64,000 nucleotides of DNA from NCBI GenBank assembly GCA_001643675.2, contig LSRY02000011.1, positions 434,001-498,000 of the forward strand. The letters are read 5' to 3'. The position numbers and the translations under genes were made by a program. The notes under the pieces are model-generated. The model did no database searches, was not told the DNA's origin, and was given only the letters and a program-made list of their open reading frames with translations. Below are positions 1 through 64,000 of the stretch, in pieces (the stretch's first letter is position 1; every line of letters begins with the position of its first letter). The stretch is from Monocercomonoides exilis PA203 (lineage: Eukaryota; Protista; Preaxostyla).

Positions 1-1
1 T

Positions 2-3000
2 GCTTCAATACATGATTCTGAGTCATCTCTTCATGACTCAACTTCCTCTGCTTCTTCTTCACATTCTTCTTCTTCTCCTTCTTCTCCTTCTTCTTCTTCT
101 TCTGATGGCGATGATGTTGTTGATGAAGATAGGCTTTCGCCTCATCTTGGTGAAATGAAACATACATCATCATCATCATCTGGTTCTTCTGCTTCTTCTG
201 CTTCTGCTTCTCACACGGTTGCTATATCATCGTCATCAATATCCTCTTCTTCTTCTTCTTCTTCTTCTCCTTCTCTTTCTCTTTCTTCTTCCTCTCCTTC
301 TTCCTCTCCTTCTCTTTCTTCTTCTTCTCGTCTTTCTCTCTCAAAGCCTCTTTCCCTCTCAACAAAAGCTCCTCCATTTGTTCACAGCAACAGCACCAGC
401 CCTTCACTAGGCACTCCTTCTGCTTCAATTCTATCTCCTTCGCTGTCTTCTTCTGCTTCTTCTCCTTCCATTCCAATGCAGATGAATCCTCCCTCATCTT
501 CATCATCGTCGTCTTCTTCTTCTTCTTCTTCTTCCCCTTCTCTTTCTCTTTCTTCTTCCTCTACTGCTACTTCTTCCTCTTCCTCCTCCTCCTCCTCTTA
601 TGCTGTTCCTTTCCGCACATTCGCCTCAAATGACAACACTTCCTATCCTCAGCCTCATCCAAAGACAGGCATTTATCCTCCTCTCATCCCTCAATCAAAT
701 GCACATATTCAACCTCAGATTCAACATCAGATTCAACCACATTCACAATTACATCCATTGTTGCCACCTGGGCAGCAACCTCAGCCTCAGCTTCATCCTC
801 CTTCTTCATCTTCCTCTTCCTCTTCCTCTTCTTCTCCTTCTCCTTCTCCTTCTCTTTATCCTCACCCTCATCCACAGCCACAGCCACAGCTCATTCCCTT
901 GTCTGCCCATCCTCCTTATCCATACACCAGCCCTTCTCAAACATCTCTAACATCTCAGACGTCTCCTTCTTTCTCTCTGCCTCCTTCCTCTTCCCGCAGC
1001 GTCCCTGTCATCTTGTCACCCAGAGTTCCCAAGACTGGTTTTCCGAACAATCTCTCTCAAAACAACTTGAATAATCTGAACAATCTGAACAATCTGAATA
1101 ATCCTAATCAGCAGCTTCAGCCGCCTCAGCAGCCCCAGCCGTATTCTCCTTCCTCTTTCTCTCCCTCTCTGTCTCTTCAGCCACACGGCATCTCCCTCAG
1201 TGGCAACCCTTCCCCTAAACTTGGCACTCCCACTCTTTCTCCTTCTCTCCTTCTCCGCAACAACAGCAACAGCAGCCTTCATTCCCGTCATCTGCCTTCT
1301 CGTGTCTCTTCTTCCTCTTCCTCCTCCTCCTCCTCTTCTTCTTCTTCTTCTTCCTCTGATTCTCCTTCCTCTTTCTCCCACACACGCACAGGTGCTGCAT
1401 ATGATGAGACCACTCCGTATACTGTCTCCCCTTTCCCCCCTCAGCCTGCTCTGCTTCCTAATCCTCCTCAGCGCTCTACCCCTCTCATCACAAAGGCAAT
1501 CATCGGGGGAACTGTTTCGCCTTTGCCTTCGTCTCCGTCTTATGGATTGTCTTCTGCTGCTTCTTCTGTTTCTTCCTCTTCCTCTTCTGCAACTTCATCT
1601 TCTACTACTTCTACTTCTAATTCATCATCATCATCTTCTTCTTCTTCTTCTTTGAAGCTGCCTTTGCAATCGAATGCTTCGAATTCTCCCTCACTCAATC
1701 CACCCATTCTCTCTGCTTCTTCTCCATTGGCAACTGTTCACAGCACGCCTGGCAGCAGATATCCTATGTTCTCTCCATATCATTCGTCATCTTCATCATC
1801 ATCATCATCTTCTTCTTCTTCTTCTTCTTCTTCTTTATCTCCTTCTTCTCTTTCTACTTTCTCCTCTTCCTCTTCTTCTTCGATGTGGCGAACGGGAGGT
1901 GATCCAAAACGTGCGGTTGCTTCTCTTCATTCAACTATTCCGATTTCATTCAATGCAAACACCAGTTCTTTTTCATCATCCTTTGCTTCTTCTGCCTCCT
2001 CCTCTTTTCGTTCTTCTTCTTCTTCCTCTTCCTCTTCTTCCTCTTCCTCTTCTTCCTCTTCTCCTTCTCCTTCCTCGAATTCATTAGCATCCTATTTGCA
2101 TATCCAGAATATGAATGTGATGAAAGAAAGCGGACTGAGAAAAGATGCAACGCCAGCTGAAGTGAAAGAAGTGAAGGAAGAGAAGGAAGAGAAAAGAGGA
2201 GAAGAAAAGGCAAAAGATGAAGAAACAAAAGAAGAAGAAGGCAAAACTGACAAGACAGCTGCTTCAAATTCAACGAAATCTGTTTCTGAAGGTGAAAAAA
2301 CTCGTTCTTCTTCTTCTTCTTCTTCTTCTTCACACGAAAACAATGCAAACAATACATCCAATACATCCGATATGTCTAATTCCTCTTATGCTCCTCCACG
2401 TAAATTGCCTTCAATCACACTGAGGTTGTCTGAGCCTGCTCCTGCACAGAATCATTCAGATGTTTCTATTTCATCTAATTCTTCAAGTTCTTCTAATTCT
2501 CCTTCTCAATTTCAACAGCAAAACCAGACTTTTCCTATGCAAAATTCACAAAATGCAAATAAAACAACATCGAAATCTGCTTCAAACAGCAAAGAAAATG
2601 AACTTCACACAGAAAACGTGACTTCTGCATCGAATGAGCCTTCTTCAGATAATATTTCAGCTCTCCAACAACAACACCCATCAATACTTGCAGCATCTGC
2701 AAAGTATTCTTCTTCCTCTTCTTCTTCCTCTTCCTCTTCCTCTTCCTCTTCCTCTTCTTCTGCTTTGATGACTCAACCTCATTCACAAACAAATCAACAA
2801 TCGCTTTCTGCATCTGCATCTCCATTTTCTCCTTCTTCTCCTTCATCATCAACTTCTTCTGAGACGGCATTTTCATCTCCATCATCATCTTCTTCTTCCT
2901 CTTCCTCTTCATCTTCATCTTCATCTTCATCTTCATCTCATCACAATTCATTTCATCCACAAAATTCTCCATCTCAACATCCTCCAAGCATACTCTCTAA

Positions 3001-3145
3001 ATCTTCTTCAATGAATACCCCACCATCTTCTCACACACAGACTGCATCTCAACCTACTTCTATTGCTTCCTCCTCCTCCTCCTCTTCTTCTTCTTCTTCT
3101 TCTCCCTCTTCTCATCCCTCCATTGTCAATTCAGATCCTTCTTGA
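2..3145 (+). CDS. Ser/Pro-rich low-complexity hypothetical protein, 5'-truncated by the window edge
   Basis: The frame of ORF 155..3145 is open back to position 2. It is dominated by TCT/TCC/TCA poly-Ser tracts, with no recognisable domain. Confidence 0.75.
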   Translation, partial: ASIHDSESSLHDSTSSASSSHSSSSPSSPSSSSSDGDDVVDEDRLSPHLGEMKHTSSSSSGSSASSASASHTVAISSSSISSSSSSSSSPSLSLSSSSPSSSPSLSSSSRLSLSKPLSLSTKAPPFVHSNSTSPSLGTPSASILSPSLSSSASSPSIPMQMNPPSSSSSSSSSSSSSSPSLSLSSSSTATSSSSSSSSSYAVPFRTFASNDNTSYPQPHPKTGIYPPLIPQSNAHIQPQIQHQIQPHSQLHPLLPPGQQPQPQLHPPSSSSSSSSSSSPSPSPSLYPHPHPQPQPQLIPLSAHPPYPYTSPSQTSLTSQTSPSFSLPPSSSRSVPVILSPRVPKTGFPNNLSQNNLNNLNNLNNLNNPNQQLQPPQQPQPYSPSSFSPSLSLQPHGISLSGNPSPKLGTPTLSPSLLLRNNSNSSLHSRHLPSRVSSSSSSSSSSSSSSSSSDSPSSFSHTRTGAAYDETTPYTVSPFPPQPALLPNPPQRSTPLITKAIIGGTVSPLPSSPSYGLSSAASSVSSSSSSATSSSTTSTSNSSSSSSSSSSLKLPLQSNASNSPSLNPPILSASSPLATVHSTPGSRYPMFSPYHSSSSSSSSSSSSSSSSSLSPSSLSTFSSSSSSSMWRTGGDPKRAVASLHSTIPISFNANTSSFSSSFASSASSSFRSSSSSSSSSSSSSSSSSPSPSSNSLASYLHIQNMNVMKESGLRKDATPAEVKEVKEEKEEKRGEEKAKDEETKEEEGKTDKTAASNSTKSVSEGEKTRSSSSSSSSSHENNANNTSNTSDMSNSSYAPPRKLPSITLRLSEPAPAQNHSDVSISSNSSSSSNSPSQFQQQNQTFPMQNSQNANKTTSKSASNSKENELHTENVTSASNEPSSDNISALQQQHPSILAASAKYSSSSSSSSSSSSSSSSSSALMTQPHSQTNQQSLSASASPFSPSSPSSSTSSETAFSSPSSSSSSSSSSSSSSSSSSSHHNSFHPQNSPSQHPPSILSKSSSMNTPPSSHTQTASQPTSIASSSSSSSSSSSSPSSHPSIVNSDPS

Positions 3146-3279
3146 TTGTTTTTTTCCGCCACTTCTCTGATATTCTTCGTGTACTTATCCATTTCCCGTG
3201 ATGGCTGCTCATGCCATCTTTCCTCTCATTTTCCTGTATGTATTTCACATTCAGAACCCCATCGCTGTACGCAATTACG

Positions 3280-3310
<31 letters not shown>

Positions 3311-3899
3311 ATTTAGTATTATTATCATTATCATTAATATTATTATAACTGGCACAGTTGATTGCGTCTACACACAGACATTTTGTCGTTCATCGGAATT
3401 TCAATTTAAATAAATAAATAAAAATATTTATAATGTTTGGTTGTTATGGAATGATATAGGTATGTTTCAATGAATCATTCCATCCACGTCTGACAAATGG
3501 GGCTGTTATACTCATCATTGTGGAGCAAAAGATAGAATGAAGAACGATGCATCCAGATCCAATGATGCGCTGGTGCGATCGGATCATTCTGCCATGCCTC
3601 TTCAAAATTTTAAAAAATAAAAAATATTAAACATTTTAACAAAAAAGAAAGAAAGAAAGAAAGAAAGAAAAAGAAAAAGAAAATACTAATTTGACATATA
3701 AAAAACAAATCAAAAAATATTGTTTTTAATATAACAAATATTGTAAACAAGAAATAAGAACCACATGTTTCTTTTTTGATTTTATTTTTTTGAGGTCAAT
3801 ATACTAAAAATTTTGTTATTAAAACTGAAAAATATGTGTGAAAGCCCATTCAATTAAAGTCACATTTCTCAAATGATGGTTAGTTTTTTCAGATCAAAC

Positions 3900-5867
<1,968 letters not shown>

Positions 5868-6190
5868 AACGGAGGAACTTTTATGGACCCCCTTGTTTTC
5901 TTTTGTTTTAATTTTAATTTTGTGTGTGTTTGTGTGTGAGTAAAAAAATAATAATAATTCTTGTTAATGGATAATATTTTTTTTAGTGAGTAATTTTTTT
6001 GATTTGACTTTAAAATCCTATTTGAATAATTGATGCAAAAAATAATAACAATGTGTTATTTTACAAAGAAATAAATTGGAATTCGTAAAAAATAAAAATA
6101 AAAGCTTAATAAGGATAAAATGAAACGTTTTTTACAATAAACCAGAATAAAAACTGTTCTCAAAAATTGTGATTCAAATTGAAACGAAAA

Positions 6191-7021
6191 TTACCCGCTT
6201 GCACGAACAGCGGCAAGACGCTTTTCCAAGGGGTCTTCTTCACTGGTCTCTGATCCAGGGGAAACAAGCTGAAAAAAAGTTAAAAAAAGAGTCATTTTTT
6301 CCATTTTCACATCCATTAGTATGGTTTGAACAAAAAAGCAAACCGATTTTGTTGGTGCTTTATCAAATGATCCATCAAGGATTGATTCAACCACTTTTTC
6401 AACTTCTGCGTCAGCTTCTTCATCGAGATCTTCGTCCATGTCATCCATTGTTTCATTAACCATTTCCTCAACAATTCCAGCCTAAAAAATAACAAATCCA
6501 GATCTCTTACAAGAAAAGAAGAAAAATATATTTCAAACTTTCATCATTTCTCTTGACAGTTCTTGCATTGTCTTGAAAAGATAACAAATGAAACACAAAT
6601 AAATGTTATAATAATTTATTCAAACAGATTGTAATTCTGGAAGTTTGCAGCATGCATTCATGTGCTTTAAAATATCTCCAGCACTCTGCATGGCCTTCGT
6701 TGTTCTTATCAATGCGTATTGATGTTCAAGCTCTGAAGTTATTGAATCCAAATGTGCGGAAGCTGTGTACAATCTTTCCATTGCTTTTTTACTTGTAACA
6801 ATTTCTTTCGCAAGTGTTTTTGCGTTTGTCTGATCTCCTCTTTTTAAACATTCTTCGACTTCTTTCTTTGTTTTAAGAACAGCTCCGTCAATCCCTCGAA
6901 TTTGCTTATCTATATCTCTTTGAGATCTACGAATAGTTCGCTTCCATGCGCGTATTGTATCTTTTGGATCGTTTCCAACAGTTGTTGTTGGTTGAGAGGG
7001 TGAAGTTTGCTCATTTCCCAT
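6191..7021 (-). CDS. VPS24: ESCRT-III subunit Vps24/CHMP3 (Snf7 family), 214 aa; exons 7021-6626, 6571-6539, 6481-6344, 6268-6191
   Basis: PKDTIRAWKRTIRRSQRDIDKQIR...AKTLAKEIV...LYTASAHLDS...KLPELQS|TMQELSREMMK|AGIVEEMVNETM...LEKRLAAVR matches the CHMP3 pattern. Three phase-0 GTTTG..AG introns keep the frame. Confidence 0.9.
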
Positions 7022-7399
7022 CTTCAATTGAATTTCTATCAATAATTTTTCAATATGGTATCGAAATGATATAAAACATCAAATGCTTTCACTGATTCGA
7101 AGAAATAAACAATATACAATTTAACAATAAAACATACGCAAAAAAACAAATAATTTATTGATAAGTTATTTATAAAATTTTCGATCAAAAACATTATAAT
7201 TTGTATCATTTATTGAACAGTGTTCATTTGTGTAAATATCTTCAATGTGGTATGAAATTTTTAAATACTATATTTTGTATATACGCATAATGTTTTATGA
7301 TTATTGCTATTTTAAGTTGGAAATGCTTGCGTTTGTTCAACGAAATCTTTTTTCCAATTTTACATTGAACATTCTTTTTAAATAGAAACTGAAAAGATT

Positions 7400-9154
7400 A
7401 TGAAGCCATCTGTTAGTGTTGTTTGCCGTACATTTTTCATTCAGTTGGCTGTGTGGCCTCTGGTCTTCGTTCCATTGATTGTAATTTGGAGTGATAATAC
7501 ATACGATCCATACGGATGCGATCTTGATAAATATCGTCATCATAAACTTGACAGGCACACACTGATGCCAGGCGAATCAATAATGATCGAGTATTCTCTT
7601 GAAAAAGTTTTAATGGTTTGACTCATAAGTGTTTAATTTTTGCATTGATATACTTTTTTTTAATTAAGATGAGAAGCATTGGACATCAAAAGATTGGTTT
7701 TTCAAAAGGAATTACACAAGAACGTTGCCTTCGATATGGGGAATTTGAATCTATTCCATTAACATCAGTTCCAGGTTGAAGATCTTGCTTGTTTTTCACC
7801 ATTATAAAGAATAATTTTTTTCTTTGCTTTTTTATCCTTGTCTTTAGCGTATATTTATAAACAAATAAACGGTTTGACAATTGTTTCAGCAAAAATATAC
7901 GACATGGATTCATTCGAACAGCAGCTTCCTAATTATTCGAATGATGTGAAATTTACGATATGCATGCAAAAAAGTCAAAACGAGAAAAATACGGAAACTG
8001 GAGCACACGACCAATCAAATATGACTTGTGATAAATCTTTTAAGATTAGTTTTACTGATCCTTACAAAAATAATTTTTACCTGCCAGACTTTGAACAGCG
8101 CCAATTTTCTTGGGATGGATCACTAGAGATAATTTCTGATAAACGTCTTTCTTTTTCAAATTATACTGTCATTTTTGATGTAGCACAAAATATTAAATTG
8201 CCTTATAATCTTTATTTGGTACTTACAAAAGGTGGCATGCTTAAGCGTGAGCCTATTCCAACTGACAACCTTGATGTCAATGAAGAGCTCAAATCGACTG
8301 CTGCATTGTCCCAAAAAAGAGAGCATAAAACGAAAATAGAATCAAATTATGAAATGAATACAGAGCAATCCACTGAAGATCTCTTTGATTTGCAGCACAT
8401 TGCAAGAAGTTCTTCATATTATGCTGATTCAGAAGATTACTATTTGTCAATGAATGTAACTCCTGAAGCCAATGATGATGTATACACTGATTTAACTAGA
8501 GACTTGTTAAAAAGCCTGACAAATAGCACGAATCCTGAAGGAATGTTCACTTTTACCTGTGATGCTTCGAATGATAACAATTGCACGTTGTATGTTGTTG
8601 GAGCAGAAACAATCGTTCAAGAAATTGCATGTGCATACAGCTATCACAAATCAGGCGTATCTGTCACTTTGTGCATTATTTTCCATCTTTTGGGAGGATC
8701 GATTTTATTTGTGTTTTTAGTGTGTGCTCCTCAAATTTTCTTCGGGTGTTGCTGTTATCCTTGCTGTCGTAGCCATTTAAAGAAAAATTCTGAAACTTCC
8801 CGTACTTATGAAGAAGGAAAAGATGACTTCGATGTGTCTGTACCAAATGAACAAGAATTGCATCCTCTCAACAATCAGAGCGTTCAACAACCTGTTTCGA
8901 ATGCTGTTTTATATCCCACAGGAACGGCTTTGCCTTCACAGTACATAACACAAGTTGTTTATCCACAGCAATTGCAGCATCAACAGCAGGCACTTCAATT
9001 GAATGTTGCACCAATGCCACCATTGTCACTCCCTCCACAGACTTCTAATCAAGAAGGAGTAGCTCAGAATTTTTCAGCCCAATATCCTCAGTCTCAATAT
9101 GTCATTCCTTCTCAGCAGCTGTTAATTATTCCTGCACCTATTTCAATTATGTAA
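7400..9154 (+). CDS. Hypothetical membrane protein (N-terminal TM, lumenal domain, second TM, Cys cluster, Gln/Pro-rich tail), 2 introns
   Basis: ORFs 7400.. and 7838.. join through GT-AG introns (~7616-7668 and ~7775-7847) around a middle exon MRSIGHQKIGF... Hydrophobic segments are FFIQLAVWPLVFVPLIVIW and VSVTLCIIFHLLGGSILFVFLV, the second followed by CCCYPCC. Confidence 0.75.
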
Positions 9155-9694
9155 AGTGTTAATATTTTGATATTATGAATGTGAAATATTTTGATTTTTG
9201 ATTTAGCTTCAGTTTTTGTTTTAATTCTGATTCTGGTAAAAATTTTGATTTTGATTTTGATTTTGATTTTTGTTGAGTATTCATAATTTTGTAAATTGTT
9301 TTATATTACAATATATTATTATTAGTATTTCTTTTCCCGTTTCTGCACACTTTTTTAATCCATATTTTTTGATTTGTTTTTATAAAGGAATTTTTTTTTT
9401 ATAATCTTATAAATGGAGTATTTGTTAAGAGTCAAAATAAGATTTTTTTTTTAAATTTAAGCACGAAAATGACATGTTCAATGAACAAAAGTAATGGTTT
9501 ATATTTTTGCAATAAAAAAAATTTTTTTTGGAATATCTGAAAAGATCGAAAAATGAACTTCAAAGTTGGATATTTCCTTTTTTGAGAGTTGACTGGCTGC
9601 TTTCGAGTTATTTTACAAGATAACAATTTTTTTGAGTTTCTGATATTTCTGATATTAAAGAAATGATCATTTGAGTAGAAAATAGATAACATAT

Positions 9695-9947
9695 GTGAAA
9701 TTATTATTGAAATCATAACTTTTTTTAGTGTGTTGAATTTTTTAATCTCTTTCGAACATGGCCAGAAAACTATCATTTGCACACTTTTTGTATTCCAATT
9801 GTGACAAAATCAAATGTTTGAAATCATTTATGAAAAATTTTTTGTCGACCGTGAGATGACTTTACGATGTTCACCAAGAAAACACAAAACAAATTATCTT
9901 ATCGAGAATTTTGACAGAAAGAAATATTGCATCAACAATCATCACCC
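9695..9947. mobile_element. Degenerate MITE, family A (253 bp)
   Basis: Left end GTGAAATTATTATTGAAATCATAAC and right end ...CAATCATCACCC align with the copy at 13498-13755. Flanks are ATAT/ATTT. Confidence 0.65.
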
Positions 9948-9995
9948 ATTTAGCAAACCAACAGAATTTTTGATTTCAATTATCATCAACCATAT

Positions 9996-10252
9996 GTGTG
10001 ATTATTTTTGAAATCATATAACATCAATCTGATATTTCGATTCAAAAATTTGTTTCGAAAGTTAATAATGTGCGCTGAAACGGAATAATGCAATTTTGTA
10101 GATATTTTTTTTCTATCATATATCTCAGGCATTGGCTTATGGAACAATAATTTTTATTTTTTCATTTGTTTTAATAGATTTATTACTGAAAACATTGGAT
10201 GGCTTTATTATAAACACCCCGATAAAAGATTGGATTTTTGAAATAATCTACC
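9996..10252. mobile_element. Degenerate MITE, family A (257 bp), opposite orientation to 9695-9947
   Basis: GTGTGATTATTTTTGAAATCATA ... AAACACCCCGATAAAAGATTGGATTTTTGAAATAATCTACC matches the ends of 41058-41312. Flanks are ATAT/ATGT. Confidence 0.65.
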
Positions 10253-10685
10253 ATGTGTATCAAAAAATAAGTGAAAAATAATCTAAATTATAACAATTTT
10301 TCTCTCCAAATAGGGTGGTTTTTTTATCCGGATATTTTTTTCTATGGGAATGAAAAAATAAAAAATTTTTTATTTCACTGTAGCGTGTTTGTTTTTTAAA
10401 AAAAAGTTCACTAGTAATAAATATAATCAATCAACTCTCTCTTGATTATTTTTCTGGAATTTTCTTGCTTTCTTTCATTTCCAGAATAATCATCAAAAAA
10501 GACTTTATTCGTGGGCTTTTTCTTTTCTTTTGTTTTTCATTCTCAAACAATTTTTTTACCACAGTTTTTTCATTATCATCATTCCTTATCTTCTCTTCTT
10601 TTATTTTCTTTTGATTTCTCCATTCATCCAAAAAATCCTGGTAGGTTATAATTTTCCCTTAAAAATCAAATCTGTGTTTCTTTTT

Positions 10686-11973
10686 CTAAAATGAAACAGA
10701 AGGCTCATCAGGCAATGTTGAAAAAATAGCTTTCCATTCACTTGATATCACTCCACTTTTGACAAACGAAGAAACAATTGTTTCAGGCAATAATGCCGTT
10801 TGCAGAGGCTGAGGAAGAGCATCTGCAATTGCTTTAATTCGATAAAAAAATAGATGAAGAAGAAGGAACGAAATTTTTTGTGTTATAACATTTTTTGAAG
10901 ACAGCAAATACTCCGCGGGAGAGAAGTTGAGTGAGGTGTGTGCTGTGTGGGACGAAAGTTACCACATCAATGAAGGCATCAGAGATATTTTGGCAAATAT
11001 CTAGCTGTGCTCTTGATGGATGAGGGTCCTTCTAAAGAAGGCATCTTTCATCATTATTATTCAAAAGAGTTCGTCTTTCCACAATTCCTGGAAGGAGAAC
11101 ATCTTCTGCAAATTTTTTGAATAACACTTCGGTCTTCCAGCCATCGTTGTCTTCCCAAATATTTATTGTTGAACTGAACATCACACGCAGTTAGGCTGGA
11201 ATCTTCTTTGAAGGTTATAAAACGATGCCTTTCAAAGAATAACCGTCTGCAGCAGCTGCAACGCACAATGTGGCGTTTGGCATGTTCATTAGCGTTTTGT
11301 TGAATCCAGTTGGTGAATCTGAAGGATGCACAACAAGCTTAAAAGTGGAAACTGAGAGGTGGAATGGTAAATTCGTCGGTATTGAGAATCAACGAAGAAG
11401 AATACTTGTTCATCTTATGAAGATGTCGAAGAAGTTCATAAATAGGTCTGAAAAGACTGTTTATTTGAAACAGGCAATCATTGAACGAAGACGTTTCGTG
11501 GAAGAAATACTTTGAGGTGTGGATTCCTTTTAATGAATGAGAAGAGTGAAAACTTTGAAATTTCTGTTTCTTCTTCTTCTTCTTCAAGAAAAATTTTTTT
11601 CTGTAAGAAATGACAAATTTTATCTGAAAAAAGATAAAAATAAAAATAAATTTGTTAATGATAAAATGCGAACTAATTGTTTCATTTGAGAAACAGAAAT
11701 GCTCACTCCACTTGAACTTTCGCAGCGAATAACATCCTCTACTGTCTATTTATCTTCATCTGTGAGCAACTTTGGGTGAACTATTTTCCCGACTTTTCTT
11801 TTGTTTTCCAAAGCTGTAATTGCTCTGTTAATGGCTGAACGGCTGAATTCATGTGGATTCGCTGTATCCACTGTCCTTTCTATTCCATCAACAACACTGC
11901 GCGCAATGCGTTCTAATCGATTTTCAATTTGCCGATAACCAAATGATATCATTTGATTTCTAATGTTTAACAA
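10686..11973 (-). pseudogene. Decayed pogo/Tc1-mariner DDE_1 transposase
   Basis: Across stops and frameshifts it reads FIKRNPHL...KYSSSLILNTDE...ATLCVAAAADGYS...DGWKTEVLFKKF...ERCLL*KDPHPSR...IDVVTFVPHSTHLTQLLSRGVFAVFKK. This is the N-x-DE / ADG / GW / D-x-H-x-S / PHSTH-x-QPLD order of pogo DDE_1. The third catalytic Asp is lost. Confidence 0.85.
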
Positions 11974-12105
11974 TCCTTGTTCTGTTTTTTTTTTTCACAA
12001 CACTCATAACAAATAAATTCTGGTAATGATCTTTTTTTTTATTAAAAAATTTTTCTGTAATGAAAAAAATCCAAACATTTTTTTTCTTTTTTACAAGCCC
12101 CGTTG

Positions 12106-12202
12106 CTATTTCCTAATCTCCTCAGGGGAGGGACAAATCAGAGATGGAGGAGCAACACCCCCCCCCCCCCCCCCCCCCCCCCCCATCAGAGATTAGGAAT
12201 AG
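12106..12202. repeat. Short inverted-repeat element enclosing a 27-nt poly-C tract
   Basis: Left arm CTATTTCCTAATCTCCTCAGGGG vs reverse complement of the right arm CTATTCCTAATCTCTGATGGGG. The C run spans 12158-12184. Confidence 0.7.
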
Positions 12203-12617
12203 TAATTTAATCAAGAATTTCAGTCATTGATTTTTCCTTATATACTGAAAACAATATAAAAAATATAAAAAGTGAGAAGAAACAATTCATAATTAAAATT
12301 TTTGTCCGGATTAAAAAATGTTTGAATTTTAACACACTTGACGCAATTAAAAGAATTATGAGATATAAATATATTTTGTAATTCAAATTTTAAGTTCCAA
12401 TAAAAATAGATAAAATATGTCTAAATTTTTTTGAAAAGTTCCTTTTGTTTAATTTTCATGTGAAAATGAAATTTTAATGTTTTCATTAAAATTTTATTCC
12501 GACTCACCAACTTTCACCAGAATGAAAATATTATCATTTCTGAGAATTTGTTTTCATGACAACGAATTTTGGAAAGTGGGAACATATATTTTATTGAAAT
12601 ATGAAATTTTATTGTTG

Positions 12618-14351
12618 TAGACAGGGACAAAACCCGGGAATGTCTATTGTTAAACTCAAAAAAGAGAAAGTGAATAGATGAAATAGATATTGAAAATAAC
12701 AAGCATTTCACTATTTTTCTTCAATTTTTCGATGCAATCTTTTTTTGAAAATTTAAAATACAAGAATTAATTCAAATAAATAAATGGATCACAAAGCCAT
12801 TATGTTTGTTTTTTCTTTCAATATGTCTTCTTTTCCTTCTTCATCGGAACTTTCAAAAGTTTTTGCAACTGCAGAGCTTCGTCGATAATAATCATAAATT
12901 GAAATTATAAGTTTTATTCTTTCAAGAATAGATTTCTTATACAAAAGAATTATTTTTTCTGTTTTTCTTCAATCTTCTGCGCTATATCGACATATCTCTT
13001 CATTGAAGAAGGAAAGAGATCCACAGCATAATGAAAAGCCATGTTAATTCGATATCGAGTAAAAAGAAGAAACAAAAGACTGTGCAAAGACTCTATTTCT
13101 TTCTGCAGAAAAAATTACGTTCAAAGAAAGAGTGAGAATTGTTTGCTTTATATTCAATTATTATCTTTGAACTTTTTTCACCTTATGTTCTCAGGCCGAG
13201 AATGATATAAAGCGAAAAAGTCAAATTGAAGATGACAACAGAGAAATGACGGAAATCTATGAAAAATTAGCCAGACGGTTAATAAAATGAAGTTGTGCAA
13301 TGCAAGTGTGAAAACCGAAATCTATTGACATTAATTGGCTCTTTGCATCCTCAACAAAGAATGCAACCTGGTTTTCATTTTTGTTAGTCAAAATAAGAAC
13401 CGAAAAAAAAATCAGTTCAGATTGGATGAAGAAATATGATGAAACTGGAATATGTGTTTGACAATCCAATGATAATTAAGTCGAAACACAAACAGATGGG
13501 TGATTATTTTTGAGATCATTTCTTTTTTCGGGGTGTTAATTTTTCAATAATTGTTAGTTTTTGAAAGAAAATTTTAATTTAAAAAGTGAAAAAGCATGAT
13601 AATTGTTTTTAAAAACAAATGGTTTTTCAGAATCAAAGATTAAAATGCATTCAAAAAGCCTTTTCACTTTTCAATGTTCATTTGATAATATTCAAGATCA
13701 TTTTTCACTGCCGAAAATTTTGTTAGAAATAATATGATTTCAAAAATAATCACCCAGATCAAAAAAAAAACCAATGTTTAACTCACAACAACACCAGCCC
13801 AAAGCGACTTTAGAATTTGGAGTGTTTGCTGAAACCCCTCAATCATTAAAGAGATGCAACGGCTTTTTTAAACAATCTACAAAGATCAAATTTCTTTTTG
13901 GTTTCGTAATATAGAAAATAATTATCGATGGAAGATAGTGTATGATAAAAAAGTGCGATGAAGAAATGATGCGGATTACTTCCAACGAAAACAAATTTCA
14001 CAAACAAATAGGGAAAAGGAATTTAAATTCAGCTCAAAGCATCTTTTCTTTTCATTCAATTTTGTTTTGCAATTAATAGTTAGAATTTTTTTTATCAATA
14101 TGTTGAACAATTTTCGCAGTGTCTCATATCAGCGAAAGTTTCTTTTCGATCAAAATTTTGAATGCTCGTTTCATGCGACAATCAAGAAAACTTACTTAAA
14201 AACATTGTTTGAGCGTTTTTTTCACAATTAATATTTATTTTTGTTAATTCTTTATTTTTGAAACCAAAAAGTGGAATTAATTGCTGACAAACAACTCAAT
14301 AAATTTGGAATTCCCGGGTTTTGTCCCTTTCCCGGGTTTTGTCCATGACTA
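12618..14351. mobile_element. TIR DNA transposon relic (probably pogo-type), bounded by TA on both sides
   Basis: The left TIR TAGACAGGGACAAAACCCGGGAA pairs with TTCCCGGGTTTTGTCCATGACTA (2 mismatches). The core motif is tandemly duplicated at the right end (14310-14344). The interior shows only weak minus-strand transposase-like remnants. Confidence 0.75.
13498..13755. mobile_element. Family A MITE (258 bp) with AGAT target-site duplication
   Basis: AGAT|GGGTGATTATTTTTGAGATCAT ... ATGATTTCAAAAATAATCACCC|AGAT. The 22-bp TIR has 1 mismatch and the 4-bp direct repeat is non-palindromic. Confidence 0.9.
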
Positions 14352-14779
14352 TATTTGATAATTTAACAAAAGGAACTTTTCGAAAAAATTTTGACATATC
14401 GTCAAATGAATATTCTGAGCGAAATCAAAATGTTATTTTATATTTTCAACAAGTATTCACCATTTATTTTTTTGATGAATATAAATACGTTACCACAATT
14501 ATTATTACATTAAACACCAGAAATTCTTTTTGTTTAATCAAGCAAACGAATATGCTTCCTTTCTATATCTTGCTTGAAGCATAACAAAAAATATCATATA
14601 TTTAAAAAAAAAAAAAAAAAAAAAAAAAGAAGAAGAAGAAGAAGAAGAAGAAGAAAGATCGACTGTTATAATTTTAAAAGGAAAAATTATTTTTTCGTAA
14701 ATTGGCCCTTTCGAAATTGACAAGAGAAGATCAGACTTTAACTCGATTCATATAGAACATGCTCATAAAATAAGTGAAT

Positions 14780-15320
14780 TCTATGCATCTTTTGAAAAGG
14801 ATCTCATTAAAAATGTTGATTTGTGAATCTGCAAAGCATATCAAAAGAATATATCTTTCAATCACCTGAAACACAATAGCATTTGCGTATTATAACCTTC
14901 TGAACTGAAATTAGTTTTTATTTTTGCGTTGTTTTTGCATTCAACTGGAAAATACACAAAGATCATTATTCTTGATCTTTTCCAAGATTGACAGACTGTC
15001 TTGAATTGAGCGAATGACAGAAGTATATTCCGCACTGCTTTGAACCAGTCTTTTTTGTTGTTGCAACATCTTATGCTATTTCCATTGAAGAAACTACTTG
15101 CATCAAACACATTGAATATCTTACGAATGAATTCAGGAAAGGTTAAGTTACGAAATTATTTATGTTATGTATTACTTCTCTTCTGCAATTGTTACAACAA
15201 AAGAGTTATTTCAGCTTGACTTTTGTTTCGATGTCAAATAATAGAAGAATGCTTTGTTAAATTAAAATGAAGAAATTATTTAAAATACAAAATAATTAGG
15301 ATTTCACATAATCAAAAACC
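14780..15320 (+). pseudogene. Highly decayed pogo-like transposase fragment
   Basis: Fragments FLHSTGKYTKIIILDL and SLFVVATSYAIS resemble HLHKMNKYSSSLILNTDE and ATLCVAAAADGYS of the 10686-11973 copy. There are many stops and frameshifts. Confidence 0.35.
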
Positions 15321-16434
15321 TTTTGGAAATCTTTTTCTTCTGTTGGAAAAAGGATAGAAAAGAGCAAAAGCACGAACAATAATGGAAGTTCCTCTTGAAA
15401 TTTCAAAAGCAACTTCAAAAGAAGAAGATGACAACCTTGGAAGCGGAAAACAACAAGCAATGGGCGTTAACGACAACAAGATTCAATAAATCTACAACAA
15501 CAAAAGAATTTGATTATCTCCAATTACGAATTTGAAGAGAAAAGAAAAAACCTTCAAAATAAGAAATGAATGAAAGAAAATCAAGTTGAAAGCAAAGAAG
15601 CCAAAGGGATGAAGGGGAGCAAATGAATGATGGAAAGCAAAGGAGTCAGAAACACACTTGCTCTTTCGAAAAAAGAAAAAGAATAGAAGACATTACATAT
15701 TCATCAAAGGGATGCAAAACCATTCTTGTTAATTCTTATGAAAATAATGAAGAAAATGGGAAAATATGAAAAATGAGGCGTTAAATGGTTTTGATGGCAA
15801 CCAGCAGTCATTGTTAAGAATTTTCTGAAAAAGTCAAGGATTTATCTTGAATGAAGTGAAGAAGCTCAAACTTCTACTTTCCTCAAAATGAAAAAAGAGT
15901 GAAAAAGAAATTGTGTTCATTGCAGAATTGAAACATGTGAAATTAACTTTGGAGAAATATATTGCATTAATATTCCTGTAAGTTGAAAATACGCTTTAAT
16001 CAATTTTATTGCAATGCATTTCTTATTTTCCTTACGACAAGAGAATAATTTTGAGATTTTCGAATTGGTTGCGCCACAAGACTCATTTGTGAAACTGAAA
16101 CAGCCCAAAAGCATTGGAAAGAGTGAATACATAGCTTTTGCATCAAACTTCGCGTTGCAATATTTTTTTGAGCATCATATAGCATTTAACTACAATTTTT
16201 TTGCGAGAAAAGAAAACGAATTTGAATCGAATTCAATGAAGTTTCGTCAAGACAGCCAAGAACGGATATCAAGGTCTCAAAAGAATTACTACACCTTTAC
16301 TCCGCTATAAAACCAACATCCACTCTTCGGCAAAGTGAGTTGTTGTAATTTTGAAATAATAATAAAATAGCATGGATCAAAGACTGACCCATAATAAAAA
16401 TACATATTCTTAAAATATTAAAAATAACGATTTC

Positions 16435-19400
16435 ATGGTGAAAATGCTGTTAATTTCAATAGCATTTCTTTTAACTGAACGAAAAATTCTATGTCAGGAT
16501 TTCTGCGAGTCTGCGGGATTTGAAGTCATCTGTACAAGTAACAATTTCAATTATGAGAAATTTTTTCCTGCGCAAAGAAATAGATTTCCGAATGAAGGAT
16601 TGAGAAGCAAAATCAGTGGTAGTATTCGCAGCGAATTGTCTTCTTCATCGCACAAAAAAATCACGAAAGAAAATGAAGTGACAGAAAGGAAAGTCTTCGA
16701 AAATGAGAAAAGCAAAGAAGGAGGATTACCTGAATGCAAAAAGGATTGCAATTTGAAGAACCAAGGACAAATCATCGATAGGCCCTCAACAATTCTGAAG
16801 GAATTTAATTCAAAGGAAGGAGAATGTTTGATCAAAGGATGTTTTGATTTGAAGAATGCTTCAGTTGGATGGAGTGGATTGGAATTGGTATCTGTGAATG
16901 GAAAGAGTGCAATTTGTGGAACTGAAGGAAGCCGAGCTGCTTTAAGAGGCTGCAGTGTTGTAATGAGTTGCGGGGTGCCTCTTTTTGAAATGCATGAGAG
17001 TTATGCATTACTGGAAAATATCACATTGCAATCATCAAATCCATTATCGAACGAAATTCCTCCGCTTTTCTCATCGAAAGGCACAATCAACAAGGCTTCT
17101 AATAAAAGCCATCTTTCTGTCCGTTTTTCGTGTTTTTCTTCCTTTTGTATCTCCTCAGCTCCTTTTCTGGCTTCTCCATTGATTGAGAGTGTTTCACTCG
17201 CTGATCTGATATTTTTCAACATTTCAACAAAACCTTCAGATTGTTCATCTCTCACTGCTTCAATTTATAAAACTCAATGTTTTATGCAAAGTTGCTCATT
17301 TTCGTCTGTTTGTGATGTGTATGATGGTGGGATTGTTCCTTCACTGAACAATCCCTTGGCTTCTTTAACTGCCTCAAACACCTCATTCGTTGGGTGTTGT
17401 CGAACAAGTAATGTTGAACACATCGGAACAGAAGAGGAAAAGAAACATCCAGGGAGAATAAATGAAACAGACAATGGCGCAAATACATTCACATGGTGTG
17501 AATGGATAGGATCAAATACAACAGGAACAGATGAGACTTGGCAAGATGGAATATCAAGCGGAGGGGCAATAAGTATGTATGGTCATCCAAATGGAGAACT
17601 TTCTGTTTCACATTGTGATTTTAATAATTGCTATGCATATAGCCGTGGAGGAGCGGTTCTTTGTCATTCAATCAAATCAATTAACATCAATAATAACACT
17701 TTTAATGCATGCACTGCTCAACACCAAGAAGGAGGAGGAATTCATGCTTATTTAATTTCAACATGTGTTCTGATCAGTAGATGCGAATTTCAAAATTGTG
17801 AATCAAACCATAATGGAGGAGGGCTTTATCTTGATTGTTTTCAAGCATCCAGAACAGAATGCTTTGAAGCAGAAGTTGGGGAAGAAGAGAATGCATACAT
17901 ATTTGACTGCAATTTTTCAACATGTTCTGTTACAAATAATCATGGTGGAGGCATGTATTGCAGAAGTGTGCCTGCGGCACAATTCAAAATGAGAAGTATA
18001 CAGTTTATCTTATGTTCAGCACAATCGCATGGAGGAGGACTCAGTTTTTATCCAAATGGAACAACAACACCAACTGATAAAATTTTTTGTTGTTTTTTAT
18101 CATTTCATAAATGTGAATGTAGAGAATCATTAATTCCATTAGGTCATGATTCTGAATATTCTGATTCTTTTAATTTATATTTGGATTCAGATAATCCATT
18201 CTATGAATGTTGCACAACAAACACAGATGACAGAAGAGTGTGCTATGCATATAACTACTCGAATTCAGGTGATTGGATATATGATCAAACATCAAAAAAA
18301 TCTTGGCTGAAGGACAAGACGATATATGTTTCGGTGAATGGGAATGATGAATATGAGCTATGTGGAACAAATGAGTCATATCCGTGCCTAACAGTGAAGA
18401 AGGCGGTTGAGATGTGTGAGATACAGCTGGCGTTATCAGTCACACTGATGGAAGGGAATCACGCAAGTGAGACAGAAACAATTAACATTGGAGAAAAGAA
18501 GATTTCAGTCATTGGGAAAGGGAGGACGGAGAGTTCGATTGGAACAGGAGCGCTTTCATCTGTAGGAACGCTGTTCAGTGTGACGACGGGTAACCTTGGT
18601 TTATTGCGCATGAAGGTTGATTGCAACTCAAATGCAAGCCCTTCTTCACCGAGTGTGGTTGTGGTGTCTGATGGGAGTGGGTCACTCTCATTGGAGGATG
18701 TTGTGATCACTACGAGTGTTTCTTCAGGAAATGTGATTTCTTCGTCAGTGTTTGTGGTGTCGCTGTCACAGCTGTCGATGGTTGATGTGGAGATCATTAA
18801 TATGAATGTGTCAAAACCCTTGTTCTCTGAGCCAGATCTACCATCTTTTTCATTATCTTCATCTTCATTTTTTTTGGCAGGCACAGAATCAACAGAGAGC
18901 ATTCTAGCAAATGTTAATGTGAAAAATGTGAAGTTGACGAATGGAGATGGGGTGGTTGTGGCAAAAAGTGTGAAGGAAGGGGAGACATTTGTGGTCAAGA
19001 ATGTGACAATCGAAGATTGTGAGTGCGAGGATGGAAGTGGTGGTGGGATCAAAGTTGATTTATCATCGTCTTCAAGCAAATTGCGAGCAGGGACTTCATC
19101 AACACCAGAAGGCGAAGCAACAAAATTCAACAGATGCAAATGCAGTGGATATGGAGGAGGGATGATGCTGCATCTTGCTGATAGCTCATTTGACTTCTCA
19201 ATATATACAGTTGACTTTGAAGGATGTACAGCATCATTGGGAGGAAATTATCTGTTTGTGAATGGGAAAGATTCTAAGAACTGGGGAATAACAACAGAAA
19301 AGCTGAATATCGAAAATGACAATTCAAAATTCAATGAGCTGGTGGGATGGGATCGGAGTGACACAACAATGGGACAATTCCCGCTTAATGTCTTTTTGGA

Positions 19401-22400
19401 CATATATCCAGATGCAGCGCATGTTGGGAAGGCAAAGAACAATCTGGGTGGATACAACTCGTGGTTCTGCGGATTTGATTATTATCCGTGTGCCACCATC
19501 ACGCATGCAGCGCAGGTGAGATATGCAGACACAAACAAGAACATTGAATTGGATTCAGGATTTGAGCTTGCGGAAGAGGTTGCAATGACTGGCGAATATG
19601 AATGGAAGGTGTTTTGTATCACAAAAGGGATGAAAGTGAGCGTGAAAACACCAGATAATATGGAATCCGAGTTCTTGATTGAGGTGCAGAGCGCGTGCAA
19701 AATGGAAAACATCAGATTTTCACTTCCAACAGAGCTGGAAGGAGTGAAATCACTGATTTCAGCCAACTCAACACTCCTCACGCTCACAGACTGTTCTGTT
19801 TGTTGCTCCTCAGAGAATACAGAAGGTGATGCAATTGGATACAGCTTTGTCAGGGCAATTGGAAGAAAGCTGAAAATGGAAGGTTTTGTGATTGAAGAAA
19901 GTTCACTATTTGGAGTGCACTCGTTGGTTGAGCTTGCAAGTGGTGTGGATGCTGTGGTGTGTGTGGGATGCAATGTGAGCAACGTTGAAAAGAGAAATGG
20001 AGATGGGGGATGGATGGATGGGGAAGTTGGGACAGAAAGAGATGAGGGAAAGAATGGGATAATTGTGATTGAAGGATGCAATGTCAAAGGGTGCAGCTGC
20101 TGTGGAAGAGGAGGGGGGATACATGCAAGTGTGAAAGGAGAAGGAAGTGTGGTAGTGAATGGGACGAGTGTGATTGATGGATGTGAAGCTAATGATTTTG
20201 GTGAAAGAGAAGGGAGAGGTGGAGGAATGATGGTTGAGATGGGAAGCAGAGATTGTGGATTGAAAATAGAGAGTGGTGTGAAGTTTTCAGTTGATGCAGA
20301 CAACATTGCAATGTTTGGGAAGGATGTGTTTGTTTGTTGCAACGCAGGGATATTGCTTGAGTCGAAAGTGAATGCAACTTCATTTGGATTTTTTGATGCA
20401 AGAGCCATTCCAACAGTTGTTTTGGAGCTGAGTGGGAGTGAGAGTGGGAATGAAGACGAAGTTATTCCATTGTTTGTGTATTTGTGTTCAATGGGATCAA
20501 AGCTGATTGTTGATGGGAGTGGAGAATGGTCATTGGACCACAGCCGATGTGGATTCGAGAAGTTTGGGTGTCTGACGATTGACTATTGTGTGAGTCAGAG
20601 AGCGAACATCAACATTCATGAAATCGAAGTTGCTTCTGTGTCTTCAATAAAGAATGAAATGAAAGTGGCTTCATGTGATGTGATCCTATCAGGGAAAAGA
20701 GAATCAGTGGAAGAAGAGAAGATGAGAGTGGAGGTGAGTGATGAAGGATCAGCAAACCAAGAAAGGTTTATTGAGTGCACAAGTTCACTTTCAGTCAACT
20801 ACATCTCTTTTTCTGTGGATTCTCCTCTGAAAAACGCAAGAAAAGCATTTATTTATTCATCGCTGTCAACACTCACAATCGCAAACTGCTCCATTTCATT
20901 TGCAGAGGAGGCACTGACAAATGGGATGATTGGATACAGCATTATTGACAAAAAAGGAGGGAAGCTGATTGTTGATGGATTTGTGATAGAAGAGGAAGTG
21001 ATGATGACAATGAATGGAATATCACCAATAACGATGAAAAATGGAACGGAACTGGAGATGAAGAACAGCAGAGTGAGTGGAGTGGAAGTGGCAGGTGGGA
21101 GTGGAGGAGGATGCTTGAACGTGGAAATCAATGAGATGGGGAATGCGAATATTGAAGGATGTAATTTGTCATCAAGATGCTCAGGTGGAAGTGGAATGAA
21201 AGGAGGAGGGGTGATGATATCTGTTGGAGAGAGAGGAACATTGAGAATGAAAAACGTGAAGTTTGATGGATGTGAAGTACCATCAATGGATAAAGAGGAA
21301 GGAGGAAGAGGAATTGGAGGAGGGATGTTTGTTGAGCTTCCTGAAGAGTTTGGATTATTTGTGCTTGAAGGAATGAAATTTGAAGGATGCAATGCCTGGA
21401 AAGGGAAGAATGTGTTTGTTTCAGGATGGGATCTGAGAGAGATTATGTCAAACGAACAACTGAAATGGGAGATGAATGAAGAGGAGTCAGAATCATTGGA
21501 TGAGTTGTGTGGATGGGAAAGGAAGACAACAGGAGAGGGATATGTGATTCCGCTTGTTGTGTATTTGTGGAGCAACTGGAGTGGGAATGGGTTTGTTTCG
21601 AAAGAGAAAGGAGGAGATTTCAGTGGGTGTGGATTTTCAGAAGCACCATGTTCATCGATTGACCATCTGAATGCCCTTCGATATTCAACACCTGGAGAAG
21701 GGGAAACACACATCAGCATTGTGGGATCAGGGCTGTTGAGCCATTCCATATCATTTTCTTTTATTTCATCATCAATTTTAGAGTCGCCAAAAGTGGTGAC
21801 TGAAGGGACAAAGAAAGGGACAGCTTTGATCGTAAGTGATGAAGATGAGAATGATCTGAATGATTGTTCAATGATATCATCGAATGTGAGCCTGTCATTT
21901 GTCAATGTCTCGTTCACCAAACCAACCATCACGACCCATCATGAAGTGTTTATTGAATCCTCTGGAACAAATTCATGTTTGACAATTGTTGATTGTTCAT
22001 TTGGTTCATTGACAGGGGTCACAGAGACAGCAGGATATTGCATGATAAGAGTGAATGGAGGGAGCGTTTTGATTGAGAGATGTTCTTTGAGAATGATTTC
22101 TGATTTGAAAGGGTTGATCTGTTTCAGCCCAAGTGCAACAGAGGTGACTGCTCAGAACGTGAACGTTTCATTTGCTGCTGTGAAGGAGAAAAGCCTAATT
22201 TCGATGTTTGAAGTCAGCAATGCAAATGGAAAAAGAAATGCACATATTAATAGCAATAAACCTGTTTTGAGGGTTGTTGGGTGCTCATTTGCAAATATCA
22301 CAAACGAAGAAAATGGAGCAGGTGTTATTGATGTGGGATCATTTGAGCATGGAGTGGAGTGTGTGATTGATGAGTGTTCGATGTCGAGTTGCAAGAGTGG

Positions 22401-25400
22401 TTTGAGCATCGAAGGAGGGGGAATGAGAGTGGCGTTAAAGAGTGGAGAATCAATTTTAAAAGTGAATGGCAGCTCTTTTTCAATGTGCAAGTGCTCAACT
22501 CAATCAGGGCGTGGTGGAGGGATGTATATTGATGGAGCAGACCCAAATATTAATTATGCAGTTGATTCTCAAATTCCTCCCCTTCGATTTAAAATAGCAA
22601 ATATCTTGTTTTCTTTGGATGAGGCATTTGTGGGAAACGATATTTTTGTTAGATGCAAATCGATTGCTCATCAGATCAACGAAACTCTGTTTGCTTTGAA
22701 CTACAATCAGGATTCTTTGAATTCAAACAACTCTATCTGCGGGAACGATTCAGAGGGAAACACTGATATAGATCTGATTCCGCTCATCACATTCTATTAT
22801 TCGGCACAGGTGTTTGTGAATTCAACAGGAACTGATGACAGGCAATGTGGAGCTCAGAGCAATCCATGTCTCAGCATCAACTGTGCTGTTGATCACATTC
22901 AAGAAGGAGTGATGAATGCGATTCTTATTGATGGAGAAGGGGCTGTGACAAAGGAATGCGTGATCGGGGATCTGGTTGTGAATTCACTCAAAAAGACACA
23001 GGCGATTGTGAAATTGAACTCCAAGATGGAGAAATCATCTGATAAGGATTGCATCATGGAGTTTATAAATGAATGTTCTGTGGAGAGATGCTCATTTCAG
23101 TTTGAAGAGACATTTGAGTCAACTCACAATTGCCTTATGAAAGTGAAGAACGGATCTATGGAGATACAAAAATGTGAATTCTGCTCAACCGAAACTGAAT
23201 TAAAAGTGAACAGTTCAATTGTGAATGTGGAAAGAGGAGAGCTGAGGATATTTGATTCAGCATTCAGGAATCTTCATTCATCGGCATCATTGCTTTCATT
23301 TTGTGAAGAGTCAAAAGTGGAAGTGGTTGAGATGTTTATCACAAACATTGAATGTGAAGGCGATGTGGTTGTGGTGGGAGGCAAAGCGAAAGTGGAGATG
23401 AAAGAAATAGCAGCCAATAATATTTCATTGATGAAAGGAGGAAGTGCAATGAAGATTGAAGGAATAGAAGAAGATGTGAGTGTTCTGAATTGCTCATTTG
23501 GCAAATGCACGAATTCGAAGGAGAAAGGAAGCATGGCTCAGATAAGAGAAGGCAGAGCAGTGAGGATTGAGGCATGCGTGTTTGACGGAGAAGGGAATGG
23601 AGAAGGGAGTGAAGAAACACATGAGAAAATGAACAGGAAGGAGATCTGTGGGTGGAATGGATCATTGGTTGATGTTGAAAATAGCAAAGTGGAGATGAAA
23701 GAAACAGCAATCAAAAATAGCAAAGTTGGTGGATTGTGGGTGAGTGGAGGTAGTTTGGCGATTGAAAATGGAAAGTTTGAGAACAACAATCCATTCATTG
23801 AGGGATATCCATCAGCTCGAAGGAATGCGATCTGCACAGGGAATGGCGAATTGAATGTTGTGAGTTTGAAAGGGGGAGATGGAATCGAGAAAAACACATC
23901 ACTTTGGATAATGGATGAAGGATGCAAATTGGGAGGGATTGCAGGAGAAAGAGCATCTCCCTTCTTTATTCCTGTTCTTGAAGATGTGCAGAATGCAACC
24001 AAGCCATCAGGCGAATTGAAGTTGATCATTCATGGGAAGCTGCTTCTGCCATGTGATTTGTCAGTGAAGATAAGCATGAAAGAAGGAGATGAAGAGGAAA
24101 TCGTGAGAAAAGGAATTGATGAAGAAGACTGTGTGTCAGAGAATGAAGTCCATTCAACAATTTCTTTGGAATTGCTCAAAGTGATGGAAACAAAAGCTGA
24201 AGCGAGCATGAGCATTCAATTTGGAAAATCCAATTTACCATCATTCACAGCAGAATTCATCCTGAAAAATAGAAGCGAAATTCAGCCCAAAGGAGATGAA
24301 AAACTTGTTGAAGGAGGAAATAAAGAGAAATCTTATTGGATGTTGATTGTGATTGTGATATTTGCTGTATTGTTTTTGATTGTTCTTGTTGTTGCAATAG
24401 CCTTTATTATTCGTTGGAAAAAAGCAAAGAATGAGAATAAAGATCTGAGAGAAATAGTAAATGATAACATCAGAAAAGATCCGAAGGCATTTGAGATGGT
24501 GACAATGGAGATGTCTCCAGAGGAGCAATGGAGGAGAGCAGAGAGAGAGGCAGAGAAGAAGAATGAAGAGAGGATAAAGATGGGAGTGTATGCGAAAAGC
24601 TTGGGACACTCAGAGTCATCACAGTATCTGCTGGCTGAAAGTGGCTCCACAGAATACATCCTTGGAAGAGATTCAGACAAGATTCCTCAATGGATGCTGG
24701 AGAAAATCGATGAGAAAGAGATCGAGTACGAAATGAGAAAACGAACACCATCACCTTCCATCTCATCCACTTCAACCACAGACACTTCAGATTCAGATTC
24801 AACATTTGTTCGAGGAGAGGATCTGTGCCCAACCACTTCATCAATGTCGAACTTGGTGGATGCAATGGCCTGCTCATCTCCTCATGAGAAGCTGATTGTG
24901 GATCTGCGAGATTCATTATTCATGTTGCTTCATGGAAGGAATGAGAAGAAAGAGATGGCAATTGGCACTCTGCAGGAGAGGGAGATGACAGCTGCCCAGA
25001 TCATGTTCTGGGTGGCAAATCTCGCTCTCCACTCTTTCGATGAGATGGAAAATCCACTCCAATCTCTTGCCAATTTGAGTCCTCACATTGTGCTCTTCTC
25101 AGAGCATATGGTCATCTGCATTGTGATGCACTCGGATTTATCTTCTGATGATTCTGATTCTTCATCCATCTCATCCTCCACCATTATCACTTCCTCATCT
25201 GATGATTCAACCATCAATAAGAATGGCAGAGGCTCACCACCGCCATCTTCAGCATTTGAGGAAGAGGATGACTTCAAAAAAGAGTGTTTGAGGTGGAAGG
25301 CGCCTGAGCTGCTGAATGGCGCAAAGACGCATGCAACGAAGAAGACTGTTGCATTCTCGATTGGGATGATGCTGTGGGAGTGCCTGACGCTGCAGATCCC

Positions 25401-25686
25401 GTTTGGGGAGTATGAGGCTGTGGTTGCAGGAGATAAGATTGTGAGAGGAGAAAGGCCCGACACAAGCAAGACGATTGAGACGAGCTATTGCGAAGTGATA
25501 AAGGAGTGCCTTTCGGTTGACCGAAAAGAGAGGCCGACGCTGGTCGGGCTGAAGCGGGAGTTCATTGGGCATTTCCCAGCAGGCACAGTCATGCTCACCG
25601 TGTCTGATGCAATCGACTATGAAGCAGTCAGCTTTGTTGAGGATCAAAGGCTGTCCACTGGGCAGATGATGAGCTCGGAGCAGTGA
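16435..25686 (+). CDS. Giant intronless single-pass receptor-like pseudokinase (Cys-rich beta-helix/Pmp-like ectodomain, TM, degenerate TKL-like domain), 3083 aa
   Basis: N-terminal hydrophobic leader; GGA(I/V)/GGG + FxxC repeats; five CGxxxx(P/G)Cx(T/S)(I/V) modules; TM YWMLIVIVIFAVLFLIVLVVAIAFII followed by RWKK. Kinase C-lobe motifs RWKAPEL, AFSIGMMLWECLTLQIPF and ERPT are present, but GxGxxG, HRD and DFG are not. Confidence 0.88.
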   Translation: MVKMLLISIAFLLTERKILCQDFCESAGFEVICTSNNFNYEKFFPAQRNRFPNEGLRSKISGSIRSELSSSSHKKITKENEVTERKVFENEKSKEGGLPECKKDCNLKNQGQIIDRPSTILKEFNSKEGECLIKGCFDLKNASVGWSGLELVSVNGKSAICGTEGSRAALRGCSVVMSCGVPLFEMHESYALLENITLQSSNPLSNEIPPLFSSKGTINKASNKSHLSVRFSCFSSFCISSAPFLASPLIESVSLADLIFFNISTKPSDCSSLTASIYKTQCFMQSCSFSSVCDVYDGGIVPSLNNPLASLTASNTSFVGCCRTSNVEHIGTEEEKKHPGRINETDNGANTFTWCEWIGSNTTGTDETWQDGISSGGAISMYGHPNGELSVSHCDFNNCYAYSRGGAVLCHSIKSININNNTFNACTAQHQEGGGIHAYLISTCVLISRCEFQNCESNHNGGGLYLDCFQASRTECFEAEVGEEENAYIFDCNFSTCSVTNNHGGGMYCRSVPAAQFKMRSIQFILCSAQSHGGGLSFYPNGTTTPTDKIFCCFLSFHKCECRESLIPLGHDSEYSDSFNLYLDSDNPFYECCTTNTDDRRVCYAYNYSNSGDWIYDQTSKKSWLKDKTIYVSVNGNDEYELCGTNESYPCLTVKKAVEMCEIQLALSVTLMEGNHASETETINIGEKKISVIGKGRTESSIGTGALSSVGTLFSVTTGNLGLLRMKVDCNSNASPSSPSVVVVSDGSGSLSLEDVVITTSVSSGNVISSSVFVVSLSQLSMVDVEIINMNVSKPLFSEPDLPSFSLSSSSFFLAGTESTESILANVNVKNVKLTNGDGVVVAKSVKEGETFVVKNVTIEDCECEDGSGGGIKVDLSSSSSKLRAGTSSTPEGEATKFNRCKCSGYGGGMMLHLADSSFDFSIYTVDFEGCTASLGGNYLFVNGKDSKNWGITTEKLNIENDNSKFNELVGWDRSDTTMGQFPLNVFLDIYPDAAHVGKAKNNLGGYNSWFCGFDYYPCATITHAAQVRYADTNKNIELDSGFELAEEVAMTGEYEWKVFCITKGMKVSVKTPDNMESEFLIEVQSACKMENIRFSLPTELEGVKSLISANSTLLTLTDCSVCCSSENTEGDAIGYSFVRAIGRKLKMEGFVIEESSLFGVHSLVELASGVDAVVCVGCNVSNVEKRNGDGGWMDGEVGTERDEGKNGIIVIEGCNVKGCSCCGRGGGIHASVKGEGSVVVNGTSVIDGCEANDFGEREGRGGGMMVEMGSRDCGLKIESGVKFSVDADNIAMFGKDVFVCCNAGILLESKVNATSFGFFDARAIPTVVLELSGSESGNEDEVIPLFVYLCSMGSKLIVDGSGEWSLDHSRCGFEKFGCLTIDYCVSQRANINIHEIEVASVSSIKNEMKVASCDVILSGKRESVEEEKMRVEVSDEGSANQERFIECTSSLSVNYISFSVDSPLKNARKAFIYSSLSTLTIANCSISFAEEALTNGMIGYSIIDKKGGKLIVDGFVIEEEVMMTMNGISPITMKNGTELEMKNSRVSGVEVAGGSGGGCLNVEINEMGNANIEGCNLSSRCSGGSGMKGGGVMISVGERGTLRMKNVKFDGCEVPSMDKEEGGRGIGGGMFVELPEEFGLFVLEGMKFEGCNAWKGKNVFVSGWDLREIMSNEQLKWEMNEEESESLDELCGWERKTTGEGYVIPLVVYLWSNWSGNGFVSKEKGGDFSGCGFSEAPCSSIDHLNALRYSTPGEGETHISIVGSGLLSHSISFSFISSSILESPKVVTEGTKKGTALIVSDEDENDLNDCSMISSNVSLSFVNVSFTKPTITTHHEVFIESSGTNSCLTIVDCSFGSLTGVTETAGYCMIRVNGGSVLIERCSLRMISDLKGLICFSPSATEVTAQNVNVSFAAVKEKSLISMFEVSNANGKRNAHINSNKPVLRVVGCSFANITNEENGAGVIDVGSFEHGVECVIDECSMSSCKSGLSIEGGGMRVALKSGESILKVNGSSFSMCKCSTQSGRGGGMYIDGADPNINYAVDSQIPPLRFKIANILFSLDEAFVGNDIFVRCKSIAHQINETLFALNYNQDSLNSNNSICGNDSEGNTDIDLIPLITFYYSAQVFVNSTGTDDRQCGAQSNPCLSINCAVDHIQEGVMNAILIDGEGAVTKECVIGDLVVNSLKKTQAIVKLNSKMEKSSDKDCIMEFINECSVERCSFQFEETFESTHNCLMKVKNGSMEIQKCEFCSTETELKVNSSIVNVERGELRIFDSAFRNLHSSASLLSFCEESKVEVVEMFITNIECEGDVVVVGGKAKVEMKEIAANNISLMKGGSAMKIEGIEEDVSVLNCSFGKCTNSKEKGSMAQIREGRAVRIEACVFDGEGNGEGSEETHEKMNRKEICGWNGSLVDVENSKVEMKETAIKNSKVGGLWVSGGSLAIENGKFENNNPFIEGYPSARRNAICTGNGELNVVSLKGGDGIEKNTSLWIMDEGCKLGGIAGERASPFFIPVLEDVQNATKPSGELKLIIHGKLLLPCDLSVKISMKEGDEEEIVRKGIDEEDCVSENEVHSTISLELLKVMETKAEASMSIQFGKSNLPSFTAEFILKNRSEIQPKGDEKLVEGGNKEKSYWMLIVIVIFAVLFLIVLVVAIAFIIRWKKAKNENKDLREIVNDNIRKDPKAFEMVTMEMSPEEQWRRAEREAEKKNEERIKMGVYAKSLGHSESSQYLLAESGSTEYILGRDSDKIPQWMLEKIDEKEIEYEMRKRTPSPSISSTSTTDTSDSDSTFVRGEDLCPTTSSMSNLVDAMACSSPHEKLIVDLRDSLFMLLHGRNEKKEMAIGTLQEREMTAAQIMFWVANLALHSFDEMENPLQSLANLSPHIVLFSEHMVICIVMHSDLSSDDSDSSSISSSTIITSSSDDSTINKNGRGSPPPSSAFEEEDDFKKECLRWKAPELLNGAKTHATKKTVAFSIGMMLWECLTLQIPFGEYEAVVAGDKIVRGERPDTSKTIETSYCEVIKECLSVDRKERPTLVGLKREFIGHFPAGTVMLTVSDAIDYEAVSFVEDQRLSTGQMMSSEQ

Positions 25687-25784
25687 CAGAGCTGCTCGTG
25701 AATCACAAAAAAGAGAAAACAGCTAAAAAGATCATTTTCATGTGCTTTTTCCGAATTGTTCGCACAACAGTCCCTTCTTCATTT

Positions 25785-28776
25785 TTATATTCTTGTAATA
25801 TTTGAATTTAATGTGTAACTCAAATTCTTGTTGTTTTCTTTTTTTTTTTTTTTCTGTTTGTATATGCTTTTTTTTTGTTTGTTTTGTTTTGAAATATGCA
25901 TATCAAAAGCAAAAACACAAAAATGTGGATATTCAGATGTGTATTTAGAAATGATCTGTTTTTTTGCCACCATCATCCGCAGTCTGCATTTCAGTTCGTT
26001 TATCTCTCGTTCAACTTGGTTCATTTCGTTTTCTGTCTTCTCTCTTTCTCTCTTCACTTCTGCTTGGCGCTGCCCTTTTCGCCCAATTCGCGCCAATGCA
26101 GACTGCAACGATGAAAATTCCATCTGTTTTGCACTGAGTGCTTTTTGCAGCTCATTTAGAATGGCTGCTTCTGGTAGTCTTGAACTTGCTGAAGAGGAAG
26201 AGGAGGATGCTTCAGTTGATGATGTGGATTGCATTGATGAAAATGAGTGTGCCTGAGTTGTTGCTCGAAACGGAGACGAAATTGCCGAGTCTGAAGGAGA
26301 TGGGTATTGCAGAGAATGTTGTGACACAGTTTTTGGAGACGAGGAAGGAGAAGAAAGAAGTTTCGTGTGCAGAGATCCTGGAGGAGATTGCAGCGATTTC
26401 GAATAACTTGTGGGAAATGAAGGAAGCACAGAAACATCAGAGTGATGTGGAGAAAAAAGGGAAGTGGGTGTGTATGATGAAGAAAACGATGCTGATGGAT
26501 ATGATGATCGAAGATTACTTATCGATTCAAGTCTTTTCTGGTGTTCTCTGTCTCTTCCCCATTCCCTCTCTCTTTCTCTTTCTCTTTCTCTTTCTCTTTC
26601 TCTTTCTCTCTGTCGTTCATATTCCTTTTCTCTCTCATATTCTCTAGCTTTTGCTCTTTCTCTTTCCATCCACGATTTTTTCTCCTCTTCTCTCAAATTC
26701 TGTTCTTCCCTCAATTTCTTGTTCAAATAATCCACAGATTGCTTCAGCTGTTCTTTTTCATCATTTGCATCTCGTATGCGCCGCTTCAATTCTTCCATCT
26801 CGTTTCCCTGAGCTTTCAGCGATCTTTCCAGCTCATTCTTTGCTTCCTCCAGTTCTGCTTTTTCTCCATTCATTTGTTTCCTTTCTGATTTCATCTCTTC
26901 GTTTTCCCTTTTCACCCCTTCCAATTTCTTCTCCAGCTCTTCATTCACTTTTGTCAAACTCTGCTTTTCATTCCTCCACTTCTCCTTCATCTCGCTCAGA
27001 TCTGCCTCCACATTTGCCTTGTCTCGCTCCATCTTTCTTTTCCATTCAGCTCTCATTTCATTCGCAATCTCTCCCAGCTGCCTTTCTTTTTCTCGCTTGT
27101 CAAATTCCATCGCTTCTTTCATCCGCCCACACTCTTCTTCTGCCTCTCTTCTTTTCTGCCTTTCCTGCTTGTTTTCTTCGTTCATTCTATCAATCACTTC
27201 CTTCCATTTTTTCTCCTCTGCCTTTGTCTTCCTTTTCTCTTCACTTTCAATTTCCCGCTCTCTTTCCCTCCACCTTTCACGCCACTCCTTTTCCATCTCT
27301 TCCTTCTCAATCTCGTTTCTGTTTTTCATTTCTTCAATTTCTCTTTTGCAAGCTGCAAGCGCTTCCTGTGTTCTCAGCAGTGAATCCTCTTTCTCTTTCA
27401 GTCTCTCGCCCAGCATCTCTTCTTTTCGTCTGACTTTCTTGCCTTTCCTTTTCTCTTCATTCTCTCCACTTTGTCCTTCCACATCTCTTTTCTTTCATGA
27501 GCCTCTGTCTTTTGCCTCTTCCACGTTTCTTCTTTCCATTTCCATTCGTGCTCTCTTTTGTCAGCGTCTGTGACTTGCCGTGCAAGCATTTCTATTTTCG
27601 TCTTCATCTCGTTCAAATCACTTCGAAGCATCACAATTTCAGAAGAGGACGATGAAGTTGATGAAGAAGTTGAATAGGATGCTGTGGATGTTGGTGAAAA
27701 GGAAGAAGATGTGTGATTGGGTGCAGATGCATCAGACGAAGGATACGTTGCAAGTGTCTGCCTCATTCGATCTGGTGATGTCAGCGGTGCAGATGTCGAT
27801 TGCATGAAGTGCTGAGACGATTCAACTTGATGCTCAAACTGGCGGGGAGACAGCGGATGAGAAGTGGGAAGCGGAAGAGAATGCGGATCAGACTGATGCA
27901 ACACTTCTGAAGAAGGGAAATGTGAAAATGGATGAGATGGTGGAGATGACACTCGAAATTCAGAGAATTCGAAGAATCCCAAATATTCATCGTGTTCTGA
28001 CTCACCACGTGTTCTGTTGTTTCTCTCTTCATTTTCTCTGCTCTTATTCTCTTTTTTTCCATAGCGGAATGGCAGTTTGTCACTTGGTTTTGGAGAGATC
28101 GATGAAGATGGAGATGCTGAGGAAACAGAAGAGGCAGAAGGCGCAGAATAATCAGAATCCTCATCCTCAAATTCATCAGTTGAATCGCATCGCTCTGAAG
28201 AGCCGGGAGTTTGCAACGGATGTGAGTGGTTGACAAGACTGTGCAAGTTGTGGATACGTTGAGAATGCAACATATGAGAATGGCTCATGTGCTTTGTTTG
28301 CTCTTTCTCCCCTTCAGCTCGATTCAAGTGATTTGCAGTGTGTTGCTCCGCAGAACTTGTTTTTGCTGAAGAATGCGAATTCCTTCCGGCTGAGCTTTCA
28401 GAAGGCGATGCTTGGCTGCTGGAAACGTGTGGCTGCGATGTGCCTTTTCCTCGGTTGATGTTTCATTCATGCTTTCTTCATCGCGAAATCTGTCTTTTGA
28501 TGAGATGTTCCGTTCTGCTGCCTTTTCCTCACCTCGCACTTCTTCCTTTTCCAATTCCAGATGAATCTCTCTTTGTTTTCTTTTCATGTTTTCTTTCGCA
28601 TTCCTTTGCTCATCAAATTCCTCGTTTTCATGAAATCTGTTTTCCAAAAAGTTTCTGATCGATTTCTCATTCTTCCTTTTCGCTTCTCTGTTTTCTTTCT
28701 CTCCTTCCTTTTCTGCCTTCTCTTCAAGCAGCCTCCGCTTCAACGATTCAGGTGAAAGCAGAAACGACGAAGACAC
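25785..28776 (-). CDS. Coiled-coil/low-complexity hypothetical protein, apparently broken by two frameshifts
   Basis: Three overlapping ORFs (28776-28324, 28327-27398, 27482-25785) lie in successive frames with continuous E/K/R- and Ser-rich character. The true start is uncertain. Confidence 0.6.
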
Positions 28777-29584
28777 TGAAAATCAATTTTAATGTTGAGA
28801 TTAAAAAAAGAACAGAAAATTTTAAATGTGACAAATAAATACTACTTTTGTTCAGAATGCTGAACAAACAAACAATGTTGAAATTGAATTGTAAGTAAAT
28901 TGTTGTGAATAAAAAGTCGGGAAAGAGCAAATTTCATCTGACGCTTTTGAAGATATCACTGTTGAAATATTTTTTCAAGTTGAATTATTTTGTATTGGAC
29001 GAATGATCTTTTTTGTTCATTTCATCATTTATCAAAGCTCACTGATGAATCCAAAACTGAAATAGTTCAATAAAGAACTATATTCAAAAAAAGAAGATAG
29101 AATCCATATTAAAAAAGACAACTGGTGCAAAATTCTTGCATTTATGAAAAAATCAAAGATTTGTTCCGAACTATTTCTGCCATCGAATAACTGCAATTCT
29201 GACATTCAAGTGAAAAATAACATAAAGAAATATTTGAAAGATGAGAAACATATTCTTATGTCAACGACGGAACAAAATTCATAAAGCAAAATATTTCATC
29301 CCAACTTGTTACAAAAGAAATGTCAAAAAAAGTGAAAAACTATTTTATATGGTTATAAATTTAATAAAAAGAAAAATGAATAAAAAAACCATTCACACGC
29401 AATATTTATTACTTCCAGAGAAAATAAATATTATCAATTATTTTATCGAAGATTTGAAAAAGCAAATTCATAATTTTTCAAAAATTCAAAAAATTGTTGA
29501 AACATTAAACATTAACTAAAAGTTGATAATAAAACGACAGTTTGAAAATCAGGCTTTCGCTTTTTTCGAAATTTCACAAATTTT

Positions 29585-32500
29585 TCAGTTTATTTTCAGC
29601 TTATCAATCAATGATAAAAACTTTTCTTGCAATTCTTTTGGTAATGTTTGAATTATTGAAGCTGAACGATTCAAAAATATGGAAAAAGCAATTGCAAATT
29701 CAACCCATCCTCCTTCCTTGAATTCGTTCAGCATCCATTCCAATTCTGTTTCCTCAGAGCAAAAAGCATTGCAGTCGTCATCAAAAAGGTTGGACATCCA
29801 TCCTTCCTTTAAAATCTTTCTCCTCATTTTGTACTCATCAAACAAAATTTTCGTATGCTTGCTGTTCTGCACATGTGAACAGTCGCTGATAATTAGCTCA
29901 GTTTTATCTTCGGCTTCTTGATCTGAATCAAAAGGCTCATTCATAAATGAAAGACCAGCAGCATTAGCCTCTCGTTCTTTTTCCAAAGCGTCCATCCAAA
30001 ATGAATTTGTGTTCGTTGAAAGAGTTGAAATAGACATATCGGAGCATCCGTTTTCAAATGGGTAGCGAGGAATCCACCATTTGAGAATATCTCTCAGAAT
30101 GCAATCAATTGGCATTCCTGTTATGTTCCATTTATCCTTAAAGTGTTCTTTTTCTTTGATTGTTATTTCATCTCTTTGAGCAATTTGAGTGTGATGTTCG
30201 TTGTCATTTATCTCAGAGGAAAGCAATGAAAGCATTTTGTGAAGAGGAAAGTCGATAAGTTTGCAGAAAAAGTACAATGGACGGTATTTACGCTTTCGCA
30301 ATAAAATTTCAACTGCGCAACATACAACCAATGTGCAATCTGCACATATCTAAAATAAAAAGAAGAAGAAACAACGATTATTTGCATCCAAAAAATCAGA
30401 TAATTTGAAAAAACAAAACATCAATATTTGAATATTTTGCAAGTAAAATACAAACCTCTAATTTTTTTGGTAAATAGTCAGTCAACAAAATGTGTGTGTG
30501 ATTATTTGACATTCCAATTTTACTGCTGACAATCATCCACAAAAGTTGTGTATTTGATTGAAAGTCTGTTTGCTTTGATTCCTTTTTCTTTTTCTCTCCA
30601 ATCGGAGTCTTAAAATCTCTCAAATCAGTCTTTGTATTATCTCCATCAAAAGTTGAATCGATGGCATTTCCTCTTTCAATTTCTTTTCCGCTCTCCTTCT
30701 GTTCGTCCTCTAACCATTGTATTCCTGATCCTCGAATTACATAGCGCGTTAGTCCAACAAGCGAGGCATAATCTTCCTTCTCCAAACACTCGCACGCAAC
30801 AGCAACGGCAATAGAAGCAGCACATGAAAAGGAAAAGCATTCATCAAAGAACCGAATGGTGTGACTGAGAGATTTGGTATCGTTCTCATTCAATGACCAC
30901 AAGCACATCGAAACAAGTCCGTTGATTGAAGAAAACGTGAAAGAGCCATCTTTCAGTTCTTTATTTAGTTCATTTGTCTGATTTTGCACAGGAGATGAAC
31001 TTGAAACGTTCGAGTTCTGATAACAAATTTTCTTTAAAATTGAAATCACTGCTTGTTGATTTGCTGAAAATGAACATTGCTTTCCTTTTTTCTCTAGAAC
31101 AGACGTTTGAGACTCATCTCTTTTGAGTCCTGTTCTTCTCATCGAATCTTGTTTTCCTTCAAACGAGCTATCACAGAAGATTGCAGAAGGAGAAGGAATG
31201 CACAACTGCAGGAACGGATTTTCACTTGCGATTCTGCTTATAAGAGATAGCAAAGGTGGCCAATTTGAAGGTGCAAGTCGACGTAAAGAGTCGATAAGTA
31301 TTGTATGCGCATCGTTAAATAAGCAAAGAAAAGAAATTGTAGTCAGAAGTGAAGGAATGCATTGAGCTTGATTGATTTGAGATTCATGCGACAATTCGAT
31401 GTCCGTCCACATATCATTCTCATTATCTTTGCAAGCATCAATTGTCGCTTTGTCAGAACAGTTACTTGTGTACGGCTTGCATTCATTTGGTGTTGAAGAA
31501 TTATAAAAATCGCGAATGGCATCTTCAGTTAACAGCACATCATCCATCTTTAAATTGTTGCTTGAGAACGCAGCATCACTCCATTTCTGTTTTGTAGCTC
31601 GGTTTTCGTTTAACTTTTGTACGGTCTTGTTTTGATTATTTTTGCAAACTGTGTTAAAGTGAATAACAGCCGAAAGTACTTCCATCAATAGCTTTTGTCT
31701 GAATTCACTTGCATTCAACCATTCATTGCACACTCCACTCTGGCACCCTGTGCGATAAGGTGAGACTGTCAATGAAAACGCAGCCAATATAGCTTGTATC
31801 AAAGGAAAATAATCAGTCATTTCATCTTTTCCTGAGTTGATTGACTTCAATTGTGAATTTTGCAGCAGAAGAGCGTGTTGGATAAGGAGATGGTACAAAG
31901 AAAGAGGCCGGAGGGCAAATTGATGGGGACGGGACAAAACAGACGGAACAGAAGCAGGATTATAAAAGCAGCAGTCTGATTGCTGGGCATCTTGTGGGGC
32001 ACTTCCAGCAGCAAAAGGCTGGCGAGACAGATGCTGCTGCATCAAATGAGCACACGGCCTATTTGTAGAAGTCTCAGCTGTGATGAAGATGGATGACTGC
32101 ATCAGACAAAGCGGTGCCTGTGACTTCACTTGCGAAGGGAACATGATGTCAAAGTTGACACACCCGCTGTCTGCAGTTGCTTCAAGTGACGGCTTAATCA
32201 TCCAAGTAGTAACTCCCATTTCATCGTCTTCCTTTTGTTTTTTGCTTATGTTCGCTTTCATGGCTTCTGAAAGTAACCAATCAAAGCTATCTTCACTTTC
32301 ATAGTTATCGGCTAGATAATCGCTGTATATTGTGCAATCATCTTCCATCGCACTTCCACACAAGTTGCGATTGACAATGGCTCTGTTTCTGCATTCAATT
32401 GCCCATAGCTGAGTATTCGCCAAGCAGCACCAGGCAGCAACAGAACTGAGCATAACAGCCTTGTTGGTTGAGGTGTCGATGAGTGCAAGAGACGAATCAG

Positions 32501-35500
32501 CACAGCGCACAACAAACACATGTGGTCTCTGGCGGACAATGACAGCAGTTGGCAGCGGAGAACTGACAGCAGCAGAAGCAGTCAGAAGACTCGAAGTTGC
32601 TTGCGGGGAATTGACAGGAGTTTGTATTGCTGTTTGGTGCTGGTGCTGTTTTGTGCTTGCAGATGCTAATTGTGTAGAAGAGGCGGAGTGAGAAAGAGGA
32701 GACGGGGCAGGAGACAATGAAGAAGGAGAAAGCGATGAAGGAGAAAAGAATCGTTTGAGACGAGTCGCAAATGGAGTGCTTGAATCCTTCGGTGTTTTCT
32801 TTTCCTTTTTGTGCTTTTTGTCATCAGTCGGTGGAGTTGAAAGCGGAGTTGGGGGCGAAGAAGCTGTGTGCGATTTGTGCAAGTTCGAAGGGCGTTTGGG
32901 AGTTGTCAGTGTGGAAGATTGGGTCGAAAGTGACTGAGCTTGTCGAGTCTCTGTTGCCGATGTTAGCGGAGATGAAAGAGGATTTCTTGCATTTCTTTGA
33001 GTTGTGGTTGATGAAGGCATTTGGATGGCTGGTTGTTCTTTTGAAGGGACGGAATTGTCGCTTACAAGCACAAAACCAGATCGTTCCGCTAAGCCTGTGT
33101 CTCTCTGAAAAGTAATTGGTGTCAAGCCTGGGTGAATTGGAGTGGCGCTGACAATAAATGACTTCAGACGGTTATTTGTTTTTCGCTTGCAATCGTTTGA
33201 TTTGCTCGTCATTTCTATATCGAGTGAAGGGAAAGTGAGTCTGCGTAAATTCACAATAACCCGCTTCCCATTCACCACAACACCTGATCTTGTTCTGTCT
33301 CTTTCTCTTTCGTCTTCGCCCAGCTTCTCGATTGATATGGACACTGCAAATGGTTGAATGAAGGTGATTGGCAAAAAGGAAGAGGAAGAATCAGACTGGG
33401 AAGAAGAAGATGATGATGATGACGACGACGAACCAGTTTGACTGTCAATAAGCATCTGAGGTGTAACAGCGTCTGAGCGAAGGACGATGTTGAAGTGCTT
33501 TTCGTCTGGGCACACAGACAAAGAAAGAGGCGCAAAATGCGATGGAAGCGGGGCGACTGCATGCGATCGATAGGAAGCAGGAAGAAGAAGCGGATCTTTT
33601 AAGTGGGAATGCGAAGAGGCTGAATGAGAGGCAGAAGAAGCCGAAGAAGACAAGGCAGAGGCAGTCTGATGAGACGAGCGAGAGAAAGAAGAGAGCGAAA
33701 TGCGGCGCGAGTCGTCAATCGCCTTCCGCGTCAGAAGAAGTGGAATGAACACCACGTGAATGAAGAAGTCCTCGTTGGACTCTTTTGCCTTTTCTGCAGA
33801 GGCCAAAGAAGAATACAGAATGGAAGACTGAGCAGATGAAGCAGGAGAAGGCGGAAGGGACGAAGAAGAACGCGAAGGAGAAGAAAGAACGACAGGCGGA
33901 ACAGAAAGAGAAGATGGAGTGAATGGACGCCTTGGTGTGGTCTCAATATCAGCAGAAGCAGGGAAAGAATAGAGGGAATCGCCCATTGTCTTGCTGGTGG
34001 TGACTGTTGAAAGAGGTGATGGAGAAAAAGTGGATGAGGAAGAAAGAGAGGAGAGCACTGAAGAAGAAGAAGAGGAGGAGGAGGACAATGAGGAAGAGGA
34101 AGAAGAAGAAGATGATGATGATCCTGTATGCGATCTTGTCTTCTTCTTCTTTGTGGTTGTGACGAGGATCAAGATGTCGTCGCTCAGCCACTCGGCGCTG
34201 ATGATGCAGTCGTTTTCGAGAGAGGTGAACCACATCCATCTGCCCTCTCTCCACTGCTGAGAGGAACACGAGGACAAAAGAAGAGACTGGGCTGATGCAG
34301 GGGCACTGAGTGACTGTGAAGTGGGAAGAGAGGAAGAAGAAGAGGAAGAGGTAGAAGAGGTAGAAGAGGAAGAAGAAGAAGAAGAAGGAAGACGTGATGA
34401 AGTGTTGCTTTGACTCATATCTTTCTTTCCGATGTACAAAGCAACGCCTCCATCGCCGATGACTGAGAACGAAGAGAGAGAAGAAGAAGAAGAAACAAAC
34501 TGGATGCGGCGAAGAAGGAAGATGAAAGGGCGAGGAATACACAGAGAAGCAAAAGCGTTTGATATGACGGCAGATGAGTGGGGGAGTGAGGGAAGTGGCT
34601 GAGATGGAGAGTGGAATGTGATTTTGTTGTTGAGTGTGTTGTTGTTGTTGTTGTTGTAAAGTGAGGTGAATGACTGAAATGTAGACGAAGTGATTGGAGA
34701 AGGTTCCTTCTGCAGTGACTTGATGAATGAAAGCAAGGGCTCGTTGGCTGCAGAGGATGTGTTCTGATAGGGCTGAAGAGAAGGGAAGGCCAAGTAAATG
34801 TGCTGTGAGTCAAAGAAGCAGGCAGCATCGCGTGGCTGGCAGATGGCGGTGGAGGAAAGAGAGGCGCCGGCGGACGAAAAGGAAGACGTCCAGAGGCCTT
34901 CCACTTCGACAAAGCAGCCCTTCAGAAAGGAAGCGGTGGAGAGGAGGAGAAGAGAAGACGAGGAATGCACCCAGATTGCAGAGACGACAGAAGAAGGAAG
35001 CTTTCTGGTTGAATTGGATTTTTTGGGTCTGTTTGAAATTTGATTGGATGAGTTTTTTTGTTGCAAATTATTGTGTGATTTATCGTTTGAACTTTCAATC
35101 AATTGTCCTGTTTCTGTTATTTTTTCTCCTTCTGTGCAACTACTTCCATTTATGCATTCATCATCATCATCATCATCGCATTCTTTTTCTTCACTCCATT
35201 CAGCAGCCTCGTCTTCATCAGCATCATCGTTTCCAGTGGCCATAATGTTCTGTGACAAGATGCTTATGCACTCACCGTCGATGACAGATGCCCCGTGGCT
35301 GCAGGCAAAGCCAACAGCGATGGACGAGACGAGAGGAAGCGGATGGATAGGCGGAATGGCACAGCGAGAGGGAAACACAAAGAAAGAGGAGGAGTCTGAA
35401 GATGATTTTTGTGGAGAAGATAAGAATTTGCAGGAAGAAGAAGATGAGGAGGAGGAGGAAGAAGATAATGAAGAAGAATCTTGTTCAGATGATGTGTCTT

Positions 35501-38337
35501 GTGGTTTGTGAGATGAAAGCGAAGGTAAGTGATATGCTTCGAAAGGGGTGGGAAACAAAGGAGGCGGAGAAGAAGAAGGAGAAAAAGGTGTTGTGGAGCG
35601 AGAAGGAGAATTTGAAGCAATCGGAAAAGAAGAAGAAGAATATGATGATGACAATAACATAGAATTGGTAGAAGAGGAAGAAGAAGAAGAAATGGAATGC
35701 ACAAAAGGTGATGAATTTGAAGTGCCTGTTGAGAGGGCAGAGAAAGAAGAGTTCGAATGAAGAGACAGACACGAGGGAGACATCACCAGTTGCTGTGTGG
35801 CTGAATCAAAAGACTGCATCGAAGAAGACTTTGAAATGGTGTCGTTTGTAAAAGAAGAAACGGAATTAGTCTGTGGAATTGAAGAAGAAGAGGAGGAGGA
35901 GGAAGAAGAAGAAGAAGAAGAAATAGAAGAAGTGGCATAATATGAAAGAGCAGATGAATTGACAGAAGCAGCAGAAGGAGAGACAGAGTCCGCATTGCGC
36001 GAAAACGAAGGAGAAGAAGGCGGCGAAGGCGAAGAAGAAGGGGAATCTGGAAGAAGAATCACAGAAGGAGATGGAAGGGCGTTACTATTCAGAATTGAGG
36101 AATGGTATGCATTTTGAGAGGTTTGCTTGTCTGCTGCTGCTGTTTCAGAGGGAGAAAAGAGTTTTGTGTTTTTGAGAGGAGTTGGAGTGCTGATGAAAAT
36201 GTTGTTTCTGTTTGAAGTTGATTGAGAAAATGTGTCTGATGAAGAAGATTGAGGAATGATTGGCGAGGAAAGAAGAGAAGATCTGGCAGGCGAGCTGAAA
36301 GAGAGGGAGGAATAAGAAGAGACAAGAGTTGATAGATTGGATGGCTTTGAAGAAGAAGCAGAAGAAGAAGAAGAAAGAACGGTTTCTGAAAAAGAAGAAG
36401 AAGATGATGATGATGATGATGAAGTTAAAGATGAAGTGGAGGAAGAAGATGAAGAAGATGTGAGAGAAGAAGAGGAAGATGTACCAAGAAGAGAAGGCAA
36501 AGGAAGATTAGGAACAGGATTAAGTATGATCGGGTTATATGAAGAGATAAATGTTGAAATGGGCATAGAATCAGAAAGTGCATAAGATGAAAGTGGCAAA
36601 GAAGAGGAGGAAGAGGAGGAAGATAAAGATAAAGAAGACGATGACGATGATGAAGATAAGGAAGAGGATGAGGAAGAAGAAGAGAAAGAAGAGGAGGAAG
36701 AGGAAGAAGAAGATGAAGATGACAAAAAAGGTACAGTTGAAAGAGATGGGCATTGTGACAGGAATTTCATTTCAAAAGGCTCAGTGGAGAATGACAGAGA
36801 AGTGATGGTGTATGAGTTTCTGTGGTGAATGTCGTCATCAGGGCACAAATCAATAGAGCGAACATAACTCGGGGCAAATGGCTTAAGAAATGGAGACAGC
36901 AGAGGCTGGATGAATGATTTGATGCATGATATCATGTAGTCTTCTGAAGAAGAGAGAGAAGAAGAAGAAAAAGAAGAAGAAGAATTTGATTCTGTTGTCA
37001 ACGCAAAAGGAGAAGGAGCAGCGCTTTCCGGCAGATCTGCCGGTGGCAATGTTGAAGAATTGCATGTCTTGTTTGTGCGCTCCTTCTGGTTTGAATCTCC
37101 CCACGAGACAACAAAACGTGTCCACTCGCTCATCGCATACAGCGACACAACGCCATCAGCACTTCCAACAATCACGCGATGGAGTGATGATGAGAAGCGA
37201 ATGGATGTCAGTCGCTTAAAAGCACATGGAAATGAGGTTAACGGTCGACGAGTAGGCATTTTGTGCATTTGTTGGATGGAGTCCCAACTGTCTGAGGAAA
37301 CTGGCATGTTGGATGTGTTCATAGCTTGCTGCAATGAAGAACATAAAAATTCTGACAGTGTAGCTAATTCCTCGCGAGATATAAGAGGAAATGCGATGCA
37401 ATGAGGAGAAGCTTGTGGATAGCAAAAAGAAGAGGTCTGAGTCGAGGAAATTGAACGTCTTTGTTGTTGAGCTGTTCCTGAAGATACATGTTCATTTGAT
37501 TCAATTTCAACTTCCTTCGAAATAGTGACACGGTACGGTTGAAGGTCGTGTGGATGAGAAATTAGTTCAGTAAGTGGATAAACAAACGCTAATCCGCAAT
37601 TAGTAATAATCCCCAACGAGTTCATTCCTATTCCGCACGAAATTTTTGAAATTCCGCATTTTTCTTCATCCAATTTATTTTCGTAAAAAAATTGAGAATG
37701 AGAAAAACAATGAAAACAAAGAGATTGCGATAAATTAATGTATAAAGTTGGTGTTGAAGAGTTCCAACGCACAAAAGAAATTCCAAGAGATGATGAATGT
37801 CCAACAAGAAATCCTTTTCCAGCATTGCATATGCAACAGCCAAAAGGAATTTGAAGACATTGCATGTGTTGAATAGCAATTTGATATTTCATTTGCGCTA
37901 AGGCATGACTACGAGCAGTTGATGAAGATGCAAAATGCTCCATACTTATAAATGATGATGGTCCTCTTCCAGTCGGATCTTTTGAAGTAATGACATATTG
38001 ATCGATTATTCCTGAGTTCGTCTATTATTATGTTATTAATTAAGAAAAATGTTAAAAGATAAAAGAAATCTCAATGCGATAAAAAGCATACAATAACGGC
38101 AATCATCTTTCCATCAGAACTCCAAGCAAACTCCTTATTTCCCTTTGAACTCCAAATTTCTTGAGCTGTTCTTTTTAATGTACAAAGGATAGAACGTGGG
38201 GTATCAGTGGTCCAAATTGAAATGCTTGATTTTGTCAAAATTGCAAATAAACGACATGTTGGACATTCTTCGACTTGCAAAGGTGTCTCGTTTTCCGGAA
38301 GTGAATGAAAAGAAGAACATCCAATTGCATAAAACAT
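29585..38337 (-). CDS. RIC1: RIC1 (Rab6/Ypt6 GEF subunit) homolog, ~2858 aa; exons 38337-38092, 38021-30456, 30349-29585
   Basis: N-terminus MFYAIG...LFAILTKSSISIW...LKRT...FAWSSDGKMIAVI|TNSGII follows the RIC1 start (MYF..GWP...FAVL...LSIW...W.PD..MIAV.T..G). C-terminal LEWMLNEFKEGGWVEFAIAFSIFLN resembles the RIC1 C-terminal region. Two phase-0 GT-AG introns join three ORFs. Confidence 0.75.
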
Positions 38338-38883
38338 TTACAATTTTAGAGATAAGAAGAATGTGAAAGAAGTGAAGAAGAAGAAGAAATAAAACAAAAA
38401 CTCTTTTGTGAAAGAAATAAAATTATTCTTTATAATAAATATTTTTTGATCAATTTTTGTTTCAAAAACATTTGCTCAGTCTTTGCTGAAGAATCGAGAT
38501 TGTGGATATTTGACATATGTTCTTTATTTTCATCCTTCAAAAAGAGATAACATGAGTGAGTTCCCAAAAGAATAAGTAAATTGAAATTGTGAAAGAGGAT
38601 GTTGTTGACTTTTAAATCAATAAAAAATCTAATATTTAATTGCAACAGATCAGGACTTAGTTATCTAACAATTGATGATATGTTTTTCGATATGAATAGA
38701 TGCAAATAATCAATTTTCATTCATTTGTTATTCATTGAACAAAGTGTGATAAAATTTAACTTTCGACTCATTCAGAAATAATTAATAAAAGTGGTCTTAA
38801 AAAAACAATGAAAATGAGTGATTATTCACGTTTAATCAATATTACCATAATAAATAAATATTTGTTTTATTTTACTCTTTTTC

Positions 38884-39841
38884 ATGTTTATTTTAATTTT
38901 ATCGATTATTACATCATCAGAACATTGTTTAACAATAGATGATTTCGAGCTAGACACCATTACAAAAAAAGAGCATGTTTTTTAATTGTTATGAATGGCA
39001 TTTTAAAGCATCTGCTTCTTTCAGGCCTTATTCCACTGAAATGAATAATTTTAAGTTTTACTGGAATTTCAGAAAGCCATTTAAAGATGAAAACAATAAT
39101 ATTTGTGAATCTGCTGATTGCGTTGCTCAAAAGCAGTTTCATATAACAAATTACTGCAGTTGCGTTGGTGAAAACTCTACTGAATCTTCACGCGTTTTTG
39201 CCAGTAATGATGGGATTGAAATGACTTGTATGTGTAAATTTCATAAATCAACATTAATCATTGCTTGATTCAGACACTTATTTTGACAACTATGCAACTC
39301 AGACTTTTAAATTAAAAGTTAAATGTGGAAATTCAACAAAATGGAAAGCAGAGAGCGACAGGTTTGATTCTATAACTATTTGGGTATTCGTATCAAATTT
39401 GCATTTCAATAGAGACACTGTTGTAGTTGATTATGAAGGACCTGAAGGTTGTCCCAAAAAAAATGACGACCCTGGATCAGAGAAGAAAAAGAAAAAGCTG
39501 TCGTTTGGATCCATTATGCTCATTATTATATCTGTTGCTCTTGTTCTTTACTTTGCCGCTGGGATGCCATTAATGGTTTGTATTTGTGAATATAAATTAC
39601 CTTATTGATAAAAATATTTTAAAAAAATATTTGAATGTTTGCATAACATATATTTTTGATTGTGATACATTGTGGATGATGCATATTTAAAAAATAGTTC
39701 TTTGCATTTAAGAAGAGAGGAATAGAAATTATTCCTTTTGTATATTTCTGGTCTTCGATTCCTAGAATGGTAATTCTTGGAATAAAGACAATTCTCAGTC
39801 CGTGCCTTAGCAAATCTCGAGGATTTAAAGAAATGCAATAG
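38884..39841 (+). CDS. ATG27 / cation-dependent mannose-6-phosphate-receptor-like type I membrane protein, ~245 aa; exons 38884-38972, 39025-39227, 39274-39575, 39698-39841
   Basis: Signal peptide; Cys-containing MRH-like lumenal domain (CLTIDDFELDTI...FKFYWNF...VKC...GPEGCP); TM LSFGSIMLIIISVALVLYFAAG; cytosolic KRGIEIIPFVYFWSSIP typical of the family; ends GFKEMQ. Confidence 0.7.
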
Positions 39842-40498
39842 CGCATATTTTGAATAAAATTAAAATGAGTTCTTTATACAATGTCTTTAAATGCAACAAT
39901 CATTCATTTCAAACCTTTTTGTCTTTGTTTTAGTTTGATTATTAGAACTTGAGTGCTCTCTTGAACATGTAGTTTATTCTTATTTTTATGAAACTTCATT
40001 TTAAATCAAATTTCTTGATATTTTCAATATATTTTTTGTATTTTCTTGATTTTTTTATCGAAGAAACTGTTGGAAGTCAAAACTGATCAAATGTCATTTT
40101 TTAATTGAACACAAATTTTTTTAGCTTTTGTTATTTCTAACTTCTAAAAAGATCGTTTTTATGTGGATATTTTTTTCGAACATAAAGTATTGGAATAATA
40201 ACTGGTTAAAAGAACTTTGGGCAGTGTGATCCATTTTGTTATCAAATTTTTTATTTTCACCACAAAGAAAGCCTTTATGAATTGTCAAATTTTCTTTTTG
40301 AAATCTGAATCATTTGAAAAAGTTAGAAACTTAAAATTTTTTGAATATTTGAATTATTTCATTTTTCTTCAAGTTCTTCATAAATTTCAACAGAAATTTT
40401 TGAATTGTTAAAATATTATTTTTATTTAAAAAATGGAATCATCCAATTCACGCATCATGAGAACGCAAAATGAAATATTTAATTTCCATTTGCAATAT

Positions 40499-40740
40499 GG
40501 CTAATTTTTTTTGAAAAGTTCCTTTTGTTTAATTTTCAAACAAAATAAAATTTTCATATTTTTATCAGTTCTTTGTTCCCACGGATTAAACTTTCCTAAA
40601 ATGGATATCAAAACCTCAACAATGTTATGATTTTCGTTTTATTGAAGTTTCAAACGTGGGAACAAAAAATTGAAAAAAATATGAAAATTTTATTTTGTTT
40701 GAAAATTAAACAAAAGGAACTTTTCAAAAAAAAATTAGCC
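40499..40740. mobile_element. Intact family B MITE (242 bp), ATAT target duplication
   Basis: ATAT|GGCTAATTTTTTTGAAAAGTTCCTTTTGTTTAATTTTCAAACAAAATAAAA... pairs over ~60 bp with ...TTTTCAAAAAAAAATTAGCC|ATAT. Confidence 0.9.
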
Positions 40741-41057
40741 ATATATTAGAAAGTCGGTTTGTTAAAAGCAAATTGGCAAGCTAGTGAATTTTAACCACTT
40801 TTGTTCTTCTTTGTGCTGTTTCCTTTTTCTGTATCAACACAACATTATTTCGAAAGTCGAAAATCACAAAATACATTACGAAATGCATTTCTCTCAATAA
40901 AAAGAATTTTTTTTTTAATTTTTCAATTTTCACATTCAAATGGGGAATATATATCTAATGTTCTCTTGGGATCATACACCAATTCTCTGAATGAATTTTT
41001 CTCTTTCTTCTTCAAAAAAAATTTTTTTGGAATTATTCTGCATTTTTCATAGCATAT

Positions 41058-41312
41058 GGGTGATTATTTTTGAAATCATATTTTTTCTATCAAAAAAAAC
41101 AGTGATAATTTTTCTTTTGAATATTCGTAAATGATCCCTGAAAAGTGAACATTCTTATCCGATAAATGTTTTTCTTTATTTCAGCTTGAAAATATATTTT
41201 TGAAACAGATATTATGAATTCTTCATTTGAATTCAAAATCTCTTCTCAAAGACAAACAATCAAAAAAAAATCAACACCTCGAAAAAAGTTATGATTTCAA
41301 AAATAATCACCC
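41058..41312. mobile_element. Family A MITE (255 bp)
   Basis: GGGTGATTATTTTTGAAATCATA ... TATGATTTCAAAAATAATCACCC. The interior is the reverse complement of 13498-13755. The left flank is ATAT but the right flank is GATT, so the TSD is not preserved. Confidence 0.85.
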
Positions 41313-41341
41313 GATTCAATTTTGGAATTTATTTACCATTT

Positions 41342-41608
41342 GGGATAAAATATTTGACTTCAGGCATTATCATTGAAAAATCATGAACTTTTCATTGATT
41401 TTTTTAAGATCAAAAATAATGAAAAAATATGAATTTTTTTTAAAATACATGTGAGGTCACAAACATTTTGTTATTCCATAAATGACGTTTGTTCACAGTT
41501 GTAAAAATATCATTTATTTTGTAATCTGATTAAGTTAAAAAATGTTAAAAGTAAAACAATTCTTTCAAAATTTGTCCATAAAAGGCATGAAAGTCCATAT
41601 TTTCCCCC
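41342..41608. mobile_element. Family C MITE (267 bp)
   Basis: ATTT|GGGATAAAATATTTGACTTCAGGC ... GGCATGAAAGTCCATATTTTCCCCC|ATAT. It is a diverged reverse complement of 42450-42717. Confidence 0.75.
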
Positions 41609-41612
41609 ATAT

Positions 41613-41852
41613 GGGTAATTATTTTTGAAAAGTCGCAAAAGTTTAATTTTCATATAAATCAATAATATCATATCTTGATCAAATTTCGGTTCCTGCTCAT
41701 GAAACTTTTCCAAAGCGGAGGATATAATTTGACAATGCTATTTAACACATTCCTGTGAAGTTGCATGAGCGGGAACCGAAATTTGATCAAGATATGATAT
41801 TATTGATTTATATGAAAATTAAACTTTTGCGACTTTTCAAAAATAATTACCC
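41613..41852. mobile_element. Foldback MITE (240 bp) with 81-bp perfect arms, ATAT target duplication
   Basis: 41613-41693 is the exact reverse complement of 41772-41852, and imperfect pairing continues ~14 bp further in. Ends are GGGTAATTATTTTTGAAAAGT. Confidence 0.92.
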
Positions 41853-41856
41853 ATAT

Positions 41857-42334
41857 GACAAATGAATCGAAGGTAACAACTTCTGTTTCCCTTTCCTTGT
41901 ATAATCTCCATAGAAAGGATTTCCCCAGTGTGTAATTATATCGGAAGATAAAAGATGAAATGAGAATCCTTCAAAACGAATTTTCTTCTTTCAATGATAG
42001 CTGGAAGTAGAACTGTCAAAGAAAATTTCCTGAAAGAAGCTTTAACATTCCAGTTGTTTTTATTTATTTTATATCAAGATCAGAAGTTAAAAATGTTGTT
42101 TGTATCTTTGGGAGAGTCACTCTTGTCCACTTCACAACAAATGGAAGAAAAAACAATCAGCAGCTGTTCCAGCAACAAAAGTTGATTTGAACATTGTTTC
42201 TGTTGTTTTCTAAAATCTGTTTTGTTCAAAAACAGGATGAAAAAACGTACTGTGAGATGAAAAAGCAATTCGAAGTATTGAAAGATCAATATTGAGTCAA
42301 AAATTTTGTCAAGTGGCAAATGTTTAATAATCAC
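41857..42334 (-). pseudogene. Second decayed pogo DDE_1 transposase fragment, cut by the MITE cluster
   Basis: MFKSTFVAGTAADCF, NNWNVKASFRKFSLTVLLPAIIERRK and EVVTF parallel MPNATLCVAAAADGY, NDGWKTEVLFKKFAEDVLLPGIVERRT and DVVTF of the 10686-11973 copy. Confidence 0.65.
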
Positions 42335-42449
42335 TTTAAACTTAATATCTTATTTATGAATCATTATATGCATCAAATACATAAAAAAAATTTGACAAAT
42401 AAAAAAAACATGCTAATATTTGTGATTATTAAATATTGAATTCACATTT

Positions 42450-42717
42450 GGGGAAAAATACGGACTTTCAAGCTTTTTTTGCACAAAGCATTGAAAAATT
42501 GCTTCTCTCATGACATTATATAACTTTATCAGATTTTAAAATAAATTTGATTTTCATATCCGTAAGCATGCATCGTAGGAATCAGAACATCAAGTTTTCC
42601 AACATTTTACGAGTGTCAAAAAATAAACAAATTTTTATTGTGTTTTTTGATCAAAAATAGTCAATGAAAAGTGCAAAATTATTCAATGAAAATGCCTGAT
42701 GCACAATATTTTGCACC
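42450..42717. mobile_element. Family C MITE (268 bp), ATTT target duplication
   Basis: ATTT|GGGGAAAAATACGGACTTTCAAGC ... GCCTGATGCACAATATTTTGCACC|ATTT. Confidence 0.75.
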
Positions 42718-42901
42718 ATTTATCTAAAAAAGAAAAATTTATTGAAAAAACTGATAAAAAAATGTGACGTTCAATAAAAAAGAAAAAAATTCATTTCTGT
42801 GTTTCAAATACAATTAAACTGATTTGTTTCAAATTCCATGAGAAATGCATCTAATGTGTCAAATTGTGCTTTTTTTGTATATATCTGAATGTCTATCTTC
42901 C

Positions 42902-42902
<1 letters not shown>

Positions 42903-42943
<41 letters not shown>
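42903..42943. repeat. Poly-T tract (41 nt)
   Basis: Directly visible homopolymer. Confidence 0.9.
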
Positions 42944-43457
42944 CTGCTCTCTTTCAAAAAAATAAATAGCACCTTTGACAGTTGATTCTGCTAACTTTCG
43001 ATTGAAAAACTTTCTTCATTGAATGATGTGGTGAATATATTCTTTCAGGAAGTTATATTTTATAAAATATTTTGATTATTGAATAACCCTTCACTATTAT
43101 CTCCTGGAGTTCCAAAGCTTTTCTTTCAGCAAATAGAAAATATACTCAGACGAAATTGAGTGTGTTAACTTTAATTATTAATCACCAAAAAAATTCTTTT
43201 TTCTGAAATAATTTTTTTGATGCAATTGATAACAGTCAGTTGTTGAAACTATCATATTTTAGTACAATGTCTTTTTTTGGTTCATTGGTTCAATTTTAAA
43301 AACATATCATTATAAACATTTAGACATTTCATAACAATTTAACTTCAAAAAAATATTCTCTTCCCACATATCCAATTTTTAAAGAGTTTTTTAAACAATA
43401 AATAAAATAGAAAATTCTATTCCATCTTTGATTAAGTCACAAGAAGTTCTCCGGTTA

Positions 43458-45443
43458 TTATTCTATATCCTTTGCATTGTCAATTTCCACCATTTTTGTC
43501 TCTTTATCATTATTTGTGGATTCAATGTTGGATTTTTTATTTTCTTTAAAATTTTCCACTTTTTTCCCATATGTATCAGAAATGCTCTTTGATGGACTTT
43601 TAAAATAAGATTCTTCATCTAATCCTTCAAGAATTATTTCGTTGTCTGCCATCGTAATTAAATTTGTGTTTTCAATTGATTTATCATCTGAACATTCCAT
43701 TTTCTTTTCTTCTATTACAATTTCACCTTCTTCAGGATCAGAAGAAAGTTCAATTGGCAAAATAGCTTTTTCTGCTTCTTTCGAGTTTTTTGATTTTTGT
43801 CGTTCTCTTCGGAGTTTGCCAGAACCTAATATTTTCACATCGTCCTCAAATTCTGGGGAAATAATATCAATCTCACTCAATTCTTTTGTTTGAACATTTA
43901 TTGCAGCATCATCTATATTTGTCGGATCATCAGATAATGTTATTACACTAACTTGATCAAATTCTGAAGGAATTGGAGAGAAGCAGCCCTCAACCGCTGC
44001 CGATGGCGAAAGAACAGGTCTTTCTGAAATAAAAGAAGATGACCTCTCTTCAAAAGAACATTTGCGCTCAGTAGAAGAACACGAATTAGACGTAAAGGCA
44101 TTCGGCACCCAATGCGATGCACGATATCCAAGCGAAGATGGATTGTCATTGCATTCATCTGATATTAATGAAGAAAGAAATGCATCAGGATCAAACGAAG
44201 ACAATATATCATCTGTGAATGGAGGGACAAAAGGAGATTCTATGCGAATGCGCTCTCCAGCAGGAGAATGTTGTGATCTACTTGAAAATGATGGAGAAGG
44301 CTTTGATGCTGGAGAAGATGAGTTTGCTGGAGAACTGGAGTGCTGACGTGAATGTAAACTCTCAGAACAAGGCGATGTTTTTGCGGAGTAGATGCGATGC
44401 AGCTTTTGAGGAGCAGACTGATGTTTACTGGAATAATAGTCTCTTTTCCTTTCATCGTCATCATCTTTCAAATATCTAGTCGAACTTGAACTATCTGCTG
44501 ATCTCTCGCGCCAGCTTGATTTTGACCTTTCAGAAACTGACCTCCCGCTGTCTGACCTTCCTGATCTGGATGATCCATCTTGCCAACTTTGATCATAGTC
44601 TTTTCTGCTCCCATAGCGATCTCCATCGTAATGACTTGAATAGTCGCTTTTCCTCTTTGCCCATTGGCTGTGCGGGTCTGACTTGCTTGACCCTGGGCCA
44701 TAACGCTGCTCATCTTCAGAATCTCTTTCCAGTTTCCTGTCACGAATGCGCTCGGATTCAAATCTTCCATAATCTCTATATCTCCTTTCATTTCTATCAT
44801 TTCTCTCGTCTTTTCCCCTTCTCCAGTCTCTCCTTTCTTCCATTTCTTCTCGTTTTTCAAAATGATCTCGACTACGTTGATAGCTTTGCTCCATTTCACT
44901 ATCTGTATCATATTCAGATCTTGATTCATAATCTTTGCGTCCTCTTTCTTCTGGGCGATACATTTGGCGATTCCGTCTTTCTGCTTTTAATTCTGCTTCA
45001 ACAGAAAAATCAGAAAATGGACTTCTTTGGTCATATTTCTTACGGAGCATGATTCGTTCATCAAGCGTTATTAAATGCTTGTAATCAGCGTCTGAATCAA
45101 ATTTGCATTCACTTTCGTAATTATTCGCAGAATCTATTTTTTTATCTTCAAATTCATCTGAAACATCTTTCGAATAAGTAAAACGAGGCAGAAGTTGATA
45201 AATAGCCATTAGACGTTTTTCTATCAATAAACATATTTCATCTCTCCTTTGTTGCTTTTGTTTTTCTTCTTCTTTCTTGGAAATTTCAAACTCAGCTGAA
45301 ATATTGTTATTTGAGTTATTATCTTCTTCAATATTAGAATTGCAAATAATTCCAGTTTCAGATTTTTTAATTGGCATAAATTTGTTTGTTGCAGCATCTT
45401 CCTTATTTTTAAGAACGCATTTATTTTCCACGAATAATTGCAT
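43458..45443 (-). CDS. Hypothetical Arg/Asp/Ser-rich low-complexity protein (661 aa; may have upstream exons)
   Basis: Long ORF with an RD/RE/RS dipeptide-rich centre and an acidic tail. No recognisable domain. Confidence 0.7.
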   Translation of the reverse strand: MQLFVENKCVLKNKEDAATNKFMPIKKSETGIICNSNIEEDNNSNNNISAEFEISKKEEEKQKQQRRDEICLLIEKRLMAIYQLLPRFTYSKDVSDEFEDKKIDSANNYESECKFDSDADYKHLITLDERIMLRKKYDQRSPFSDFSVEAELKAERRNRQMYRPEERGRKDYESRSEYDTDSEMEQSYQRSRDHFEKREEMEERRDWRRGKDERNDRNERRYRDYGRFESERIRDRKLERDSEDEQRYGPGSSKSDPHSQWAKRKSDYSSHYDGDRYGSRKDYDQSWQDGSSRSGRSDSGRSVSERSKSSWRERSADSSSSTRYLKDDDDERKRDYYSSKHQSAPQKLHRIYSAKTSPCSESLHSRQHSSSPANSSSPASKPSPSFSSRSQHSPAGERIRIESPFVPPFTDDILSSFDPDAFLSSLISDECNDNPSSLGYRASHWVPNAFTSNSCSSTERKCSFEERSSSFISERPVLSPSAAVEGCFSPIPSEFDQVSVITLSDDPTNIDDAAINVQTKELSEIDIISPEFEDDVKILGSGKLRRERQKSKNSKEAEKAILPIELSSDPEEGEIVIEEKKMECSDDKSIENTNLITMADNEIILEGLDEESYFKSPSKSISDTYGKKVENFKENKKSNIESTNNDKETKMVEIDNAKDIE

Positions 45444-45964
45444 TTTATCATGAAATTTCAGATAATAATAATTCTAAAAAAACAAAGATATTACAAAACC
45501 TCCATCCCCTTAAAATAAATTAAAATGGCTCAAAAATTCGATAAAAAACTTTTTATGTTGACTTTAAAGTTCCCCAAAGCCAATCTTTATTCGATCTTAC
45601 CCTTTCATTCATAAAAAAGATGAAGCACTCTCCAATCAGAATTGTGGAAAATCGCAATTTTTTCATTAAACCTAAATAAATGTGCATTTATAAAAAAAAT
45701 TTGAGCAAACAATTGCAAAACAATTCAAAAGGCTAAATTATTTTTTTTAATTTATCAATTTCAAAAAAACAGAAAAAAAGAAAAATGTTCATTGATGGCT
45801 CAATATAAAAAGAGTCATCTCAAAAATAATATCCGCATTATACATGAAATAATCATAAAACATGCTCATGCTAAAATATCAGAACAACTAATAATAAAAA
45901 AAATGTCAATTATCAATGTTTGATTCCGTTTTTTTGCTGAAATGAAATTGCAAAAAAACGTTTT

Positions 45965-46303
45965 CTATAAGATATTACAACAGCCACTACTTTTTTTCTT
46001 TGGTGAAGAAGCACGTGTCTCTCTGTCATTGCCTCCTTTTGATTTATATTTATCCATGATAGCTTGAGTTTTTTTGCTTTGTTAACATAAAAGAGATAAC
46101 AATTTTAATTTGAAAAAAATGTTGTATTATATCAACTCCAATTTTTACGGAAAAAACCTTCGTTTATCTTTTGCTTTGACAATTGGTTTTGGTGGTGAAT
46201 CTTCTCTAATCACAGGACGCTCTTCATCCTTTTCATCTCCAAGAATACCTGTCTTGGCTTTTTTTAAAGCTTGCCCAGCGACAAGCTTCGCAGCAAAATT
46301 CAT
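45965..46303 (-). CDS. Complexin-like prenylated protein, 85 aa; exons 46303-46158 and 46076-45965
   Basis: One 81-nt GT-AG intron (it contains an in-frame TAA) gives MNFAAKLVAGQALKKAKTGILGDEKDEERPVIREDSPPKPIVKAKDKRSKKTQAIMDKYKSKGGNDRETRASSPKKKSSGCCNIL. It ends in a polybasic patch plus CaaX. Confidence 0.65.
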
Positions 46304-46372
46304 AAAATATGTGGATAATTAAATAATGGTTAGGAACAATTACTAAATACACATATTATTATTGTTACATAC

Positions 46373-47045
46373 ATGTTTATTCATTTCATTGTTTTTTGAA
46401 AGCCTTCGAAAACAAATATGGCAATGATCATTTAATCAATGTTATTGTTTTTGATTTTTGATGCTTTAATACAAAGCAGTTTGCGAATTTATATAGAATT
46501 TATAATCCTTAAAAAATCTTTGAAAATTGCTATATTTCATTTGCTTTTTGTCTCAAAACTTTCGATTTATTAAATCAGGTTATTCTATTAATTGTACTGC
46601 GTCAACGGATATTGGCAGTTGTACGCAATCACGATTCTGCATATGGTGTAAAAAAGCCATTAGTGTTTGATACAAAATTCTATTTCATTTTTCTCCCCAA
46701 ACAGAATTTTATTTCAACAAACAAATTTTAATTTAAACAAAATTTGACTTTTCAATTTAACAGGTAAATGGGAAATCACCTGAAATTCCAATGTGTCTAT
46801 TCGGTATAAAATTATTTGAAAAAATTACATTGTTTTTTCACAAAGTATTGTTTATTTTAGGAGGACAATACGGAGCTGATCCAGGCAATGAATATACATG
46901 CAAATACAATGAAAGCTTATGGCTATCAAAAACGGTCACACTTCCAATATTTGTTTTGATTACCGTTTTAGTATTCTTTGCTGGATTTGCAATTTGTGAA
47001 GGAATTCTTTTGTTGGTTTGCATGAAGTGTAAAAAGAAGAAGTAA
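46373..47045 (+). CDS. Small Cys-rich single-pass membrane protein (PSI/PTTG1IP-like), several exons; 5' end uncertain
   Basis: Exons give INCTASTDIGSCTQSRFCIWC, PEIPMCLF and GGQYG...C...TVTLPIFVLITVLVFFAGFAICEGILLLVCMKCKKKK. The first exon needs one extra T in a T6 run to be in frame. Confidence 0.5.
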
Positions 47046-47388
47046 ATCATTTCATCTATTCTATCGTACTTATTTTATTTCTTTCACTGCTTTGTCACGA
47101 GAGTTTCGAAAAAGATTTTTTGAACACAAATTTTAATCTCATTTTAGTGTATTATTATTATTTTTTTATTCTGAGGTTGTTTTTATTAGAAGTTATTTAT
47201 GTTTGAAAATCAAAAAAGTACCGTTCTTTCATAAATCAATCATTCCTTTTTTTTTTGTCTTTTATTGTGAAAAAGAAAAAAGAAAAAAATTGATTGTGGA
47301 AATATAAAAAAAAATTAACCACAGTTTTATTTAAAAAATGAATAAAAATAAATTTATAAATAAAACATTTATGGAGAAGTGAAAAAAT

Positions 47389-47545
47389 TTAATGCCAGGC
47401 TTTGGATTTATCAGAGTGAAATGTTTCTTTCTTTGGTCGATCCTTCGGGTCATAATACGCTGAAAAAGAGTAATTGAAAATTAACATCAATTCAGTTTTA
47501 AAAAATTGAAAATAAAATATTAAATCAATAACATTACAAGCCACA

Positions 47546-47584
<39 letters not shown>

Positions 47585-49457
47585 AAACTACTCTCAAAAT
47601 TCCTTCTCTCACGCTACAAACCTGGTCCCGGAGGTCTTATGCCTGCAAGAGTTGGTTGTGTTAAAGCCGAAGATCCCGAAGCATCTGCCGTAGCTCCACC
47701 AGAAACAGCGATATGCGAGCCGCGATGAGTTTCTGAGAGGAACACAGCATTCGGATGAAGCACCCGTGCATTGTGCTGCACAATCAGCTGAGGTGGCAGC
47801 GTGCCAGGCTTGCGGCGCTTGTCTCCCCAATGTCGTGGTTTGGCAGAAGGAGTAGGGGAAGAAGAAGAAGAAGCTGCACCTGGCTTTATTCCCAGGCACT
47901 CTGGATCGACCATCCCGAAGTCGAGCATTGACTCCTTCCACGCGTTGTCTGGGTCGTATGAACCAGGGCCAGGATACTTCGACACTTTCTTCTTCACTCC
48001 AGGCGGCAGAGGCACTTCTCCAAATCGATCCACCAGCGCCGGAGCAAAGGACGCAGTGAATGTGGATATCCCTTCTCCAAGCCCAGATGCTGCCTGGGTG
48101 GACGAGAGAGGCGACGGATACGAAACAGAAGAGGCAGAAAGTGCAGGCGGTTGAAGTGTCCTGCTGAGAGAACTGAGCTTCTCATGCTCAGGTGGAACGG
48201 GATCGTAAGCGCCCGGCCCAGGAACGCCTTTTGCAGACGGGGGTATTGTTTCTCGGAGTGAGGTCGATGAAAAAGAGGAAGAAGGCATCGACAGCGAAGA
48301 AGGAACATGACGTGTGATGTATTTTGCAGTCATCTGTGATGTGGAGCGATCACTGGCTGAACCGGGCAACGAGGCTGCAGCTGTAAGCGGAAGTGTGGCA
48401 TTTGATGGTTTTATGCGCCGGACTGCCGCAGGAGACTCAGCCGTCCTGGCAGCCCATTCTCTACTTTCACTCATTCCTCGCTCGCTAATCGAGGGCATCA
48501 TCGTCACTTCTGCAGCAAAGCTTTGCTTTTCCAGCAAACGTTGAAGTTGCGAGCCAAACCGTTGCGTTCTGGCTGACTTTTCTGTAGGGCTGCCTTTGGC
48601 CCTTCTTCCTCGCTCTTCAACACCTTCAGTTGTGGCACTTCGCCAATTTCGTCTCAATACAGCAGCACTTGAATGTTCTGGAGGAACACTTAATCCTCGT
48701 GTTGCTACAGTTTCCACAACTTCATATTCTCCTGGGCCTGGCAAACTTGTATCCTTCACTCCAAAATCATGCCCCAAACGAGCAGTATGCGAACGAAAAC
48801 TAACAGATGCAGGAATTCCCCTCTTTTCAGAATTAGAAAATGAATTTTTTGTTTCATAAGACCCAGGACCAGGAAGAGATTCAGAAATCTTACGTGAAGC
48901 TATTGGCTTTGCAAACGATGAGGAAATTCCTCTTTAACAAAATAAAATATAACTTCAAAAAACTCAAGTTAATGACACACTTTGTCGTTAAAGAAGAATT
49001 TGACTCATATTGTCCAGGACCAGCACATGTGTTTGGACGAAAACTTCTAAACCTTGGTGCTTTTGAAGCCAAAAATCCATAACCGCGCGTTGAAATTGAG
49101 TCAGAATGCTTTATGAAATCTCGTTCATGATAGTACGCTCCGACATCTGGAACTTCAGATTCCTTTTAGCAAATATTAAATGAAAATTAGAATTATTTGC
49201 AAACAGCTTCTTGTGGAAATCGTGGAGCTTGTTGAGAAAAGCCATATTTTTCATGTGCATCTGGATTAAGTATTGTGATATATTTTGTAGGAATAGTTGG
49301 AACAGAAGAACCCATTGAAGCATGTCCTAAAAGTTTTTAACAATAAAGCATCAAATTGAAAGAACAAATTCCATAATCAAACAATTAAACCTTTAATAAC
49401 TTTTCCAAATCCAGGCTTCCCTGCTGTTCTGAAATTAATGGCGGTTTCAGAAAGCAT
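47389..49457 (-). CDS. Sperm-tail PG-rich repeat (SHIPPO/STPG1-like) flagellar protein, 5 exons
   Basis: Multiple PGPGxY repeats (AGPGQY, PGPGSY, PGPGEY, PGPGAY, PPGPAYY). N-terminal SSVPTIP...EKYGFSQQAPRF and C-terminal KETFH...W follow the STPG1 pattern. GT-AG introns restore the frame. Confidence 0.8.
47546..47585. repeat. (TAAA)n microsatellite inside the last intron of the STPG-like gene
   Basis: Directly visible tandem repeat. Confidence 0.85.
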
Positions 49458-50571
49458 AAATTAAAACTGTTGCCCAATTCAAATAAAGTGGGCGTGATCC
49501 TTATAAATACAAATCTTTTTTTAATCAGCAATTTGTAACAAAAAATTTGTACTTGCATTTTTCTTCTTGTATTAAATTGATGATTAACAGTTACTAATAT
49601 CAACAAAAAATATTAATAAACGAATACAAAATATTTTCATTAAAAAAAAAAACGAAAAACAGGAATCTGAAATAAAGTGTTGAAAAAATGATAAAACAAT
49701 TACATCTAATATTACAACTACTTTGTATATTTTTTTAATATTATCTCTAATCGCAAATAATGCATACATCATATTTGCCAAATCAATGATGGATTCAAAT
49801 CTCATGTTGCTGAATATTCTGTTTCTTTATCTTTGATATTAAATCCAAAAAGATATATTTATAATATTCACATCATTACGAGTGAATTGAAGAATACGCC
49901 TCTTTGTTCAGCTGCTTTCCTGATACAAGTCTGGATTGTCAAGTATTATTTTCTATAAAAAGCTCTATTTCTTATTCAAGAAGAATCAGATAAATAAAAG
50001 CTCCCCACCATCCTCTTGGGAATGAAGATCAATGTTATGTCTTCACTCAAATACTTTCAACTAGATTTATATTTGACTATTACTGAATTAAAAGTCAAAC
50101 AAAAATATTCTAAAATACAAATAACAGATTGTATTTGGACTATTTAACAGTTGCTTTGTAAATACATAACAAGTCCATAAAGCCCTTCAAGGCAACAACC
50201 AAGTTTCATAAATCGTGGAGTTATACATCATTCAAGATCTATGCTTATAATTGACTGATTTGCAGATAGAAATTTCTTCATAATTTCAGTTGTTCACAAA
50301 TTCAAAAATACAGTATATTAAAAGAAATGGTTGGTAACGGTTGTTAATAATTCTCAGAAAAACATTCAAGGGGTTTAATACTTTATTCAAAAAAAAAAAT
50401 AGATAATTGATTGCAATTAGTTAATTGATCATTAATTTCCTTATTTTTATGATAATTAATAATTCAATATAGTCGTTTTATATAAAATTGATATATACTT
50501 CTTTTGATTGTTTGATCAAAGAAATGTTCCATATTATATTTTCATCAAATTTACTTTATCCATTCTTTGCG

Positions 50572-51001
50572 ATGAAAACTTTAATTCAATGGATTTTAAT
50601 TATGGCCACATTTGTCGGTGCAAGCATTTTTGGAAGTTCTCTCGTTAAAGATAAATCTTCACTTTTTTCACATCCAATTGTCGTTTGATCATTTTTAACT
50701 TGTTTTGACGTCCACAAGCATATATATCGTAAACATTTTTGATGATATGAAAATGATTTTGCATTGGTTTTTTGTCGTTCAGTTTTTTATTACGTTAATT
50801 TTTGCCTTTGGGATTTATCTCATTCTCGTTGCAGTCTACCGAGCATTTCGATGCAAAGATGTTCCTGAAGCAGGACCAGAAATTGAAGAGGTATGCATGC
50901 ATTTTGTAGTTGTGCATTTACATTTTAAATTAACAAATTTTTTAATGAAGGATGTGAAAAGAGCAAAGGCATTTTATAAACAAAAAGGCATAACATTTTA
51001 A
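50572..51001 (+). CDS. DPM3: Dolichol-phosphate mannosyltransferase subunit 3, 89 aa; exons 50572-50682, 50783-50890, 50951-51001
   Basis: MKTLIQWILI...LIFAFGIYLILVAVYRAFRCKDVPEAGPEIEE|DVKRAKAFYKQKGITF has two TMs and the D-x-PEA..E...A+A....KG..F coiled-coil end of DPM3. Confidence 0.85.
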
Positions 51002-51167
51002 AAAAATTTCAAATAATGAACAAACAAGAAATCAATAAATGATGTGATGAATTTATAAGAAGGATCATTAAAAAAATCTTACATACAAAATTTTCAAAAG
51101 TATCTTTTATTTTATGAAAATTCAATACTTATTGTTGTGCTGACCTCTTAATTTTTGTCTTTTGCGT

Positions 51168-51239
51168 GCCTCGGTAGCATAGTGGCAGTGCGTATGCCTT
51201 GTAAGCATAAGGTCGAGGGTTCAATTCCCTCTCGGGGCT
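51168..51239 (+). tRNA. tRNA-Thr (anticodon UGU)
   Basis: Acceptor stem GCCTCGG/TCGGGGC, D arm with TAGCATAGTGG, anticodon arm TATGC-CTTGTAA-GCATA, T arm GAGGG-TTCAATT-CCCTC, and a T5 Pol III terminator at 51244-51248. Confidence 0.96.
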
Positions 51240-51272
51240 TATCTTTTTCACTCTTAAGTATTTCCCACAGAT

Positions 51273-51399
51273 GAGTGATATTTTTGAAATATTTATTTAA
51301 GTGAAAAATTTTCTGGAGTGAATCGAAAATATTAAATTTTAATAGTTGATAATTTAAATCGTGAACGAGAAAAATTGTGATTTCGTAAATTATTTACCC
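51273..51399. mobile_element. Internally deleted, degenerate family A MITE (127 bp)
   Basis: AGAT|GAGTGATATTTTTGAAATA ... GTGATTTCGTAAATTATTTACCC|AAAT. Confidence 0.5.
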
Positions 51400-52094
51400 A
51401 AATTTAATTTTGATTATTATCTGAATCAAAATTTTTTTCTTATTAATTTTTGTTTCATTCAATATTTTCAAATATTTTTTTCAAATTTTAAATATTTTGC
51501 TATATATTTTTTGAAATGTGAATGTTAGAATTATTATAACATCATTGCTAAAAGTTTAGAGCAAGTCGTTTCTTTTTTCAAAAAAACAAGAATATTATTC
51601 CATTTGTGAGTATAGTATTTTAATTTTTAAATTTTTTTGTTATAGCAACATGCTTTAATATTGTTTGATAGTTTGGTTTTTTGCTATTTCAATTTGTTGG
51701 AAAAGTCAAACTTGTTCTAAAAATTGTCAAAATCATTTACAAAATGATATTTCCAACATAAAATGGAAAGATTTTATGGCATTGAAGAGTGAGTTGCATT
51801 TCATCTTTGACTTGTTTAGCGTTTATATTAAAATTGAAAATTATCATCTTCTGATTTCGTAGCATGATTTCAAAAAAGACAAAATTTTATATTCGGAATT
51901 TGAAAATATAGCTCTTCTACTGCTTCTGCAATATATTCAAATTTTGAGAAAAAAAATCATGATTTGTGCGATATTTTGGTTGGAAATAGTGTAATGCAGA
52001 TGAAATGCCTGAAAGAAAAGTGAAATGGATTCGATGAAATGGTTTTGAACCTTTGAGCAATGGTTGATGACAATGAAAAATCCAAAATCAACTT

Positions 52095-55000
52095 TCAATT
52101 TCCTCCTCCAGACCACTTGATCTTTTGCTCATTGAATATTTGATGAAGTGCCTATTAGAAAAAATTATCATGTTATTGCGAAACATATCAATTATTTTTT
52201 AAAAAATATCGATAAATAATCCCTATAAAATCAAACTTCCATGACTTTAACTTCCATAGCTCTAGATTTTTGCTTTTCATTTGCAATCATTGCTTGCAAT
52301 TCTGTCTGAGATTCATTTAATTGTTTCTAAATTAAAGTTCAAATTATTAACCAAACTCTTTCTGTAAAGAGAGCAGCACGCCATTATTTCTAGCTTTTCA
52401 TTATCCCATCTATTTTGATTCATTCTTTGCTGAGAAAGAAGCTCTTCTTTTTCGGAATTTGCTCTATTTCTTTCCATTTCTTTTTCCCGCTCCAGCTTCA
52501 TCAACTAATCCAATAAAAAAATAATTGATGATATTTATAATGAAAAAAATAAAAAATAAAATAAAATAAATTTTTTGAATAAGTGGATATAATAAACACT
52601 GTAATTAAAATTTCGCTTGAATTTCATACCTCTTCCTTATTTCTAAGTTCAATCTCTCCTTTTTCCGTTTGAAGGCGATGTATTTGCATCTTAAAATTAT
52701 AAATTTGATTAAAAGAAAAAATTAAATTATGTTTAGTATAAAAAAAAAACGAAAAAAGAAAGAAAGAAAGAAAGAAAGAAAACATTAAAAATGAAGTTTG
52801 ATATTAGATTCAAATATAGTTCAATCAAATTGAATTATACAAAGAGATAATGAGCCCAGACAAAGAACTGTTCAGATACCTTTAAGGCTTCCTTTTGTGC
52901 TTCTCCAAGTTTCATTTCATCTGATAATTTTGCAATTTGTTGAGATAATTCAGTGTTTTGTTGCTGAAGGGAAAGCACTTCTTGATTTAAACGCTGCGGT
53001 GATAGAAGCATTCAACAAAAAGGTAAAAAAAAAAGAGAGATTAAAGAATTATTCAAAAAGGGTTTAATTACGCCCAAGCGAAACAAAAACACAAAAAAAT
53101 TATTTGCAAGAAAAATAACATAAACAAATATGAAACAAATCAATGAATTTGTGAGTCAAACAGTTCTATCGTCAGATATCTTCTGAAGCCGTTCTTCGAT
53201 GATCCTCTGACGTTCAGCCTATAATATATTAGAAAAATTTAAGGAAATGAATTAATGAAGAAAGAAAAAAGGAAAATACAATTATTCTCAAACTTGCTCT
53301 TCTTCGTTTTCAAGCATCTGCTGTTCAATTCCCTTTCTTTTCATGATTTCTTCGCGAAGTTCTTGCTCCTTTGCTTTAATTTCTCGTTCAAGCTTTTTAT
53401 CGAGAAGGAAATATAATTAATAAAAAAGTTAATCAATCGATTACGCAAAACGAAAGAAAGAAAGAAAGAAAGAAAAAGAAAAGAAAAGAAAGGAAAGGAA
53501 AAGAAAAGAAAAGAAAAAATGAAAGGTGAAAGAAAAAGAAAAAACTGCTTTGCAAATGCCAATTGCACATTAAAATAACAATCAACTAAGAACTTTACTA
53601 AAATCACATTAAATGAAAAGCCTTTAAAAATATATTTCAATTCCATTCTTCATTCAATATATTGTTTGCAAGTACAAACGATATCAAACATACATGTGAC
53701 GAATCTGCTTTAGCTCTTTTTTCTTTCTCTCTCCATTCCAATCTTTCATCTTCTCTGTCTGCTTTTTCTTGCTGGAGCTCGTGCTCTGCAATCTCCAATT
53801 GCCTACGTAGTTCCTTCAATTATGATTAAATATGTAATAAATTAAAATGAGCATGAAAAAATAAACGAAAAAATTGAAATGATATTATGCAAAACTGATT
53901 GGCTCTGATAAAATGCTTCTTCTGCTTCTTTTAGTTCTTCTTCTTTCCTTTTCAGGTTGGCTTTTTCTCTTTCTCTGTCAAGCTGTTCTTTCTCTCTTTC
54001 TCTTTCTTCTTTCTCTTTAGCTTCTCTTTCTCTTTCCTTAGCGGCTCTTTCTCTTGCCAATTCTTCTCCTTGTGCTTCAATTTCCTCCTCCTTTTTTGCA
54101 AGTGCATTGCTAAGGTCTGAAATATGCTCGTCTTGCTCATTTATTTTCTGCATTCAAACAAAAAACAATTGTATATTCAGCATAAACATAAATCGAAATT
54201 TAAATTATACGTGAATATCATAAAGGGAAAATATTAGCATTTACAATCAACAAAAATGCATTTCCACATACGTTTAGCAGATGTTCATTTTCTTCACACA
54301 TCTCATCAATTTTCCTTTTTAGCTGTTTTGCATTTTCTTCTGCCAAATTCAATGCGTCTTCATATTCCTTCTGCAATTGAAGCTGATATTTTTGACATTC
54401 AGCCTCATATTGAAGAAGCCTTTCATTACACTTATTTTTTTTCTTCTTAAAAATGAATAAAAAAAGATTTTGCAAACTTCTTCTTCAGTTTTTCTGATTT
54501 CTTCTCGAATTTGCAGAATTTTTCTTTCAAACAATCTATTTCGCTCACACAATAAAGCTATTATAATCTGAATAAAATTTCAAAACTAAATATAACCCAA
54601 ACAGATTTCTCTTTCATTTGCTATTCCAAATTGATTGCCTGTGATTCTAAATTCTGTAATACTAAAATTTTCTCGAAAAGCTTCCTTGAGAAAATGTCCC
54701 TCTTTTTCGCTTGCTGGGTTTAAAGAGATATCTGATATAATCATCAATTATTCATTGTTAGCAAAAAAACAACAATACAACAAACTTATAGATGTGAGAG
54801 TTTGATTTGTCTTGAGACAATTGCACAAAGATTCGTAAGCTGTTGCCTTCAATTTGACTTCGCGCATGTCCAATGATATTAATGACTTATTTGAACTTAA
54901 ACAATCAAATATTGTGCCAAGCTCAATTGGATTTCCACTTAAATCTAATCTGAAATCAATGTGTACAAAAAATAAAAACAAAAACTATTTTGAGCAAACA

Positions 55001-55486
55001 TTTCTACACAATTAATCTTGTTTAAAAGTCGTCCAATTGCCGAGCATCCCAATGAAGTAATGTTATTTGTTGCGAGTAAAATCTCTCTCAAATTAGTTTG
55101 ATTCATCAACGAATCGCATACTAATTGCAGCTCTATTAAATTTAAATATTTACAGAATTCAGTATAAAGCCTTGCACATGTTGCACACGATTATCGTTGG
55201 CGAAGCAACTGTTCATGTTTAACACTTCAATTGGAACAATCTTTAAAAACTTACAAATAACTTCAAAAAATGATTTTGTTGCCTGAAATTAATGACCAAT
55301 TTAAAATTTGAAAATTAATCAGAAAATTTATAAAGTCACAACATCTTTGTTAAGAGAAATTCCTTCAAGGGTTAATGTTCTTTCTTTCCCGCTTCCAATA
55401 CATTTATTAATAATATTTAATTGTTGTTGACTTGGTGAAAACGCGCTCTCAGCGCAAATGTTCTGAAAAATTGAAAAAATATCCAT
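52095..55486 (-). CDS. Leucine-rich-repeat plus long coiled-coil protein (LRRC45-like), many short exons
   Basis: MDIFSIFQNICAESAFSP... start; RI-like LRRs (LDLSGNPI, NKSLISLDMR, NQTLTSIS); then a series of E/K/Q-rich coiled-coil exons ending ALHQIFNEQKIKWSGGGN*. Confidence 0.7.
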
Positions 55487-56327
55487 AAAAAACAATATGG
55501 GAACATTTCTGAATAAATCAGCAAAAGATCAATAAACCTCACTAATGTTTGGATAACATGCTTAAACATATTATGAAAAATTGCTTTTGATTTATTTATA
55601 ATTAGTATTTCTTGAACAAAATTCCACAATCATATCAAATTTAAAATAATCAAACACAGCACAGACACTATATTCAAAGCTTATTGTTAATGCCATGAGA
55701 ATGCAAAGCAAATGTGATTATAAGATCTCAGAATTATTCAAAAATCTGAATTTTTTTTTGTCTAGAAATGGAATGATTGTTTGATAAGCTGATATGCACA
55801 TAACGAGGATGATAATCACTGTTATTGTGAATATTAGACTAATTTTTGCATTCTTTAAATCACTTCAAAATCCTTGAAATTTCCATTTTAACCAGATTAT
55901 TCTAAAAAATGGTAATTAAAAGAGTTTGATTTCGATTTGTTTCAAAAATCTTCAATGAATATGAATTTGAACAAAAAATACATGGAAAAAATCAACTACA
56001 TCTATTTCTTTAAAATTTTCATTCAAAAGAAAAATTTAATTTTGCAAAACTTTATGAAAAGCAACATTTATTGCGTTTTCGACTATTTTTTTCAAATAAA
56101 AATCATATTTTCCAACTTTCTTAAAAATCTTCTATTTTTCAAAAGAAAAAAAAAATAATGATGATAATAATAAAACAAACAGTTCATTTTTAAAGTTTTC
56201 TAAAATAAAAATCAATGATGAAAATAACTTCATAAAAAATAAAAATAATGTTACAATTATAAAGCACAAATAAAAAAGAATGTTGATTCGTTAAGGGAAA
56301 ACGATGCTTCCCATTTTTCAAATGCTA

Positions 56328-56789
56328 TTAGTCATCAATCATTATCGTAGTTGCATTATAAACCGCCATGCGTGATGCATAATTTTTAGAAAATTGTAGT
56401 ACAATATCCATTTTTATATTTTGGCCATCCATAAATTTATTCTTTTTCACGTCATATTTCTTTGTATATTCCCTGCCTTCCCGAAAAGTATCGTCAAAAG
56501 ATACAGTGAAACCACCTTTTGGCGCCTGAGATTCATGCTCATAAGAACTTCCGCAAATACTCATTCCATTCACTGTTTCTTTCATAGAAAATACAAATAC
56601 CATCTTAATAGTCTGTTCACTGGTTTGCTTCTCATGACCCCAATAAATGCTTTCAAAAGGTTCAAATTTAGAATTTTTATCGAATGTTAATTCTGGAAAT
56701 GCAAAGTTTGAGTATTTCTTCTTAATTTCATCTATTGATGAGAAAGAAAACACTGTATCTATGAAAAGAAGTTGTATTAAAAATAACAT
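56328..56789 (-). CDS. Hypothetical secreted protein (153 aa)
   Basis: Intact ORF with a short hydrophobic leader MLFLIQLLFIDTVFS. Confidence 0.55.
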   Translation of the reverse strand: MLFLIQLLFIDTVFSFSSIDEIKKKYSNFAFPELTFDKNSKFEPFESIYWGHEKQTSEQTIKMVFVFSMKETVNGMSICGSSYEHESQAPKGGFTVSFDDTFREGREYTKKYDVKKNKFMDGQNIKMDIVLQFSKNYASRMAVYNATTIMIDD

Positions 56790-57593
56790 TCAAAAGGAAT
56801 AAGAGTTGATTTTTAATTGATCAAAGATTCCAATTTTATATTAAGTACTCCCGTAATCAAATTTGAACCTTGATAGATTAAAAATTATTCAATAAATCAT
56901 ATGACATTCTAAAGACTGTCCAGAATTAACAAATATAGTTTTTTTAGTCGTCCATTTTCCCCTGTTTTTTTCCTATTCAAATTTCTCAAATAATTCACAA
57001 TATTATTTGAGATAAACATATTTAACACGAAAAAATTATTAAATTATCCATATTACTTGAAACAATGCTTGTCATAGGAATTTGGTCCTGAAAGTGTAAA
57101 AAAATCAGATGGTTTTTATGAGTCTTTTTCCTTTTTCCTTTCTTTTCCTTCCTTTTCCTTCCTTCTTTCTTTTTGTAAATAGAATATAATCTAATTTAAA
57201 TTATTTTTCGAAAAACTTTTTTCAAGCACACACAAAATTACCAAATTACAACAAGAAAGACATCAGTAAAAAACAAAATGATAATAACGCAATAACTACA
57301 ACGCTTTTGATGACAAATAAAACCCCAATACAGAATAAAAATTTCAACAAAAATATAAAAAAAAAAAAAAAAAATGGAGCAATTAATTTTTCTGAAAATA
57401 GTTATCAAATAACATATTTGAAACTAATTAATAACGACTCAGAAAATAAAAACCAAATAATAATAATAATTATTATAATAAATTGAAATAACCGTACAGT
57501 TAAAACTTACACATTTTCCGGACAAAAGCGTTTAAGTGCATCAACTCTTTCTAATATGCAAATTCTCTATTAATTAAACAAAATTTTCTCAGT

Positions 57594-58830
57594 TTAATTT
57601 GGAAGTAATTCTTTAATCTGCTCTAATTCTTGTACAGAATCTTTCAACATTTCGCTGATTTCTGTCTTGCTCTCGACAATAACATCCTCCATCGCTTTAA
57701 CCATGCCCATAACCATCGTATAAAAGCCCATCATCGTTTCATCTTCTTTTTCTTCTGCAGGCTTTTTATCTAAAAGTTGAGCAATCGCATCTGAAGACTT
57801 TGCCAGCAAAGCAGATGCTGAATCCATCAAAGATAAAGCAGATTGGAAAAACTGCTTCCGAAACTCCAGAAATGTCAATCCAAACTCAATTTCCTCTGTC
57901 AAAGGCTCTCTCTGCGAAAACGATTCTGTTAATCCAAGCGAAAGTTGTAAACATTACCAAACCCAAATTATATTTCAAAACAAAAGATTTTAAAGAAGAT
58001 GATATCCATTTAACTAAAATTGGGGGAAAAAATCACACCTTTCATTGAACTCCATTTCACTTCTTCTTGCTTTAGAAATAGCGCGAGAATGCCACTTTTA
58101 ATTTCCAACTCTAAATAGTTATTGCTTGAAAGCATTTGGACGAAGCTTGCAAGCTCCGCGGCTTGCCCTCCTATTGTGCCTCTAAGCATTGTGTCCGCAT
58201 TCGTCATAATCTGTTTAACTTTTGCTATAAGTTCTTCAACTATTTTTAAAAACTTTTCCATTTTTTCTGAATCGGATTTGTTAGATTCATATAACTTTAT
58301 GATATCTAATTCAACATTAAAATACAAAAATGAAAGAAAGGTTAAAAAATCATCATATCATAAATTTCGAAGATATTTGCAAATTAACGAAAGAAGCAAA
58401 CCAAGCGATCTGTTCAATGCACTTAACGTTTCCATTTGAAAAGTCGTGGCTCCTGAGCTGCATTCTTCAATTGTCTTGCCTTTTTCGCAGCGAACTAAAT
58501 TTCACAAATTATTAAATCAATTTATAATCAACTAGCATTCATATATTATGAGCTGCATTCCTTCTGAACCCGTAAGGCAATTGAACAACTGGACTGTATA
58601 AAACGATCTATTTGGTCCTCCAAGTTCCTTTTCATCCACGAGATGAAATACATCTTTCATACACTTCTCACCCCCAGAGTCCATTAATGGAATCATTATT
58701 GATTGCTGAAGAACTAAGAATATAATTTATGAAATATTAACTGATAATTCTTGTGCAAAAAAGTACAAACACGATTGCCCTTCAACAGTATCATCATCAG
58801 CAATCGAGAGAAATTCATTGCAGCAGCAAA
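57594..58830 (-). CDS. Hypothetical multi-exon helical protein, boundaries uncertain
   Basis: Coding-like segments (57594-57955, 58040-58310, 58395-58495, 58540-58700) separated by AT-rich intron-like gaps. Confidence 0.5.
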
Positions 58831-59773
58831 ATTTTAACAAAAGAGAATAATATATAAAAGAAATCATCTCTTTCACAAAAAAATGAAACAATTTCACTTT
58901 TATGGTTTTGCATGGAATAAAACCCATTTGTTTCAAAGTTTCATTTTCATTTAACAATTATATATTTTTTTAAAACAATTCGAGAAAGAAAAAAAAAGAT
59001 AATAAATACAACAACAAAAGGTGAATGAACAATTCTCGTTTTTTAAAAAAATATTCCCAGAAAAATATTAAGAATTCGTGGAAAAGATTCTCTAAAAACA
59101 TCATTGAAACGTTAACGCAATGCTTTTGCGTTTGTCATACATAATCAATTGTTTTTGATGATGATTTATTATATTTTTGAGAAGAGCGGAAGTGTGTGTG
59201 TAGAAATGAAAAAAAGAACAACTTGTTCAATGAGTATCAAAAATATCAAATAAAAAAAAGACGGAATAAAAAGGAAAGAATGATAATAAAAAACAAAAGA
59301 AAGCAAATTACAAAGATATGTCTTTCACAGCTGAGATTATGGTAATCTTCTGAAGAAACTGAAAAGAATCAACTAAAGTGAATAGTAATTCCGCTTTACA
59401 CATTCAACTTTCAAGCATAACACAACAATAAAGACTCACACATTTTTTCCAGTGTTCCATCTTAAAAATAAAACAGCATTTGTTTATAAAAAATACTTTA
59501 ATTTAAACAACTTCCAAGAAAGTTAGAATATTCTTAATTCAATAATATATGAATGATAAAAAAGGAAAGCCTTATTTTTCCAGCGATGTGATTAAAATTC
59601 AATATAAAAGGTGTTGATTAAAATTCGAAAACGAATATGCTTGAAACCATCCAAAAAGATTTTTGGGCACTTTGACGTAAAGATAATAATTATACAAAAA
59701 TGACACTTTCTCAAAAAAAATACTCCATGGATAGCAAAAGTCTAACTTTTTGCCTTCAGGAAAAGTTTGATGA

Positions 59774-60199
59774 CTAGCAAAACTTTTGTGCAATTCCAAA
59801 TCTACACAAATCAATTAAAGTAATATTAATAACAACAGTTAAAAAAATAAAAAAATTTTTGACATACAATAACAAAAATGCGTGAATAATTCCAGGGAGG
59901 TAGAACAGGACACAAAGAATGATGTTCACGACAAAGTGAATCACAAAATTGTATCTGTATAAATAGATTTAAAACATGTCCGGAATCATGAAATAATAAA
60001 ATAAAACATACCCCACTTTCATTTGAGGAACTATTTGCAAAAAAATTTGGAGAAAGCATGCAATAAAAAGGAAATTTGCAAAAGGTATATAAATCTTCAA
60101 TATCATCAAAAAATGCACACCAAAATTGAAGCACAGCAGAGCTGCGGGTGGGAATATGATGCAAAGGACAATGCTCAAGATCATAAAGAGTGTATCCAT
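59774..60199 (-). CDS. PMP3: Plasma-membrane proteolipid 3 (Pmp3/RCI2/UPF0057), 70 aa; exons 60199-60121, 60030-60012, 59954-59868, 59801-59774
   Basis: ILSIVLCIIFPPAALL...HFVVNIILCVLFYLPGIIHAF carries the PP and PGIIHA signatures of the family. Confidence 0.88.
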
Positions 60200-60500
60200 T
60201 TTCTAGTTTTCTTTGTTTGAGTCAAATAAAACCATGACCCACATTTTGAAAGATTTTACCCATTTTTCATAAGAATTACTTTTTTTTCAATATAATTATT
60301 AAATCGTTTGTGATAAAGTTTTTTGTAAGAAAAAATTAAAAATATATATATAACATATGAAAATGCAAAAGATTATAAGGAAAACAACGGATAAATATTC
60401 TAGCTGAACAAATAATGACAAATAATGATAATTTTGCAAATTTGTTTGCAATTCTGGAAAAAGTCAGGTTGAATATGAACGAACATTTAACTGTTTCTTT

Positions 60501-63500
60501 TTATAAGAGGAAAGAATTGCTAATTGGAAGAAATGAACCAAAGATTTTGGAAAACTTAATTGAGGCCTTACGTAAAATCCAGCGTAAAGGATTAATTAGT
60601 TGAATTTCCCGCTCAGAAATTCTTTTGAAATTGAGATTGTAAAATAGAAATTCATATTCATCTTCGGAAAGAGGCTTTATGCAACTCAGGCGAAAGGGAG
60701 GCGAAGGTGCTAAAGGTTCCACAGATTTGAAAAAGCATAGAACATAACGAATAAAACAAATGAATGGAACAGATGAATCAGAAAGATAAGATAAAAACGA
60801 AAAGAAAGAAGTAAAGATTGAAGAAGACGGAAGTACATGATTGTTTAGCATAGAAAGAGGATGTGCAGCATTGAAAATATTATCTTTATTTCCAAATTCC
60901 CTTGAGCTTTGCCAAAAAATAGTATTTTCATTGCTTGATTCCTTCTTGTCATTGCTTGTCAGTACATATGCAGCTTTGCTTTTACTGTTGAATGGAGAAG
61001 AACTCGTAAATATACAAAAGCGATCGCCTCTTAGAGCATCGTAGCAAACGATACTGCCCACACTTTTATTAGCTTGCGTTGCTTTGCTGATTTTGTTATC
61101 ATTGCCATTTTGCTGCTCTGTTAATTGATAACTCCATTGAATTGCTTGCTTGTATGAATATGCACTCGTTTTCAGATAAGCAGAAAAAGGATTCACAAGT
61201 GAGCTCCAGTTAAGCAGCGGCAGAATGCATCTGAAGGAAGTGATGGCTGGCACTCGATTTAAAGTTATGCGCACTGGAGAAAAAGTGTTTTCCATGAGGC
61301 AGTTGTCTTCTTCCTCAGCTTCTTCAATAACTTCCCCAATGTGCATTGAATGCTCTGTGTCAAAATAAGATTGTTCGCATTGATTCTTTGCAAAAGATTT
61401 GGAATTTTTGGAAATGGCAAACGGCTTATCTTGAAAAGGTTCTGTGAATGGCAATGATTCAAAGACAGACACAGCTCCTTGCTCCAAGTCTGGTGCAGAA
61501 GCAAGAAGCCCACTTGTCATTTCTTCTCTGTTTTGCATAGCTTCTTCTTTGCTATCGAAATTTTCATTCACAATCAATTCAGAACTGATTCCGTTGTCTG
61601 AACTCTCTGCAGAAAATTGATCTGTAATCTTCCCTTGTGATTCAAATAGTTCACTTTCTCCAGAACGTTCCTTTCCATCCGTTCCACTTTTTGTTCTCTT
61701 TTCTTTTGAGCCTTCATTTTCTTCATCACTTTTCTGTTTTGATTTGCGCAATGTTTTCCTTTCGAAAGCTTGTCGAGAAAGCAAACTCATTTGCAGAGGA
61801 AGATGAGTGAAAAACGTGAATTGTGAATTAAACAGCTTTGCTCTGTCTTCCACTGAAAGCTCCGCAGCTTCTTCTTCTTTCCTCTGTTCTCTTTCTCTTT
61901 CTCTCTTTTTCCACTCCATCAGAGTGTCCAGCACTGCCATTGGTTCTTCCATTGATTGAATTGCCTTCAAATTGCTTGAATTTGCACTGTTGAAATTGCC
62001 AGCTGAATTTGAATTTTGCAGTGTACTTGCACAAAATGAAGGGCACACATCAGCCAACAGCTCAAAAATCTCAACGGCCGTCTCTCGCTCAATCAAAGAC
62101 TCGTCAAATGCGATCTGAGTGAGAGGGCGCGAATGTGGATGAAATGGAGTCTTTGAATACAACGAAAAAGAGGTACTGGATTGTTTGAATGAGGGAATTG
62201 AATTATTAATGGACGTTTTCAGAATTGAAGGGAGAGAAGAGGAAGAGGAAGGAGCAGATGATGAATCATTACCGGAATGAAAAGCTGATTGTGGAATGAC
62301 AACAATTGGTGAATGCTCTACGAAGGATTTTGAAATGTTACTTGAAGGAGTTGACGAAGAAGAGGAAGAAGCAGAATTTAACTCAATATTTATCTGCTGA
62401 GAAAGTGGGAAATAAGGCATTAACACAGGAATTAAACGGTTTGAGTGGAAAGAAGGGATCCATCGAGTAACAAGACATGGGTGATTCGGGTTAGATCTGT
62501 GTTTTGAGTGAGACTTGTCAAAAAGCGTCCTCAAATGCGTTGCAATAACAATCATTTGGTCTTCTTTGTTGTTTGTCAACGTGTTTGAACCAGCTGACTC
62601 TTCCATTTGAGAAGACACTGGAGTTGAATGGAAAAGATAAACTGCATTAGACCATTTTTGACGAACACTAACATGCTTCATCTTATTTTGTGTGCTCTCG
62701 CTTTGACTTTGTCTTTTTGCAGGATATGCAAATGATAAATCTCTGGCTTTGAATTGGACAGAAATGGCACTTCTCTTCTCCTGTGCTTTGTATTCCTCAT
62801 TTTTTGTTGTTTCTTCTTTTGAATAACTTTTTGAAGAATTATTGTTTGAATCCAAAATACCCTCATTTCTTAATGTGCTTCCTCCAATAAGCTTCAGAAG
62901 CTTCGTTTCCACACTTTGTGCAAGGAGATCATCAGCATTCTGATTACTCTGCGAGCTGAGTGATGATGAAGGGGCAGACTTATTGAACCATTGATACATC
63001 ACATTGTGTTTAATGTTTGTTGAATAAAACGGTTTGTTTCGAGATGTCATGCTACCTATGCAGTTGTCTTTGCTTGCGTCATCTTCATCTTCTTCATATT
63101 CAATCATTTCATTCAAGTCTGTGACTGATATTCCAGATTTTCTGTAGTCAGCATTTCTTTGTCCTGATATCATCTTTTGATTCATCATGTTTTCATTGTA
63201 CTGATTTGCTTCATTCACAACCACCAGATAAAAACGATGTTGGTTGAGAATTGCAAGTGCACGGAGCATCGACTCGTATTGCTCATTCATTGAGCAAAGA
63301 TAGCTTCTTAAAAGAGACCGAAAGCAGACCGGGCAGCCAAGAAAGTGCAGGAAAGAGGAAGGAGAGGAGAAGAAAGAGTAGAGGTATTGCTCATTCCAGT
63401 TCATCAGCACAGCAAAAGGCGATTGAACAGAAGAAATATTTGACTCATTTGTGTCTGATTTAACAGAAGAGATCGAAGAAGCAGTTGAAGATGAGGCTGT

Positions 63501-63998
63501 TGGCCCAACATATACAGAGTGTTGAGATGGAGCAAAAAGCGAAGTGAAAAACTGTGAAAGCCTTGCTTTTGTTGATTTGCTGTCTTTTTCTGCTGATTCT
63601 CTGATTTTGTTACGAGTTGGCGTCTGATCAGCAGCAATTCTTTCATCAAGCACTTTGAAAGGCTCAAAGGTAATAAATCTAACTCCGCTGCTTTCAAATG
63701 AATAATAGCCAGCTTCCCTTGAATTCAGCGACAAAACATCGCAATTCTTAGCAAAATTACGTGCAGATGTTTTGTGCTGGTTGTGGAAAAGTGCAAAGAA
63801 CGGATGCTTCTCGTCTTCAATCCCGCTCATGAATTCCTTCAGAAACAGAATCACAAGCGCTCTGTTTTCCATCACAAATCGGAGATCAAAGAGGCTTTTA
63901 ACAGTCGAACTCTTTGGCCTAACTTTTTCGTCTTCTTGAATGGTTTCGTCTTCTTCATCACTTTCCCTTTCATTATTATCTATCAAATCAAATTCAGA
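60501..63998 (-). CDS. Large Ser-rich hypothetical protein, 5' part lies beyond the window
   Basis: 1161-aa ORF whose frame stays open to the window end. No recognisable domain. Confidence 0.7.
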   Translation of the reverse strand, partial: SEFDLIDNNERESDEEDETIQEDEKVRPKSSTVKSLFDLRFVMENRALVILFLKEFMSGIEDEKHPFFALFHNQHKTSARNFAKNCDVLSLNSREAGYYSFESSGVRFITFEPFKVLDERIAADQTPTRNKIRESAEKDSKSTKARLSQFFTSLFAPSQHSVYVGPTASSSTASSISSVKSDTNESNISSVQSPFAVLMNWNEQYLYSFFSSPSSFLHFLGCPVCFRSLLRSYLCSMNEQYESMLRALAILNQHRFYLVVVNEANQYNENMMNQKMISGQRNADYRKSGISVTDLNEMIEYEEDEDDASKDNCIGSMTSRNKPFYSTNIKHNVMYQWFNKSAPSSSLSSQSNQNADDLLAQSVETKLLKLIGGSTLRNEGILDSNNNSSKSYSKEETTKNEEYKAQEKRSAISVQFKARDLSFAYPAKRQSQSESTQNKMKHVSVRQKWSNAVYLFHSTPVSSQMEESAGSNTLTNNKEDQMIVIATHLRTLFDKSHSKHRSNPNHPCLVTRWIPSFHSNRLIPVLMPYFPLSQQINIELNSASSSSSSTPSSNISKSFVEHSPIVVIPQSAFHSGNDSSSAPSSSSSLPSILKTSINNSIPSFKQSSTSFSLYSKTPFHPHSRPLTQIAFDESLIERETAVEIFELLADVCPSFCASTLQNSNSAGNFNSANSSNLKAIQSMEEPMAVLDTLMEWKKREREREQRKEEEAAELSVEDRAKLFNSQFTFFTHLPLQMSLLSRQAFERKTLRKSKQKSDEENEGSKEKRTKSGTDGKERSGESELFESQGKITDQFSAESSDNGISSELIVNENFDSKEEAMQNREEMTSGLLASAPDLEQGAVSVFESLPFTEPFQDKPFAISKNSKSFAKNQCEQSYFDTEHSMHIGEVIEEAEEEDNCLMENTFSPVRITLNRVPAITSFRCILPLLNWSSLVNPFSAYLKTSAYSYKQAIQWSYQLTEQQNGNDNKISKATQANKSVGSIVCYDALRGDRFCIFTSSSPFNSKSKAAYVLTSNDKKESSNENTIFWQSSREFGNKDNIFNAAHPLSMLNNHVLPSSSIFTSFFSFLSYLSDSSVPFICFIRYVLCFFKSVEPLAPSPPFRLSCIKPLSEDEYEFLFYNLNFKRISEREIQLINPLRWILRKASIKFSKIFGSFLPISNSFLL

Positions 63999-64000
63999 AT

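Follow-up and report, generated by a model that had tools for sequence, protein, structure and literature searches.

The gene considered here lies on the reverse strand of the window (the whole stretch of 64,000 nucleotides that was analyzed), where the database holds the record MONOS_10703, an "uncharacterized protein" of Monocercomonoides exilis with a length of 85 amino acids. The initial annotation had attributed the DNA to an oxymonad-like host lineage, and the species to which this database protein belongs agrees with that. It had also termed the gene hidden because a plain listing of open reading frames (ORFs) breaks it into fragments of 52 and 30 amino acids. The listing indeed gives only these two pieces, but the annotation of the genome already contains the gene. 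Exon 1 (46158..46303, reverse strand) comprises codons 1-48 and two bases of the Ser49 codon, as supported by translation, RNA contigs, and identity to residues 1-48 of the database protein; its frame (46303-46160 plus two bases) translates as MNF...KDKR. After a phase 2 intron of 81 nt with GT..AG ends (46077..46157), exon 2 (45965..46076; translation and RNA contigs) supplies the last base of Ser49, residues 50-85, and a TAG stop at 45965-45967. Read in frame from 46075, it yields KKTQAIMDKY...GCCNIL followed by the stop. The database protein consists of both exon translations, joined by the serine codon that the intron splits.

This two-exon model, including the intron at 46157-46077, had been proposed from the letters of the sequence and is corroborated by RNA. 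Four metatranscriptome runs each contain one assembled contig that maps to 45732/45807..46076 and then to 46158..46304/46309 with zero mismatches. Exactly 81 bases (46077-46157) are absent from the contigs of all four runs, and their ends read CT..AC on the plus strand, i.e., GT..AG on the gene strand. The contigs measure 418-497 nt and come from runs of one study, so they count as a single source, and the expression level is not readable from them. The contig of run X1 stops at 46309 (the other runs at 46304-46306), giving a minimum 5' UTR of 46304..46309 (reverse strand), and extends on the other side to 45732, giving a 3' UTR of at least 233 nt (45732..45964, reverse strand). A six-frame profile search of the M. 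exilis genome with the family profile described below matches this locus only, so there is no paralogue. In short, MONOS_10703 is a real, spliced, transcribed, single-copy gene.

A few observations concern its surroundings. A plus-strand RNA contig of run X3, within 46445-46600, is spliced at 46478|46579 (GT..AG, 100 nt) and has no ORF assigned; it points to a second small spliced transcript that diverges from MONOS_10703, ~140 nt upstream of the start codon of the latter. On its downstream side, MONOS_10703 is followed directly by a 661-amino-acid ORF of the same orientation (43458-45443, reverse strand) that is rich in Ser, Arg, Asp, and Glu and belongs to no Pfam family. Elsewhere in the window, there are giant open frames of 3083 amino acids (16435-25686, forward strand) and 2515 amino acids (30396-37943, reverse strand), both in stretches with strong GC skew. 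Searching eight large neighboring ORFs against Pfam returned only a partial protein-kinase domain (residues 2947-3042, at the end of the 3083-amino-acid ORF), with zero matches for the 2515-amino-acid ORF.

The protein is a succession of short segments, all encoded on the reverse strand, and the motif order proposed for it (MxFxxK, acidic stretch, Pro-rich linker, Q-x-I-x-D-K-Y, and CaaX) is present in full. Residues 1-22 (MNFAAKLVAGQALKKAKTGILG; 46238..46303) make up an N-terminal amphipathic segment that aligns with the N-terminal domain of complexin in hhalign and contains an AF2 helix at residues 5-19. Next comes an acidic stretch (residues 23-28, DEKDEE; 46220..46237), which has its counterpart in an E/D run in the alignments of all orthologues. 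The Pro-rich linker (residues 29-40, RPVIREDSPPKP; 46184..46219) had been suggested to stand in place of the accessory helix of complexin, which fits the absence of an AF2 helix there and the gaps or poorly matched columns in hhalign. Downstream of the intron, the T52-Q-A-I-M-D-K-Y59 motif (46046..46069) aligns with R63-Q-G-I-R-D-K-Y70 of complexin in both hhalign and HMMER and falls within a second AF2 helix (residues 50-60). The chain ends in Cys-Cys-Asn-Ile-Leu (45968..45982), read in the sequence as a CaaX box, C82-N-I-L (X = Leu), with the adjacent Cys81.

When modeled by AF2 with the family alignment, MONOS_10703 has a low mean pLDDT of 58.5 and shows these two helices only. According to this low-confidence model, the N-terminal helix is amphipathic, the second one is short and basic, and the protein is otherwise largely disordered; such a two-helix, otherwise disordered chain suits a complexin-type protein. 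Lipidation is predicted from the Cys/CaaX motif. A profile search shows that M. exilis encodes four genomic loci with prenyltransferase beta-subunit domains, plus ICMT; with machinery for prenylation and CaaX methylation thus encoded, geranylgeranylation of a CaaX box that has Leu as its last residue is plausible.

MONOS_10703 belongs to a family that is conserved across oxymonads. Its members were collected by phmmer over 1.84 billion representative proteins, after which a profile search (hmmsearch) added a further lineage. The orthologue of Streblomastix strix (EZS28_024449, 86 amino acids) was found by phmmer at E 1.8e-10, and that of Blattamonas nauphoetae is BLNAU_16609, with 104 amino acids. 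Two uncultured oxymonad-like copies are represented by a 116-amino-acid protein call on an ENA metagenome contig (L003) and a 58-amino-acid protein call on a Logan contig (L004). One phmmer match of 2238 amino acids was set aside as low complexity. For the alignments, the M. exilis, Streblomastix, and Blattamonas sequences were used as full-length database proteins, and the two environmental copies as separate exon pieces.

All family members follow the same order: an N-terminal segment, an acidic run, a Pro-rich linker, a basic stretch with the motif, a variable basic tail, and a Cys end. The N-terminus aligns as M-x-(x)-(F/I/Y)-(A/V)-(A/S)-K-(L/F), with the M-x-(x)-F-x-x-K start in four of the five lineages (that of Blattamonas is divergent). 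A lack of conservation of the DKY helix in related oxymonads had been named beforehand as an outcome that would speak against the complexin proposal; in the alignments, TQAI(M/I)DKY is invariant across the five lineages. Every full-length copy closes with a Cys cluster or CaaX box, namely CCNIL in M. exilis and Streblomastix, CDCVIF in Blattamonas, and CCCV.. (CCCVCANPL...) and CCCCVCHF in the environmental copies. Place and phase of the intron are identical in all genomic copies that were read (M. exilis, Streblomastix, and the two environmental ones, Blattamonas being left out), the intron falling after K-R/K-H and two bases of the following codon.

In the Streblomastix gene (SNRW01008139.1:2841-3165), TAA and TAG stand in frame at Gln positions of the database protein and TGA serves as the stop, which directly displays, in a tiny gene, the non-standard genetic code that this oxymonad uses. 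These codons identify it as a resident gene rather than host contamination, and together with the common intron they show that its residence predates the separation of these genera. The environmental copies also illustrate a systematic error of metagenome protein sets, in which small protist genes with introns are called wrongly. In the first, a 42-nt intron without a stop (L003:290-331) was read through by the gene caller, adding 14 false residues. The protein call of the second consists of exon 1 and intron read-through (L004:939-990), and its true second exon lies at L004:992-1111. In both copies, GTTTGT occurs right after the Cys codons (L003:430-488 and L004:1088-1114); it could be a further 5' splice site, which makes the true C-termini of these two copies uncertain.

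Complexin regulates membrane fusion and has so far been described from animals and their nearest unicellular relatives. Complexin-1 binds antiparallel in the syntaxin/synaptobrevin groove through its central helix (48-70), where R48, Y52, R59, R63, K69, and Y70 matter for SNARE binding. The vertebrate complexins-3/4 attach to membranes through a C-terminal CaaX motif and have a MAF..K...G.QLK N-terminus. By description, they resemble the oxymonad family in both respects and differ from it in being farnesylated and in having the full accessory and central helices. Complexins-1/2 of vertebrates, on the other hand, have the full R48/Y52/R59/R63/K69/Y70 interface and bind membranes through an amphipathic C-terminal region rather than a lipid anchor.

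The origin of complexin has been placed in unicellular holozoans (PMC13454271, PMC9750855). A 2026 paper argues that the original role of complexin was to stimulate exocytosis without synaptotagmin, by means of the central helix together with an element at the C-terminus that binds membranes, and cites Monosiga brevicollis, a unicellular organism without synaptotagmin that has a complexin, as the deepest known occurrence (PMC13454271). The Monosiga complexin, known here from its description, is holozoan and recognizable, whereas the oxymonad family comes from outside Opisthokonta and escapes detection by HMMER.

To obtain a reference set, we used a degenerate DNA pattern encoding M-R-Q-x-I-R-D-K-Y to search a metagenome collection, which gave 53 loci, ~30 of them full-length metatranscriptome complexin cDNAs. 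Fifteen complexins were aligned, and a profile search then added 120 named bilaterian complexins; all are of bilaterian type. A close likeness exists to the invertebrate CaaX complexins of arthropods and mollusks. These share with the oxymonad family the N-terminal pattern M-a-x-F-(I/V)-A-K-Q...G..L..VKG..GGD, the Q-x-I-x-D-K-Y helix, a small size, and a mostly disordered chain, and 13 of the 15 aligned complexins have a C-x-x-x end, comparable to the Cys/CaaX end of the oxymonad proteins. The differences are no less clear. The oxymonad proteins are shorter (85-104 vs. 130-160 amino acids) and lack both the accessory helix and the E/R/K-rich N-terminal half of the central helix. The predicted DKY helix of MONOS_10703 spans ~11 residues instead of the ~23 in complexin. 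The X of their CaaX box is Leu or Phe (geranylgeranyl type), whereas the invertebrate complexins have Gln, Met, or Thr. At the N-terminus, the fish-type complexins L042 and L045 start with MNFVMK and the M. exilis protein with MNFAAK. Some metatranscriptome complexins have atypical N-termini (MVSLLTGGLLGG... and MMMLKMMNPFGS...; L051:312-788, L052:887-1288, and L057:86-547), and this, to judge from their sequences, shows that the N-terminal domain varies even among animal-type complexins.

Aligned by hhalign against the 15 complexins, the oxymonad family reaches Prob 90.9, P 1.1e-6, and a score of 40.4; against 12 non-redundant complexins, these values become Prob 93.3, P 2.7e-7, and 43.8, and with the three full-length database proteins alone as the query, the probability is 85.9%. 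The alignment sets family residues 1-69 on complexin 1-82, with both N-termini at residue 1 and TQAIMDKY on MRQxIRDKY. Composition does not explain this match, since 600 column shuffles (300 each for template and query) score at most 17.2, with means near 10 and an SD of 2; the reversed alignments score 12.4 and 10.6. Taken separately, the N-terminal block (28 columns) scores 24.6 against its complexin counterpart (P 3.4e-6; shuffles up to 12.6) and the central block 17.5 (P 8.7e-4; shuffles up to 13.9), and the cross-comparisons of N-terminus with helix and helix with N-terminus give no match. P improves from 3e-3 to 5e-2 with single sequences to 3e-7 with the family profile, and such a climb is the behavior expected of true relatives.

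The reciprocal direction agrees. On 124 real complexins, the scores of the oxymonad HMM average 9.2 bits and go up to 24.2 bits; on shuffled complexins they average -4.0 bits, with the 99th percentile at 3.8 and the highest score at 12 bits. Of the real sequences, 90% exceed that percentile. The best matches are bivalve complexins (24.2 bits, with a per-sequence P of 1.9e-9, and 23.2 bits), and the alignments are end-anchored and in register. In a language-model search of the ESM Atlas (7.7 million clusters), a Synaphin cluster came first for MONOS_10703, and Synaphin clusters took the top three places for the Streblomastix orthologue; the scores of 0.75-0.80 serve as a lead only, and a third of shuffled proteins reach 0.80. 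At the profile-profile level, the resemblance to complexin is, by these sequence comparisons, statistically real.

Single-sequence and family-membership tests gave a different picture. At E<=10, the Pfam Synaphin model (PF05835, gathering threshold 27 bits) matches neither MONOS_10703, nor either of its exons, nor six family members or pieces, so the scoring against the Synaphin HMM that had been proposed as a check failed, and by this standard test the protein does not belong to PF05835. Against the six-frame M. exilis genome, PF05835 and a profile based on the 15 complexins both found nothing, the controls for PF05835 being silent as well. A phmmer search of PDB sequences with MONOS_10703 returned no complexin, just a chance match to TFIIE. 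With the family profile, seven of 177,635 PDB sequences match at E<=10, and complexin-1 (5w5c chain E, Cpx1 1-83), the only complexin in the PDB that the profile reaches, is the seventh (E 6.8), outranked by chance matches such as ribosomal protein S4 and COP9 subunit 1. PDB searches with N-terminal-only or helix-only profiles did not pick out complexin, and their matches (EF1-gamma, glucosidase II beta, and SufU) were discarded as chance. G-protein gamma subunits, SVIP, SERF, and the small effectors of Cdc42 were set apart as dissimilar to MONOS_10703.

The complexin HMM, in turn, gives the single MONOS_10703 sequence 8.3 bits, a score reached by 12 of 3000 shuffles, and is not significant for the Blattamonas orthologue. 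The Streblomastix orthologue receives 13 bits with an alignment that is out of register, indicating how easily a K/E/R/D-rich sequence slides. Moreover, resemblance to complexin was the reason for picking this ORF in the first place, and the P-values are affected by that selection. Had MONOS_10703 been put to a search of all families, a P of ~3e-7 would mean an E of ~0.005, which is good but not overwhelming.

At the level of individual residues, only part of the SNARE-binding interface has a counterpart. The claim that the important positions of the central helix are kept stands for the equivalents of Q64, I66, D68, K69, and Y70, which are invariant in the family, and the predicted replacement of R63 by Thr is likewise seen. 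It is weaker for R59, as the match to R48 of MONOS_10703 rests on an ungapped alignment, in which this position is R or K in four family copies and His in Streblomastix. The R67 equivalent is Met/Ile, and the R48/Y52 half of the complexin interface is replaced by prolines.

Weighing all this, we consider the MONOS_10703 family to be probably a divergent relative of complexin. It appears to have kept three complexin elements in their order, first the amphipathic segment at the N-terminus, next the C-terminal half of the central helix, and last a lipid-anchor motif at the C-terminus. Our confidence is raised by features that lie outside the alignment score, i.e., the Met1-anchored alignments, the conservation of the same residues, the small size, and the C-terminal anchor motif. 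The explanation that we favor overall, with somewhat more conviction than doubt, is that of a distant complexin relative that is putatively lipid-anchored, SNARE-docking, and free of an accessory helix. Geranylgeranylation of the CaaX box (X = Leu), possibly with acylation of the neighboring Cys, would hold the protein on a membrane. Its short basic DKY helix could then dock in the Qa/R groove of a SNARE bundle that is already assembled or still forming, after which the N-terminal helix would promote fusion. Without an accessory helix, the effect would be stimulation rather than clamping, and the membrane tethering may compensate for the short, weaker SNARE interface. The binding to SNAREs is putative, as is the sense in which fusion would be affected.

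The SNAREs of the same genome provide some context. The whole single-exon SNAREs are what we take, by motif reading, to be a syntaxin-16-like Qa and a Sec22-like R, a non-cognate pair. In the plasma-membrane-type syntaxin candidate SynPM (C17) and the VAMP7 paralogues, the SNARE motifs are interrupted by introns. Five of the six VAMP7-type R-SNARE matches start their final exon at positions 23-24 of the Pfam Synaptobrevin model (C11:497839-498003, C2:1065480-1065647, C24:882734-882904, C25:539345-539530, and C11:1461129-1461308), with the zero-layer Arg (DR(I/V)L(D/V)RQEK...) following a few residues later; this looks like a common intron position across an expanded set of VAMP7 paralogues. 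A Ykt6-like R-SNARE exon (C43:98381-98542) ends in ...KKLNGCC at the stop of its open frame, although the gene may run on into another exon; judging from this exon end, lipid-anchored SNAREs exist in the M. exilis genome.

How a complexin-like protein came to be in oxymonads can be explained in several ways, and these have to be weighed together. Oxymonads are gut symbionts of animals, and the family is found only in them, which leaves room for uptake from a host as well as for convergence. More precisely, the phmmer scan of 1.84 billion representative proteins, which is insensitive for so short a protein, recovered no family copy outside oxymonads and two unassigned environmental contigs. This restriction is one reason to give serious, if minority, weight to a reading in which MONOS_10703 is an oxymonad-specific, small, lipid-anchored, disordered protein that resembles complexin by convergence or chance and whose partner need not be the SNARE complex. 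The silence of the Synaphin model speaks for it too, as do the weak single-sequence HMM scores (one of them mis-registered in K/E/R/D-rich sequence), a signal carried by just ~25 residues, and the loss of half of the known SNARE-contacting residues. It has to contend with two separate blocks that match their counterparts in order, anchored at residue 1 and far above composition-preserving nulls, with the coincidence between the residues conserved in oxymonads and those conserved in complexins, and with a reciprocal HMM test that separates real from shuffled complexins; the C-terminal lipid-anchor motif and the small size add features that no alignment score includes. That the ORF is a chance one in a spliced non-coding or UTR-like transcript, with no functional protein behind it, might be suspected from its shortness and the low AF2 confidence, but we find it hardly credible, as reading frame, intron phase, and motifs are kept at 35-50% identity across at least five lineages, one of which uses a different genetic code.

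If the homology to complexin is true, its source may be either a host or a common ancestor. The three named carriers are all oxymonads, which live as gut symbionts of animals, and the phmmer scan found no copy beyond these and the two unassigned environmental contigs. Complexin is otherwise holozoan (PMC13454271). An oxymonad ancestor could have acquired a true complexin homologue from its animal host, followed by fast divergence and with the same function as proposed above. The common oxymonad intron and the Gln codons of Streblomastix require any such transfer to be old, the distance to every animal complexin is so great that HMMER does not detect the relationship, and the sequence is too short for a tree; we rate this scenario as improbable. 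Vertical descent, for its part, would place a clamp-less, lipid-anchored complexin in the ancestor of Metamonada and Opisthokonta, near the last eukaryotic common ancestor, with loss or divergence in most lineages and a later, holozoan addition of the accessory helix and clamping. This we put forward tentatively, as a possible but rather unlikely history.

The sequence of MONOS_10703 was already in the annotation; in the literature that we found, no paper links complexin to Monocercomonoides or metamonads and none names MONOS_10703. Very small disordered regulators can stay labeled "uncharacterized protein" because family HMMs miss them. Far from animals, the oxymonad family presents a minimal layout, with an N-terminal helix, half a central helix, a lipid-anchor motif, and no clamp helix. 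That layout matches the role argued for the original complexin, which relies on a central helix and a C-terminal membrane-binding element (PMC13454271). If these proteins bind SNAREs, then either complexin-type SNARE regulation would be much older, or a gut protist would have taken a regulator from its host, or the motifs would have arisen twice. MONOS_10703 would also offer a natural "minimal complexin" for dissecting which parts suffice to facilitate fusion.
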